Virus record (IMG/VR): IMGVR_UViG_3300009365_000061
Source of the DNA: a virus
Reading direction: 5' to 3' (one strand)
Length of the DNA: 49,590 nt
Part shown: piece after piece, positions 1 through 49,590 of the stretch
How positions within the stretch are numbered: the stretch's first letter is position 1
How the letters are laid out: every line of letters begins with the position of its first letter
Notes under the pieces: generated by a model
What the model was told of the DNA's origin: nothing
The model's input: the letters and a program-made list of their open reading frames with translations, nothing else
Database searches by the model: none
Position numbers and translations under genes: made by a program

Positions 1-119
1 GGTCATGAGTTCGACCTTGATGTTGCCCTCGGGCGTGAACTGGAATCGGTGGTCCAGAGCTATCTGGGCCGACAGTCGGGATACAAATAGACCGGGGCTT
101 CATGGCTGCCTCCGGGCAC
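1..119. repeat. terminal direct repeat, left copy (identical to 49472..49590); circular-assembly overlap or terminal redundancy
   Basis: Compared by eye base for base: ggtcatgagttcgacc...gcctccgggcac at both ends, no mismatch. 1..90 re-encodes the last 29 codons plus stop (GHEFDLDV...GRQSGYK*) of CDS 48914..49561. Confidence 0.95.
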
Positions 120-156
120 CGACCTCGCCTTTTCGTGGGGGTCGGTGTTTTATTTT
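117..156 (+). terminator. rho-independent terminator of the wrapped XRE-HTH gene
   Basis: Stem caccgacc (117-124) / ggtcggtg (140-147), then ttttatttt (148-156). Lies 27 nt after the TAG at 88-90. Confidence 0.6.
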
Positions 157-249
157 ACTCATCCAGTCCACTGGAGTTTCAGCAGAGAGGCTACGACACT
201 GGACCGTCAAAACTGGAGGGTATCTACTTAGTCAGGCCGATGGAGTGAG

Positions 250-279
250 AAAAAGGACGGGGCCATGGGGACCCCGTCC
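250..279 (-). terminator. rho-independent terminator of leftward gene 334..789
   Basis: On the - strand: GGACGGGG (279-272), 9-nt loop, CCCCGTCC (262-255), then TTTTT (254-250). Convergent with the + strand terminator at 117..156. Confidence 0.6.
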
Positions 280-333
280 AAGTTGGAGGTCAGTGGTCGA
301 AAGGGAATAACTCCCACTCACCTCCTTGCCTCA

Positions 334-789
334 CTAGGCCGCGGCAGCGGCCCGGGAGGACTTCTTCTTGGTCTTGGCTGCCACTTCGACGGCTTCGACC
401 ATCTTCTGGAGACGAGATTCCCATGCCTTCTGGGCGTTTTCAGAGATTTCGTCCCTCCGTTTCCATTCCCAGGAACCGTCCTTCTTCTGACGGGCGAAAC
501 CGGGAATCGTCTGGCCAGAGAGGGAGACATCAGCCTTTCTCCAGCCCTCTTTGTCGGTCGTCTTGGTCGACTTGAGGTAGATGCACCTCTCGCCTCCCAA
601 CTCCGGAATGTGTGCCCGTTGGATACGGTCCGGAATCTTCTGATTCACCGGACTGTTCGGGTCCCACCGGGGCTGATAGCCCTTCTTCTCCGGAGACTTC
701 TTGGCCGTGGCCTTCTTTGTGGCCTTCTTGGCCGACTTCTTCACCGATTTCTTGACAGCCTTCTTGGCCGTCTTCTTCTTGGTTGCCAT
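334..789 (-). CDS. lysine-rich (histone H1-like tail) putative DNA-binding protein
   Basis: 151-aa ORF. ATG preceded by GGAGG with 8-nt spacing; own promoter at 886..914. N-terminus MATKKKTAKKAVKKSVKKSAKKATKKATAKK, C-terminus KTKKKSSRAAAAA. Central ~100 aa has no motif I recognise. Confidence 0.8.
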   Translation of the reverse strand: MATKKKTAKKAVKKSVKKSAKKATKKATAKKSPEKKGYQPRWDPNSPVNQKIPDRIQRAHIPELGGERCIYLKSTKTTDKEGWRKADVSLSGQTIPGFARQKKDGSWEWKRRDEISENAQKAWESRLQKMVEAVEVAAKTKKKSSRAAAAA

Positions 790-885
790 GACTTTTTCCT
801 CCTATGGTCGTGGCTAATGGAGAAGAACTCTCACTCTATTCGGTTGTCAAAGAACAACGGGAGGTTCCTCTCCCTGTGTAGCCAG

Positions 886-914
886 ATTATACCATATTCG
901 GAACAGTTGTTCAA
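886..914 (-). promoter_or_regulatory. sigma70-like promoter with extended -10 (leftward)
   Basis: Sense strand reads TTGAAC (914-909), 17 nt, TGgTATAAT (-10 = complement of 886-891). Spacer contains CCGAAT (ATTCGG on + strand, 896-901). Confidence 0.65.
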
Positions 915-924
915 GGGAAAAAAG

Positions 925-1359
925 TCAGTCATCGCTCGTTAAATCTTCGAGGGTCACACGGGACCCATCGGGGTTGCAGTTGGCGAATTTGTCGCCTTTC
1001 CGAGCGAGGAACACTTCGGGGGAGTTGGGGTGTTCGGGGTCGGGGGAGTCCACATCCCACCACGGTTCCTGCCCTCGGTGGGGAATCCAGCCGAGAGTCT
1101 TTCGGTGGTAGGAGGCTCCTCCGTTCCGGGTCCTTCGGACTTCCATCCCCACTACGGCCCATAGTTGTGCCCTGCCTGGGACTCGGGTATAGACATCGAG
1201 AGTCCACCCGGAGAGGTCGTTGCCTCGGGGGTTTCCGTATCGGATGACTCCTTGACCGGCGTAGCCCTTTCGGGGGTTTAGCTTAAAAGGCCCCCGAACC
1301 GGGACTCCATACAGAGGTCTCATGCCTCCAGTGGAACCTGATTCAGGGGCTTGTGTCAA
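925..1359 (-). CDS. hypothetical protein
   Basis: 144-aa ORF. TTG start at 1359 overlaps the TGA of the upstream small ORF (TTGA); alternative ATG at 1323. No recognisable motif. Confidence 0.7.
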   Translation of the reverse strand: MTQAPESGSTGGMRPLYGVPVRGPFKLNPRKGYAGQGVIRYGNPRGNDLSGWTLDVYTRVPGRAQLWAVVGMEVRRTRNGGASYHRKTLGWIPHRGQEPWWDVDSPDPEHPNSPEVFLARKGDKFANCNPDGSRVTLEDLTSDD

Positions 1360-1526
1360 CGGTAAGGTGAACCTTCGGGCCAGTCGAGGTGGGGCCGGAG
1401 CCGTTCGAATTGGCCTTCCAGGTCACGGAGGACCTCGTTGGCCTCGTCGATGTCGGGCGGCTCATCGGCAAAACACCCGAGCAAGTCCTGGAAGGTCAGG
1501 AACAACTTCCGAAGGTCGGCCTTCAT
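1356..1526 (-). CDS. hypothetical small protein (56 aa, below ORF-track cutoff)
   Basis: Hand translation: MKADLRKLFLTFQDLLGCFADEPPDIDEANEVLRDLEGQFERLRPHLDWPEGSPYR*. Its ATG overlaps the stop of 1526..2056 (ATGA) and its stop overlaps the next start. It fills an otherwise empty gap in the operon. Confidence 0.55.
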   Translation of the reverse strand: MKADLRKLFLTFQDLLGCFADEPPDIDEANEVLRDLEGQFERLRPHLDWPEGSPYR

Positions 1527-2056
1527 CAGTTGACCTCACCGGGGGGAGTCATGCCGTCGAGGAGGTCGGCAAGTCCGGCCAGGGGATTGGAAATCCGTTC
1601 CTTGGCCTCGGCCATCGTCTCTCCGCCCTCGGGGAAGGTGGTGGTCACTTGACCATTCACTCCCTGCCACTCGATGACCTTCCCGGTCGACCACTCGGAC
1701 AGGGCCTCCGGAATGGCACTCGGCAAATCCTCCACCGAGCAACTCCGGGCCATGTCCATCACGGTGGCCCAGTCCCAGGGGGTTATCACATCACCGGGCA
1801 CTCCCCTGGCGGCATTGGCCCCCATGACGGGGAACAGGGAATCGGCTTCCTGTAACCATGTGCCGACTTCCTCGGCCACTGTCATGGCCACCGATTCGGC
1901 TAGGCCAAGGTCCATCAACCAGTCGAGGACCTGGGCCTTCGAACGGTGGGTATCGGTCTCGGGGCAACGGACCGGACAACCAAAGGCCCTGGCAGGACAC
2001 TCCCCGCACTTGTGGGCCTCGGAATTGTGTTCGTTGGGATTGGGTCGAGACATCAT
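1526..2056 (-). CDS. hypothetical protein with N-terminal Cys cluster
   Basis: 176-aa ORF. Start overlaps the stop of 2053..2265 (ATGA). N-terminal CGECPARAFGCPVRC (CX2CX6CX3C) suggests a metal site. No family recognised. Confidence 0.75.
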   Translation of the reverse strand: MMSRPNPNEHNSEAHKCGECPARAFGCPVRCPETDTHRSKAQVLDWLMDLGLAESVAMTVAEEVGTWLQEADSLFPVMGANAARGVPGDVITPWDWATVMDMARSCSVEDLPSAIPEALSEWSTGKVIEWQGVNGQVTTTFPEGGETMAEAKERISNPLAGLADLLDGMTPPGEVN

Positions 2057-2265
2057 TCAGTCCTTTCGTTTCGAGGGTCGAATCCGTTGTCATCCAACAT
2101 CTCCAACTCCTCATCCGAAAACTCAAGGTCCGAATCCACTCCCGGACCCAATATCAACTCCGGTTCCTTACTCCCCCACAACAACTCCTCCATGGTCGGT
2201 AAGTCGAGGCCGGTTAACCACTTGATGGCCCCAACGACCCTGGATTCTTCCACTTTCTTACCCAT
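2053..2265 (-). CDS. hypothetical acidic protein
   Basis: 70-aa ORF. GGAGG lies 7 nt upstream of the ATG. C-terminal half is strongly acidic (DSDLEFSDEELEMLDDNGFD). First gene of the leftward operon. Confidence 0.7.
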   Translation of the reverse strand: MGKKVEESRVVGAIKWLTGLDLPTMEELLWGSKEPELILGPGVDSDLEFSDEELEMLDDNGFDPRNERTE

Positions 2266-2603
2266 GATACTGCCTCCATTGGTGTATTCGTGGGACTGTC
2301 TGTGGGAATCAACTCTATTTGGATGTCAAAGAGCGACTGTCCTCGGGGGACAATCCAATCATCTCATCGGACGGGAAAGTCCCCCAAGACAAAACTGTTG
2401 GGCAACTGCATGGCCACAAACCCGTTATACCCTTCTTGCCAAAACGACAATCAGGCCCATGCCACTGTGTCCGGTCACAACGGCAGAGGGATGGGGAAAT
2501 GGGGGAGTCGTCTTCCTCCCTCGTTTCGTTCACTTCAGGCAGCCTCATTTTAATCCCACTCAGTATCCCCCTTTTCTCGACTATTTCGGGGTGCAGTTTT
2601 CTC

Positions 2604-2632
2604 TTCAGATGGGGTAAGTGTTGTCCGATAAT
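2604..2632 (+). promoter_or_regulatory. candidate promoter for rightward genes 2658..3490
   Basis: TTCAGA (2604-2609), 17 nt, GATAAT (2627-2632), about 25 nt upstream of the first RBS. The -35 element is weak. Confidence 0.3.
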
Positions 2633-2657
2633 AGAGATACAGGAAAGGAGGGTACTT

Positions 2658-2846
2658 ATGCACCTCGAAGAAGGAGAGATGATTCAGTTGACCTGTCGGG
2701 CAGGGTCCCAGGTCGGCTCAGTCATCCTCTATGTCACCGCTACCGATATCGGGTTCCTGGTCTATGCAGACGACCGACTGGAGGCCGACCTCCATGGGTT
2801 GCCCCAGGATGACACAGTGGCATCATTCAACCTCAGGGAGGGTTAG
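2658..2846 (+). CDS. hypothetical protein (62 aa)
   Basis: ATG at 2658 preceded by AAGGAGGG (5-6 nt spacing). The longer track ORF from 2319 runs through the intergenic region and is unlikely. Confidence 0.65.
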   Translation: MHLEEGEMIQLTCRAGSQVGSVILYVTATDIGFLVYADDRLEADLHGLPQDDTVASFNLREG

Positions 2847-2848
2847 TC

Positions 2849-3082
2849 ATGGAGACCATCTTAGACACGGGCATCCTCCAGGTCATCGACGACCCGGATG
2901 CAGGAACCTATCGAATTCGTCTCTCACAAGGGGAGATGGTCACACTGGAATACCGAGACAACCATGATAGGTTGATACAAGTCGGAGTGTTGGGACATCC
3001 TCTCCACCTGACCGTGGCCCCCATCAATGGGACCAGGAAGGACCAGGGAGTGGACATCACCAAATTCTTCGTTACCCTGTGA
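2849..3082 (+). CDS. hypothetical protein (77 aa)
   Basis: ATG lies 3 nt after the previous stop, with GGGAGGG upstream. No motif recognised. Confidence 0.7.
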   Translation: METILDTGILQVIDDPDAGTYRIRLSQGEMVTLEYRDNHDRLIQVGVLGHPLHLTVAPINGTRKDQGVDITKFFVTL

Positions 3083-3133
3083 CATGGGATAAGTGCCTGT
3101 GTTACAATTAGATATGAAAGGGAGGTAAGTGCC

Positions 3134-3490
3134 ATGAGAATCAAATTAACCACTTTCGACATCTTCATGACCCATGATGTCAACAACGAGACATACCACA
3201 GGGTCGTCGACCATGAACACAAGGAGGAGGCCGAAAATAGCCCCTTCAGGGCCGAGGAATATGACGGATACATGATTATCGAAGTGCCCGATGGGTGGAA
3301 TGGTCTCGTCGAAATCGAGGACACAGGAGATTGGAAGGTCGTCCTTCCGAGGGGAAGGGAACATCGTTTGGCCAGGGAGGGAGGACAGGTGTCGGGGTCG
3401 TTTAAGATGGCCGACACAGGGGATGGTCGTCTCTATGTGGCCAAGACGGATTGGCCCCTCATAGGGGACAAGGAGGTTGAAGTGTTATAG
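3134..3490 (+). CDS. hypothetical protein (118 aa)
   Basis: ATG preceded by GGGAGG. Followed directly by a terminator hairpin. Confidence 0.75.
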   Translation: MRIKLTTFDIFMTHDVNNETYHRVVDHEHKEEAENSPFRAEEYDGYMIIEVPDGWNGLVEIEDTGDWKVVLPRGREHRLAREGGQVSGSFKMADTGDGRLYVAKTDWPLIGDKEVEVL

Positions 3491-3513
3491 GGGGGCCAGT
3501 CCCCCCTTTTTTT
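3490..3513 (+). terminator. rho-independent terminator
   Basis: GGGGGG (3490-3495), ccagt loop, CCCCCC (3501-3506), then TTTTTTT (3507-3513). Confidence 0.75.
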
Positions 3514-3704
3514 ATCCCTCCAGGTGACTCAGTCCGCCATCCGGCCAGTCCAGGGAAGACTCCGTATTCAGGGAGACTTAGCCTGGGGAAACTTAGTTGA
3601 CCCCTTCTCTGCCAGGAACCATTCAAATAGAGAAGCCTAGAAACAAAGGAACCAGAAACCAATTAAATACAAACCTGCCTTGAATTCGTCATCATGCAAG
3701 AATC

Positions 3705-3719
3705 TTGCCAATGTGGCAA
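3705..3719. promoter_or_regulatory. palindrome TTGCCAATGTGGCAA (TTGCC-N5-GGCAA), candidate operator
   Basis: Perfect 5+5 inverted repeat in a noncoding stretch about 55 nt upstream of the promoter at 3773. A second copy of the same pattern is at 4804..4818. Confidence 0.3.
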
Positions 3720-3772
3720 TTTCGTGTATCATGGAATTCAATTCTTGTTTGTCGATTATCCCTTCAGAATTC

Positions 3773-3801
3773 TTGACATATACCGATGCCGATGATATAT
3801 T
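3773..3801 (+). promoter_or_regulatory. sigma70-like promoter with extended -10
   Basis: TTGACA (3773-3778), 17 nt, TGaTATATT (-10 at 3796-3801). Lies 45 nt upstream of ATG 3846. Confidence 0.7.
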
Positions 3802-3845
3802 CACATTGTAAGGCATAGGGCCTTACACAATGAAAGGGAAAAACA

Positions 3846-4214
3846 ATGGCCAAGAAAACAACCCATAAATACCAGAGGTTCCAATTAAGGAAAAAGGCCA
3901 AGGTCAATGCAAAGAGGAAGGGGACCGGAGACCGGAGAATCCGGGTCATTGACCCCACAGGCAAGGCCCGGACCTTGTATCTTCATACCAAGGTGAACCG
4001 GACCGACAAAGAGGGAACCGGAGACCTCAATATCAGGGGTAACACATGCCCTATCCGGTTCAAGGCCTTGGGCCGGGGGAAATATCAGGTAGAAGGAAAA
4101 ACCCTCTCCTCCGGAGAGATGGCCAAAAATACCCCGGTTCTAATCGAGGCCTTTGGCCCTTCCCCTTGGGAATTCAAGGCAATCATGAAAGAAAAATATA
4201 TCCCTCTTGATTAA
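3846..4214 (+). CDS. hypothetical basic protein (122 aa)
   Basis: ORF with its own promoter and its own hairpin terminator (moron-like cassette). Lys/Arg-rich N-terminus. No family recognised. Confidence 0.75.
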   Translation: MAKKTTHKYQRFQLRKKAKVNAKRKGTGDRRIRVIDPTGKARTLYLHTKVNRTDKEGTGDLNIRGNTCPIRFKALGRGKYQVEGKTLSSGEMAKNTPVLIEAFGPSPWEFKAIMKEKYIPLD

Positions 4215-4222
4215 CCCTAACA

Positions 4223-4249
4223 GGGGAACCTCCGGGTTCCCCTCTTTCC
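4223..4249 (+). terminator. hairpin terminator, copy 1 of a duplicated 20-nt hairpin
   Basis: GGGGAACC tccg GGTTCCCC (4223-4242) followed by tctttcc. An identical hairpin is at 4653-4672. Confidence 0.55.
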
Positions 4250-4266
4250 AGAAAGGGAACACAACC

Positions 4267-4638
4267 ATGACAACCATTAAACAAAATTCACCCCTCCCTA
4301 TCAAAATCATAAGGGAGATGCACCAAGAATTCCACCCCAAACATACCGGATTGATACATCCCGATTGCCTTGTAATGGTATCTACCTATGGTCCGGTTAA
4401 TGGCCATGGGAAAAATATCATTCCCAAGAAGGTGGCCTTTGAAATCCACATCGTTCCCCTCCCTTGGGATAGGGAGACCGAACAGGAAATCCATGCAGAT
4501 TCCCTTGTGGAAGATATCATCTTCGAGGAAACCGAAAACCTCTTCACACAATCAAGGGCATATGACACAAGGGCCTTTATTGTATGGCCAAAAAAATATC
4601 AACAGGAAATTGTTTGCCCGGAAAGGGTAAATGATTGA
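4267..4638 (+). CDS. hypothetical protein (123 aa)
   Basis: ATG at 4267 lies downstream of the hairpin; the track start at 4207 would read through that hairpin. AAAGGGA upstream. Bracketed by two identical hairpins. Confidence 0.7.
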   Translation: MTTIKQNSPLPIKIIREMHQEFHPKHTGLIHPDCLVMVSTYGPVNGHGKNIIPKKVAFEIHIVPLPWDRETEQEIHADSLVEDIIFEETENLFTQSRAYDTRAFIVWPKKYQQEIVCPERVND

Positions 4639-4652
4639 TTGATTGATTTATG

Positions 4653-4679
4653 GGGGAACCTCCGGGTTCCCCTATTTAT
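4653..4679 (+). terminator. hairpin terminator, copy 2 of the duplicated hairpin
   Basis: GGGGAACC tccg GGTTCCCC (4653-4672) followed by tatttat. Lies 14 nt after the stop at 4636-4638. Confidence 0.55.
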
Positions 4680-4685
4680 GCCATG

Positions 4686-4716
4686 TTTTCACGGAACTGC
4701 CATATTTTCACGGAAC
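4686..4716 (+). repeat. two direct copies of TTTTCACGGAAC, 19-bp period
   Basis: cat(g/a)TTTTCACGGAAC at 4686-4697 and 4705-4716, in a ~500-bp stretch without convincing coding potential. Confidence 0.6.
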
Positions 4717-4803
4717 CTCCCTCTGCCCTCCCCCACTCTGTATTCGCAGGGCCGCACCAAGCAAAACCGTATCGCCGCCCGTAGAGAGCCGCAGGAGTGT
4801 TTC

Positions 4804-4818
4804 TTGCCGATTTGGCAA
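4804..4818. promoter_or_regulatory. palindrome TTGCCGATTTGGCAA (TTGCC-N5-GGCAA), candidate operator
   Basis: Same half-sites and spacing as 3705..3719. Noncoding context. Confidence 0.3.
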
Positions 4819-4918
4819 TTTTCTCTAGGGGGTCGTAGGGAGCCAGCCGCAGGGGTTCATAAATACAAAAGGATTATAAATGGCCCTTTTTTTTCGAAAG
4901 GCCTGGGTATCACCACAC

Positions 4919-5165
4919 AAAAAAGACCCCCGCAGGGGCCTGTCATCGTCGGTATCTCTTTTTGCCTCTGGAGGTAAGAATGTGTAGTTCTAACATTCCC
5001 TATCTCTAATGTGCAGGCTTTCCCTGAATCCCTGGGGTGTTCCCTCTCACCCCTTTGAAAAAAAAGTGCTTTTTTTCTTTGTCGGTTAAGGGCAGATGAG
5101 GTGACATCTCTCCGTTGGGTCCAGGGGGCCATGCCTTCTATATCTGTTCCTCCAGTTGGCCTCTT
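4919..5165 (-). ncRNA. candidate leftward noncoding transcript (~250 nt)
   Basis: Bounded by the near-consensus promoter at 5172..5199 and a - strand hairpin plus T-run (GGCCCCTGCGGGGGTC TTTTTT, complement of 4919-4940). Several internal hairpins, e.g. GGGGTG..CACCCC and GAATGT..ACATTC. The only ORF here (4857..5132) runs through the terminator and has a poorly spaced RBS. Confidence 0.3.
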
Positions 5166-5171
5166 GGCCTG

Positions 5172-5199
5172 ATTATACCGGTATTCGGTTTTTGGTCAA
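5172..5199 (-). promoter_or_regulatory. sigma70-like promoter (leftward)
   Basis: Sense strand TTGACC (5199-5194), 16 nt, TATAAT (5177-5172). Spacer carries CCGAAT (ATTCGG on + strand, 5183-5188). Confidence 0.65.
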
Positions 5200-5248
5200 G
5201 AAGAATCGACACCGGACCTCCAAAAATTTTGACACGACACCTTATCGG

Positions 5249-5277
5249 TTGACAATCTATTCGGAATCTGATATGGA
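5249..5277 (+). promoter_or_regulatory. sigma70-like promoter with TGn extension (rightward), likely start of the long operon
   Basis: TTGACA (5249-5254), 17 nt, TGaTATGGA (5272-5277). Weak -10, but the same architecture and ATTCGGA spacer element as 45823..45851. Divergent from the promoter at 5172..5199. Confidence 0.45.
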
Positions 5278-5506
5278 TGTCCTTGATTCAGGAGGACCTA
5301 CCCCGGAACAAATCGGTGTGATGGCCGTGAAAAGCCCGGAGAGGACCTCGATGAGAACTCTGCCGTGCGACCGGAGTCATCTTCCGGCCTCGAATCAGGC
5401 CTTCCCCTCCGAGAGGAGGGAGTCAGGTGGGTTGGTAGCGCAGAGTGGTGGGATGGAGAGGTGGGGCATCTCTCCCTGAATCTCATTCAACTGGAAGGAA
5501 CCCCAA

Positions 5507-5704
5507 ATGACCGATGTGAGAGTCGAGACCAAGGCCAATGTGACCCTGGGAGTCGTGGATGAGGGGGTCGTCCTGGTGTTCGAAAATGGCAACATCAAGG
5601 ACCTGATTCGCCTCCGGTCCTGGGCCGAAAGAGGGTCCATCATGAAGCAGGTGGAGGAGTTTCTGGATGCCCATGACCCCACCCCCAAGGAGGGTCCATC
5701 ATGA
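5507..5704 (+). CDS. hypothetical protein (65 aa)
   Basis: ATG with GGAAGGA upstream. Its 3' end lies within the pair of 21-bp direct repeats next to the methyltransferase cassette. Confidence 0.6.
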   Translation: MTDVRVETKANVTLGVVDEGVVLVFENGNIKDLIRLRSWAERGSIMKQVEEFLDAHDPTPKEGPS

Positions 5705-5710
5705 AGCAGG
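5631..5710 (+). repeat. pair of 21-bp direct repeats GAGGGTCCATCATGAAGCAGG
   Basis: Copies at 5631-5651 and 5690-5710. The second copy abuts the 47-bp repeat and creates a 10-codon mini-ORF, MKQEERINGN*. Confidence 0.9.
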
Positions 5711-5757
5711 AGGAGAGAATCAATGGCAATTGAGCTATTACAAGGCGATTGTCTTGA
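5711..5757 (+). repeat. 47-bp perfect direct repeat, left copy (flanks methyltransferase cassette)
   Basis: aggagagaatcaatggcaattgagctattacaaggcgattgtcttga is identical at 5711-5757 and 6447-6493 (736-bp period). Confidence 0.95.
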
Positions 5758-6469
5758 GAGGATGAAAGATATTCCTGATGGTAGTGTTGATATGGTTGTC
5801 ACATCGCCACCATATTTCAATGCAAGAGAATATTCTCAATACGAAAACATTGGTGTTTATATAAAAACAATGCAAGATATATTTTCAGTTATTTATACCA
5901 AGATGTGTGAGTCGAGAATGGTCATTGTTAATATATCTCCTGTATTAGTTGCAAGGGAGTCAAGAGCAAAACAGAGTTATAGAATACCGTTACCATTTTA
6001 TTTTGTTCCAATGATGGAAACTATTGGATTTGAATTTATTGAAGATATAATTTGGAAGAAACCTGAAGGTGCAAGTGCAAATAGAAATGGAGGATTTTTT
6101 CGACACAGAAAACCTTTGGCTTATAAACCTAATATAGTGACTGAATATATTTTTGTATTTAAGAAACCATCCAAGAAACTGATAGATAAATTTATAAAAA
6201 ATGATAGCTTGGTTGCTGATGGGTATGAGAGAACCAATGTTTGGGAAATGCAACCTGAAACAAAAAGCAAACATTCAGCACCGTTTCCGTTAGAATTACC
6301 AACAAAATGTATAACTTATTATAGTTATGAAGGATGGACTGTTCTTGACCCATTTATGGGAAGCGGAACTACGGGTGTTGCTTGTAAGAACTTAAACAGA
6401 AACTTTATAGGCATTGAGCTAGACCCCAACTATTTCGCTATAGCAGAGGAGAGAATCAATGGCAATTGA
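5723..6469 (+). CDS. DNA methyltransferase, beta-class N4-C/N6-A (SPPY type)
   Basis: Motif IV VVTSPPYFNAREY near the N-terminus and motif I VLDPFMGSGTTGVA near the C-terminus. N-terminal LLQGDCLE is typical of this class. Hand-counted 60-nt samples give about 23-40% G+C, against about 62% in neighbouring queD. Confidence 0.85.
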   Translation: MAIELLQGDCLERMKDIPDGSVDMVVTSPPYFNAREYSQYENIGVYIKTMQDIFSVIYTKMCESRMVIVNISPVLVARESRAKQSYRIPLPFYFVPMMETIGFEFIEDIIWKKPEGASANRNGGFFRHRKPLAYKPNIVTEYIFVFKKPSKKLIDKFIKNDSLVADGYERTNVWEMQPETKSKHSAPFPLELPTKCITYYSYEGWTVLDPFMGSGTTGVACKNLNRNFIGIELDPNYFAIAEERINGN

Positions 6470-6493
6470 GCTATTACAAGGCGATTGTCTTGA
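6447..6493 (+). repeat. 47-bp perfect direct repeat, right copy
   Basis: Identical to 5711-5757. Encodes the last 7 codons of the methyltransferase (EERINGN*) and re-creates its RBS, ATG and first 12 codons. Confidence 0.95.
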
Positions 6494-6585
6494 AATGAAC
6501 TACCTAGAATTCGGATTATGTATCTGGTGCCTGTATTGGGGGATACTCGGGCTTGTGTATCTCCCCAATCCGTGGAAGGAGGTTG

Positions 6586-6639
6586 ATGATGAAGTTCTTT
6601 GTCCTGTTCGTGGACATCTTCTGGTGGCTCCGCGACTAA
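6586..6639 (+). CDS. possible 17-aa hydrophobic mini-ORF
   Basis: GGAAGGAGG lies 3-6 nt upstream of ATGATG. Encodes MMKFFVLFVDIFWWLRD*. Very short, so it cannot be judged from sequence alone. Confidence 0.2.
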   Translation: MMKFFVLFVDIFWWLRD

Positions 6640-6660
6640 CCCCACACCATCACTCAAACC

Positions 6661-6682
6661 CCGGGGGCACGGAGGCCCCCGG
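6661..6682 (+). terminator. hairpin (possible attenuator/terminator) upstream of queD
   Basis: CCGGGGGC acggag GCCCCCGG followed by ttctcac. No strong T-run. Confidence 0.3.
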
Positions 6683-6699
6683 TTCTCACAAGGAGACCG

Positions 6700-7158
6700 A
6701 TGAAGATTAGCAAAACCCTGGAATTCGATGCCGGACACCGACTCATGAACGACTCCGGCCCCTGCTCCAACATCCACGGCCACCGCTACAAATTAGAGGT
6801 CACCCTCCAAGGGGACTTCAACCCCACCGGACATGGGACCGTGGTCAACTTCAGAGACATCAAGCAGGTCATAAACGATTACATCATCGTCGATTTCGAC
6901 CACTCCCTCATCCTCAACCCCGACGACCGACCCCTCATCGACTTCTGCATCGAGAGACAGTGGAAGACCGTGTTCATGCCCACGGAATGGAAAGAACCGA
7001 CTGCCGAAAACATGGTCACCTACTTCGCCGACATTCTGAGGAGTGCGATTGGGCCGGAAATCGGGACAGATATTCGACTCAAGAAGCTGGTCCTCTGGGA
7101 AACCCCAACCTGTTCAGCAACCTTGGAGGAAGATGAGATATACCCACCGAGCGATTAA
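6700..7158 (+). CDS. queD: 6-carboxy-5,6,7,8-tetrahydropterin synthase (QueD)
   Basis: LEFDAGHRL, CSNIHGHRYKLEV (Cys plus HGH motif), DHSLIL, PTAEN and WETP all match the PTPS/QueD family pattern. AAGGAG lies 5 nt upstream of the ATG. Confidence 0.85.
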   Translation: MKISKTLEFDAGHRLMNDSGPCSNIHGHRYKLEVTLQGDFNPTGHGTVVNFRDIKQVINDYIIVDFDHSLILNPDDRPLIDFCIERQWKTVFMPTEWKEPTAENMVTYFADILRSAIGPEIGTDIRLKKLVLWETPTCSATLEEDEIYPPSD

Positions 7159-7333
7159 CCGACTCAAACTCCTCGACCAAGCATTCAGGGATGTTCAGCT
7201 TGCCATGACCCTTGCCCTCATGGGCATCTTCGCCCATTGGGTGGAATCGAGCATCGGGGCCACTGTATCACTGGTGCTGGCCGGGGCCTTCATGTGGAAG
7301 GGCCAGAATCTTCGGAACCGAGCCATCTCATGA
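7133..7333 (+). CDS. small membrane protein (66 aa, two predicted TM segments)
   Basis: ATG at 7133 with GGAGG just upstream. Overlaps the queD end by 26 nt. Hydrophobic LAMTLALMGIFAHWV and IGATVSLVLAGAFMW. Its stop overlaps the next ATG (ATGA). Confidence 0.5.
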   Translation: MRYTHRAINRLKLLDQAFRDVQLAMTLALMGIFAHWVESSIGATVSLVLAGAFMWKGQNLRNRAIS

Positions 7334-7722
7334 ACTCGGTCTCCTGGCTCCTATTCGGAATAGGCCTTTTTGTCCTTCTGGGGGGTCTCCTCTCCTGGTG
7401 CCTCCGGGGCAAGGCCCGCAGGGCCTACTACCTCCACCTCCGGGCCGAGAGAGGGTGGCGGGATGCCCAAAGGCTCCATGAGAACATGGAACCCTTCGGA
7501 GAGGTCCGCTCCTCTGTCACCGGCGGTGAATACATCTTCCCCACCATGTCCAGTGGAAACTATGTCGACCTCATCGGTAGACAGATGGCCAAGACGGGTG
7601 TAACCTCAAGGGAGGCTGAAAGGGCATTCGTAAAATTAAGTCAAGAATTTGAACAAAAGGGTGAGAGAAAAAATGGTGACGATAGCCATACCGACACTGA
7701 ACCGAAAGGACCTCCTTCTTGA
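7330..7722 (+). CDS. membrane-anchored protein (N-terminal TM helix)
   Basis: ATGA overlap with the previous gene. N-terminus is VSWLLFGIGLFVLLGGLLSWCL followed by RGKARR. The tail overlaps the next gene by 50 nt. Confidence 0.6.
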   Translation: MNSVSWLLFGIGLFVLLGGLLSWCLRGKARRAYYLHLRAERGWRDAQRLHENMEPFGEVRSSVTGGEYIFPTMSSGNYVDLIGRQMAKTGVTSREAERAFVKLSQEFEQKGERKNGDDSHTDTEPKGPPS

Positions 7723-8311
7723 GTGCCTCGACGACCTCTTCCGCAACGGATTCACTGGCCACCTCCTGCTCATCGACAATGGCGACCAACACCTCTCAGA
7801 CATCCCCCTTCTTGAGGGTAAAACCTACACGATTCAGGAGAATCCGGAAAACCTGGGCGTGGCGGGTTCTTGGAACCAGATTGGTCGCATTGTGTTCGAC
7901 ACTATGGGGGAACCCGAAGTCTTCATCCTCAACGACGACATCGCCATGGGTCTCTCTTGGCCCGAAGCGGAGGACCGCTACAAAAGGGTGGGGTCTCTGG
8001 GCCTAATCCGGTCCCCCTACTTCTGGTCGGCCTTCCGATGGACTGCACACCTTCGGAGGGAGGTCGGCCTTTTCGATGAGAAATTCTTCCCCGCGTATCG
8101 GGAAGACAGCGACTACGAGAGAAGGTGCGAATTGGCCGGGGTGGCCGTTTACAGGGACCCATTCTTGGACCCCCAGGTGAAGAGGATGGAATCCTCCGGG
8201 AAGAACGCAGAAGCGATAGGCCCATCGACCATGCGCTACCTTGAGAAATGGGGCGGCCTCCCCGGCCACGAAACCTTCACCACCCCTTTCGGAGGGATGG
8301 TGAAGCTATGA
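7673..8311 (+). CDS. glycosyltransferase, GT-A fold (GT2-like), paralog A
   Basis: IAIPTLNRKDLL, LLIDNGDQ, NLGVAGSWNQ, ILNDDI (DxD-type) and FFPAYREDSDYERR (WbbL-like GT2 pattern). Alternative start at 7649. Confidence 0.75.
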   Translation: MVTIAIPTLNRKDLLLECLDDLFRNGFTGHLLLIDNGDQHLSDIPLLEGKTYTIQENPENLGVAGSWNQIGRIVFDTMGEPEVFILNDDIAMGLSWPEAEDRYKRVGSLGLIRSPYFWSAFRWTAHLRREVGLFDEKFFPAYREDSDYERRCELAGVAVYRDPFLDPQVKRMESSGKNAEAIGPSTMRYLEKWGGLPGHETFTTPFGGMVKL

Positions 8312-8973
8312 CCCGCCTCTGCATTGGAATCCCCACCATCAACTGCGCCGACCTCCTTTTGGTCTGCCTCCGGGGCCTCCAAGACTTGGCCTCCGCTGAA
8401 AACCTCGAATGGTGGATGGTGATTGTGGACAATGGCCACCAGAAGCTCGAATACCCTGCCACCCTGAACCCCCGCATCACGACCCTCATCAATAACGAGA
8501 ACAAGGGCGTGGCCGGGTCCTGGAACCAAATCTGCCGACTCGGCTTCGGCGCAGGGGCCGACAATGTCATGCTCCTGAATGACGATGTTGTCTACACTCC
8601 GGTCCCCGAGGCCCTCATTGCCCTCTGCCTGGAAAACCCCGGTATCACAACTGCCGAGGGTGGCCACCAGGGAGGATTTCAGAATGCACTCATTTCCCGA
8701 AGGGCCTGGGAAACGATTGGACCCTTCGATGAAATTTTCTTTCCGGCCTACTTCGAAGACTGCGACTATGGCTACCGGGCCAACCTCCTGGATATTCCGA
8801 TGGAATCGTCTCCTGATTTGGCTGTCGAAAAACAGGGGGGCAACTCCAACTCTCGGAGGAGGGACCCCTCCTTGAACCGGGGCCTAACCCTGGGGGCGGT
8901 GTATCAGAAGAAATGGGGAGGGGAGCCACATAAGGAAATTTTCACCGAACCCTACAATGGGGAGGCAAAATGA
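8308..8973 (+). CDS. glycosyltransferase, GT-A fold (GT2-like), paralog B
   Basis: ATGA overlap with paralog A. Same motif series: IGIPTINCADLL, VIVDNGHQ, NKGVAGSWNQ, LLNDDV, FFPAYFEDCDYGYR, KWGGEP. Confidence 0.75.
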   Translation: MTRLCIGIPTINCADLLLVCLRGLQDLASAENLEWWMVIVDNGHQKLEYPATLNPRITTLINNENKGVAGSWNQICRLGFGAGADNVMLLNDDVVYTPVPEALIALCLENPGITTAEGGHQGGFQNALISRRAWETIGPFDEIFFPAYFEDCDYGYRANLLDIPMESSPDLAVEKQGGNSNSRRRDPSLNRGLTLGAVYQKKWGGEPHKEIFTEPYNGEAK

Positions 8974-9713
8974 TACGGTTCAAACATTCCGGCGACATCG
9001 GAGATGTTCTATTCTCCCTGCCAACGGCCCGGGAGATTTGCTACCAATGCATGACCGACGACTACGGCTTCACCCCGGCCCTTTTCTACCTGGACCCATC
9101 CGGAACCCCTCCCTGTGGCAACCGATTCGGCCTGGAGGCCGCAGAGGCCCTAGCACCCCTATTGGATGCACAACCCTGGATAGAAGAGGTTCGAATCTGG
9201 GACGATGAAGAGGTTGACTATGACCTCAACGACTTCCGAAAAACTCAATCCTTCATGTGGTTCAAGACGGTCCCCCTCCCCTACCTGTGGGCCGAAGCCT
9301 TCGGGGTTAACAAGAGTGTGTGTCATCGGAAATGGCTGGAGGTGCCCGACATCAACGAGGACCCCATTCCCTTTCCGAGACAGGTAGCCATTTCACGGAC
9401 GGCCCGATACCGAGACGATGCCTTTCCTTGGTATCATATCCTGGAGGCTTTCGGGGACGATGCCTTTTTCGTCGGGCTTGAAGAGGAGAGGGATGATTTC
9501 TGCCTGGAACACGGGATAGAACTCCCATGGATGGAGACCAAAAACCTGCTCGAAGCGGCAAGGCAAATCAAGCATTCGAAACTCTTTATCGGCAATCAGG
9601 GCGGACTGTTCACCATCGCCGAGGGTTTGCAGCACCCGTCGATTGTCGAGACACCTCCCGATTACACTAACAACATCATCAACAATCGGCAGAACTGTGT
9701 CTATATCCGATGA
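8970..9713 (+). CDS. glycosyltransferase, GT9 (heptosyltransferase)-like
   Basis: ATGA overlap. N-terminal HSGDIGDVLFSLPTA and C-terminal LLEAARQIKHSKLFIGNQGGLFTIAEGLQHPSIV resemble the GT9 signature (LGD...P ; a.lfiGnDsG..HlA.al..P). Confidence 0.5.
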   Translation: MIRFKHSGDIGDVLFSLPTAREICYQCMTDDYGFTPALFYLDPSGTPPCGNRFGLEAAEALAPLLDAQPWIEEVRIWDDEEVDYDLNDFRKTQSFMWFKTVPLPYLWAEAFGVNKSVCHRKWLEVPDINEDPIPFPRQVAISRTARYRDDAFPWYHILEAFGDDAFFVGLEEERDDFCLEHGIELPWMETKNLLEAARQIKHSKLFIGNQGGLFTIAEGLQHPSIVETPPDYTNNIINNRQNCVYIR

Positions 9714-9745
9714 AAATTGACTTGGTCAAAATAGGAGGGTTTTTC

Positions 9746-10543
9746 ATGCCGAAGAAGTATCCACTGTTTCTCCAGGCCATGGGGTCTTCACTCGACAAGG
9801 CCGAAATCAAGCGACTGGCTCGAAACCCAGAATACGGCTCGGTCATCACCGGCCCCTACGGAATGACTCGGATGAAGCAGTTGGGGTTGATGGGCAAGGC
9901 CATCGCCATGCTCAACCCCTTCCTCCCCATCCGGCGACATTCCAAGGACTATGACATCTATCCGGCACCGGAGAAGGTCACCGACAGGGACATCAAGCTC
10001 TGGTGGTCCAGCGAATACTACTCCTACGGCTATCCCATGACCATGGAATGGGCGCACACCTTTGCGGATGCTGTGGTCCAATACATCGAGGTGGAGCAAC
10101 CGCTCGGCATCATGCTCGATGACTGGAAATCGGCGCATCGGTGGTGGGATATGTCCGAGGCCGACTACCAACTCATGCACCCACCGAACCTCCCGGAAAT
10201 CCTCGAAACCATTGAGCGTAAAATTTCCGAAGCCCTGTGGGACCGCCCCCAGGGGGGAGTCCTCCTGGTCAACGGCGACTTCCAACGCCGGTCCACCACA
10301 CTCCGGTTCTGGGAAGGGTTCGGCAGGTCCTACAATCCTATCAGGGAAGTCTTCACGAAGGCCGAGCCTGGGGATTATGTTCAGGTGAACGAGCCGACGA
10401 GAAAGAACAAGTTCATGGTGGGGTTCCTGATGGGGCGCAAGAAACATAATCCCATCTGCATCTCGGTTCCTGATGGACAGCGGTTGGTGGAGAATGGTAT
10501 TCTGAACATACCGACACCGAAACAGTATCCATGGAGGTCATAA
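9746..10543 (+). CDS. hypothetical protein (possibly a TIM-barrel glycan-processing enzyme)
   Basis: ATG at 9746 with AGGAGGG 6 nt upstream; alternative ATGA-coupled start at 9710. GIMLDDW and GGVLLVNGD loosely recall GH114-like hydrolase-like TIM barrels. Weak. Confidence 0.7.
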   Translation: MPKKYPLFLQAMGSSLDKAEIKRLARNPEYGSVITGPYGMTRMKQLGLMGKAIAMLNPFLPIRRHSKDYDIYPAPEKVTDRDIKLWWSSEYYSYGYPMTMEWAHTFADAVVQYIEVEQPLGIMLDDWKSAHRWWDMSEADYQLMHPPNLPEILETIERKISEALWDRPQGGVLLVNGDFQRRSTTLRFWEGFGRSYNPIREVFTKAEPGDYVQVNEPTRKNKFMVGFLMGRKKHNPICISVPDGQRLVENGILNIPTPKQYPWRS

Positions 10544-10549
10544 CTGCTT

Positions 10550-10720
10550 ATGAAAATCCAACAAAATCAAAAGAAATCGGTTAAAATCACTAGAGATGCA
10601 AACGAGAAATTAGTTCTGGAACTGAACCGACAGGTCGGGAATGTCCCGGTCATGAATGAACTGTCCCGCGGATGGCACCTCATCAACTGCAAGGACTTCC
10701 TGAATGTATCATCTGGTTGA
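10550..10720 (+). CDS. hypothetical small protein (56 aa, below ORF-track cutoff)
   Basis: Hand translation: MKIQQNQKKSVKITRDANEKLVLELNRQVGNVPVMNELSRGWHLINCKDFLNVSSG*. Fills the gap between 10543 and queE and overlaps the queE start by 17 nt. Confidence 0.4.
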   Translation: MKIQQNQKKSVKITRDANEKLVLELNRQVGNVPVMNELSRGWHLINCKDFLNVSSG

Positions 10721-11366
10721 GATTTTCACCTCACTCCAGGGCGAAGCCTTCTGGACCGGAAAGCCGATGACTTTCATCCGGTTCGCCGGGTGCAATCTGA
10801 CCTGCTCCTGGTGCGACACCGACTGGACCACCAAACTCCCTCCGATGGACGAACAGGACATTGTTGATGCCATCGCCCGGGAGAGAAGGCCTGAGGGTGC
10901 CCACCGGGACCGGCACAAGGTCGATACGGTCTGCCTCACCGGAGGGGAACCTCTCCTCCAGTGTCTTCCGCTCCTTCCACGGTTGAAGGAGGAGGGTTAT
11001 TTTGTCCACATCGAGACCAACGGGACCCTTGATATTCCGGACGAGTCGAAGAAGTATGTGGATTGGGTGACCTGTTCCCCGAAGGTGGGGCAACCACTTC
11101 ACCTGAAAGCGATGAACGAGATGAAGGTGGTTCTGGCCAAGGGAGAGGTGCCCTGTGTTTCGCCGAGAGTGAGGGCACACGATTGGGGCAAGAGTTGTCT
11201 CTACTGGTATGTGCAACCCCGGGGCGGGGACTCTGGATTGGGTCCCGGGATTTCAAATAGCAACAAGATAATCCGAAAGAATGTCAATTGGTGCATCGAA
11301 TACGCGAGCAAGAACCCGCCCTGGCAGGTGTCCTTGCAGATGCACAAGTACCTGAGGTTGAGGTAG
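10704..11366 (+). CDS. queE: 7-carboxy-7-deazaguanine synthase (QueE, radical SAM)
   Basis: N-terminal EIFTSLQGEAFWTGKPMTFIRFAGCNLTCSWCDT matches the QueE signature, including the CX3CX2C-type cluster. Confidence 0.85.
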   Translation: MYHLVEIFTSLQGEAFWTGKPMTFIRFAGCNLTCSWCDTDWTTKLPPMDEQDIVDAIARERRPEGAHRDRHKVDTVCLTGGEPLLQCLPLLPRLKEEGYFVHIETNGTLDIPDESKKYVDWVTCSPKVGQPLHLKAMNEMKVVLAKGEVPCVSPRVRAHDWGKSCLYWYVQPRGGDSGLGPGISNSNKIIRKNVNWCIEYASKNPPWQVSLQMHKYLRLR

Positions 11367-11368
11367 CC

Positions 11369-11938
11369 ATGGGATTTCCAAAGTGCCGAGCGAAGGAATT
11401 TTTCGAGGAGTTGTGTCTCCGGGTGGGCGAGAACCCCATGCGGGAGGGCTTGAGAGAAACCCCCCGGAGGATTGCCGGTGCCTGGGATGCGCTCTACCAG
11501 GGCTATTCCCAGGACCCGGTGAAGATTCTCAGTAGTGCGAAGTTTGAGGCTGAGACCGAACACATGATTATCCTGCGGGACATCGAATTCTTCTCAACCT
11601 GCGAACACCACCTCCTCCCCTTCTACGGAAAGGCCCATGTAGCCTATATCCCTGGCAAGGAGATGGTCGGTGTGTCGAAAATCGCTCGGGCCTTGGATGC
11701 CATCGCCCGGAGGATGCAGGTCCAGGAGAGGCTTACCGGCCAATTGGTTGATGCCCTCCAGACCGCCCTGGAGCCGAAGGGGGTGATGGTGGTCGTCGAC
11801 GCGGTCCACCTTTGCACCCGCGCTCGGGGTGTGGAGAAACAGAATTCCGTCATGACCACCTCGGCCATCTCTGGAGTGTTCAGGGACTCTGGAGAGGCGA
11901 GGGCAGAATGCTTGGGGTTGATTCGTGATGAGCGATGA
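11369..11938 (+). CDS. folE: GTP cyclohydrolase I (FolE)
   Basis: ETPRRIAGAW, FFSTCEHHLLPF, VSKIARALDAIARRMQVQERLT. The ATG at 11369 lies 2 nt after the queE stop; the track start at 11288 lies inside queE. Confidence 0.85.
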   Translation: MGFPKCRAKEFFEELCLRVGENPMREGLRETPRRIAGAWDALYQGYSQDPVKILSSAKFEAETEHMIILRDIEFFSTCEHHLLPFYGKAHVAYIPGKEMVGVSKIARALDAIARRMQVQERLTGQLVDALQTALEPKGVMVVVDAVHLCTRARGVEKQNSVMTTSAISGVFRDSGEARAECLGLIRDER

Positions 11939-12164
11939 CTTTGTGATGACCTATCAGGAATACGCGGAGAACTACTCCGGGGGCCTGTGCCCCGTCTGCG
12001 GGCGATTCTTCCACATCAACGAAGACCATTCGGTGGCCACCTCCTGCAACTGCTTTCAGGAGCCGGTGCTGGTCCAGACACCTGCTTCTTGCGGGGGTGG
12101 CTACCCTACTCTCATAGAAAGGGCTGAATATGAAGGCGATTGTACTCCTGTCGGGGGGAGCTGA
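11928..12164 (+). CDS. small Cys-rich protein (putative zinc-binding)
   Basis: 78-aa ORF overlapping the folE end and the queC start. CPVCGRF...SCNC...SCGGG. Its reality is uncertain because both ends overlap neighbours. Confidence 0.35.
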   Translation: MSDDFVMTYQEYAENYSGGLCPVCGRFFHINEDHSVATSCNCFQEPVLVQTPASCGGGYPTLIERAEYEGDCTPVGGS

Positions 12165-12696
12165 TTCCCGATTACTTCTTCGGAGGATTGCCAATGTCAA
12201 CGGACCCAAGAACACCCTGGCACTCTTCTGCGATTACGGACAACTCATGCCAGAAAAGGCGGCGGCTCGGGTGGCGGCACACCATGAGGGGACACCCTTC
12301 CTGTGCAAGTCTTTCCCTTACACGCCCCCCTCGCACCTGACTGATGTCTACCACCAGGGGAATCCCCATACTACCGAGAAGGTTCCTGAGTCTTGGGTCC
12401 CAGGGCGAAACCTTATGTTGGCATCCATAGCCCTGTCCATTGGGGAGGCCATGGGGGCCGATGCTATCTACTTCGGGTTTAATGCAGAGGACGCGGAGAG
12501 CTATCCTGACTGTTCCCATGAATTCATGGAACACATCAACCACCTCTCCACGAAATGCACCGGACGGCGGATGGCCGTGTCGGCACCGTTCATCAACCAG
12601 CCGAAGGCGGCTATCCTTGCAGAATTGGAGAAGGAGGGCCTCACCGAAGAGGACTACATCTCCGGATACCCAGAGACGAGGCTTGCCGATGATTAG
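12130..12696 (+). CDS. queC: QueC-like 7-cyano-7-deazaguanine synthase, lacking the C-terminal Zn-Cys cluster
   Basis: PP-loop AIVLLSGGADS, WVPGRNLML and SYPDCSHEF align with QueC. Only 188 aa, with no Cys after residue ~150, where QueC normally carries CX8CX2CX2C. Confidence 0.75.
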   Translation: MKAIVLLSGGADSRLLLRRIANVNGPKNTLALFCDYGQLMPEKAAARVAAHHEGTPFLCKSFPYTPPSHLTDVYHQGNPHTTEKVPESWVPGRNLMLASIALSIGEAMGADAIYFGFNAEDAESYPDCSHEFMEHINHLSTKCTGRRMAVSAPFINQPKAAILAELEKEGLTEEDYISGYPETRLADD

Positions 12697-13741
12697 AGTG
12701 GTGATGCAGCACAACGCCATCATGAACTGGTCTCACATCATGCGCGGGCGGTTCGGGGACCTTGCCCGCGAGGTGGGGAAGCAGAGGGAGGGGTTCAATA
12801 TCGGAATTGCCTTCCCTGCGGCCCTCGAACAGAACGAAAAGACCTCCATCCTAGACGACATCTCTCAGAAGGGGGTGTGGGCAACCGGAGCGGCCCTCCA
12901 CGCGGAGGAGGGGGATTGTATCATCGTGACCGATGTCCAGGATGTGGACCCTGGCCCACTCACCGGCCTCAAGGGGTGTTTCAAAATCGGCATGGTCCAC
13001 GGTGGCCCCCATGAACTCTGCGACTTCACCCTCGACCGAGGCCCTGCCTACAGGCCCCTCTTCGAGGCGCAGTTGAAGTGCTACGACCAACTCTGGGTCA
13101 CCACCACCTACCACTCCCACCTCCTTCAGCAGACCTATCGAATCTCGCACGACAAAATCAAGGTGGTGGGTCTGCCCCTCGATGTAAGGCTGGCCATCGG
13201 AGAGAGCGACCTGATTCCCCTGGAGGAGGGCGAGGAATTCGACCTGGACATTCCCTGGGCCGAGAAAAAGGACGAGGTCCTTTTCTGCTCCCGGCAGACC
13301 AAGGACAAGGGCTACGACCTTGCCATGCACCTCGTCAACTCGACGGACCTCCCGGTGAAAATCCAGAGATACTCAACCCGGAGGGGCCTCTATCGAGCCT
13401 TGGCCGAACACAAGTGGGTCCTGATACCCTCCCGGCGCGACACCTTCGGCATCCTGGCCTCGGAGGCCGCGATGTTGGGGTCGGTGCCCCTGGTACCCTA
13501 CTCCTTCTGCTACCCGGAGATTCTAACCCAACAGTGGCCCTTCTACCTGGGCGAGGGGAAGAAGTATAACGAGGACCTCACCCCGGATGTGGTGGCCGCA
13601 TCGGTGGAGAGAATCATGAATATGGAGATACCGGAGTCGGAGATTGACAAGCACCTGTCGGGGGCCGTGGTTCGATATATGCAGTATGATGAGGTGTTCG
13701 ACGCATCGGTCCTGACCCTGTTCTCAAGGTTCGCGGAATGA
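12689..13741 (+). CDS. glycosyltransferase, GT-B fold (GT4/GT1-like)
   Basis: ATG at 12689 overlaps the queC stop by 8 nt, and its stop overlaps the dpdA-like ATG (ATGA). C-terminal domain LFCSRQTKDKGYDL ... PSRRDTFGILASEAAMLGSVPLVP follows the E/FG...EA..G.P pattern. The track start at 12440 lies inside queC. Confidence 0.65.
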   Translation: MIRVVMQHNAIMNWSHIMRGRFGDLAREVGKQREGFNIGIAFPAALEQNEKTSILDDISQKGVWATGAALHAEEGDCIIVTDVQDVDPGPLTGLKGCFKIGMVHGGPHELCDFTLDRGPAYRPLFEAQLKCYDQLWVTTTYHSHLLQQTYRISHDKIKVVGLPLDVRLAIGESDLIPLEEGEEFDLDIPWAEKKDEVLFCSRQTKDKGYDLAMHLVNSTDLPVKIQRYSTRRGLYRALAEHKWVLIPSRRDTFGILASEAAMLGSVPLVPYSFCYPEILTQQWPFYLGEGKKYNEDLTPDVVAASVERIMNMEIPESEIDKHLSGAVVRYMQYDEVFDASVLTLFSRFAE

Positions 13742-14817
13742 AGATTTTCTTTGTAGCCTCTTCTTCCGTGGGCCACATGAAGAGGGCCAGAGAGGTGATG
13801 AAACGCTACCCAGGGGAGGTGTGCTATCTTAAATCCTTCGCATATTGGACTTCCCCCAATGCGTTCAAGTATTGGGCGTGGTTACGCCGGAATGGTGACG
13901 AGTTCATGGTGGATTCAGGAGCATATACCTATCTGGCAGCAGATGGAACTCTCGACATTCCCTACCCTGATTGTGACAGCTACATTGACCACTATTTTCG
14001 ATACCTTCGAAGAATCGAGCCTCTATGGGACCGATTTGTAGAGTTGGACCTCTACAAGTTGTTCGGAGTGGATTTCATCATGGACACGACTTGGCCCCGG
14101 ATGTTCGATTTCCAGAGAGAGACCGGGAAACCTGCAATCTTCGTCTGGCACAAGGAACTTGGACAAGAGGGCTGGATGCGAATGCTCCAGAACGAACAGG
14201 TCCAATGGGTAGGACTGAACAAGGACCTTGGGTACGGGAATTTCCCATTGTGGCGAAGGATGGTGACCGAGGCCCGGGAGTACGGGAAGAAGATTCATGG
14301 ATTCGCTGCGGTGAGGAGGCCCCTCCTCGAAGCTGTCGACATTGACTCGGCAGATTCCACTACGGCCTTCACCACTACAGACAAATTCGGTCAATCCGAA
14401 TTCTACGACTCCCGGGTCGACGGCCATGGTTACATGATTACCAAAAACTCCCTCCGGTCCCTCAAGAGGACCCTCAAGAAGGCTGGCGGCAACACACAGA
14501 AGGCTCACAACCGGCACCTCCGAGAACTTCGACACCACCTTGATTTTGACATCGGTGGCCGAATTGATGGACGGAGAGCCTCCAAGGATGCTATGTGTGT
14601 GGAAAACATCGCCCATCTGGTGGAGATGCAGAGGGAAGTCACCAAGTTGTGGGAGGTAAGGAGACAGCGTGGATACTCGGAACATACCGGTCGAACACAT
14701 CTACCCGAACAACTGGAACCCGAATCGGCAGAAACAGACGACCTTCGAGAAGGAGAAGGAGTCGATTCGGAAGTTCGGGATGATAGACCCCCTTCTAGTC
14801 AGGGACCTCACGACTGA
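13738..14817 (+). CDS. dpdA: DpdA-like (TGT-family) DNA guanine transglycosylase
   Basis: FMVDSGAYTYL (TGT DSGG-type catalytic Asp motif) and KIHGFAAVRRPLLEAVDIDSADSTTAF (HGFG...SaDS.aw pattern of DpdA). Context is next to queC/E/D and folE. The last 149 nt overlap the ParB-like gene. Confidence 0.65.
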   Translation: MKIFFVASSSVGHMKRAREVMKRYPGEVCYLKSFAYWTSPNAFKYWAWLRRNGDEFMVDSGAYTYLAADGTLDIPYPDCDSYIDHYFRYLRRIEPLWDRFVELDLYKLFGVDFIMDTTWPRMFDFQRETGKPAIFVWHKELGQEGWMRMLQNEQVQWVGLNKDLGYGNFPLWRRMVTEAREYGKKIHGFAAVRRPLLEAVDIDSADSTTAFTTTDKFGQSEFYDSRVDGHGYMITKNSLRSLKRTLKKAGGNTQKAHNRHLRELRHHLDFDIGGRIDGRRASKDAMCVENIAHLVEMQREVTKLWEVRRQRGYSEHTGRTHLPEQLEPESAETDDLREGEGVDSEVRDDRPPSSQGPHD

Positions 14818-15373
14818 CGGGGTCCCCCGATTCGAAATCATCGACGGCGAACACCGGTGGCGGGCATCCAAGGATGTCGGCCTCGATGCCATCCCCTGCG
14901 TCATCACCCATTTCGATGACGAGACCGCACGGCGACTCACCATCACCATGAATGAACTTCGAGGGGACGCCGACCCCATCCTCCTCGCGGAAATGCTCTC
15001 AGACCTTACGGAATCGGTCGAGGTGAATGACCTTCTCTCGACGATGCCCTGGTCTGAAAAGCAATTGTCCAACATTCTGGAGGTGGCCTCGCTTGATTTG
15101 GATGAACTCGCGCAAGATGACATTATCCTCCCGGGCGAGGATGAATCGGAGGAGTGGGTATCGCTGGCGGCAATCTTCGGGCGCAAGCAAATGCCTCGGG
15201 ATGCCGCTGCCCTGGTGGAGTCAGAGGTGGATAGGTTGGCAGGGTATTATGGACTCACGCGGTCCAACCGATTCCAGGCTCTCGAAATCATGGCGGCACA
15301 CTCGGCGCAAACGCCTCTTGAGGAGGCTGACCCGAGAGCCAAGGTAAAGGGCCTCGATGCCGAAGCCGATTAA
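14669..15373 (+). CDS. ParB/Srx N-terminal domain protein (DpdB-like or packaging-associated)
   Basis: GTG start 5 nt after AAGGAG; the frame is closed by TAA at 14657. NIPVEHIYPNNWNPNR, SIRKFGMIDPLLV and IIDGEHRWRASKDVG match ParB-N (GERRWRA-type motif). Confidence 0.75.
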   Translation: MDTRNIPVEHIYPNNWNPNRQKQTTFEKEKESIRKFGMIDPLLVRDLTTDGVPRFEIIDGEHRWRASKDVGLDAIPCVITHFDDETARRLTITMNELRGDADPILLAEMLSDLTESVEVNDLLSTMPWSEKQLSNILEVASLDLDELAQDDIILPGEDESEEWVSLAAIFGRKQMPRDAAALVESEVDRLAGYYGLTRSNRFQALEIMAAHSAQTPLEEADPRAKVKGLDAEAD

Positions 15374-15854
15374 CTGGCCGCGGATGCAGTTGGAGTTCAA
15401 TGCCTACCCAGGCTCGATGAAGGAGTTCTGCAAAGAACACGGAATCAACTTCCAACACGCATCCGGAAAATTGAAGGCCAAGGATAAGCAGAATTTCGAG
15501 AGGCAGGTCGTCAAGGCTGCCGAAGATGACTTGGTGGTGGAGTTCGCCAAGGACATCAAGAAGAGGGTGGCCCGACACTGGCGGCTCACCGAGGTCATTG
15601 AGAATCGAATCCTCCAGGAACTCCAGAAGGACCTTGTCGAAGCGAAATCTCTCGAAGGGGTCCTGAAAATCATGCAGGAGAACATTCGACTCCAGCGGCT
15701 CATCATGGGCGAACCCGACATGATTACTTCCGAGGGTCCAAAGAGTCCCTATGAAGCCTTCCTGCTCAAGATGCAGAAGGACGGAAAAATCACCGAGGGA
15801 GAGGTCGAGGAAATCAGCGAAAAGATAGACGAGGCCTCAAAGGATGATACTTGA
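15357..15854 (+). CDS. terminase small subunit (putative)
   Basis: Immediately upstream of and overlapping terL. N-terminal HTH-like segment (SMKEFCKEHGINFQHASGKL) followed by a long charged helical region. Assignment rests on position and architecture. Confidence 0.5.
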   Translation: MPKPINWPRMQLEFNAYPGSMKEFCKEHGINFQHASGKLKAKDKQNFERQVVKAAEDDLVVEFAKDIKKRVARHWRLTEVIENRILQELQKDLVEAKSLEGVLKIMQENIRLQRLIMGEPDMITSEGPKSPYEAFLLKMQKDGKITEGEVEEISEKIDEASKDDT

Positions 15855-17118
15855 TTCCACATTCAAAAAAGAGTGGTTCAAAACCATCGGGTACGAACCC
15901 CACTCCCGGGGCCAATGGGACCTGCACCTGTCCCCCTCAAGGTTCCGAGTCGTTGTTTGTGGTCGTCGATGGGGGAAGTCCTATTCCGTGTCCCAGGAGG
16001 CTACCGCCTACCTGTGTGTCCCTGATGCCTCAGTTGCAGTCATCGCTCCTACATACAAACATTCGGACATCGTGTATAAGGAAATCTACCGGCGCATTGT
16101 CCGAGATGGTGCTATTCCTACCCGAAGGGTTTCTCAGTACGAAATAGAGACTACCTGGGGTTCCAAGGTGGTGAAGAGGTCGGCGGATAAGCCGGACAAC
16201 ATCCTGGGTGATGGCCACGACCTCGTCATTGTTGATGAATTCTCGGTGTTGAAGGAAGAAGTGTGGACGCAGTACATCAGGCCGACCCTCTCAGACCGAC
16301 AGGGTGCGGCCCTTTTCATTGGGACCCCCCGAGGGTTCAACTATGCCTACCAGCTTTTCCAGCTTGGCCTTGACCCCGATGCTGTCGATTGGTCCTGCTT
16401 CCGGAACCCGACCTGGACCTCCCCGCGAATCAACCCCGATGAGGTTGAACAGGCCCGGAAGGACCTCCCCCAACTGATGTTCCAGCAGGAGTACGGTGCC
16501 GAATTTGTGGCGGTCGGCGGTATGGTCTATCCCTTCCGGCCCGACCTGCACATCGACAAGAAGTTCTTCCCGCCTCAGAGGTTCTCCCGAATTGTCGGTG
16601 GAGTGGATTGGGGCTTTGCCAACCCCTCGGCGATTATCCTTGGCGGGGTCATCAACGAGAATCCTCTCGTCATCCAGGTGTTCCATGAATGGACCCTTCC
16701 CCGGCAGACCACTCCCGAGGTGGTCTCCAAGCTCCATGAACTCCAGGACCAATTCGGTGTCCTCGGATTCTACATCGACCCTTCGGCAGCCGACCTCATC
16801 GAACAGGCTGAGAATGATGGGGTCCGGGTGGAACCCGCCAACAACGATGTCCCCGGTGGGATTGCAGCGGTGGCCTCGATGATGGAGGGTGACCCCTCCC
16901 GACTCACCTTCACCCCCGGGCTTGTGAACACCCTCAACGAAATCACCCGATACCGATATGAGGACACCTTCGACCGGAACATCAACGAAAAACCGGCGAA
17001 GAAGGCCGACCACTGTATGGACGCACTCCGGTACATGGTGATGGGTGCCAGGGATTCTTACCAGCCCTGGGAGGGTATTGTCGACGGAGAGCGCGAGGAC
17101 CTGAAGTGGTTCGGATAG
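15844..17118 (+). CDS. terL: terminase large subunit
   Basis: Walker A VVVCGRRWGKS and Walker B DLVIVDEF. C-terminal RNaseH-like nuclease motifs GVDWGFANPSA and DHCMDALRY. Confidence 0.9.
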   Translation: MILDSTFKKEWFKTIGYEPHSRGQWDLHLSPSRFRVVVCGRRWGKSYSVSQEATAYLCVPDASVAVIAPTYKHSDIVYKEIYRRIVRDGAIPTRRVSQYEIETTWGSKVVKRSADKPDNILGDGHDLVIVDEFSVLKEEVWTQYIRPTLSDRQGAALFIGTPRGFNYAYQLFQLGLDPDAVDWSCFRNPTWTSPRINPDEVEQARKDLPQLMFQQEYGAEFVAVGGMVYPFRPDLHIDKKFFPPQRFSRIVGGVDWGFANPSAIILGGVINENPLVIQVFHEWTLPRQTTPEVVSKLHELQDQFGVLGFYIDPSAADLIEQAENDGVRVEPANNDVPGGIAAVASMMEGDPSRLTFTPGLVNTLNEITRYRYEDTFDRNINEKPAKKADHCMDALRYMVMGARDSYQPWEGIVDGEREDLKWFG

Positions 17119-17229
17119 CCGAACATTTTATCGGTCCCGCTATTTTGACCATTTAATCTAACAACCTTCTTGACTTTCAACTCCTCTTACTCACAGACTT
17201 TGTCGTAACCTGCGCCAAAGGGGTGAGTA

Positions 17230-19506
17230 GTGGGCGTTCTGACAGACCAAGTCTTCGGAGACACGAAGATTTCCGAGGAGGCCCTCGGCCCAAGAGAACG
17301 GGCCATGTCGGTCCTTTCTCCCTTCCCTCTCGAATCCATTATCGGCCCCGCCTACAACGACCCTGCTTCTCAGCAGTTCGGTCTGGACATTTTCGATGAA
17401 ATGTACGCCCTGGACCCGCAAGTCCGGGCCTGTCACCACACTAAGGTCATGGCTAGACTCATGACGGGGTGGGAGTTCATCCCTTCTGGGAACAAGAAGG
17501 TCGATGAGTTCATCACTTACACCACGACCAACATGGCCGGGTCCATGCACGACTTCCTCAGGGACCTCATGGAGGCCCTGAAGTATGGATTCGCGGTGGT
17601 GGAGATTGTCTGGGACCGTTACACCGATGGCCCCTACCGGGGCTACCTGGGCATCAAGGCCCTGAAGGCGAAGCCCGCCAAGAGCTTCCGATTCGACACG
17701 GACCGGAGAGGGAACCTCAAGAAGAGGGGCATCCGGCAGCATATCAATGGCCTCCCTCAGGACATCAAGCTCCCCAGGGACAAATTCATCGTCTACACCT
17801 ACCAGAAGGAGCCGGGAGGCTTTTACGGTAGGAGCGATTTCCAGCCGGTATATCGGCACTATTTCCTGAAACAAGCGTTAGAGCGTTGGTGGTCGGCCTA
17901 TCTCGAAAAATTCGCCGGTCCCACGGCCATCGGGAAATTCCCCCAGGGTGCAACCGAATCAGAGAAGAAGGAAGTTCTCGCCTTTCTCCGAAAGCTCCAG
18001 AACAACTCCGCGGCCATCTTCCCGGAGAAGTGGGAAATCGAACTGCTGGAGGCCAAGGAGGGTGGCTCCGAGAACTTCATCCGGGCCTTGACCTACCACA
18101 ACAAGATGGTGGCTAGGGGCATCCTGGTGCCCGACCTCATCCAGGACCAGGGCGACAGGTCCGGCTCCTACTCTCTAGGGCAGGTCCATGCCTCTAATTT
18201 CCTCTGGGTTCTCAAGGGCATCGGCAGGGAGTTGGAGACCGTAGTCGATGAGCAGTTGGTTCGCAGGGTCATTGATGTGAACTTCTCCGTCGACAAATAC
18301 CCGACATTCCAATTCATGGAATTTGAACCAGAAAATGTTCAGTCAGTTGCGTCGATGTTCCTCTCTCTGGTCAACGGAGGCATCATCGCCCCGGATGACC
18401 CTGTTATCAGGCGCAGACTGAACCTTCCGGCAGAGGGGGCCGAAAAATTAGAAAAGCGGCCCAATGTGACGGTCGGTGGGCTCCCGGGCGCACCGGTGCG
18501 AACCTCTGGGGTCCAACCTCCAAATGGCCGTGTTCCCTCTGCCGGTTCTTCTCCCACCGCTGGAGACAAATCTCCGATGTTGAATTCGGAGGATTTCGCG
18601 GTGAAGTACATTGTGACCTCTCGGGTTGACGGCCACCGACACTTTGCCATCACCGATGAATGGGGTGACGGGGTGACCACCTGGGGAGAATCCCGGGACG
18701 GCATCCCCCACATCCATCAGGTCCGGAAATGGGCGGTCATCGAGTCTGAGGAACATGAACATGACCTGCCCCATGAGAATGCCCCGAAGGATGCCCTCTC
18801 CAAGAGGCGCATCCGGGCCGAGGCTGCCAGTGACCCCTACAGCCCCCCCGGTGGTGGCGGTGGCCCCAAAGATGAGGCCCACGGTGGGCATAACCCTCCA
18901 GGGAGTGGCCTATCGGAGCTTCCCGAGTTGATGTTCACCGACCCTGAAGCCCTCTTGGGTGAGCATTTTAGGATTGCAGGAGAACAATACTTGGCGAAGG
19001 TGGCCAGGGCAGGAGGACCCTCCGAGGGCATGAGGACTCTGGATGTTCCGAAGATAAAGCAGTTGGGGAGGTTCAAGGAGGACCTCGCCGGGATGATGAC
19101 TGAACAGATGTGCCAGGGGGCCTTGGGTGCCCTTTTGGCCGAAGAGGGTGACGAGGAGATTCCGCTTCCCGATGGAGAATCCCCCGAGGGTGCCCTTTGG
19201 GAAGTCTATGGAGACCTCTACCCCCTCCTTAGTGAGAAGGTGAAAGAAGCCGAGGAAATTGCCTATTCGATGGCCGGGTCGATGGATGGATTGGTCCGGG
19301 AAGCATCGCATCGAGGGAAGGTGGCCATGGCAGCCGGAAAGAGTCCGGATGAAGTGATGAGTGCCGTGGACACTGTTCTCAGGGCAGAGGAACCCCGTTT
19401 GACCGCGACGGAGGAATTGAGCGAATGTCTGCATACTTGGAGGATTACCGGAAGAACCGTGATGAGCGATTGGCTCGACAGAAACCAGCGGAACTCGACC
19501 GGCTAG
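17230..19506 (+). CDS. portal protein (Mu gp29/DUF935-like) with ~300-aa C-terminal extension
   Basis: GTG start after AAGGGG. The N-terminal ~430 aa, with LKYGFAVVEIVW, fits the DUF935 portal pattern and the position after terL. The C-terminal part has a His-rich segment (DGHRHFAITDEWGDGVTTW...PHIHQV...EEHEHD), a G/P linker and a possible MuF-like tail. Confidence 0.75.
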   Translation: MGVLTDQVFGDTKISEEALGPRERAMSVLSPFPLESIIGPAYNDPASQQFGLDIFDEMYALDPQVRACHHTKVMARLMTGWEFIPSGNKKVDEFITYTTTNMAGSMHDFLRDLMEALKYGFAVVEIVWDRYTDGPYRGYLGIKALKAKPAKSFRFDTDRRGNLKKRGIRQHINGLPQDIKLPRDKFIVYTYQKEPGGFYGRSDFQPVYRHYFLKQALERWWSAYLEKFAGPTAIGKFPQGATESEKKEVLAFLRKLQNNSAAIFPEKWEIELLEAKEGGSENFIRALTYHNKMVARGILVPDLIQDQGDRSGSYSLGQVHASNFLWVLKGIGRELETVVDEQLVRRVIDVNFSVDKYPTFQFMEFEPENVQSVASMFLSLVNGGIIAPDDPVIRRRLNLPAEGAEKLEKRPNVTVGGLPGAPVRTSGVQPPNGRVPSAGSSPTAGDKSPMLNSEDFAVKYIVTSRVDGHRHFAITDEWGDGVTTWGESRDGIPHIHQVRKWAVIESEEHEHDLPHENAPKDALSKRRIRAEAASDPYSPPGGGGGPKDEAHGGHNPPGSGLSELPELMFTDPEALLGEHFRIAGEQYLAKVARAGGPSEGMRTLDVPKIKQLGRFKEDLAGMMTEQMCQGALGALLAEEGDEEIPLPDGESPEGALWEVYGDLYPLLSEKVKEAEEIAYSMAGSMDGLVREASHRGKVAMAAGKSPDEVMSAVDTVLRAEEPRLTATEELSECLHTWRITGRTVMSDWLDRNQRNSTG

Positions 19507-19895
19507 AGGAGTTGACCCACCAGTTGGCTCCATCCCCCAGGGGTGAGGAACCGGGCAAAGAGTCCTGGGACTATCACCTACCGGAGGGGAAAAGCCGTGT
19601 GGAATGCCTTAGAAACCGAGGAGATTTCGCCGTGTTGTATGCAGAAACTTCAGCGGGTCTGACATGGCCCACTCATCCCCATGAAGGGGTGGAGGTCGTA
19701 GCTTTCATCAAGGGTGAGGGAATCTTCACCATTGATGGCGAGGAAAGGGTTGTTGGTCCCTTGGATGTAGTAGTGATTCCTCCTGGGGTACCCCACCCTC
19801 TCAGGGTGACCGAAGATGCTGAGATGGTTGGTATAACGATTCCTGCGAACGGAGGGTATCCTGGTGGCAAACGGGGAGGAGACTCAGGCCCCTAA
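19425..19895 (+). CDS. cupin-domain protein
   Basis: THPHEGVEVVAFIKGEGIFTIDGEERVVGPLDVVVIPPGVPH matches both cupin motifs (HxH..E..G and P.G..H). Overlaps the portal end by 82 nt in another frame. Confidence 0.6.
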   Translation: MSAYLEDYRKNRDERLARQKPAELDRLEELTHQLAPSPRGEEPGKESWDYHLPEGKSRVECLRNRGDFAVLYAETSAGLTWPTHPHEGVEVVAFIKGEGIFTIDGEERVVGPLDVVVIPPGVPHPLRVTEDAEMVGITIPANGGYPGGKRGGDSGP

Positions 19896-20115
19896 CGGAT
19901 GGAACAAGTGGAGTAAGTATGTACTGGAAGAACTCAAGCGGCAGAACATCACCCTCAAGGACATCCAGGCAGACATACGGGAACTCGAAAAGGCATTCGT
20001 TCGGCTTGAGACAAATTTCGAAGCGCGAGGGAGAACCCTCGGTTCAGTCTGGGGGCTTCTTTCCGGAATCGCCGGTGCCCTCATCGTTCTGGCGGTGAAG
20101 AAGTTCTGGCCCTAA
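19864..20115 (+). CDS. coiled-coil protein with C-terminal TM helix
   Basis: GTG start 7 nt after GGAGGG. C-terminal WGLLSGIAGALIVLAVKKFWP. Confidence 0.6.
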   Translation: MANGEETQAPNGWNKWSKYVLEELKRQNITLKDIQADIRELEKAFVRLETNFEARGRTLGSVWGLLSGIAGALIVLAVKKFWP

Positions 20116-20119
20116 GGAG

Positions 20120-20368
20120 ATGAAGATGAAGATGCCGAGTTTCATGAAACATTTCATTTCGAAGAAGCTGTTGACCTATGTAATCGCCATCGTGGTCAAC
20201 TGGCTTATCACACAAGCCGGGTTCCCGGAGGAGATAAAGGTGCAGTTCTCGGAATGGCTCCTGAACCTCTCCATCGGTGCCATCGGCGCGTTCTCACTCC
20301 AGGACATCGCCAAGGAGGTTAAGAGCGGTGTCGAGGCCAAGGCAAAGGCCAAGGGAGGCAAGAAGTAA
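20120..20368 (+). CDS. small membrane protein (two TM segments)
   Basis: MKMKMP start region; the ATG at 20126 has the best spacing to AAGGAG. LLTYVIAIVVNWLITQAGF and LLNLSIGAIGAFSL, with a Lys-rich C-terminus. Confidence 0.65.
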   Translation: MKMKMPSFMKHFISKKLLTYVIAIVVNWLITQAGFPEEIKVQFSEWLLNLSIGAIGAFSLQDIAKEVKSGVEAKAKAKGGKK

Positions 20369-21711
20369 TGTTCGGAATCAAACTCTTCACCGACGAGGTG
20401 ACAGAGGGCCAGCTTCGGGAGGCCCTCACTCAGGAATTGACGGAGGCCGGAGAGGCCTCGGTCGAGGAGCGAGTGAACGCCCTCTTCAAGGAGAATACCA
20501 TGGATGAACTCCAGAGTATTCTCAAGAAGCTGCGGAAGGCTGTCCTCCAGAAACACGCACCACCGCCTCAGTTCTCTGAGGGTGAGTGGATTGTGTTCTC
20601 CGACGAAGAGAGGAAAGCTGTCCAGGCCCTCATCAAGGCACTCAAGGAGGACGGGGAGCCGGACGCGGAAAAACGCGTGAAGGCCCTCCTGACCAAGGGA
20701 GGCGTGGCTGCCATCAAGCAGATGCTTGGGAAGATTCGCAAACCCCAGGTTGCCCCCCAGGCTCCGAAGAAGAAGTCGGAGGGGAGTGAGGATTCTGTCC
20801 ACCTCTCCGACATGGAGACTGTCGACCTGAGGGATGTTCCCATCTTCCAGGTCGGCGAACACAAGGGCAGACTGTGGTCCGATGATGTGGTCGATGGGAT
20901 TGTTCGGTCGACCAACAGAGTCATCGACAGGATGAAGCCCTATGTAAAGTTGGGGCACAACCCCGAGCAGAAGTTGGCCGATGGCTACCCCTCCCTCGGC
21001 TGGCTCTACAACCTGCGGAAGGTTGGTGACACCGTGTTCACCGACATCCGTGATGTCCCGAAGAAGCTGGCCGGAATCGTGAAGGCCAAGGGGTATAGAA
21101 GGGTCTCCGTCGAGTTGACCCCGAACCGTGAAATTGATGGTCGGAAGGAACCCTGGCTCCTGAAGGCTCTTGCCTTCCTGGGCGCAGACACTCCCGTCAT
21201 CAAGACCCTTGACGACATCCCGGAGTTGTACTACTCCGATGATGACTACGAGGGTGAAACCGTTGAGTTGGTGTTCGCCATATCCGAGGAGGAGAATCAG
21301 GTGACCCCAGAAGAAGCCAAGAAGCTCCAGGAGGAGAACGAGGCTCTGAAGAAGGCCAACGAGGAGAACGAAAAGGCTCTGGCCGAGGCCAAGCGGGCCA
21401 CCGTTCTTTCCGAATCGAAGGCGTTTTCGGATGTCTTGCTCTCCGAGAGCAAAATCAGGAAGGACGAACAGGACTCTTGGGTTCGCGTCCTTTCCGCTGT
21501 CGAGGAATTTTCCGAGACGGTGACCTTCAGCGATGATGAAAAGTCTTTCGCCGAAGAACTCAAGAGCCTCCTGTCGAACCTTCCCCAGATGGCCGAGAAC
21601 GAAGAGATGGCCGAGGAAGAGGATACCGACCAGAAGGACAAGGACAAAGCCCTGGCTGATGAGATGTTCGAGAAGCATGAAGAGTCTCATGGCCGGAAAA
21701 AGAAAGAATAA
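20368..21711 (+). CDS. prohead protease/scaffold protein (Mu gpI-like core, coiled-coil acidic C-terminus)
   Basis: The central segment VPIFQVGEHKG...VKLGHNPEQ...SLGWLYNL...KGYRRVSVEL resembles Mu-like prophage protein I. The C-terminal third is E/K-rich and scaffold-like. Position between portal and capsid genes. Confidence 0.55.
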   Translation: MFGIKLFTDEVTEGQLREALTQELTEAGEASVEERVNALFKENTMDELQSILKKLRKAVLQKHAPPPQFSEGEWIVFSDEERKAVQALIKALKEDGEPDAEKRVKALLTKGGVAAIKQMLGKIRKPQVAPQAPKKKSEGSEDSVHLSDMETVDLRDVPIFQVGEHKGRLWSDDVVDGIVRSTNRVIDRMKPYVKLGHNPEQKLADGYPSLGWLYNLRKVGDTVFTDIRDVPKKLAGIVKAKGYRRVSVELTPNREIDGRKEPWLLKALAFLGADTPVIKTLDDIPELYYSDDDYEGETVELVFAISEEENQVTPEEAKKLQEENEALKKANEENEKALAEAKRATVLSESKAFSDVLLSESKIRKDEQDSWVRVLSAVEEFSETVTFSDDEKSFAEELKSLLSNLPQMAENEEMAEEEDTDQKDKDKALADEMFEKHEESHGRKKKE

Positions 21712-21723
21712 GGAGGGAAGAAA

Positions 21724-22104
21724 GTGGCCACTCTTACCACGACCACCACTTCCACCGACCGGAGGTTCCTCCTGTCGGACAACTTTGTATCCATCCAGGG
21801 GGTGATTGATAGCACGGTGACGGATGCAGCCCACACCGGCTACACTCACATCCTGCGAGGGGGTCTCGCATTGACCCGGAACACCACGGATGGCATCTGG
21901 TATGCCACGGCTGCCGGGGATACCTATGATGGCGTTCTTTACGCCGATGTGGACCTGAAGGATGGCGACACCGCCAACGATGCCTCCGACCATACCGGGA
22001 GCATCATCATCGCGGGTGCCTTCGATGGCGAACAGTTGCTCGGTGTGGATGAAGATGCCAGCCCGAACAACCGCCTCATGGTCCTGCCCACGGCTACCGG
22101 TTAA
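21724..22104 (+). CDS. head decoration protein (lambda gpD-like, putative)
   Basis: GTG start after AAGGAGGG, directly upstream of the gpE-like capsid gene. GVLYADVDL...GSIIIAGAFDGEQLL resembles the gpD-family C-terminal pattern. N-terminus is Thr-rich (MATLTTTTTST). Confidence 0.45.
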   Translation: MATLTTTTTSTDRRFLLSDNFVSIQGVIDSTVTDAAHTGYTHILRGGLALTRNTTDGIWYATAAGDTYDGVLYADVDLKDGDTANDASDHTGSIIIAGAFDGEQLLGVDEDASPNNRLMVLPTATG

Positions 22105-22117
22105 AGGAGGGTAGAGA

Positions 22118-23134
22118 ATGGTCCATCAGGTTCTCAGGCATCAGGTCATGACCGAACTCGTTCGCAAGTTCGAGGTCGACTATGCCCTGGGTCAGAACTA
22201 CTTCCGTGGAGGTGTCCCCACCCCCACGAACGAGTACACCTTCGATATTCAGGAGATGAGTCGGGACCTTGCGAAGTTCAGGGACCCGAACGCCGAGGCG
22301 GGAATGGTCCCCTTGATGACCCGCAAGAAAACCTCGGTTCAGCTTCCGACTATCAGGGAGAAGAAGATTGTCAAGGGCACGACCATGAACTGGCTTCGTC
22401 GTCCTGGCACCGAGCATCAGCAGTATGGAGCGCAGCTTCTTGCTGATGAACTTTCCGAACTCAACCAGCGGCTCGAACAGCGCAAGGAGTGGTGGCGTTG
22501 GCAGCTTCTCACGGGCGGCGATGCCAGCGGCTACTACAACATCTCTTGGGATGATGAAGCGGGGGTCACCGTCACCGGTACCTACGACTTCGGATTCGAC
22601 AAGACCGGCCACTTCTACACGGTGGTCTCGGGGCAGGACTGGTCGACCACTTCGGTCACCAACATCGCCTCGGACATCATCACCGGAAAGAAGAAGATTG
22701 CTCAGGACACCGGGCGTATGCCCACCCGGGCAGTCACCACCGAGACTGTGTCGAAGTATATGATTCAGAATACTTCGGTCCAGGCTCTCCTCGGGGATTC
22801 CCTCAAGGACCAGATTGCTCTGAGCGGCTACATCAAGCGGTTCATGGGCATCGACATCTCGGTCTACGAGGCGGGTTATGTTGCCGATGGCACCACAACC
22901 TGGAGTCCCTTCATCACGGACGACTACTTCATCATGCTCGGGCCTGACCCGGTCGGCGATGAAGTGGACGCTCCTCCGGTGGACCCCCGCGCTGGCGGGT
23001 CTGTTGGCAAGTTCTCCAAGTCCTGGGTCCAGGAGGACCCTGCCGGAACCTGGATTCTTGTCGAGCAGACTTGGCTGGCAGGTCTCACCAAGCCGGACAA
23101 TATCTACATCATTGATACGGTCTCGGCGACCTAG
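22118..23134 (+). CDS. major capsid protein (lambda gpE-like)
   Basis: 338 aa with AAGGAGGG RBS. Pattern of PTNEYTFDIQ..., RLEQRKEWWRWQLLTGG, ISVYEAGY and a WVQEDPAG...L tail fits the Phage_cap_E family. Position is consistent. Confidence 0.75.
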   Translation: MVHQVLRHQVMTELVRKFEVDYALGQNYFRGGVPTPTNEYTFDIQEMSRDLAKFRDPNAEAGMVPLMTRKKTSVQLPTIREKKIVKGTTMNWLRRPGTEHQQYGAQLLADELSELNQRLEQRKEWWRWQLLTGGDASGYYNISWDDEAGVTVTGTYDFGFDKTGHFYTVVSGQDWSTTSVTNIASDIITGKKKIAQDTGRMPTRAVTTETVSKYMIQNTSVQALLGDSLKDQIALSGYIKRFMGIDISVYEAGYVADGTTTWSPFITDDYFIMLGPDPVGDEVDAPPVDPRAGGSVGKFSKSWVQEDPAGTWILVEQTWLAGLTKPDNIYIIDTVSAT

Positions 23135-23145
23135 TTCACTGGCTC

Positions 23146-23167
23146 GGGGGGGAGCCGTAATCCCCCC
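23146..23167 (+). terminator. hairpin after capsid gene (partial terminator/RNA stabiliser)
   Basis: GGGGGGA gccgtaa TCCCCCC, 11 nt after the capsid stop. No T-run. Confidence 0.3.
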
Positions 23168-23197
23168 ATCACTTTAACCTTTGGAGAGGTTTAGGGG

Positions 23198-24529
23198 ATG
23201 GACGAGAACAAGAAACCTGAAGTGGTAATTGAAGTGGCACCTCCGAAGAAGCGTATCCTGATGTGGTGTGATGGCCCTATGGTCACCACCGGGTTCGGAA
23301 CGGTTGCTCGGAATGTAGCCAAAGCCCTCCATGACACCGGTCGCTATGAGGTTCATTTCGTGGCGGTCAACTTCTGGGGGGAACCTTTCGACCCGAACGA
23401 GTTCCCGTATGTGGTCATGCCCGCTGCCATCGAAAGGCGCGAGGCACTCAAGACCCAGGTCGGGGACCCATTCGGTGGATTCAATTTCGCCAACGCCTAT
23501 TGGAATGGCGAATTCGATGCCGTCTGGGTCATGAACGACATCAACATCCTGGCCCAGAGGGCGCAGATTTTCGAACAGGGTCCCCAGGGGCAGAAGAAGC
23601 AGCCGAAGTGTCCGGTCGTCTACTATTTCCCCATCGACTCCATCTGGCTCGACAAGCAGATGCTCGCGGGGTTCGAGAAGGCCGACTATCCGGTCAGCTA
23701 CAACGAATACGCCAAGAACCTCATCGCGGGAGTGGACCCTGCCCTCGCCGAGAAGATGAAGGTCATCAACCACGGCTCCGACATCGACACCTTCCACCGC
23801 ATCCCGGACCAGGGAGAGGTGATGGATTTCCGCAGGAACACTCTCGGTGTCGATGACGGGACCATCCTGTTTATCCAGGTGGCGAGGAACCAGTTCAGGA
23901 AATCGAACGGGGACCTCATCCTGGCCTTCGCCGACTTCAAGAAGAAGAATCCCACGAAGAAGGCGAAACTCTATATGCACATGAACCCGCAGGACCAGGG
24001 ACCCATGCTCTTTGGAGCGGTCATGTCTGCGGGGCTGAAACTTGGAGAGGATGTTGTGTTCCCCTCCAACCATTCTCCCGGTCGGGCGGTTCCCCGGGAA
24101 CTGCTCAACATGATTTACAACGCGGCTGATGTCTTCGTCACGCCGACTCTCGGAGAAGGATGGGGTCTGCCCATCACCGAGGCCATGGCTGCCGAGACCC
24201 CGGTTATCGCTCCGGACAACACCGCGATTTCAGAGATTCTCAACGCTGGCGACGAGGATGGGCTGCGAGGGTGGCCGGTGCCCTGTGGAGATTGGCCGAT
24301 GGGCCTTGTCCACATCGACGGCACCGGGTTCCGCCCTCGCGTGGACATCGAGGCCATGAGTGCCTTGATGGATGAGGTAGGGACCATGGCTCTCGAACGC
24401 AGGGCCACGGGAGAGGTTCCAGAAGGTCTCCGGCCCAGACTCGAACGGGCCTTGGAGTATGCGAGGGAGATTTCCTGGAAAAACATCGGAGACCAGTGGG
24501 TCTCCCTAATCGACGAGGTGGTGAAATGA
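23198..24529 (+). CDS. glycosyltransferase, GT-B fold (GT4/group-1)
   Basis: N-terminal RILMWCDGPMVTTGFGTVARNVAKAL and C-terminal FVTPTLGEGWGLPITEAMAAETPVIAPDNTAISEIL (canonical EX7E region). Located between the capsid and connector genes. Confidence 0.75.
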   Translation: MDENKKPEVVIEVAPPKKRILMWCDGPMVTTGFGTVARNVAKALHDTGRYEVHFVAVNFWGEPFDPNEFPYVVMPAAIERREALKTQVGDPFGGFNFANAYWNGEFDAVWVMNDINILAQRAQIFEQGPQGQKKQPKCPVVYYFPIDSIWLDKQMLAGFEKADYPVSYNEYAKNLIAGVDPALAEKMKVINHGSDIDTFHRIPDQGEVMDFRRNTLGVDDGTILFIQVARNQFRKSNGDLILAFADFKKKNPTKKAKLYMHMNPQDQGPMLFGAVMSAGLKLGEDVVFPSNHSPGRAVPRELLNMIYNAADVFVTPTLGEGWGLPITEAMAAETPVIAPDNTAISEILNAGDEDGLRGWPVPCGDWPMGLVHIDGTGFRPRVDIEAMSALMDEVGTMALERRATGEVPEGLRPRLERALEYAREISWKNIGDQWVSLIDEVVK

Positions 24530-24942
24530 GAAAGCTGCTGACAGCATTTCTCCTTCTCCTGATGCCGATGCTGGCCTTCGGGCTTGGCATCCGTCTCGGT
24601 GACATCGGACAGGGTGAGGCCCCGGGTCTCCATCTGTTCAGTGACATTCCGATGATGGAGAAGGATATGCAGGTCGCCTTCGGGTTCGCGTCCCTGAGCG
24701 ACGAGAACCAATACTTGCCTGTCTGGGATTTGACAGCGAAAACCGATGGAGGCTTCTTCGGTCGATTCGGGACCGACATGGAATGGCACCCACGCTACGG
24801 ATTTGGGCTTGCATACCCAATCACCGATGCGGTGGGTGTCGAGGCCTTCTATGGATTTGGATTTGACAAGCATGAAGACGAACTCGAATACGCCGAATCT
24901 CGGCCCGGGTCTCTCTTCTTGAATGTCTGGGCAGAGTTCTAA
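24526..24942 (+). CDS. secreted beta-barrel-like (outer-membrane-protein-like) protein
   Basis: ATGA-coupled to the GT4 gene. Signal peptide MRKLLTAFLLLLMPMLAFG. Alternating hydrophobic strands (VAFGFASL, YGFGLAY, VEAFYGFGF). C-terminal LNVWAEF ends in Phe, like an OMP beta-signal. Confidence 0.55.
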   Translation: MRKLLTAFLLLLMPMLAFGLGIRLGDIGQGEAPGLHLFSDIPMMEKDMQVAFGFASLSDENQYLPVWDLTAKTDGGFFGRFGTDMEWHPRYGFGLAYPITDAVGVEAFYGFGFDKHEDELEYAESRPGSLFLNVWAEF

Positions 24943-24950
24943 GGAGGGTC

Positions 24951-25418
24951 ATGTCCTACTATTGCACCGTGTCTGGGGTTCGTGAACGGGTCGAGGGTCT
25001 GACTTCCGATGTGATGGCAGATGCCACCGTCTCCGGGAACATCGTGCGCGGCTCCGCGGAGATAGACACATGGTTCAGGCCGACCTATCAGGTTCCTTTC
25101 GACGCGGTGGACTCGATAGTAGAGTATGTGACCGAGGCTCTTGCCGGAGCCTACTGCCTGGAGGCTTACACCGGGGGGTATCTCGGCAACACCAACGACC
25201 TTGCCAAGACCCTCCGGTCATGGGCCTACGAACAGATGGATTTCCTGGTGGACAACCCGGAGAGGTTGACCGCTGCGAACCACCCCCTGACCTCCGGGAC
25301 CGACCCGGATGGCAGGAACAGAATCAAATACTGGCTCCCTCAGAGTGAACCTATCATCAATCTGACGGAGTCGGAGGTCGAATGGCGTTTCAAGTCCTCG
25401 TTCGTACAGTCGGACTGA
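24951..25418 (+). CDS. head-tail connector (Mu gp36/DUF1320-like, putative)
   Basis: AAGGAGGG RBS. N-terminal YCTVSGVRERV...ATVSGNIVRGSAEIDTWFRPTYQVPF fits the DUF1320 pattern. Position is consistent. Confidence 0.5.
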   Translation: MSYYCTVSGVRERVEGLTSDVMADATVSGNIVRGSAEIDTWFRPTYQVPFDAVDSIVEYVTEALAGAYCLEAYTGGYLGNTNDLAKTLRSWAYEQMDFLVDNPERLTAANHPLTSGTDPDGRNRIKYWLPQSEPIINLTESEVEWRFKSSFVQSD

Positions 25419-25855
25419 AGCAACTCATCGGGACTACCGAGGGCCGCTCCAAGAGGGCGAAGAATTTCAGGCCCGTCATGAAATGGGCTGCCCGGGAAAC
25501 GCAGAAGCAGACGACCAGGGTTTTCAGGGCTGAGGGTGCCGCTGCCGGTGGAAGGAAGTGGCCGGAGCTATCCTACGCGACCATGAAAATCAAGGCTGAC
25601 AGGTATCCTGGCCAGCCGATGTTGGAGAGGACCGGAAAACTGAAGAACTCCCTCCGAAGAGGAGGGGGTGGCCATGTCCGGGTTGTCGGCAAGAAGGGCC
25701 TCAAGTTTGGAACGACAGTTCGATACGCGAGGGACCTCCAGGAGGGTGACGGGAGGATGCCTCCCCGCCCATTTCTCTTCATTGGGGACCGTTTGAAGGA
25801 GAGGGTAACGGCGGCAGTCCGTGAGTATATCATGACCGGGAAGGTGCCGAGGTAA
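25382..25855 (+). CDS. virion morphogenesis/tail completion protein (Mu gpG-like)
   Basis: WPELSYATMKIK...PMLERTGKLKNSL...YARDLQEGDGRMPPRPFLF matches the Phage_tail_S (Mu G) pattern. Confidence 0.6.
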   Translation: MAFQVLVRTVGLKQLIGTTEGRSKRAKNFRPVMKWAARETQKQTTRVFRAEGAAAGGRKWPELSYATMKIKADRYPGQPMLERTGKLKNSLRRGGGGHVRVVGKKGLKFGTTVRYARDLQEGDGRMPPRPFLFIGDRLKERVTAAVREYIMTGKVPR

Positions 25856-26331
25856 TGGCTTTTGCGAGAGGTTCGTATCCAGATAGTCGGGAATGGCAAC
25901 TGCTGAATGCCATGAAGACTGTCCTCGAAGCCGACAGAGACATCGACGCAATCGTAAGGAGCGTCGAGGTTACAGCCCCGACATTCGCCCATGTGTATCC
26001 GCGCATCACCGTCTCGATGGCTTCCGAGGGTCCCGGACCCAACTACGGAGGCCCCGGTGGGTGGGTCAACAACGATATGAGGGTTCGGATTTCAGTGGCC
26101 AATTCACACATGAAGATGGCTGTCTGTATGAAGGACCTCTACTGGATTGTCGATACAATCAAGAGCGTGGTGAGGACCAACCGCGATTGGGACGATGGCT
26201 CTCCGAATGCGGAGACCTCCATGGTCGAATCAGTGGAATACATGGACCTCTCCGCTGCTGAAGAAGCTGAGAATTTCGAGGTCTGGGCCGATGTGATTGT
26301 GTTGGTCAAGATTCTCGAAGTCGACTCGTAA
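25855..26331 (+). CDS. neck/tail terminator-like protein (putative)
   Basis: TAATG overlap with the upstream gene. 158 aa. Size and position fit, with a loose DUF3168-like pattern. Confidence 0.35.
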   Translation: MAFARGSYPDSREWQLLNAMKTVLEADRDIDAIVRSVEVTAPTFAHVYPRITVSMASEGPGPNYGGPGGWVNNDMRVRISVANSHMKMAVCMKDLYWIVDTIKSVVRTNRDWDDGSPNAETSMVESVEYMDLSAAEEAENFEVWADVIVLVKILEVDS

Positions 26332-26342
26332 GGGAGGGTCAG

Positions 26343-26558
26343 ATGCCTTGGTATCGCTATAAGGGCAAAACGACCAAAGCCTTCAAACACGCGGGGGTGA
26401 GATACCAGGTATCTCCCGGTCAATCCGTGAACATCGACCCGCCCATTGATTCTCCGGAACTGGAGCTTGCTGATGGGGAACCTGTCGAGGCCATGGTAGA
26501 GCCGGTGGAAGAGGACCTCATCGTCGTGGAATCTCCTACTGAAGAGGAGGATGAGTAA
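26343..26558 (+). CDS. hypothetical protein (71 aa, acidic C-terminus)
   Basis: GGGAGGG RBS. The stop overlaps the next ATG. Confidence 0.65.
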   Translation: MPWYRYKGKTTKAFKHAGVRYQVSPGQSVNIDPPIDSPELELADGEPVEAMVEPVEEDLIVVESPTEEEDE

Positions 26559-27553
26559 TGTCTGTTGCTGTTCTGAAAGGAACCTTCGGGTTTGGCCTCC
26601 AGGCGGTCTCTTCGACTGCCGCGGCCAGCGTCGATGATTCCTACCCGGTCTCCTCCATCAACCTCGCCCCGAACCCTGTGTGGGCATGGTGGGAGGGTCC
26701 CGGCTCCATTGATGTCGAATATGGTGTCCGCCTCGGCGAGGACTCCGACTACTCCATCGAGGGTTGGATGTTCCCGCAGAGTTTCGGATACATCCTTTCC
26801 AACGGCTACGGGGGCCTCGTAGAGTCCTCCGGGAGCCATACCTGGACCGGTGCCACCTGGACCGCCTCCAACACGATGCTCCAGCCCTGGACCATCATCG
26901 GTGACTTCAACAACGAGGGCACCGCGGTCATGTTGAAGCTGGTCGGCTGTGTGGGCAACTCCCTCACGGTCAACTGGAACAACCGCGATGTAACCTCCTT
27001 CTCCTTGGAGGGCATGGCGCGGTCGGTGGTCGATGGCTCCAGCCACGCAGGGATGATGCCGGTCACCGGGACCGACTACAGGCCCTTCGTCTTCAACGAT
27101 TGGGACTGGAAAATCGGTTTCAATGCCGCTCCGACAGTCACCATCTATCCGAAGGAAGCATCCTGGTCGGTGGACAATGGCCTCCAGAGGTATTTCGACA
27201 TGGGGACCGACGTGGCCTCGGCCACCAACCTGACCTTCGGCAAGAGGCAGCACACCATGAACCTCACGGTGGCCCTCGATGACACCACTCGGGCCTTCTG
27301 GGAAGAGGTGTGGCAGAGCGGTACCGATGCGTATTTCGGTATCTACGCCACGGCTTCCAAGACGGCTGATGCCCAGGCAACCTTCTCGGGAACCAAGTTC
27401 GCCATTACGAACTCCATGTTCCAGGAGATTGCCGGGTCTGCCGACCGAATGGAGTTGTCCGTTGAGGGTATGGCCTACGACCCTCTGGTTGTTTGGACCC
27501 TGGAGGACCTCGTCAACAATGGTGTCTTTGGGGATGGGGGCCAGGGCGATTAA
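26558..27553 (+). CDS. major tail (tube) protein (putative)
   Basis: 331 aa, immediately upstream of the G/GT chaperone pair and the tape measure. No sheath gene is present. Assignment by synteny only. Confidence 0.5.
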   Translation: MSVAVLKGTFGFGLQAVSSTAAASVDDSYPVSSINLAPNPVWAWWEGPGSIDVEYGVRLGEDSDYSIEGWMFPQSFGYILSNGYGGLVESSGSHTWTGATWTASNTMLQPWTIIGDFNNEGTAVMLKLVGCVGNSLTVNWNNRDVTSFSLEGMARSVVDGSSHAGMMPVTGTDYRPFVFNDWDWKIGFNAAPTVTIYPKEASWSVDNGLQRYFDMGTDVASATNLTFGKRQHTMNLTVALDDTTRAFWEEVWQSGTDAYFGIYATASKTADAQATFSGTKFAITNSMFQEIAGSADRMELSVEGMAYDPLVVWTLEDLVNNGVFGDGGQGD

Positions 27554-27680
27554 CCCATCTGGTCGGGCGGGGCCGTCCTCTCCGTTGTGTGGTCCCCGCG
27601 GCCCTGTTCCGACCTTTCCCTCTTGCCTTTCGTGGGCAAGGGGGATACTGTTGCAATAACCCAAACCTTTAGGAGAGGAC

Positions 27681-28091
27681 ATGGGATTCAAGCTGTATCG
27701 AAATGAGGAGCGACCGAAGGAAGCCCTGATTCCGGTGGTGGTTCCCTACCATGCGGAGACACTCCTTCCTGTCGAGGACGAGGCGGGGATGGAAGAGGGC
27801 ACCCCCTTGGTGGTGTTCTTCTGTCGCCCCCCAACCACGGCAGACATGGACATTCTGACCTCCGAAGACGGCGAGGCCTCCGAAAGGCTCAAGGTCCTTT
27901 CCGAGGCCCTGGTGGTCGAGGTGGAGGGCCTGGAGGATGCCCAGGGGGCACCCGTGACCAAGCTCACCTCCGACATCATCGACATGATGCCCCTCTGGAT
28001 GACAACGGCTCTTGTCCAGGGGATTACGAAGGCTACCGGCCTGACCAAGGGGGAAGAAAATTTCTCCGAGCCGCCATCCGTTACGAGTTAG
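27681..28091 (+). CDS. tail assembly chaperone (gpG-like)
   Basis: AGGAGAGG RBS. 136 aa, acidic. Directly precedes the tape measure. Contains a slippery heptamer near its 3' end. Confidence 0.75.
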   Translation: MGFKLYRNEERPKEALIPVVVPYHAETLLPVEDEAGMEEGTPLVVFFCRPPTTADMDILTSEDGEASERLKVLSEALVVEVEGLEDAQGAPVTKLTSDIIDMMPLWMTTALVQGITKATGLTKGEENFSEPPSVTS

Positions 28092-28429
28092 ACGGGGGTA
28101 GTAGTAAGGCACCGGGGGTCCCGGACTGTCGGACCTGCTCCTGCAACGATAGGGAGCGACTGTCATGCCCGGGGAATCGAACTCTCATCGCCCTATTCGG
28201 TGTCGATGTGAAGGCGATTCCCGGTTGGGCGTGGAGGTCGCTCTCTCTTTATTTTAGGACGAGGGCGTGGAATCGGCTCCCCAGGGGTGGCGGCTTGCAG
28301 GACCAAGACGAGAAAACCATGCGGGTTCTGGACACCCTCCATGGGGAGAGCATGGTGTGGCGGAAAGAACAGGAAGAACAGGCCAGGAAGATGAACGAAT
28401 TGAAGGGTCGCAGGAAAGGTAGGTTCTGA
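27681..28429 (+). CDS. tail assembly chaperone GT fusion via -1 frameshift: join(27681..28064,28064..28429)
   Basis: After the slip the reading continues KFLRAAIRYELDGG...RKMNELKGRRKGRF* and ends 1 nt into the tape-measure ATG. This is the conserved G/GT arrangement of long-tailed phages. Confidence 0.55.
28058..28064 (+). promoter_or_regulatory. -1 programmed ribosomal frameshift slippery site A_AAT_TTC
   Basis: Zero-frame codons are gaa aat ttc (28056-28064). The -1 frame is open from here to the TGA at 28427-28429, as checked by hand translation. Confidence 0.55.
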
Positions 28430-31400
28430 TGCCTGGACCGATGGGCATGGGCAACAACATGGTGATTCAGTTTGGGTCGGTGGGTGCCGGTGTCCTTTCG
28501 GGGGACATCGACAAGGTATCTTCCAGCCTGAAGAGGCTCGGGGCTACCATGGCGGCTGTCACCGCTGCCACGGTGGGCTTCGGCACCGCCTTCGAGCAGG
28601 GGATGGCCAATGTCCAGTCGGTTGCGAGAGCATCGGCGGGGGACCTGAACCTCCTGGAGAAGACGGCGCGAAATCTGGCGCGAACCACGGTCAGGGACGC
28701 GACCCGGGCCACCTCGGCCATGTATACCTTGGCCTCTGCCGGTCTGTCCGTGAAGGAAATCATGGAGACCACGGCACCGGTCATCTACCTCTCCGGTGCA
28801 ACCCTCCACAACCTCCGCGATTCTGCGGAAATGGTGGTTGGAACCCTGAAGCAGTTCGGATTGGCCACAGACCAATCCTGGAGGGTGGCCAATGTCTTCG
28901 CGGCCTCGATTCAGAACTCGCTCCTGAACATGGAGCGTCTCGGAGATGCGATGAAGTATGTCGGGCCGATTGCTCGGTCCGTGAACCTGAGGATTGAAGA
29001 GACCACGGCTGCCCTCATGGGCCTCCATGATGCTGGCCTCCTCGGCTCCATCTCCGGAACCGGCCTCCGACAGATGTTCCTCCGGCTGGCCAAGCCCACT
29101 GAAGACATCTCCCGAATGCTCGGCGGTGTGTCCCTTTCGGCCAATGGCCTCTCGGCGGTCCTCGACCAGTTGAATGCCTCCCAGATGACCACGGCAGACC
29201 TCTTCAAGCTGTTCAATGTTCGAGCCGTCAACGCGATGATGATTCTTCGCCGCCTGGGGAGTGAGGGCCTTGCCGAATACCTGAGCAAAATCACCGACAC
29301 GAACTCGGCCATGGAGATGTTCAACATCCAGATGAACACCATGAAGTCGCAGTTCATCATCTTCTGGAACAAGATGAAGGACATCGGGATTGAAGTCTTC
29401 CAGAGGATGCAACCCCTCCTGTCCCACACCCTCTCCTTCATGACTCAGATTGTCGACAAGGTGGGCGATTGGCTCCGGGCCGGGTCCTCTTCAGAGGCCG
29501 AGAAATGGGTCGAGTACATGAGGGCCATGAATGTCGAGGGTGAGGAGTATGTTGGCCTCCTGGAGGATTACAACCGTCTGGCCACCTTCGAGCAACTTGC
29601 TCACCAGATGGACAATGCCGCCGACAAGATGAACCTCTTTGATAGTTATACAGGCCATTCGGTTGATGTCACGAAGCAGCTTCGAGATGCCCTGGAGGGG
29701 GCACAGCAGGAAGCAGAGGCCTTGGAGAGTGAGGCGAGGGCAATAAGCTCCCTTCCTCCGGCAGAGGAATACTATGGACTGCTGCCCCAGGATGAGATTC
29801 GGAAGATTCAGAAATGGCGGCAGGAGGTGGATGATGGGACAACCTCCGCGGAATCCTTTGGTCGGGCGAGTAAGGAGGTCGCCCTCATCCAGGAATACCT
29901 GGACAAAAACATTGAGAGCGTGAATAGGGGCCTGGGGGCCTCTGAAGAGGTTGTCAGGGCCTACGCCAGGGCACATAACATGGGGATGGAGGAGGCCCGA
30001 AAGGCCCTTGAGCAGTATTCGATGGAGTTCAGTCATTGGAAGACGGCCCTAGTCACTATCACCACCGGGCAGGTAATTCCGATTATCGAAGAGGCCACCG
30101 AAAGGACCGAGGCGGCATTCAAGTTCGAAACCGCCCAAGAGAATCTTGAGAGATTGCAGAGTGCCTTCGCCGAACTCGCGGTCATGGCCAAGGCCGGAGA
30201 CACTACATCGGTGGTGGACATCGGCACCGGTTCCCTGGACCTCCTCTCCACGATGATTAACCAGATGGTTCGGGCGCGGCAGATTGTCGTGGACTTTGGC
30301 GACGACCTTTCGGGGGCCTTCGCCTCTCCCGAGGGGTTGGAGAGGGTGCAGACCCTCTTTGCTGAACTTGGCTTTGACATCCCCTTGGTGGCCGAAGAGG
30401 GTGATGTGGCCGCTCGCGCCCTTCGGGATGGCTCGATGAGGGCCTCCCAGGTTCTCGAAGGACTCCGGTCCCAATACACCTTCCTGTTCAACTTCATCAA
30501 GGACGAGGCTCCCGAGGTATGGAATGCCATGAGCAAGGCGCAGCAGGAGGTCCTGGAGGGTTGGATTAAGGGTGACCGTGCAGGGGCAAAAAAGGCCAAG
30601 GCCGCGAATGCCGACCTCCTGGCCGACTACCAGAAGATTCTTTCCAACACCAACGATGCCATCCTGGCCATCGAGAAGATGAGGGACCAGTATCGCGTGG
30701 GGGCCATGCAAGCCACCGATTGGGGTGACAAGGGTGGACAAGCCCTCAAGACCCTGATGAGTGCAGCCCTGGAGGGGACTGTTACCTTCGACCAGTTGAA
30801 GGTGAAGCTCGACGAATTGGCCAAGAGGGACCCCTCCCTCCAGGCCCTCCTGCCCTCTGCCGAGGACCTGAGGGAGTGGTACGATGGGACCATCCCGGTG
30901 GTCGGTGAGTTCAAGGAGATGACGCTCCAGGAGATGGAGGACCTCGCATCGGGCCTCCAGGAAGCCCTTGCCAAGACCGACCCCGCAGACCGGGAGGCCC
31001 TCCTGGGCCACTGGCAGGACTATTGGACCGCGGTCGGCATCGGTGGCGAGGATGCCATGAAGCTGGTGGCCGATGGCATGGAGGGCATCGAAGGGTCCAC
31101 GGCCACCTCGGGCCAGAGCGTGAAGGCTCTGATTCAGGCGGTGAAGGGGTTCAGGGACATTGCCACGGCCTTCGATTGGGGTTCGGTTTTCGAGCCAGAA
31201 GAATTCCAATCTCATGTTGCTGACATGAGAGGTGCCCTGGCCTCTGCCGCCTTCGATGCCCAGTCCCAGATGGCAGTCATGAAGGGTGCCCTTGTCGATG
31301 CTGACGAGGGTGTGAAACAGGCCACCCTGTCCCTCTTGGTCATGATGCAGACCCTTGCCGGAGGCCCGGTGGCGGTCGAAGACTTCATCGAAGCCCTCGA

Positions 31401-32055
31401 CAAGCTCGACAACACCCTCATCACCAAGACCGCGAAGGCGGGCATCACCCTCGGGCAGGTGTTGGAATCGGTGGCCCATGCCACGGCCAACATGATTACC
31501 AATGTCACCGACAACGGGACCGAGAAGCTCTACAAATTCTTGGAGGCCCTGGGCCAAATCGCCATCCAGGCCGGTATCGCGGCCTTTATGTTGGCCGAGA
31601 CCTTCAAGGCCGCAATCGCCACGCCCTGGATAGCCGCCGCCCTCATCGGGGTCGGATTGGCCCTGAAGACCTGGGCTTCTTCGAAGCTCAAGGACCTCCG
31701 GAATGCGGAGGATGCGAGCGCGGTCTCTATCGGGGCCTTCGCTCAGGGTGGAGTTGTGGGTGGAAAGGGCGGGGTGGACAACAACCTCGCGTGGATTTCG
31801 AGGGGTGAGTATGTGATGCCGGTCGAAGAGACCCAGAGGTATCTACCGCTCCTGGAAGCCATGAGGTCGAACATGGTCCCCTCCTTCGCCGGTGGGGGCG
31901 TAAACCATTCCTCTGATTCCCTGGAGCCGGGAGCCGAGGGAGGCGGGCAGACCCTCAACTTTAACTTCTATGGGACCGTGGTCGGGGGAAACCAGACCGC
32001 TATCAGAAACCTTGCCCGGGAACTCCGGGACTACATTTTCGAGGAGAGCCTCTGA
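28429..32055 (+). CDS. tape measure protein
   Basis: 1208 aa, Ala/Leu/Gln-rich and helical, with hydrophobic segments near the C-terminus (IAIQAGIAAFMLAETFKAAIATPWIAAALIGVGLAL). Position after G/GT. Confidence 0.85.
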   Translation: MPGPMGMGNNMVIQFGSVGAGVLSGDIDKVSSSLKRLGATMAAVTAATVGFGTAFEQGMANVQSVARASAGDLNLLEKTARNLARTTVRDATRATSAMYTLASAGLSVKEIMETTAPVIYLSGATLHNLRDSAEMVVGTLKQFGLATDQSWRVANVFAASIQNSLLNMERLGDAMKYVGPIARSVNLRIEETTAALMGLHDAGLLGSISGTGLRQMFLRLAKPTEDISRMLGGVSLSANGLSAVLDQLNASQMTTADLFKLFNVRAVNAMMILRRLGSEGLAEYLSKITDTNSAMEMFNIQMNTMKSQFIIFWNKMKDIGIEVFQRMQPLLSHTLSFMTQIVDKVGDWLRAGSSSEAEKWVEYMRAMNVEGEEYVGLLEDYNRLATFEQLAHQMDNAADKMNLFDSYTGHSVDVTKQLRDALEGAQQEAEALESEARAISSLPPAEEYYGLLPQDEIRKIQKWRQEVDDGTTSAESFGRASKEVALIQEYLDKNIESVNRGLGASEEVVRAYARAHNMGMEEARKALEQYSMEFSHWKTALVTITTGQVIPIIEEATERTEAAFKFETAQENLERLQSAFAELAVMAKAGDTTSVVDIGTGSLDLLSTMINQMVRARQIVVDFGDDLSGAFASPEGLERVQTLFAELGFDIPLVAEEGDVAARALRDGSMRASQVLEGLRSQYTFLFNFIKDEAPEVWNAMSKAQQEVLEGWIKGDRAGAKKAKAANADLLADYQKILSNTNDAILAIEKMRDQYRVGAMQATDWGDKGGQALKTLMSAALEGTVTFDQLKVKLDELAKRDPSLQALLPSAEDLREWYDGTIPVVGEFKEMTLQEMEDLASGLQEALAKTDPADREALLGHWQDYWTAVGIGGEDAMKLVADGMEGIEGSTATSGQSVKALIQAVKGFRDIATAFDWGSVFEPEEFQSHVADMRGALASAAFDAQSQMAVMKGALVDADEGVKQATLSLLVMMQTLAGGPVAVEDFIEALDKLDNTLITKTAKAGITLGQVLESVAHATANMITNVTDNGTEKLYKFLEALGQIAIQAGIAAFMLAETFKAAIATPWIAAALIGVGLALKTWASSKLKDLRNAEDASAVSIGAFAQGGVVGGKGGVDNNLAWISRGEYVMPVEETQRYLPLLEAMRSNMVPSFAGGGVNHSSDSLEPGAEGGGQTLNFNFYGTVVGGNQTAIRNLARELRDYIFEESL

Positions 32056-32447
32056 TGGCTGACTATACTGAAGGAACCGTGGCAGCAGAAACCATCTCCG
32101 GGACCGATTATGCCTACTGGCCGATGCCCCATCATCCGACCCCGCCCCCTGCCATGTTGTTGACCAAGAAATACAACACGAAGGAGCATCGCCGGATGGG
32201 TGTCATCATGGCGGTCATAGACTATGGAGATAAATACATCTTCGACATTCAGTGGCAATACTTGACCTCTGCCGAGGTATCCGGTATCCAGGAATGGGCC
32301 GACCGTCGAACCTTCCGCTTCTATTACAACTGTACCGAGGGGTCGGGGGGTGATTATGTCACCGTTTATGCCCATGGGAAAAACTTCAAGCCGGTGAAGA
32401 AGCGGGGGGATATGTGGGGCCTCATCATGAAACTTGAGGAAATCTAA
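32055..32447 (+). CDS. minor tail protein (lambda gpM-like, putative)
   Basis: 130 aa. TGATG overlap with the tape measure, and its stop overlaps the next ATG. Assigned from size, synteny and loose pattern similarity. Confidence 0.4.
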   Translation: MADYTEGTVAAETISGTDYAYWPMPHHPTPPPAMLLTKKYNTKEHRRMGVIMAVIDYGDKYIFDIQWQYLTSAEVSGIQEWADRRTFRFYYNCTEGSGGDYVTVYAHGKNFKPVKKRGDMWGLIMKLEEI

Positions 32448-35400
32448 TGGCCTACGAAATCCATGATTGGGTCTCTGTCACCGACGATTGGTGTAATGCT
32501 GTTGAGGCCAATGGATACGACATCCCACCGGAGGTTCGGATTCAGGTGGTGGGTCGCCCCGGAGTGTCCTCCTACCATGAGACCATGACCGATGCGGTCT
32601 CCCTCCTCTCCGCTGACCCCATCTCCTACGGTATCGACTGGTTCAAATGGGGCGGGTATGGCAGGACCAAGGACCAGGATTTCACCTTTGCAAACAATGA
32701 CGGGTGGTTCGATTCCGCTTCCGGTGTGACCCGAGAGAACATCGGCGATTTCATGGTCGTGGAATTCTCATTCTCCACGACCGAATGGAAACCCCTCTTT
32801 ATCGGGCGCATCCAGGGCGTGAAGAGAAACCCCGACCTCACCCGAACCATCACGGCCCACTCCGATTGGGAGACCTGGAAGAAGAGGCACCGACCCTTCA
32901 AGCCCTTTGCCTATATGCCGGACCAGTACATTTCGAAGACTCCTATCATGAACAAGGAGTATCGGAAGCTGTCCACCGGGTCCTTCTACCTCTACCAGAA
33001 TGTCACCTACGACTACAATGACTACCCCGGCGACGGGCCCACCGACGATGATTCTTGGCCGAAAACTTTCTCCTTCTGGGCCGAAAGGGGCATCGGCTCC
33101 TGGGTCGATGAGGAAAAGATTATCGTCAAGACATGGTACGGGCGAGAGTGTTATTCGGATGGGTGTTTCGAGGATGACCATGAAGATGCGTTTGGGTGCG
33201 GACAGTCGGGAACCGAGGATTGCGACAACACCCTCGATTACAACTGCCGGTATTTCGACCTCTGCCAGAATTTCATCGACAACGATTGCTGGAGCCTGAA
33301 CGATGGTGCCATCACCGTCTATTCCCGCGGCCAAGCCATTAACCATGAATGGAATGTCTGTGTCGCCTCGGGTGTGAATTGGATTGGCAGGGCCAGAAGA
33401 AGCAGGGTCGCTAACCAGTATCGGGACAAGGGTGAAGCCTATTCGATTCACCCGCCCCATATCCGGTATTCGGATGTTGTAGATACCGACGCTGAATGGG
33501 GTGATGGGTCCAGGTTCCCCTTCGCCCTCATCGACCGGAATGAGGTCCAGGTGGGAGGGTGTGTCGGTATCGCCGGACCCGACCCGGACCATTGGGACGG
33601 AATGGTTGGCGAGGGGTACGGTGTGGGCAACGCCTGGGATTCAGAGGGCGAGAGAACCCTCTGGCCCTATTGGGGCATTCGCCTCAAGGGTGTGGTTTCT
33701 CAGACCAACAAGTCGCCCTATCCGGGATATGTCCAGCAGAATCCGGGTGCCATCATTGACCCGAATGAGGTCAATCAGCCTCTATTCCCGGATGCCCGAG
33801 AGACCAAGAAGAACCCAAGCATACCCGAGGCCAACGACTACCTCGAACCTTGGTTCTATGTCTGTTATTCGCCGGAAATGACCACGGTCTCCAGCCTCTC
33901 CGGGTTCCCCATGGCCAGCTACTACAGCAATGGGGTCACCGGAAGGTGTAATCCTCCGCAGCCCATCATCGCCATGCTCCACTACATGGCCTCGGGTTCG
34001 CGTCTGGATTACAACTCCTTGGGAAGCACCCCGGACACCGCCGACCTGTTCGATTCGATTGATGTGGCGCAGGTCACCGACAACTATGAGGAATTCCGAT
34101 ACACCGGCTTTGACTACCATGTCCGTGGGAGCCGAATCCCTGGTATCCAATGGAGGTGTGGCGGGTGGGGGAGCGCAAGCGACTCCATCCACACCGGTCT
34201 CGATGAGACCATCGTCAATTCCGAAAAGACCTGGGAAACTGTCATCAAGAACATCCTCCAGGTGACCGGGATTCACCTGTACCAGAGTCCCTGGGGAACC
34301 GTCGACTGGATGGTTGTCCCTGGCAGACTCTCTGCCGAAGCACCCTCCGTGGATTGCGAGGCCTTCGCGCCCCGGTTTGTGGCGACCCTGGCCGGGTCCC
34401 ATCCCCACCTCCACCACTCCTACGACTCCTCCGCGGCCCAGGCCTCCGGGTTCGATGTGGAGAGGGATGCCTGGGACCTCGCCATCGAGGAGCGGGATGC
34501 CATCCGGGCTGTCGACTTCAAATTCCAGATGCTCGATGCCGACCAATCATTCGGCATCACCAAGCTGGTCGAGGTCCAGGAGAGAACTCCCGACGACTCA
34601 GACACCGAGGAATCCAACCTCTATGGCTCTGCCGCTACCCTGAGGCACCGGTCCGAGGGCCGGGAGATGGCCGAGAATATCTACGCGGCCTACGGGCGGG
34701 TGTGGTCTGAGGTCCAATTCACCACTCCGATGGCCCGAATGATTTGCAACCCCATCGACTCCAAATACCTGTTCAGGCCTGGGGCTAAAATCCATGTGAC
34801 CGACAACACCCAATCCTGGGCTGCGTGGTGTGATGTGGTCGGCATGGACTTCGACATCGTCAAAGGCACGATGAACATTAGGGCAGTCACCTGTTCGACT
34901 ACACCCGGCACAGATGGATGCGTGGTCACCCCTCCCTACATAGATTTTGGTTTGGTGGATGAGTGGGGGCAACGGACCTTGGCCATGAACATTGGCAACC
35001 CCGGTGCCACGCAATTGGCCGGTTCCATGGTCATCACTGGCACCAATGCCGGGATGTTCTCTGCCGGTGAATACTATTACAGCCTTGCCCCCGGTGAGGA
35101 CACCACGGTCTCAGTGACCTTCGCCCCCGGTGGGGTGTATGGACCCAAGGGTGCGACTGTCTCCTTCTCCGATGCCATCTGCTACACGGTGGAACTCTTC
35201 GGTGTCTCTGCCGAGCTTTCCCGGGGAGCGGTGGCCATCTCCGGAGACCCGCAGGGGTCGATACCCTGGATTGAACCGGAATCTCAACTTGATGTCGGTG
35301 TTCAGGATGGGCCTGGAAGAATCCGACAGGGTTTCTTTATCAAGAATGTTGGCGAGGGGGACCTCGCGGGCGAGTGGAATATCTGGGGTGGTAGGGTCCA

Positions 35401-38400
35401 TGGTTCGGGGGGCGAATGGGCCTTCGACCTTGAGGACCAAGCCTATGACCTCGCGGAAGCCGAGGGGTCTCAATTCTATGTGGTGTTCAAGCCGTGGGGG
35501 CCTGGGAAGTATTACGCCACCATGGAGGGCACCGACCCCATGTACGACATCTACCTCTACGGTCAGGCTGTCGGCTGGTTCGGGCCTTTCGGCATTCGGC
35601 CATCCGGGGAGATTGGGTTCGGTGCCACGATGGCCAACATCGAGACCGGGACCCGAGAGGTGGAGATTCGGAACTTTGTCGACGAGACCCTCGAAATCAC
35701 CATCAATGTCTCCTGTCTCGGCGACTACACGGTTTACTCTTGCACCGATGCCACGGTCACCCTCACCGAGGATTTGGCCTCGACCACCCTGTTCAAATAC
35801 AACCCCGATTCCGCCGCTGCCCACTTTGCCGAGGTTACCTTCTCGACGACCTACACCGATGTAGAGACCCAGGATTCCCTGCCCTACATTGTTACGGCCA
35901 CCCTCTTCGGCGGGGCCTACCCCTCCGGCGTGACCTTCGACTACATCCAGGTCTTGCCGGGTGAGTTGGTATTCCCCGACACCTGGATTGCTGATGACAC
36001 CCGCTACCGCGACTTCACGGTTCTCAACCTGTCGGCGGTAACCCAGACCCTCAATTGGGCACCCAATGGGGAGAATGAATATTTCTGGCTCGACACGGTC
36101 ACGGCCCCCGAGCATTACATGGACGAGGGTAACGAGGTTCTCTATCCCGGTGCCACTATCTCCGGAAGGGTTGGGTTCGACCCGACCGCGGCAGGGTCCT
36201 TCTCGCAGATTTTCACCATCATCTCCGGTGAGGAGAATGAGTTCGACGCGAGGATTCTCTGTTCGGGGATTGGCCTTGCCCAGGACTCGAAGTGCAAGCT
36301 CTACCCAACCTACCTCATCTTCACCAATGTCCCGGTGGGGGAGTCGGAGACCCAGACCGTCACCATCTCGAACACCACGCCGGTCGGATTGGAAATCGAC
36401 ACTGTCTTCGACATCACGGCCACCGGCTCCTATGTGGATGACTGGTCATACACCATCGACGATGCCAACATTCTCGGTGGAGAGTCGACCACGGTGTCGA
36501 TAACCTTCTCCCCCTCCAGGAGGGCTAGTTCCTATTATCAGTTCGACCCGGGCGATTCTTGCATCCACCTGACCTGTATGGGTCAGGGGTCGGCCTATTA
36601 CTATGTGAGACCCCCGATTCTGGACTTCGGACAGCAGGACTTCCATTCCGAAAAGACCCTCGACTATGTGGTCTCCAATACCCACAACGCGACCATCACG
36701 GTAACCCGCGCCCTGACCGGAGATTCCGAATTCGATGGGGCCGTGACCGACATGGAAATTGCCGCCGAGTCGGAGGCCACCGGGACCCTGACCTACGCTC
36801 CGACAGGAGATGGCGAACACACCGGCCTCATCACCTTCGACCTCGACGGGGCATCCCAGGAATATGAGATGACGGTCACCGGCACCGCGGTCGTCGGCCA
36901 GAAGCCGGTTATCGCCCTGAATGAGGTCCTCAATTTCCAGGATGTGGCGGTCGGGGCCACCGTGGGCCAGGCCTGCGTGTTCCAGAACCTCACGGCCACA
37001 ACCATCACTCTCACCATGTCTATTGCCGGTGTCGACCAAACCCAATTCGACTGGTCTCCCTTCATCGGGTCCAAACCGGATTGTGTTATCCCTGGCGGCG
37101 GGTATGGCTATGCGACAGTCACCTGCTCCCCGACCCGAGAGGGGCCTCTGGGGTGCAGCATGATTGACTCTACTGGCCAACTCGATGCCTCGGTCATTCT
37201 CCAGGGCCTGTCCCACAAATATGCCTACTCCCTCGACCCGACCGAGATGACCTTCGGGGTCCATCGGCCCGATGAGTCGACCGAATCTTCCTACACCATC
37301 ACGAACAACCTGTATGAAAGAACGATTTCAAATGTCACCCGGACCCTGTCCGGCGACACCGGCCACTTCACCACCTCGACGACCAACATCAACCTCTCCT
37401 CGGAGGAGACCGAGACTCATTATGTGACCTACGAGCCGACCGGAGTTGGTTCTCATGTCATGACCATCACCTTCTCCACCTCCGATGCTGATGCCGGGGA
37501 CTCCACGGTGCGGACCCTCCGGGTGGTGGGGGCCATGGTGGAATCGGGGACCGAGGTTCCTGAATTGATAATCACACCGGGGACCATGCACTTCCCCACC
37601 ACCTATGTCGGCAACACGGTCTACCGGGATTTCGAGGTGACCAACCTGATGACGGTCTCCCGGACCCTCTCCATCGGGTGGGATTCTAATGCCCCGTGGG
37701 CGTTTGTGGAGGTTGCCCACCCCGACTACATCTCCAATTCGGGCGGAACGCTCATCGAACCTGGGCAGAGGTTGATTGGCACATGGTCCTTTACTCCTGC
37801 CGGGGACAATTCCCTGAAGGAACACTATTCCAACATCTGCCTCGATTGCACCGACGGAGCCACCATTTCTATGCAGGGGTTCGATGCAGCCCATGATTAT
37901 GGTGAATGCTATCCGGTCCAGGGTGCGGCAGGGTTCGGTGTCATCGACTGCTCCGGCAATTACGAACTCCCCATCACCCTTTACAACAACTACGAAGAGG
38001 ACCTCGACGATACCGTCTTCACGGTGACCGGGGTGGATAAGCAGTATTTCTCGATTGCTACCGAGACCGGAGGCCCATACTACGACAAGGTTACCGGAAC
38101 TGTCGAATCCTTCGACTCCTTCGACATCTATGTTCTGTTCAACCCGGGTAGGTCGGCCCCCTGTTACGCGGGAATTGTGTCCGACGGAATCTGCAATGCC
38201 ATCACCCTCCACGGTGCGGCCCAGAATGTTCTCTATGTGGCCGACGAGGTCCTCAACTTCGGGGCCATGGTCACCGGGACCGACGACACCAAGACCTTCA
38301 CCATCTACAACTACGGGGACACCACTCGGAATGTCCTCCTGAATTGCCCCTCCGGGTTTGACATTGACCCTGTGAATACCATCAATATTGCGGCCAACGA

Positions 38401-39313
38401 CTCTGAAGATGTTGATGTGGAATTTGCCCCGACCGAGGTCCTCTCCTACGGGGGCACCATCAATGTTCGGGACTATACGAATGGGGTTGAGGGCCGACTT
38501 CTCGACTCCATCTCGGTCCATGGCCAGGGTGTGGCCTCTACCGCATCCTTTGTGATAATTCCGGGAGACACCTATGCCTTCGGACCCAGGATGGTCTCCC
38601 AGACTTCGGCCCCTGTCGACTTTGTTCTCTTCAATACCGGGAATGTCCAGTTGGATTACCGGTCCTACCTGGGATACAACAACTCCCTCTACTTCACCAT
38701 GGAGACCGCGGTCATCGGCACCTTGAATCCAGGTGAGAGTGCGATAGCACAGATAAGTGTTTGCCCCTCTGACTCCGACTATGCTTGGTGTATCCTGGAT
38801 TGGTCGGTCTCCACGACCAGCGAGGGGACCCCCCTCACCGGGGATACCCATGGGGTCACGGTGACCGGTGTGGTTTCTCATGAGACTCGGTTCCTCCTCT
38901 CCCCCTATGGAATCGGCGGGACCGAGGACCTTTGGGTCGGCGGACCCATGGGCCAGGATGTTCATGCCTACATCACCAACAACGGCGGCTACCAGATTTC
39001 CGGAGAGGTGACCTTCGTCGCCGCCGAGTCTTCGACCGATGGCAGCACTTGGCATTCAGCCACCCAGGGGAATGCCATCAATCCGCCCTTCGCGCAGACC
39101 GACACCTTCGACCTCGCCCCCGGCGAAGGAGGGGACTGGTCGGTCTGGGCCAACAACGGGGTCGCCGGAGATTTCCACTACCGGGCCTTCTACAAGGTCA
39201 CGGCCTCCGGGGAGATTGGGGCCATCACGCCCTATGCCGACCTGTCCAGGTCTGTCGCCGGGTGGGGCACCATCAGCTACAATACCTGCATATCTGTTCG
39301 ATGTTGGGACTAA
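32447..39313 (+). CDS. giant tail tip / central fibre protein (gpL-like N-terminal region fused to a long Ig-like repeat array)
   Basis: 2288-aa uninterrupted ORF after the tape measure. Near residue 230, TWYGRECYSDGC...C...C...C...C recalls the lambda gpL WTYRGDECGYSG Cys motif. From about residue 825 there are ~12 repeats of an FG..v.G......f.i.N.G pattern. Confidence 0.8.
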   Translation: MAYEIHDWVSVTDDWCNAVEANGYDIPPEVRIQVVGRPGVSSYHETMTDAVSLLSADPISYGIDWFKWGGYGRTKDQDFTFANNDGWFDSASGVTRENIGDFMVVEFSFSTTEWKPLFIGRIQGVKRNPDLTRTITAHSDWETWKKRHRPFKPFAYMPDQYISKTPIMNKEYRKLSTGSFYLYQNVTYDYNDYPGDGPTDDDSWPKTFSFWAERGIGSWVDEEKIIVKTWYGRECYSDGCFEDDHEDAFGCGQSGTEDCDNTLDYNCRYFDLCQNFIDNDCWSLNDGAITVYSRGQAINHEWNVCVASGVNWIGRARRSRVANQYRDKGEAYSIHPPHIRYSDVVDTDAEWGDGSRFPFALIDRNEVQVGGCVGIAGPDPDHWDGMVGEGYGVGNAWDSEGERTLWPYWGIRLKGVVSQTNKSPYPGYVQQNPGAIIDPNEVNQPLFPDARETKKNPSIPEANDYLEPWFYVCYSPEMTTVSSLSGFPMASYYSNGVTGRCNPPQPIIAMLHYMASGSRLDYNSLGSTPDTADLFDSIDVAQVTDNYEEFRYTGFDYHVRGSRIPGIQWRCGGWGSASDSIHTGLDETIVNSEKTWETVIKNILQVTGIHLYQSPWGTVDWMVVPGRLSAEAPSVDCEAFAPRFVATLAGSHPHLHHSYDSSAAQASGFDVERDAWDLAIEERDAIRAVDFKFQMLDADQSFGITKLVEVQERTPDDSDTEESNLYGSAATLRHRSEGREMAENIYAAYGRVWSEVQFTTPMARMICNPIDSKYLFRPGAKIHVTDNTQSWAAWCDVVGMDFDIVKGTMNIRAVTCSTTPGTDGCVVTPPYIDFGLVDEWGQRTLAMNIGNPGATQLAGSMVITGTNAGMFSAGEYYYSLAPGEDTTVSVTFAPGGVYGPKGATVSFSDAICYTVELFGVSAELSRGAVAISGDPQGSIPWIEPESQLDVGVQDGPGRIRQGFFIKNVGEGDLAGEWNIWGGRVHGSGGEWAFDLEDQAYDLAEAEGSQFYVVFKPWGPGKYYATMEGTDPMYDIYLYGQAVGWFGPFGIRPSGEIGFGATMANIETGTREVEIRNFVDETLEITINVSCLGDYTVYSCTDATVTLTEDLASTTLFKYNPDSAAAHFAEVTFSTTYTDVETQDSLPYIVTATLFGGAYPSGVTFDYIQVLPGELVFPDTWIADDTRYRDFTVLNLSAVTQTLNWAPNGENEYFWLDTVTAPEHYMDEGNEVLYPGATISGRVGFDPTAAGSFSQIFTIISGEENEFDARILCSGIGLAQDSKCKLYPTYLIFTNVPVGESETQTVTISNTTPVGLEIDTVFDITATGSYVDDWSYTIDDANILGGESTTVSITFSPSRRASSYYQFDPGDSCIHLTCMGQGSAYYYVRPPILDFGQQDFHSEKTLDYVVSNTHNATITVTRALTGDSEFDGAVTDMEIAAESEATGTLTYAPTGDGEHTGLITFDLDGASQEYEMTVTGTAVVGQKPVIALNEVLNFQDVAVGATVGQACVFQNLTATTITLTMSIAGVDQTQFDWSPFIGSKPDCVIPGGGYGYATVTCSPTREGPLGCSMIDSTGQLDASVILQGLSHKYAYSLDPTEMTFGVHRPDESTESSYTITNNLYERTISNVTRTLSGDTGHFTTSTTNINLSSEETETHYVTYEPTGVGSHVMTITFSTSDADAGDSTVRTLRVVGAMVESGTEVPELIITPGTMHFPTTYVGNTVYRDFEVTNLMTVSRTLSIGWDSNAPWAFVEVAHPDYISNSGGTLIEPGQRLIGTWSFTPAGDNSLKEHYSNICLDCTDGATISMQGFDAAHDYGECYPVQGAAGFGVIDCSGNYELPITLYNNYEEDLDDTVFTVTGVDKQYFSIATETGGPYYDKVTGTVESFDSFDIYVLFNPGRSAPCYAGIVSDGICNAITLHGAAQNVLYVADEVLNFGAMVTGTDDTKTFTIYNYGDTTRNVLLNCPSGFDIDPVNTINIAANDSEDVDVEFAPTEVLSYGGTINVRDYTNGVEGRLLDSISVHGQGVASTASFVIIPGDTYAFGPRMVSQTSAPVDFVLFNTGNVQLDYRSYLGYNNSLYFTMETAVIGTLNPGESAIAQISVCPSDSDYAWCILDWSVSTTSEGTPLTGDTHGVTVTGVVSHETRFLLSPYGIGGTEDLWVGGPMGQDVHAYITNNGGYQISGEVTFVAAESSTDGSTWHSATQGNAINPPFAQTDTFDLAPGEGGDWSVWANNGVAGDFHYRAFYKVTASGEIGAITPYADLSRSVAGWGTISYNTCISVRCWD
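34921..39313 (+). other. array of about 12 tandem Ig-like (ASH/PapD-like, choice-of-anchor-D-type) domains within CDS 32447..39313
   Basis: Recurrent units of ~110-120 aa. Examples: YIDFGLVDEWGQRTLAMNIGNPG, LIFTNVPVGESETQTVTISNTT, ILDFGQQDFHSEKTLDYVVSNTH, LNFQDVAVGATVGQACVFQNLT, MTFGVHRPDESTESSYTITNN, MHFPTTYVGNTVYRDFEVTNL, LNFGAMVTGTDDTKTFTIYNYG, YAFGPRMVSQTSAPVDFVLFNTG. Each is followed by a ...F.P.. strand and a ..G.. terminus. Confidence 0.55.
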
Positions 39314-39322
39314 GGAGATTCC

Positions 39323-39868
39323 ATGTCACGGTATTCGCCCTACTTCGACGACGAATGGCCCGACTACTTCTCGATGAAGGAATTCGACAGGGTGAAGGTG
39401 GCGGGGAAGGAGTACCGTGTTCGATTTACGGAGGTTGGTCTCTTCCTCCTGGACCACTTGGTTCTGAATGTGCTGTCTCCCATTCGGAATTACTTCGGCA
39501 AACCCATGCGAATCACCTGCGGGGCGAGGTCCATGGAGGTCCATCAGGCCATCCTGGCAGAGGCCAAGAAGGACCCGACCAAGCCGAAGCCCTCGAAGAG
39601 GAGTGACCACTTCTTCTCCAACGCGGCCCACCCCCATGGGGTCGGTGCCGCTGATGTCACCATCCGGGGGGTGTCCCCCCAGGACATTCTTATTTTCGCC
39701 ATGAATAAGGGCCTCCCCACGGGACAGGTCATCGGGTATCCGGCAAGGCATTTCGCCCATATCTCCAACCCACGGACCCTCCTCTTCTCGGACGAGGCCA
39801 TCCAGGTTCTCGGAGAAAAGAAACCATATCTCATCTGGACGGCTGAAAGAGGCTACCGGCCCATCTGA
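39323..39868 (+). CDS. peptidase M15 family cell-wall hydrolase (endolysin candidate)
   Basis: TAAGGAG RBS. RITCGARS...KRSDHFFSNAAHPHGVGAADV fits the M15 (M15_3/M15A) zinc-ligand pattern SxH...G.AaD. Last gene of the late block. Confidence 0.6.
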   Translation: MSRYSPYFDDEWPDYFSMKEFDRVKVAGKEYRVRFTEVGLFLLDHLVLNVLSPIRNYFGKPMRITCGARSMEVHQAILAEAKKDPTKPKPSKRSDHFFSNAAHPHGVGAADVTIRGVSPQDILIFAMNKGLPTGQVIGYPARHFAHISNPRTLLFSDEAIQVLGEKKPYLIWTAERGYRPI

Positions 39869-39930
39869 GGCCCTGAGAGGCCCTCTGAGGCCCGATTTTT
39901 CTGAGGGGTGCCATGGGTCACCTGAGGCCC
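39865..39930 (+). repeat. cluster of CTGAGGCCC direct repeats
   Basis: Perfect copies at 39865-39873, 39885-39893 and 39922-39930. Variants CTGAGAGGCCC (39873-39883) and CTGAGGGGT (39901-39909). Starts at the stop codon of the M15 gene, upstream of the promoter at 40009. Confidence 0.8.
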
Positions 39931-40008
39931 TTACTCCTCCACCCTGCCCAGGCCTGTGGACAGACGGCCCTCTCCAGAAAATATCTCGGACCCCCGGTAC
40001 AAAACCTC

Positions 40009-40038
40009 TTGACCAACGATAACCTATTCGGATAAGAT
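40009..40038 (+). promoter_or_regulatory. sigma70-like promoter of the regulation/recombination module
   Basis: TTGACC (40009-40014), 18 nt, TAAGAT (40033-40038). Spacer contains ATTCGGA (40026-40032). Confidence 0.45.
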
Positions 40039-40063
40039 GCCGATGAAACAGAAAGAGGAACTG

Positions 40064-40312
40064 ATGACAGGCAAAACCACCAACCATTCGACTGTAGCCA
40101 TTGACCTGGATGTGGCAACCGCCCTCCGGGCCACCGCCGATTCCAAGGGACTGCAAATCAAGGACTTGGCAGCCGAGTGTCTGTTGGCCCACCCCGAAGT
40201 TTTTGAATCCTATAAAAGCATCCTGCGGGAAAAGGGCGAATCGACCCTGGAGCTTCGAAGGCCCCGGTTCGACGACCTCTTCAAAGACGACCTGTTCAAT
40301 CCTCAGAAATAG
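40064..40312 (+). CDS. ribbon-helix-helix (CopG/Arc-like) DNA-binding protein
   Basis: STVAIDLDVATALRATADSKGLQIKDLAAECLL shows a beta-strand/helix/helix pattern. ATG at 40064 follows GAGGAA. The track start at 40037 overlaps the putative -10 element. Confidence 0.6.
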   Translation: MTGKTTNHSTVAIDLDVATALRATADSKGLQIKDLAAECLLAHPEVFESYKSILREKGESTLELRRPRFDDLFKDDLFNPQK

Positions 40313-40409
40313 TCGGGAGGGGAGGGTTCACCTCCAATTCCTGTGCAGGTTGTAGGGTTCCGCATCCCCTCGACCGCCCTCCTCTTCCGCATTCTACCAA
40401 GGAGGCGGT

Positions 40410-40742
40410 ATGTTCCGCGATATTCCCGAGGGTGGAGGCCCCGGACCCATTGAAGTTCCCGAAGAAGCCGATGCCATCGAAATCGACGAGCGGAATGTTC
40501 GCCGGATTCGAGAGATGCTCAACAGTGATGGGGTTCCTCAGGACCCCGATGCACTTCTAACCCTGGTCGATTCGATGCTCGGTCATGAGTCTCTTCCTCC
40601 GGAGGAGGCAGCGGAGCAGCAGTATCAGGCCATCAAGGCAAACCTCCTGGCCATGGCAACGGGCAACCTTGCACCGGCCCAGACCATCCTGAACCACGCC
40701 CTGTTTCTTCTGAACATCGTGGAGGAGGGTCGAAGGGGATGA
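40410..40742 (+). CDS. hypothetical protein (110 aa)
   Basis: AAGGAGG RBS 5 nt upstream. No motif recognised. Confidence 0.7.
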   Translation: MFRDIPEGGGPGPIEVPEEADAIEIDERNVRRIREMLNSDGVPQDPDALLTLVDSMLGHESLPPEEAAEQQYQAIKANLLAMATGNLAPAQTILNHALFLLNIVEEGRRG

Positions 40743-40996
40743 CCACACGCAGAGAGGTTGAAGAGGGACTGACCCGGGTCCAGGCAGACATCGACCGGGC
40801 CTTGAAGTATGTGCAGGTGACCCTGGAAGGCAGGGACCCCAAGGACATCGACCACGTCCTGGCAGCCATGCTGGAGCGTGTTCTTGATGAGATAGAGAGG
40901 GCCAATCTCGCCCCGGGCGGGACCCCTCTCTTCGGCGCGGTGAGGGACGCGAGAGATACCCTCAAGGATTACAAAACCCTGAACAAGCTCAGATAG
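40739..40996 (+). CDS. hypothetical protein (85 aa)
   Basis: ATGA overlap with the upstream gene. Confidence 0.65.
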   Translation: MTTRREVEEGLTRVQADIDRALKYVQVTLEGRDPKDIDHVLAAMLERVLDEIERANLAPGGTPLFGAVRDARDTLKDYKTLNKLR

Positions 40997-41011
40997 AGGC
41001 AAAGGAGAGGA

Positions 41012-41251
41012 ATGCCTACCCTGATTGAAAAAAGTGCCATGAGTGCTGGCCAGATGCAATGGCGACCCGATGGAGACATCATCGAAATTCGGAATGGCAA
41101 GGGGAACATCGTGTTCGCCTGTTCGAGGCAGGAGATGGCCAAGTTCATGGCCACCGTCGAAACCCTCAAGGAACTCTCTCCCCCGGAGACCGAGAACCTT
41201 GAACTCGACTTCGAGGAGGGGACCGATGCCAACCCTGGCTCTGGAGATTAA
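41012..41251 (+). CDS. hypothetical protein (79 aa)
   Basis: AAAGGAGAGG RBS. Its 3' end overlaps the annealase start by 26 nt. Confidence 0.6.
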   Translation: MPTLIEKSAMSAGQMQWRPDGDIIEIRNGKGNIVFACSRQEMAKFMATVETLKELSPPETENLELDFEEGTDANPGSGD

Positions 41252-42296
41252 CCAAGAACACTCCACCTCCAGGCTCATGAACAAGCTGGTGGCCCCCTTC
41301 GACCCGAGGGACATTGAACATCGTGTCTTGAGGAAGGGCCTGAAAAAGAACGGTGACCCCTGGGCCATGGTTCTGGCCTATGTGACCAATCGAGCCATCC
41401 AGCGCAGGTTCGACAATGTGTTCGGCTGCAACGGCTGGAAGAATGAATTCCGGTATGAGGCCCGAAAGGAGTATCGGAACCTGGATGTGGACAAGGCCCT
41501 CTACCTGGAGGGTGGCCACCTCGTCCCGAAGCGCAAGCGGGGAAGGAATGATGATTCAGTCTTGACCGTTCGCGTGGAGGAGGAGGTGGTGGATGTCCTG
41601 TGTGGCATCTCCGTGTGGGATGGTGCCATTGGGGAGTGGGTGACCAAGTGGGACGGAGGCCCCCAGAGTGACTTCGAGGCCACCAAGGGTGGCCTGTCCG
41701 GTGCCCAGAAGAGGGCCGCAGTTGAATGGGGAGTCGGTCGATACCTCTATGACCTGGAGGAATCCTTCGCGGTTTGCACCAAGAAGAAAACCGACTACTG
41801 CACCCACCGAGACACCATCTACAAGGATGGGGAGTGGGTCGCGTTCTGGTGGGGGCCTCCGGCCCTGCCCGAATGGGCACAACCCACTGAATGGTCCGAT
41901 GCCGGATACCCCAAGAAGAAGGAAGAGGCTCCGGTCGTCTCCGAGAAGAAGAAGGAGGAGGCCGAGAACTTCGAACTCGACGGAGGGGCCAAGGGACCCG
42001 AGGAGATTCTTCCTTGGGAGCAGCCCCCGCCGCCGAAGGATGGCGAGATTCCCCAGGCAGGGGATGATGGGTATGCCACCCGTAGGCAGATGGGGTATCT
42101 CTGGGGTCTGATGAAGAAGAAGAAGTATGCCGAGAACCCTATCACCACCAAGGCACAAGCCTGGGTCGACGAGGGTCGAGAGAAGAAGGAGGCGGGCCAC
42201 CCTGCCGGGACCAAGCTCGATGCCCCCGTTCTCTCCGAGGCAGAATTCGAACGGCTCAAGGACTTCCTTGATGCCTGTCCATTGAAAGAGACATAA
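41226..42296 (+). CDS. Rad52/Sak-type single-strand annealing protein
   Basis: LAYVTNRAIQRRFDNVFGCNGWKNEF and KGGLSGAQKRAAVEWGVGRYLYDL match the Rad52_Rad22 family pattern. The track start at 41043 lies inside the previous gene. Confidence 0.7.
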   Translation: MPTLALEINQEHSTSRLMNKLVAPFDPRDIEHRVLRKGLKKNGDPWAMVLAYVTNRAIQRRFDNVFGCNGWKNEFRYEARKEYRNLDVDKALYLEGGHLVPKRKRGRNDDSVLTVRVEEEVVDVLCGISVWDGAIGEWVTKWDGGPQSDFEATKGGLSGAQKRAAVEWGVGRYLYDLEESFAVCTKKKTDYCTHRDTIYKDGEWVAFWWGPPALPEWAQPTEWSDAGYPKKKEEAPVVSEKKKEEAENFELDGGAKGPEEILPWEQPPPPKDGEIPQAGDDGYATRRQMGYLWGLMKKKKYAENPITTKAQAWVDEGREKKEAGHPAGTKLDAPVLSEAEFERLKDFLDACPLKET

Positions 42297-42402
42297 TCGG
42301 AATCCGGGCCAGGGTGAGGGTTTACGCATCAACCCAAGCCTCCATCTCCGGTTCGGGGGTCCTAAAGGCCCTGGATAGGGACCCTCATTTTGAAGGAGAG
42401 CC

Positions 42403-42570
42403 ATGACAGAGGCCGAGAGAAATCTTCTGTATAGCGAGATTGAGAATGTGGAGGACATCAACACCCGCGTTGCCCTTCGGAAACTCCTGGTCTATTGCGT
42501 GGAACTCGAAAGGAAATGGCTGAAAGACCGGAGGAAGCTCCGGGACCTACAACAGTTTGCAAGGAGGTAG
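42403..42570 (+). CDS. hypothetical small protein (55 aa, below ORF-track cutoff)
   Basis: GAAGGAG RBS. Hand translation: MTEAERNLLYSEIENVEDINTRVALRKLLVYCVELERKWLKDRRKLRDLQQFARR*. Ends 4 nt before the ssb ATG. Confidence 0.5.
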   Translation: MTEAERNLLYSEIENVEDINTRVALRKLLVYCVELERKWLKDRRKLRDLQQFARR

Positions 42571-42574
42571 TGTG

Positions 42575-43027
42575 ATGGCTGGCATGAACAAGGCTATCAT
42601 CCTGGGGAATCTTGGACAGGACCCCAAAAGAATCGAAACCAAGAACGACACGGTCATGTGCCGGTTCTCTCTGGCCACCTCGGAGAAGAGGAAGGACCAG
42701 GAGTTTACCGAATGGCACAACATCGTGTGTTTCGGCAAGACCGCCGAGTTGGTCTTGAAGTATGTGCAGAAGGGGAGACAGCTTCTAGTCGAAGGGTCTC
42801 TCCGGACCACGAAGTGGGATGACAAAGAGACCGGGCAGACCCGGTACAGGACCGAGATTACCGCCCATCGGGTGACTTTCGTCGGTCGAAAGGGGGACGG
42901 GGACCAGGATGGGAGTCCCCCCGGAGGCCAGGAAGAAATGTTTTCCGAAGGGCGGGTTTCATCTCCCCAAGGGGCAAGCGGAGGACAGGCACCCCCTCCC
43001 GACGAGGACGACGACCTGCCCTTCTAA
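42575..43027 (+). CDS. ssb: single-stranded DNA-binding protein
   Basis: MAGMNKAIILGNLGQDPK, TEWHNIVCFGKTAE, VEGSLRTTKWDDKETGQTRYRTEI, a Gly/Pro-rich linker and the C-terminal DEDDDLPF tip. AAGGAGG lies 7 nt upstream. Confidence 0.9.
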   Translation: MAGMNKAIILGNLGQDPKRIETKNDTVMCRFSLATSEKRKDQEFTEWHNIVCFGKTAELVLKYVQKGRQLLVEGSLRTTKWDDKETGQTRYRTEITAHRVTFVGRKGDGDQDGSPPGGQEEMFSEGRVSSPQGASGGQAPPPDEDDDLPF

Positions 43028-43087
43028 CATGAGATGCTTGGGGACGGCCCCCTTCATGTCGAGGGGGGCCACTTTATGGAGGGTAGA

Positions 43088-43177
43088 ATGAAACAGAACA
43101 CCTTGGCCAGAGTGGTATTCCATGCAGCCTACGGGCTGCTCCTGCTCCTGGCCCTTTTCTGGGGCCTGATGAGATGA
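43088..43177 (+). CDS. possible 29-aa transmembrane peptide
   Basis: GGAGGG lies 4 nt upstream. Encodes MKQNTLARVVFHAAYGLLLLLALFWGLMR*. Its stop overlaps the next ATG (ATGA). Confidence 0.35.
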   Translation: MKQNTLARVVFHAAYGLLLLLALFWGLMR

Positions 43178-43668
43178 GCAGTATCGTCGACACCGATGCC
43201 TTCAAGAGTGGGATGTCTGCCGAACAGAGATGGTCCACATGGCATCAGTCGATGTTCAAGAGGGACCTCGTCCACATCGAGGATATGGATGGGGTCCCTC
43301 GTCATTGTTGGGATTACATCGACAAGGCTTCCGGCACCTCCTATGAGGTGAAGTTCGATGAGGCTTCCGGCAAGACCGGGAACATCTGTATCGAGCTACA
43401 TGGGAAACACCGGGGGGCGACCGGCCTCCTCTCTTCCCTGGCCACCTACTATGTCTACATCACACCTGAAGAAGGGGGGCATGGGGTTCACTACTACAAG
43501 CGTGAACACCTTCTGGATTTCTGGTATCGGCATCTGATGACGGGGGACCACCAAGGCCATGGGTATGTCATGGTCGAGAGGGATGCACCCGCATTCTGCT
43601 GGCTAATTCGGAAGGACATTCTCCATGCCCAGGTCGCTGTGAAGTCCTTCTATGCCGACCTCCGGTAA
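43174..43668 (+). CDS. PD-(D/E)XK-like nuclease (putative)
   Basis: DYIDKASGTSYEVKFDE provides a D...E-x-K arrangement. Neighbourhood includes the annealase, SSB and resolvase genes. Weak assignment. Confidence 0.3.
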   Translation: MSSIVDTDAFKSGMSAEQRWSTWHQSMFKRDLVHIEDMDGVPRHCWDYIDKASGTSYEVKFDEASGKTGNICIELHGKHRGATGLLSSLATYYVYITPEEGGHGVHYYKREHLLDFWYRHLMTGDHQGHGYVMVERDAPAFCWLIRKDILHAQVAVKSFYADLR

Positions 43669-44407
43669 CCCCCAACTCGAAAATGGCTTCCTCCGAATAG
43701 CCAATGAACTCTACGAAACCCTGACCGCCATGCCCCTGACCGCCAGGGAATACAAGGTCATCCTCGCCATCATCCGAATCACCTATGGGTGGGGTCGGAA
43801 GGTGGCACCCTACCAGGGGGGCCTCCTGGCCCAGATGACAGGCCTGGACCCTGCCAATATCTCCCGAACCTGCCGAGACCTTGCCTCGAAGAATGTCCTG
43901 CAATTCTACCGAGCCCCCACTCAGTCCACGGAAAAGCCAGCAGAGGGGGAGGTGACTCAGTCCACGGAAATTCCCGTTTCATACCGGGGGCGTTTCGTCG
44001 GCCTGAACAAACACTACCTTGACTGGAATCTCGGTAGTGTCAATATGACCGTGGCATCCGAACTGATGACTCAGTTAGGGGCTGCGGGATACGAATTCAC
44101 CGAGGGGCTGACCCCGGTTGAGTGGGCCACACTGACCGGATGGATAGCCTCGGTGGGGATGGAGCCTTTCATCCTGGCCGTGAAGAGGCGATATGCTCGG
44201 GTCCAACCCGACTCCCTGGCCTACTTCATGACCCCCTCACGGGGGCGCATCTCGGCCTTCGAGGATGCCTACTTCAAGGCGAAGGAGGCCCAATGGCAGG
44301 AACAGAAGAGTATGGAGGAGCAGTTTTTCTCCGAAAGAAGTGGGGAGTTGGAACCCTTGCAAGTCACCTTGGAACGGATTTTACCGGACGGGTCTGGGTC
44401 GGAGTAG
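43652..44407 (+). CDS. replication initiator, lambda O-like N-terminal domain
   Basis: NGFLRIANELYETLTAMPLTAREYKVILAIIRITYGWGRKVAPYQGGLLAQMTGLDPANISRTCRDLASKNVL matches the Phage_rep_O pattern. Iteron-like repeats lie inside the gene. Confidence 0.6.
   Translation: MPTSGNPQLENGFLRIANELYETLTAMPLTAREYKVILAIIRITYGWGRKVAPYQGGLLAQMTGLDPANISRTCRDLASKNVLQFYRAPTQSTEKPAEGEVTQSTEIPVSYRGRFVGLNKHYLDWNLGSVNMTVASELMTQLGAAGYEFTEGLTPVEWATLTGWIASVGMEPFILAVKRRYARVQPDSLAYFMTPSRGRISAFEDAYFKAKEAQWQEQKSMEEQFFSERSGELEPLQVTLERILPDGSGSE
43919..43970 (+). repeat. two 16-bp direct repeats ACTCAGTCCACGGAAA (iteron-like) inside the O-like gene
   Basis: Copies at 43919-43934 and 43955-43970 (36-bp period). They encode the duplicated peptide TQSTE. 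Confidence 0.7.
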
Positions 44408-44859
44408 ACCCCTCCTCGGCGAAGGGCCACCTCGTCACATTTCTCCCAGAGGGGCGACCGCCCCTTTCCTTGAATGTTTCCAACACAGTGGAATCCTACC
44501 TGAAGTTCATCGGCATGATGAGGGGCGTGGCCAAGAGTGGGTTCTTCCCGGCTATCATGGAGAACCAGTTCCTCGGGAAAGGCTCGAAGATGAACCCGAA
44601 GAGTTTTGCATCGCTCGTCCGGGGTAGGTCGAGGATGGAGTTGGCCTTGGAGATGTGTGGAGTGGAGGTGCAGATGACCGCCCCCGCATCGTGGCAATCC
44701 AGGACACTCCGATGCCCCAGGAACATGAAGAGTGAGGGGCGGAAATGGGCGGCGAAGAACCTCACCCAACAACTCACCGGCCACCAGGGCAAGCTCTCCT
44801 TCGATGAGGCCGACTCCTTCTGCATGGCACTCTACGGGAGGCACCATCAAACTCTTTGA
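44293..44859 (+). CDS. RuvC-like Holliday junction resolvase
   Basis: VGVDPSSAKG, AIMENQF and FDEADSFCMALYG fit the RuvC acidic-residue motifs. The ATG at 44293 lies 4 nt after GAAGGAGG. Overlaps the O-like gene by 115 nt. Confidence 0.6.
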   Translation: MAGTEEYGGAVFLRKKWGVGTLASHLGTDFTGRVWVGVDPSSAKGHLVTFLPEGRPPLSLNVSNTVESYLKFIGMMRGVAKSGFFPAIMENQFLGKGSKMNPKSFASLVRGRSRMELALEMCGVEVQMTAPASWQSRTLRCPRNMKSEGRKWAAKNLTQQLTGHQGKLSFDEADSFCMALYGRHHQTL

Positions 44860-44884
44860 CAATATATTCAGGCTGTGATAGATT
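44856..44884 (+). promoter_or_regulatory. sigma70-like promoter with extended -10
   Basis: TTGACA (44856-44861), 17 nt, TGaTAGATT (-10 at 44879-44884). Confidence 0.55.
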
Positions 44885-44913
44885 CCGATTGTATCTTAGA
44901 AAGGAGGACCCGT

Positions 44914-45219
44914 ATGAAACGGGAAGAGAGGGTCGAACAGACCCTACTTGCCTATGACAGGCTCCATGATGAGACAAGCTATCCACCCACCTATGCAGAA
45001 CTGGCCAACGAAATGGGATGTTCCCATGCGACAGCCTATTCTGCGGTGGTTCGATGCCGTCTCGATGGATTCATGAGGGACGCGGCCACGGTGCCCCGAG
45101 CATCCAGGTCAATCGTCCTCACCCCTGAGGGGCGGAAGATGGTCTCCAAGATTCGGAGGCGCACCCTGAAAAAGACGGTCAAGAAGGCCGCGAAAAAGAA
45201 GGGAACAAAAAAGAAGTGA
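44914..45219 (+). CDS. LexA-type winged-helix DNA-binding protein with Lys-rich C-terminal tail
   Basis: AAAGGAGG lies 6 nt upstream. YPPTYAELANEMGCSHATAYSAVVRCRLDGFMRD...RSIVLT fits the LexA_DNA_bind pattern. C-terminus RRRTLKKTVKKAAKKKGTKKK. Confidence 0.6.
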   Translation: MKREERVEQTLLAYDRLHDETSYPPTYAELANEMGCSHATAYSAVVRCRLDGFMRDAATVPRASRSIVLTPEGRKMVSKIRRRTLKKTVKKAAKKKGTKKK

Positions 45220-45650
45220 CCAGTGGGGTCGAAGGATTGACGAATGCCCACATGATGGGTGGCGTGGAACTCACCGATGACCAACTCCTGGTGTTCCGTT
45301 CGTTGGGGACCAAGGTGCGTGAGAAGTTTGGTGTGAAGGTGGACAACCTGAACATCGTCACCGCCGATGACTTCGACGGAGACACCTGCATCTATCTTGT
45401 AGGTGGTGCGCCGGGAGAGGACGGAGGGAGGTGGTTCGTGTTGGCCGAGTTCCCGAAGGCCACCGAGCTACACCATGCCGAGGACCCGGAGTGTGGTTGT
45501 CTGGGATGTCGAGTTGGTAGAGACCCTGTCGCCTTCATCCATGTATGTGCTACCCGTCCTCCCCAGGGTGGCATCTACGAGGCTACAATCTTGAATGCCA
45601 GGGAGGGACTTCATGAAAGAGTCGAAATCCAAAGGCGCGAACCCTCTTAA
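45216..45650 (+). CDS. hypothetical protein (144 aa)
   Basis: GTGA overlap with the upstream stop. Contains ECGCLGC. No family recognised. Confidence 0.55.
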   Translation: MTSGVEGLTNAHMMGGVELTDDQLLVFRSLGTKVREKFGVKVDNLNIVTADDFDGDTCIYLVGGAPGEDGGRWFVLAEFPKATELHHAEDPECGCLGCRVGRDPVAFIHVCATRPPQGGIYEATILNAREGLHERVEIQRREPS

Positions 45651-45756
45651 AGGGGTTTTCGCCATCGTCGACCTTATCGGATGGGGACTGGCGGCCATGT
45701 TGGCCATCTTCGCCATCGGTGCAAAGAAGTACGACCCCTGGGACGGGGAGAAATAA
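45613..45756 (+). CDS. small membrane protein (47 aa, below ORF-track cutoff)
   Basis: GGGAGGG lies 5 nt upstream. Encodes MKESKSKGANPLKGVFAIVDLIGWGLAAMLAIFAIGAKKYDPWDGEK*. Followed by a terminator hairpin. Confidence 0.5.
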   Translation: MKESKSKGANPLKGVFAIVDLIGWGLAAMLAIFAIGAKKYDPWDGEK

Positions 45757-45782
45757 ACCTCGTCCCTTCCTTTATTATATAT

Positions 45783-45811
45783 AGGCCCCCAGGCACCTCG
45801 TCTGGGGGCCT
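45783..45811 (+). terminator. hairpin terminator
   Basis: AGGCCCCCAG (45783-45792), 9-nt loop, CTGGGGGCCT (45802-45811). AT-rich flanks. Sits between the operon end and the next promoter. Confidence 0.5.
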
Positions 45812-45822
45812 AATCATTTATG

Positions 45823-45851
45823 TTGACAATCCATTCGGACTGTGATACCAT
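45823..45851 (+). promoter_or_regulatory. sigma70-like promoter with extended -10
   Basis: TTGACA (45823-45828), 17 nt, TGaTACCAT (-10 at 45846-45851). Spacer ATCCATTCGGACTGTGA is nearly identical to that of 5249..5277. Confidence 0.55.
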
Positions 45852-45892
45852 CCAGAAGAATCAAGACAGGACAAGTTTGGAAAGGAAACCAA

Positions 45893-46324
45893 ATGACTTT
45901 TAGGAATGACACTCCACCCGCCGAATGGTATGAGCCAGATGAAATCGTAGAAGATTTCTGGGAGGGTCGTGACATTTGGTGGGTGGAACAGGCCGTCTAC
46001 AGGGCAGAGGTCCTGGTTAGTGAGGGCAACAACCCCTACTGGTCCTACCTCTCCCGACTGACACATTCCCAACGGTCTGCCCTTTCGGACAGAGTGGGTC
46101 GGGTGGCCAACGAATGGTACATGACCGACGAAATCATCAACACATCACGCGATAAGGAGGAGTTTGAAAACATAGAAGAGTGGTATCGGTTCAAATCGGA
46201 GGTCGATAAGGTAGTGTGGTTTGTCGTGGCAGACACCGAGGACGAAGAAGGCCACCTCATCGTGCCGGATGCAATCGTAGAAGAATTGGCCGAATGGGTC
46301 GTCGGATTAAGGGAGGGCGCATGA
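45893..46324 (+). CDS. hypothetical protein (143 aa)
   Basis: ATG at 45893 lies downstream of the promoter; the track start at 45842 overlaps the -10 element. Trp/Glu-rich. No family recognised. Confidence 0.65.
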   Translation: MTFRNDTPPAEWYEPDEIVEDFWEGRDIWWVEQAVYRAEVLVSEGNNPYWSYLSRLTHSQRSALSDRVGRVANEWYMTDEIINTSRDKEEFENIEEWYRFKSEVDKVVWFVVADTEDEEGHLIVPDAIVEELAEWVVGLREGA

Positions 46325-46752
46325 GTAACAAGGTCCAAATAGATGCGGAACTGGCCAATGTGTATATCCAGTTGGCCAATGGCATCATGCACAAGATGAG
46401 TGCCCTCTTTGCCTACATCAATGACAATGTATCGCCCGCCGTCGGCAAGGTCGGTGGTGTCGCCAAGGAAGGGACCAAAGTCAAGCCCGAGGACACAGTG
46501 GAAATCCTGAAAGTCGCTAAGGACCTCAGTCAGGAGACAACTGCTCTCCTGGATGCGTTACGGGGGGAGATGTCTCTCCTAACGGAATTGGCCGGTGACG
46601 CAGGGACTCTATCCACCATCGGGCAAGCCCTCTTCAACGGAGACACTCTGGCCGACCTTCGGGCGCGAGGCCCGAGGAAATCGGCAGAAGAAGTTGTATC
46701 GGATGAAGTATCCCGACTGTTCAATGACATGGACAAGGACACTCAGAACTAG
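46321..46752 (+). CDS. hypothetical protein (143 aa)
   Basis: ATGA overlap with the upstream gene. The track start at 46216 lies inside that gene. Confidence 0.65.
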   Translation: MSNKVQIDAELANVYIQLANGIMHKMSALFAYINDNVSPAVGKVGGVAKEGTKVKPEDTVEILKVAKDLSQETTALLDALRGEMSLLTELAGDAGTLSTIGQALFNGDTLADLRARGPRKSAEEVVSDEVSRLFNDMDKDTQN

Positions 46753-46763
46753 GAGGCAGATTC

Positions 46764-47876
46764 ATGAGTGAAGAACAGAATCCCATTCGGCAGGTTGCCG
46801 ATGCACGGAGGGGGGTGAGAGAACGAATCGAGGCGAACAGGGACAAACTCAATGAGGTGTACGATGAGATGACCAGACTGATGCAGAACAATCTCATCCC
46901 ATCCGAACTTCTTGGGTTGAACATCGACCCCCATTCCGCCGCCGCAGGAGAGGCTTTCCAGGCCTCCACTCATGGCCTTCAGATTTGGAGGCAGCCGGTG
47001 AGGGTTGCCGCCTTCAGGGGAGAGGGTGGGGAGACAGTCAATGTGGACATCCCGTTCAGTTGGGTGTGGGAGAACGCCTCTCCCGGACTCAAACCCTTCC
47101 ATTATGTGGGGGATACCAGCCCTGAACGCGTTCTCGATTCAGCCCTTTCCCTGCATTCGAAGTGCAGCCTGACCGGACCCTACCAACGCGAACATCAGGC
47201 CACCATCCGTGCCATCGAGGCTGCCATCCAGCAAGCCTTCGTGGCCGGTCGTGATGGGGCAACCGCAGTCGATAACCAGGGGAACGGGCACCCGCCCTTC
47301 ACTCACCTCTGGCTCCTCCAGTTGAAACGGAATGTCCTCAGGTGGGATGTCGTGGATGGGGGACTCCAAGAGGTCGAGAGCATCGTGTGGCATCCGGTGG
47401 TCCAGCTTGGGTATGAGGACCGGATTCGTCATGAGCCGTCCACGGCCCACGACAGCGTTGCCCTCACAGAGGAGGAACTGTCGAACATCCCGGTGAATCG
47501 TCGACATCATTGGTACAAGGTCGTCAATGTCCTGGAGTTGAGTCGGGAAAACACCTACGCCGAACTGCACCACCACCTTGGTCGTGGATATGCACGCGCC
47601 GTCGCCAATGACCCGACCTGTGTCCTGGAGATGGCGAATCGCCACCTTCGGGACCACATCCGGGACAACGGGGGCACCATCACTGAGGATGCCCATGAGA
47701 GGGCCGTCACCGCGGCCACGGAAGAGGGCATCAGGGAGGGAGTGCAGTCGGCAATCAACACAATCCGCGTGGTGGACGCGGACTTGGCCGAGAAATTGGC
47801 CACTCGGATGCAGGGAGGCTCATCCGACCCATCCACCGAGGCAGCCTCTACCACAGAAGAAGTGCAGTTATTCTGA
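46764..47876 (+). CDS. hypothetical protein (370 aa)
   Basis: TAGGAGG RBS. Long ORF with a consistent coding look. No family recognised. Confidence 0.75.
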   Translation: MSEEQNPIRQVADARRGVRERIEANRDKLNEVYDEMTRLMQNNLIPSELLGLNIDPHSAAAGEAFQASTHGLQIWRQPVRVAAFRGEGGETVNVDIPFSWVWENASPGLKPFHYVGDTSPERVLDSALSLHSKCSLTGPYQREHQATIRAIEAAIQQAFVAGRDGATAVDNQGNGHPPFTHLWLLQLKRNVLRWDVVDGGLQEVESIVWHPVVQLGYEDRIRHEPSTAHDSVALTEEELSNIPVNRRHHWYKVVNVLELSRENTYAELHHHLGRGYARAVANDPTCVLEMANRHLRDHIRDNGGTITEDAHERAVTAATEEGIREGVQSAINTIRVVDADLAEKLATRMQGGSSDPSTEAASTTEEVQLF

Positions 47877-47888
47877 AAGGAGCCAGTA

Positions 47889-48122
47889 ATGGCTAATCGT
47901 CTGGACCAGATTCTCGAACAGGTAGCCGCCATCACCGAGGAAATCAAGAGCATGAAGGACGAGAAGGAAGAAGATTTCGTCCAGGACTTCATCGACACCA
48001 TCGGTGACAAAGCCGAGGACGGCACCATCAAGACCGAGGACGACCTCTGGGGATTCATCTACCAGGAGTATCGCGCCAAGGTGAAGCCCTATGTGGTACG
48101 CCGGGGAGGGCATATCGCGTAG
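47889..48122 (+). CDS. hypothetical protein (77 aa)
   Basis: AAAGGAG RBS. Followed by a strong terminator. Confidence 0.7.
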   Translation: MANRLDQILEQVAAITEEIKSMKDEKEEDFVQDFIDTIGDKAEDGTIKTEDDLWGFIYQEYRAKVKPYVVRRGGHIA

Positions 48123-48130
48123 GTCGGGTG

Positions 48131-48158
48131 GGGGGGCGAAAGCCCCCCTTTTCTTTTT
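48131..48158 (+). terminator. rho-independent terminator
   Basis: GGGGGGC gaaa GCCCCCC (48131-48148, GNRA-type loop), then ttttcttttt (48149-48158). Confidence 0.8.
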
Positions 48159-48174
48159 CCAATGGAGGAAAGCC

Positions 48175-48912
48175 ATGAGTGCCATCAATGACATACAAGG
48201 ACTTTCGGAGGAGGTGAGGGCCGTCACCGAACCACTCCGAAACCTACTTCTCGGGGAATCCTCCCCACTCGATGAGGACACACGGCACAAGGTCGATGAA
48301 CTGTTCGACGAAATCGAAACCCTCAACGCCAACATCCAGAATGAACTCGACGAGGATTGGGAGGACAGGTGGAACGACACCGAGAATGGCTACTACGGGT
48401 GGATTAACACCGAGGACGAAACCGGGTGGGTCAACATCGAGAACGATGGTGATTACGCCTTCGTCGGGGATGGGTCCGACTACATCTACAATGGGGATGG
48501 TGAGTATAGCTACTGCGGTGATTGTGAGAGGACTGCCGACTCCATGTTCACCGAGGAATGGGGCTACATGAGAACTCAGACCACCCACATTCCCTTCGCG
48601 CCCACCACCGAGGCCACGGACACCGCCATTCGTATCATTCCGATGACCGGGGTTCGTTGGGGGTCGGAGTTGGAACCTCGACCCAACGGCACACCCTGGG
48701 AGAGGAACGGGGATGCCGATGGCCCCGAGGACTACCTCATCGAGGAGCCTATCAACATGAACTACGAGGCCATCGTTGAGATGATGCAAGCATTCGGGTA
48801 TCGCCCGATGACCGAAGCGGAGGCCGAGGCCTACTTCAAGGCCAAGGACAACCCGCAGTTGACAAGTCTAATGGAGGGCCTGATGGCCGTCCGTGACCAG
48901 GAGGTAGCATGA
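48175..48912 (+). CDS. hypothetical acidic protein (245 aa)
   Basis: ATG at 48175 lies 5 nt after GGAGGAA and downstream of the terminator; the track start at 48091 spans that terminator. Asp/Glu/Trp-rich. No family recognised. Confidence 0.7.
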   Translation: MSAINDIQGLSEEVRAVTEPLRNLLLGESSPLDEDTRHKVDELFDEIETLNANIQNELDEDWEDRWNDTENGYYGWINTEDETGWVNIENDGDYAFVGDGSDYIYNGDGEYSYCGDCERTADSMFTEEWGYMRTQTTHIPFAPTTEATDTAIRIIPMTGVRWGSELEPRPNGTPWERNGDADGPEDYLIEEPINMNYEAIVEMMQAFGYRPMTEAEAEAYFKAKDNPQLTSLMEGLMAVRDQEVA

Positions 48913-48913
48913 T

Positions 48914-49561
48914 ATGTGTTTCACCTTGAATGCCCTCGGAGTGAAGTGGCATTTGCCGGACAAGGAGGAGTTCGGCAAGCTGCTCCGGAACCTGAGGGAG
49001 GACCGTGGTCTGTCGGTCAGGGCCATGGCTAATCGGTTCGAATTGCATCCGAGTGCCATGACTCAGACCGAACTCGGACGATACAAGGGCTTGGCCTGGG
49101 ACATCGTCGAGGCCTACGCCGGACTTGGGGCCCTATCCAGGGACTCCCTCCTGGAGGTTATCGAGGCCATTGGCATCGGTTTGCGCCTCCCCAGGGGGAA
49201 GGTGGTGATTCCGCCTCCCATCTACGCCCCGTTCTTCTCGAAGCCTCAGAAGGTGCGGATTCACAAGATGGCATCCGCCCTCAAGGCCCGACTTCCCGAG
49301 GCATATCATCAGGTCGAGGAGGGAGGGAAGTATGTTCCTTCGAAGGTGATGCCGTCGATGCCGGGTCGGAAGAAGCCTCGCCGGAAGGTGTCCAAGCCTC
49401 GGGTGTGGCTGAAGGTCCTCACCGAGACTTCCGGTGGCACCACGGAGGAGGTCGCTACCTTGACCGTCGGTGGTCATGAGTTCGACCTTGATGTTGCCCT
49501 CGGGCGTGAACTGGAATCGGTGGTCCAGAGCTATCTGGGCCGACAGTCGGGATACAAATAG
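48914..49561 (+). CDS. XRE/Cro-C1-type HTH transcriptional regulator
   Basis: FGKLLRNLREDRGLSVRAMANRFELHPSAMTQTELGRY is a classical HTH_XRE segment. The C-terminal 130 aa are unassigned. The 3' end lies in the terminal repeat. Confidence 0.7.
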   Translation: MCFTLNALGVKWHLPDKEEFGKLLRNLREDRGLSVRAMANRFELHPSAMTQTELGRYKGLAWDIVEAYAGLGALSRDSLLEVIEAIGIGLRLPRGKVVIPPPIYAPFFSKPQKVRIHKMASALKARLPEAYHQVEEGGKYVPSKVMPSMPGRKKPRRKVSKPRVWLKVLTETSGGTTEEVATLTVGGHEFDLDVALGRELESVVQSYLGRQSGYK

Positions 49562-49590
49562 ACCGGGGCTTCATGGCTGCCTCCGGGCAC
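49472..49590. repeat. terminal direct repeat, right copy (identical to 1..119)
   Basis: See the left copy. The 119-nt exact overlap gives a 49,471-bp unit. Confidence 0.95.

Follow-up and report, generated by a model that had tools for sequence, protein, structure and literature searches.

In the complete tailed phage genome analysed here, the 49,590-nt window, the 7-deazaguanine DNA-modification operon is real, and one of the glycosyltransferases embedded in it, of the GT4 type, is predicted to be a dedicated tailoring enzyme of that pathway. Judged from its sequences and gene neighbourhoods, this enzyme belongs to a previously unremarked protein family whose genes are almost confined to the vicinity of dpdA; the suggested product is a modified guanine that bears a sugar. 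An earlier sequence-only reading had proposed that all four glycosyltransferases (GTs) of the block act with the deazaguanine enzymes. This interpretation is only partly supported, because the GTs fall into two classes by family distribution: the GT4-like enzyme (class 1) is tied to dpdA, and GT2a, GT2b and the GT9-like enzyme (class 2) do not. If this is true, one embedded GT serves the 7-deazaguanine pathway and the rest belong to another glycan pathway, one that is frequent in phages lacking que/dpdA genes.

The que/dpdA block

The genome is complete and has a terminal repeat (Table 1). As the sequence-only reading had stated, the family profile search found no DNA polymerase among the scanned ORFs, and no thymidylate-synthase or hydroxymethylase homologue was found in them. 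QueD, QueE, FolE, a short QueC and a DpdA-type transglycosylase share one overlapping block on the + strand, which also holds two GT2 paralogues, a GT9-fold gene, a GT4-fold gene and an unknown protein of 265 aa. All five deazaguanine genes are present with the positions and motifs first read from the sequence, and they are supported by profiles. The overlapping junctions reported for the block (ATGA at 7330, 8308, 8970 and 13738, and 8 nt at 12689) are also correct, but they had been taken as an argument for shared function, which they do not give. Nearly all junctions genome-wide overlap, those joining ParB, TerS and TerL included, so overlaps are not specific to the que block and translational coupling cannot discriminate partner genes.

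Table 1. Features of the phage genome and the evidence for each
Feature	Position	Strand	Evidence or remark
Phage genome, complete tailed phage	49,590 nt		bases 1-119 repeated at 49472-49590
N6/N4 DNA methyltransferase	5723..6469	+	head of block; Pfam N6_N4_Mtase 1.5e-43
QueD (6-carboxy-tetrahydropterin synthase)	6700..7158	+	CSNIHGH motif; Pfam PTPS 1e-30
130-aa protein, hydrophobic N-terminus	7330..7722	+	ATGA overlap with upstream 66-aa ORF
GT2a, GT-A glycosyltransferase	7673..8311	+	phrog_29879 7.7e-19; Pfam GT2 weak, below cut-off
GT2b, GT2a paralogue	8308..8973	+	Pfam Glycos_transf_2 1.3e-6, above cut-off; phrog_29879 2.2e-20
GT9-fold (heptosyltransferase-like) glycosyltransferase	8970..9713	+	AF2 pLDDT 90.7 and Foldseek
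265-aa basic protein	9746..10543	+	rare family
QueE (CDG synthase, radical SAM)	10704..11366	+	Pfam Radical_SAM 1.6e-10; CNLTCSWC motif
FolE (GTP cyclohydrolase I)	11369..11938	+	Pfam GTP_cyclohydroI 4e-66
79-aa Cys-rich ORF	11925..12164	+	precedes QueC; conserved in L001 and L004
QueC-like PP-loop enzyme, 188 aa	12130..12696	+	Pfam QueC 1e-27; PDB QueC 2pg3 2e-8
GT4-type GT-B glycosyltransferase	12689..13741	+	8 nt shared with QueC; ATGA shared with DpdA
DpdA-type DNA guanine transglycosylase	13738..14817	+	phrog_887 'queuine tRNA-ribosyltransferase' 1.3e-23
ParB_N-domain protein	14780..15373	+	directly 3' of DpdA; Pfam ParB_N 2.9e-18
Major capsid protein	22118..23134	+	Pfam Phage_cap_E
Fifth glycosyltransferase, GT-B (Glycos_transf_1)	23198..24529	+	directly 3' of capsid gene; Pfam 6.4e-13

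The Pfam match of QueC spans profile positions 1-186 of 210 only, and the short protein lacks the C-terminal Cys cluster that forms the zinc-binding tail. The Cys-rich ORF ahead of it gave no family match in the profile search and is possibly a zinc module split off QueC. The DpdA-like protein has no Pfam match; its DSG, HG and DST are invariant among divergent relatives, related loci are flanked by que genes, and FolE adjoins the gene in 51 of 80 related viral loci. A ParB gene adjoins DpdA in 22 of 80, and the ParB_N protein may act as a helper like DpdB or be a ParB associated with packaging. The 130-aa protein matched nothing in Pfam or PHROG. The 265-aa protein, for which 277 aa had been given by counting from an upstream ATG at 9710, has no Pfam, PHROG or PDB match and belongs to a family of 18 cluster representatives among 1.84e9 proteins; a homologue was found on contigs without que or GT genes.

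A GT4-like family tied to DpdA

The predicted structure of the class 1 enzyme (AF2, pLDDT 76, pTM 0.80) agrees with its initial GT4-like call. The best structural matches are the retaining GT4 enzymes MshA (1.4e-9), then BshA, GlgM, PglA, LmbT and SenB, and the T4 DNA glucosyltransferases are not among the 50 best matches listed; the top viral match is gp124 of Acidovorax phage ACP17. The donor-site signature, composed of R202, the ETFGxxxxE motif and E259, is conserved in 19 aligned family sequences. The family is divergent and splits at 50% identity into about 20 clusters. Of the 17 IMG/VR loci that hold a member, 15 have a DpdA-like ORF, in most cases directly downstream, as compared to 3 of 80 GT2 loci (Fisher p = 7e-13), and FolE, QueD or QueE is found in 12 of the 17. 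The gene is likewise associated with dpdA/que on contigs L192-L194 and in two isolates: gp124 of ACP17 lies between FolE and QueE, and gp167 of Pseudomonas phage PA5oct lies near QueE inside a que cluster. Several gene orders occur, i.e., QueC-GT-DpdA, FolE-GT-rSAM-DpdA, FolE-rSAM-GT-DpdA and DpdA-GT-QueD. Because the adjacency to DpdA/que is near-constant in very divergent phages, we read the family as a tailoring enzyme of the pathway. DpdA function itself needs no such enzyme, since, of the 80 DpdA loci most closely related to the phage's own, just 3 have the gene. PA5oct DNA is resistant to G-site restriction enzymes and a G modification is suspected, its identity not being given (PMC12191111).

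It is unlikely, in our estimation, that no GT touches DNA and that the GT4-like enzyme and the others glycosylate virion proteins, the host envelope or other cell components, the proximity to DpdA reflecting shared early/middle expression or inheritance of a mobile accessory block. The closest solved structures are indeed generic GT4 enzymes with small-molecule, lipid or protein acceptors. The protein is acidic (pI 5.2, net charge -15; family median pI 6.1) and for this reason unlike a DNA-binding enzyme, and the literature searched on phage DNA reports no deazaguanine derivative with a sugar. However, the family sits near-exclusively beside DpdA/que in about 14 or more divergent clusters with several gene orders, and generic phage glycosyltransferases show no such adjacency. 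Functional coupling of the GT4-like enzyme with DpdA is favoured because this adjacency is otherwise hard to explain.

The class 2 glycosyltransferases

The two GT2 genes had been recognized as paralogues, and both match phrog_29879 (about 1e-19 to 1e-20); GT2a has the conserved motifs NDD and ED.DY. The family has at least 483 viral relatives, and among the best 80 loci que genes are present in 1, a GT-B partner gene in 48 and a SAM methyltransferase in 20. S-CBS4 and phiPsal1, complete genomes in which gp015 and phiPsal1_012 are GT2b homologues, lack que/dpdA genes and carry a three-gene cassette of GT-B, GT2 and methyltransferase within the structural module. The four GTs described for the block are all there, but a fifth, the GT-B beside the capsid gene, had been overlooked; it is homologous to S-CBS4 gp014 (2e-29) and phiPsal1_010. 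Both here and in phiPsal1 this usual partner of GT2 is encoded downstream of the capsid gene, and its neighbours in other phages are mostly unknown proteins. The GT9-like call also agrees with structure, the best Foldseek matches being a Veillonella GT9 (3tov, 1.6e-7), then WaaC, TibC, which is a protein heptosyltransferase, and WaaF. None of the best 80 GT9-like loci has que/dpdA genes; L275 and L276, the two contexts read in detail, carry other glycosyltransferases, and L276 also carries nucleotide-sugar epimerase/dehydratase genes. Association with dpdA in other phages therefore holds for the GT4-like family but not for GT2 or GT9-like enzymes, whose close homologues are overwhelmingly in phages without que/dpdA. 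Cassettes that hold the class 2 homologues also encode a GT-B, a SAM methyltransferase and sugar-nucleotide enzymes, and some of them are in the structural module. These genes probably build a separate glycan, independent of deazaguanine, and the predicted target is most likely virion proteins.

That all the GTs, perhaps with the capsid-adjacent GT-B, act serially on DNA, the GT4-like enzyme priming and the others extending to an oligosaccharide, is in our judgement very unlikely. The GT genes are co-linear and overlapping within a single block, and each of the three sub-lineages of the phage clade has a GT2 gene between QueD and QueE. On contig L136 the order QueC-GT4like-GT2-DpdA continues with an epimerase and an RGP-like mutase, after which come three further GT2 genes and the GT-B partner, and on L056 a DpdA-like gene has GT47-like, GT2 and GT-B neighbours; from these shared clusters there may be cross-talk between the two classes. 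On the other hand, the scarcity of que/dpdA beside GT2 and GT9-like genes, complete genomes included, the place of the usual GT-B partner after the capsid gene, and the genome-wide junction overlaps all speak against a serial pathway. So does relative L029, which keeps the GT4-like gene and DpdA with one GT2 only and without the GT9-like and 265-aa genes.

Proposed pathway

The joint reading, in which the class 1 enzyme tailors 7-deazaguanine with a sugar and the class 2 enzymes are an independent phage glycan cassette, is the one we favour as moderately probable. The identities of the genes, the folds of the proteins and the conservation of motifs and neighbourhoods are observed; what we infer is which donor and acceptor are used, in what order the steps run and that DNA carries a sugar. 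The 49.5-kb tailed phage would replicate with host polymerases, FolE, QueD and QueE would make CDG, and the short QueC-like enzyme would convert it to ADG or preQ0. After replication DpdA would swap guanine in DNA for the deazaguanine base. The GT4-like enzyme would transfer a sugar from a nucleotide-sugar to the 7-deazaguanine, which is plausible from the enzyme family and gene neighbours. By the huimycin precedent, in which the GT4-family HuiG N-glycosylates the 2-amino group of a preQ0 derivative, the sugar may be added to the free base before insertion by DpdA; alternatively, it may be added to the base already in DNA. Two points count against these steps: preQ0 has no obvious sugar acceptor on its 7-substituent, and the pocket of a canonical TGT-type enzyme would not accept a base glycosylated at N2. 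GT2a, GT2b, the GT9-fold enzyme and the capsid-adjacent GT-B would be a widespread phage glycan cassette in split form, to which a SAM methyltransferase is added in relatives.

Least probable of all is a soluble glycosylated 7-deazapurine that is not installed in DNA, either a metabolite of the huimycin kind or a pool of base masked by sugar that might serve as decoy, inhibitor, or storage or export form of the base: HuiG acts on a free base, MshA, BshA, LmbT and SenB use small-molecule acceptors and the protein is acidic, but known deazapurine metabolite clusters lack dpdA, to which the GT4-like family is tied, and both the phage setting and the G modification suspected in PA5oct argue for DNA.

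Comparison with known systems

Phage DpdA-based systems make dPreQ0, dADG, dG+, dPreQ1, mdPreQ1, fdPreQ1, dDG and dCDG (Hutinet 2019, Cui 2023), and neither paper mentions a glycosyl or sugar component. The core of FolE, QueD, QueE and QueC with a DpdA-family transglycosylase is common to them and to this phage. They modify DNA post-replicatively and encode the tailoring enzymes DpdL, DpdM and DpdN beside dpdA, whereas the accessory enzyme here is a GT4-type glycosyltransferase, and the tailless QueC preceded by a separate Cys-rich ORF is a further difference. The huimycin and dapiramicin clusters also encode a GT4-family GT-B with preQ0 genes, the likeness to HuiG being at family level. HuiC is a Methyltransf_11 enzyme, and Methyltransf_11 is also found in the cluster of relative L001, although the L001 enzyme is homologous to methyltransferases in cassettes of phages without que genes. 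Those actinobacterial small-molecule clusters lack dpdA, which this phage has. The alpha- and beta-glucosyltransferases of T4 are, like the GT4-like enzyme, of the GT-B type and glycosylate a modified base post-replication as counter-defence, but their acceptor is a hydroxymethyl-pyrimidine, for which this phage has no hydroxymethylase/thymidylate-synthase homologue; other pyrimidines with sugars are likewise known from phage DNA. In eukaryotic tRNA, mannosyl- and galactosyl-queuosine carry a sugar on a 7-deazaguanine derivative, placed there by GT4- and GT2-family enzymes. There the sugar is attached in tRNA, to the cyclopentenediol of queuosine, a group that the phage cannot make because its genome has no QueF, QueA or QueG genes. 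At the thresholds used, no homology to mycobacteriophage (Che8-type) glycosyltransferases was found. The putative virion-glycosylation cassettes of S-CBS4 and phiPsal1 are homologous to the GT2 genes and the capsid-adjacent GT-B, and to the SAM methyltransferase in relatives; in this phage the cassette is split, with GT2 in the que block and GT-B after the capsid gene.

A glycosyltransferase family associated with DpdA

A sequence-only reading had assigned four glycosyltransferases of this phage to its deazaguanine enzymes on the basis of gene order, and our results retained this assignment for one of them, the GT4-like protein encoded between QueC and DpdA. As a lone query, this protein retrieved just 3 proteins among 5.8 billion in a word-indexed search, all in syntenic relatives, so a profile of five lineages was needed, which was seeded by weak tblastn matches in two unrelated DpdA loci. 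The profile found 17 loci in IMG/VR; a DpdA-like ORF was present in 15 of them, nearly always immediately downstream, and FolE, QueD or QueE was encoded in 12/17. No DpdA was detected in the other two loci, one of which is cut off by the contig edge. The family comprises about 20 clusters at 50% identity, and its association with DpdA was tested against the loci of the GT2 family (Fisher p = 7e-13). A profile search of a large protein collection gave 16 further members, and the three contexts examined (L192-L194; L-numbers denote viral contigs or loci) were all deazaguanine clusters. Conversely, among the 80 DpdA loci most similar to that of the window, only 3 contain the GT4-like gene, as would be expected if it encoded an optional tailoring enzyme. 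In the literature that we searched, this conserved pairing between DpdA and a GT4-type enzyme seems not to have been described.

Members of the family are also present in cultured phages, i.e., Acidovorax phage ACP17 (gp124, between FolE and QueE) and the Pseudomonas jumbo phage PA5oct (gp167, near QueE), as well as in PA5oct relatives and in Burkholderia, Sinorhizobium, Xanthomonas and Synechococcus phages. The hhalign comparison of ACP17 gp123 and PA5oct gp168 with the DpdA profile showed no relationship, and the DpdA genes of both phages were not located. Many of the 17 loci lack QueC and carry a 433-aa radical SAM protein instead, as seen beside the GT4-like gene and DpdA in L157 (3787-5088), L174, L176, L180, L184 and L189. 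In L192-L194, an SDR (adh_short) or methyltransferase gene lies beside QueC and a shorter radical SAM protein of 319-338 aa. The radical SAM, SDR and methyltransferase neighbours are hints of further deazaguanine chemistry. In the 64%-identical relative L029, which has a single GT2 and lacks the GT9-like gene, an insertion of a cytidylyltransferase-like gene (PF01467) and a gene for a 195-aa protein separates the GT4-like gene from DpdA (3641-4631).

The AF2 model of the GT4-like protein (pLDDT 76, pTM 0.80) showed a GT-B fold of two Rossmann domains, nearest to GT4 members. Foldseek matched it to the retaining GT4 enzymes MshA (1.4e-9), then BshA, GlgM, PglA, LmbT and SenB, with a TM of 0.6, and ACP17 gp124 was the top viral structural match. 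Across 19 GT4-like sequences, R202, E259 and the ETFGxxxxE motif, which reads DTFGILASE in the window, do not vary, and ETFGxxxxE, R202, H104 and G106 are conserved in the five-lineage alignment. At the sequence level, the only Pfam match of the window protein was to GT4-conflict, with a score of 20 bits that falls short of the cut-off (26), and a family member in L091 reached 40.5 bits (cut-off 26.4). Sequence searches of the PDB with the GT4-like, DpdA-like, GT9-like and 265-aa proteins gave nothing significant. The isoelectric points lend no support to a DNA-binding GT4-like enzyme and do not decide its acceptor.

Genome organization and deazaguanine genes

The window is a circular or complete phage assembly of 49,471 bp, as shown by a 119-bp terminal direct repeat. 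The genes discussed here belong to a long run of overlapping genes on the + strand (Table). The motifs quoted in that reading are all present and its ATGA and 8-nt overlaps are real, but overlaps also occur at the ParB, TerS and TerL junctions; because they are genome-wide, translational coupling, which had been taken as a sign of joint function, was dropped as functional evidence. DNA polymerase, thymidylate-synthase and hydroxymethylase families were not found in the ORFs scanned, in agreement with that reading, and the setting of T4-like DNA glucosyltransferases, a pathway for a hydroxymethyl-pyrimidine acceptor, is likewise absent from these ORFs. No close relatives were found among GenBank phages by blastn or in IMG/VR with single proteins. 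The 42 nt around the start of the 56-aa ORF share 93% identity with intergenic DNA of Desulfofustis phage LS06-2018-MD01, which may be a host hint or a regulatory element in common.

Table. Features of the window, with the genes of the + strand run in their order
Feature	Coordinates	Strand	Remarks
Terminal direct repeat	1-119 = 49472-49590		
Overlapping gene run	5723 to beyond 17118	+	order as in the following rows, to portal protein
N6/N4 DNA methyltransferase		+	
QueD		+	
Two small ORFs		+	
GT2a	7673-8311	+	
GT2b	8308-8973	+	
GT9-like (GT9-fold) protein	8970-9713	+	
265-aa protein	9746-10543	+	
56-aa ORF		+	RBS and start in 42-nt match, 10533-10574
QueE		+	
FolE		+	
79-aa Cys-rich ORF	11925-12164	+	conserved; CPxCG...SCxC...SCGGGYPT; overlaps QueC
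Short QueC	12130-12696	+	188 aa
GT4-like (GT4-fold) protein	12689-13741	+	
DpdA-like protein	13738-14817	+	
ParB_N protein	14780-15373	+	directly 3' of DpdA
TerS, TerL, portal protein		+	
156-aa ORF	19425-19895		just after portal gene
Fifth glycosyltransferase	23198-24529		directly 3' of capsid gene; Glycos_transf_1 6e-13
Tail protein	32447-39313		2288 aa; dense in Ig-like (Cep192/HYDIN/ASH/DUF1573) domains
Other virion genes			Mu-type portal, E-type capsid protein, tail tube, tape measure
Replication genes			Rad52, lambda-O-like replication protein, SSB

FolE, QueD, QueE and QueC are all present by Pfam matches and by the motifs CSNIHGH, CNLTCSWC and SGGADS. The Pfam match of the short QueC reaches only position 186 of the 210 in the profile and its C-terminal zinc-binding Cys cluster is missing, so its product could be ADG or preQ0. 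The Cys-rich ORF upstream may compensate for the missing cluster, and the two ORFs may be the halves of a divided QueC, or else the enzyme may be a variant of the QueC* (ADG synthase) type.

The TGT/DpdA-like call was borne out by a match to phrog_887 (1.3e-23; relatives 1.7e-24 and 8.6e-40), and no match to Pfam TGT or to PDB sequences was obtained. D59-S-G and D206-S-T, whose aspartates may correspond to the TGT catalytic residues, are invariant in alignment A2, and DSG, HG and DST are kept in relatives at 23% identity. The neighbourhood of DpdA in 80 related IMG/VR loci encoded FolE (51/80), QueE (43/80), QueC (43/80) and QueD (33/80). On this evidence the gene is accepted as encoding a predicted DpdA-family enzyme. 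An apparent loss of DpdA in the relative L004 was a gene-calling artefact, and the ORF is present with a GTG start. DpdA has a ParB-like ORF as its neighbour at 22 of 80 viral loci (L094-L172), and the ParB_N protein that follows DpdA in the window recalls DpdB, the ParB-like ATPase required by bacterial DpdA.

Glycosyltransferases of a probable separate glycan

The remaining part of the earlier assignment did not stand, because the GT2 and GT9-like families are found mostly in phages lacking que and dpdA genes, a distribution that the sequence-only reading itself had named as evidence against its proposal. The GT2 family, with invariant NDD and ED.DY motifs of the DxD type, has at least 483 relatives in IMG/VR; among the best 80 loci, que genes occurred in only one, a relative of the window phage, while a GT-B partner was found in 48/80 and a methyltransferase in 20/80. 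GT2b matched Pfam Glycos_transf_2 at 28.9 bits (cut-off 23.3) and GT2a fell under the cut-off with 18.9 bits. In GenBank phages, GT2b was matched only by Synechococcus phage S-CBS4 gp015 and Pontimonas phage phiPsal1_012 (7e-15 for the cassette GT2). Both phages carry a cassette of GT-B, GT2 and SAM methyltransferase within the virion structural module, directly 3' of the capsid gene in phiPsal1, and neither annotation nor tblastn revealed que or dpdA genes in their genomes.

The fifth glycosyltransferase, which the sequence-only reading had missed, is homologous to the GT-Bs of this cassette (2e-29 to S-CBS4 gp014 and 1e-13 to phiPsal1). The window thus holds the GT-B and GT2 parts; the methyltransferase is absent from it and is found in the L001 relatives, in which a homologue of the cassette enzyme (9e-37 and 7e-33) replaces one GT2 paralogue. 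Among cultured phages, the homologue most similar to the capsid-adjacent GT-B (35% identity) is in Tetrasphaera phage TJE1 (L092), upstream of the terminase and beside nucleotidyl transferase, guanylate kinase, nucleotide-sugar epimerase and methyltransferase genes. The ORF syntenic to the 156-aa ORF in the L001 relatives has Cupin_2/AraC_binding domains, families also matched by one scanned window ORF that was not pinned down individually; the 156-aa ORF might serve the glycan pathway as a sugar isomerase or epimerase.

The GT9-like protein had no Pfam match, and its model (pLDDT 90.7) matched 3tov at 1.6e-7, followed by WaaC, the protein heptosyltransferase TibC and WaaF in Foldseek, which confirmed a GT9 fold. 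Its family has 458 viral relatives, with que/dpdA genes in 0 of the 80 best loci. The two contexts that we examined closely are glycan clusters, one with GT-B, GT2 and epimerase/dehydratase genes (L276) and one in which a GT2-type gene is accompanied by a methyltransferase and a cupin (L275). The family of the 265-aa protein is rare (18 representatives), a homologue lies in unrelated contexts, and the gene is missing from L029. Neither the GT9-like nor the 265-aa protein matched GenBank phages by tblastn.

Taken together, the most likely role of GT2a, GT2b, the GT9-like protein and the capsid-adjacent GT-B is the synthesis of a separate glycan, whose probable target, as suggested by gene position, is virion proteins. 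The GT-B of the window and the cassette of phiPsal1 follow the capsid gene, and the cassette of S-CBS4 lies in the structural module; the genes flanking the GT-B partner in a PHROG scan of 74 ORFs were too mixed to establish such a location in general. Gene order alone had over-called these three glycosyltransferases of the que block. An interaction of this group with the GT4-like system is possible, since L136 has the order GT4-like, GT2, DpdA, followed by more glycosyltransferases and sugar-nucleotide enzymes, and L029 has the cytidylyltransferase-like gene.

Proposed pathway and comparison with known systems

In the pathway that we propose, FolE, QueD and QueE would produce CDG, the short QueC-like enzyme, with no zinc-binding tail and with the Cys-rich ORF upstream, would convert it to ADG or preQ0, DpdA would put the deazaguanine base into DNA after replication, and the GT4-like enzyme would attach a sugar before or after base insertion. 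The acidity of the GT4-like protein and structural neighbours of the small-molecule type speak for addition to the free base; the geometry of the canonical TGT pocket would favour addition after insertion. We tentatively suggest, with somewhat less than even confidence, that the virion DNA of the window phage, ACP17 and PA5oct bears a 7-deazaguanine with a sugar made by a GT4-type enzyme co-evolved with DpdA, the sugar perhaps being extended by further glycosyltransferases in GT-rich lineages such as L136 and the window phage.

The deazaguanine DNA modifications known to us all carry small aglycone groups, and we know of sugars on DNA bases for hydroxymethyl-pyrimidines only. If true, the proposed base would be the first glycosylated purine known in any DNA, and a glycosyltransferase family travelling with DpdA would extend purine hypermodification to a new class of chemistry, with relevance to restriction, CRISPR and glycosylase-based defences. 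Our literature searches found no report of glycosylated deazaguanine in DNA, and two reference papers on phage deazaguanines make no mention of a glycosyl or sugar component.

Cui et al. reported that ACP17 DpdL and DpdA were not reconstituted and suggested a need for additional enzymes, and the GT4-like family would offer a concrete candidate behind this failed reconstitution in E. coli. The DNA of PA5oct is resistant to restriction enzymes with G sites (PMC12191111), and the same family would be a concrete candidate for its unidentified G modification. Since ACP17 and PA5oct are both cultured, a direct test of the hypothesis is feasible. Secondary metabolism offers a chemical precedent for GT4-type glycosylation of a preQ0 derivative: HuiG, the GT4-family enzyme of the huimycin pathway, N-glycosylates the 2-amino group of an O6-methyl-preQ0 and has a Methyltransf_11 partner.
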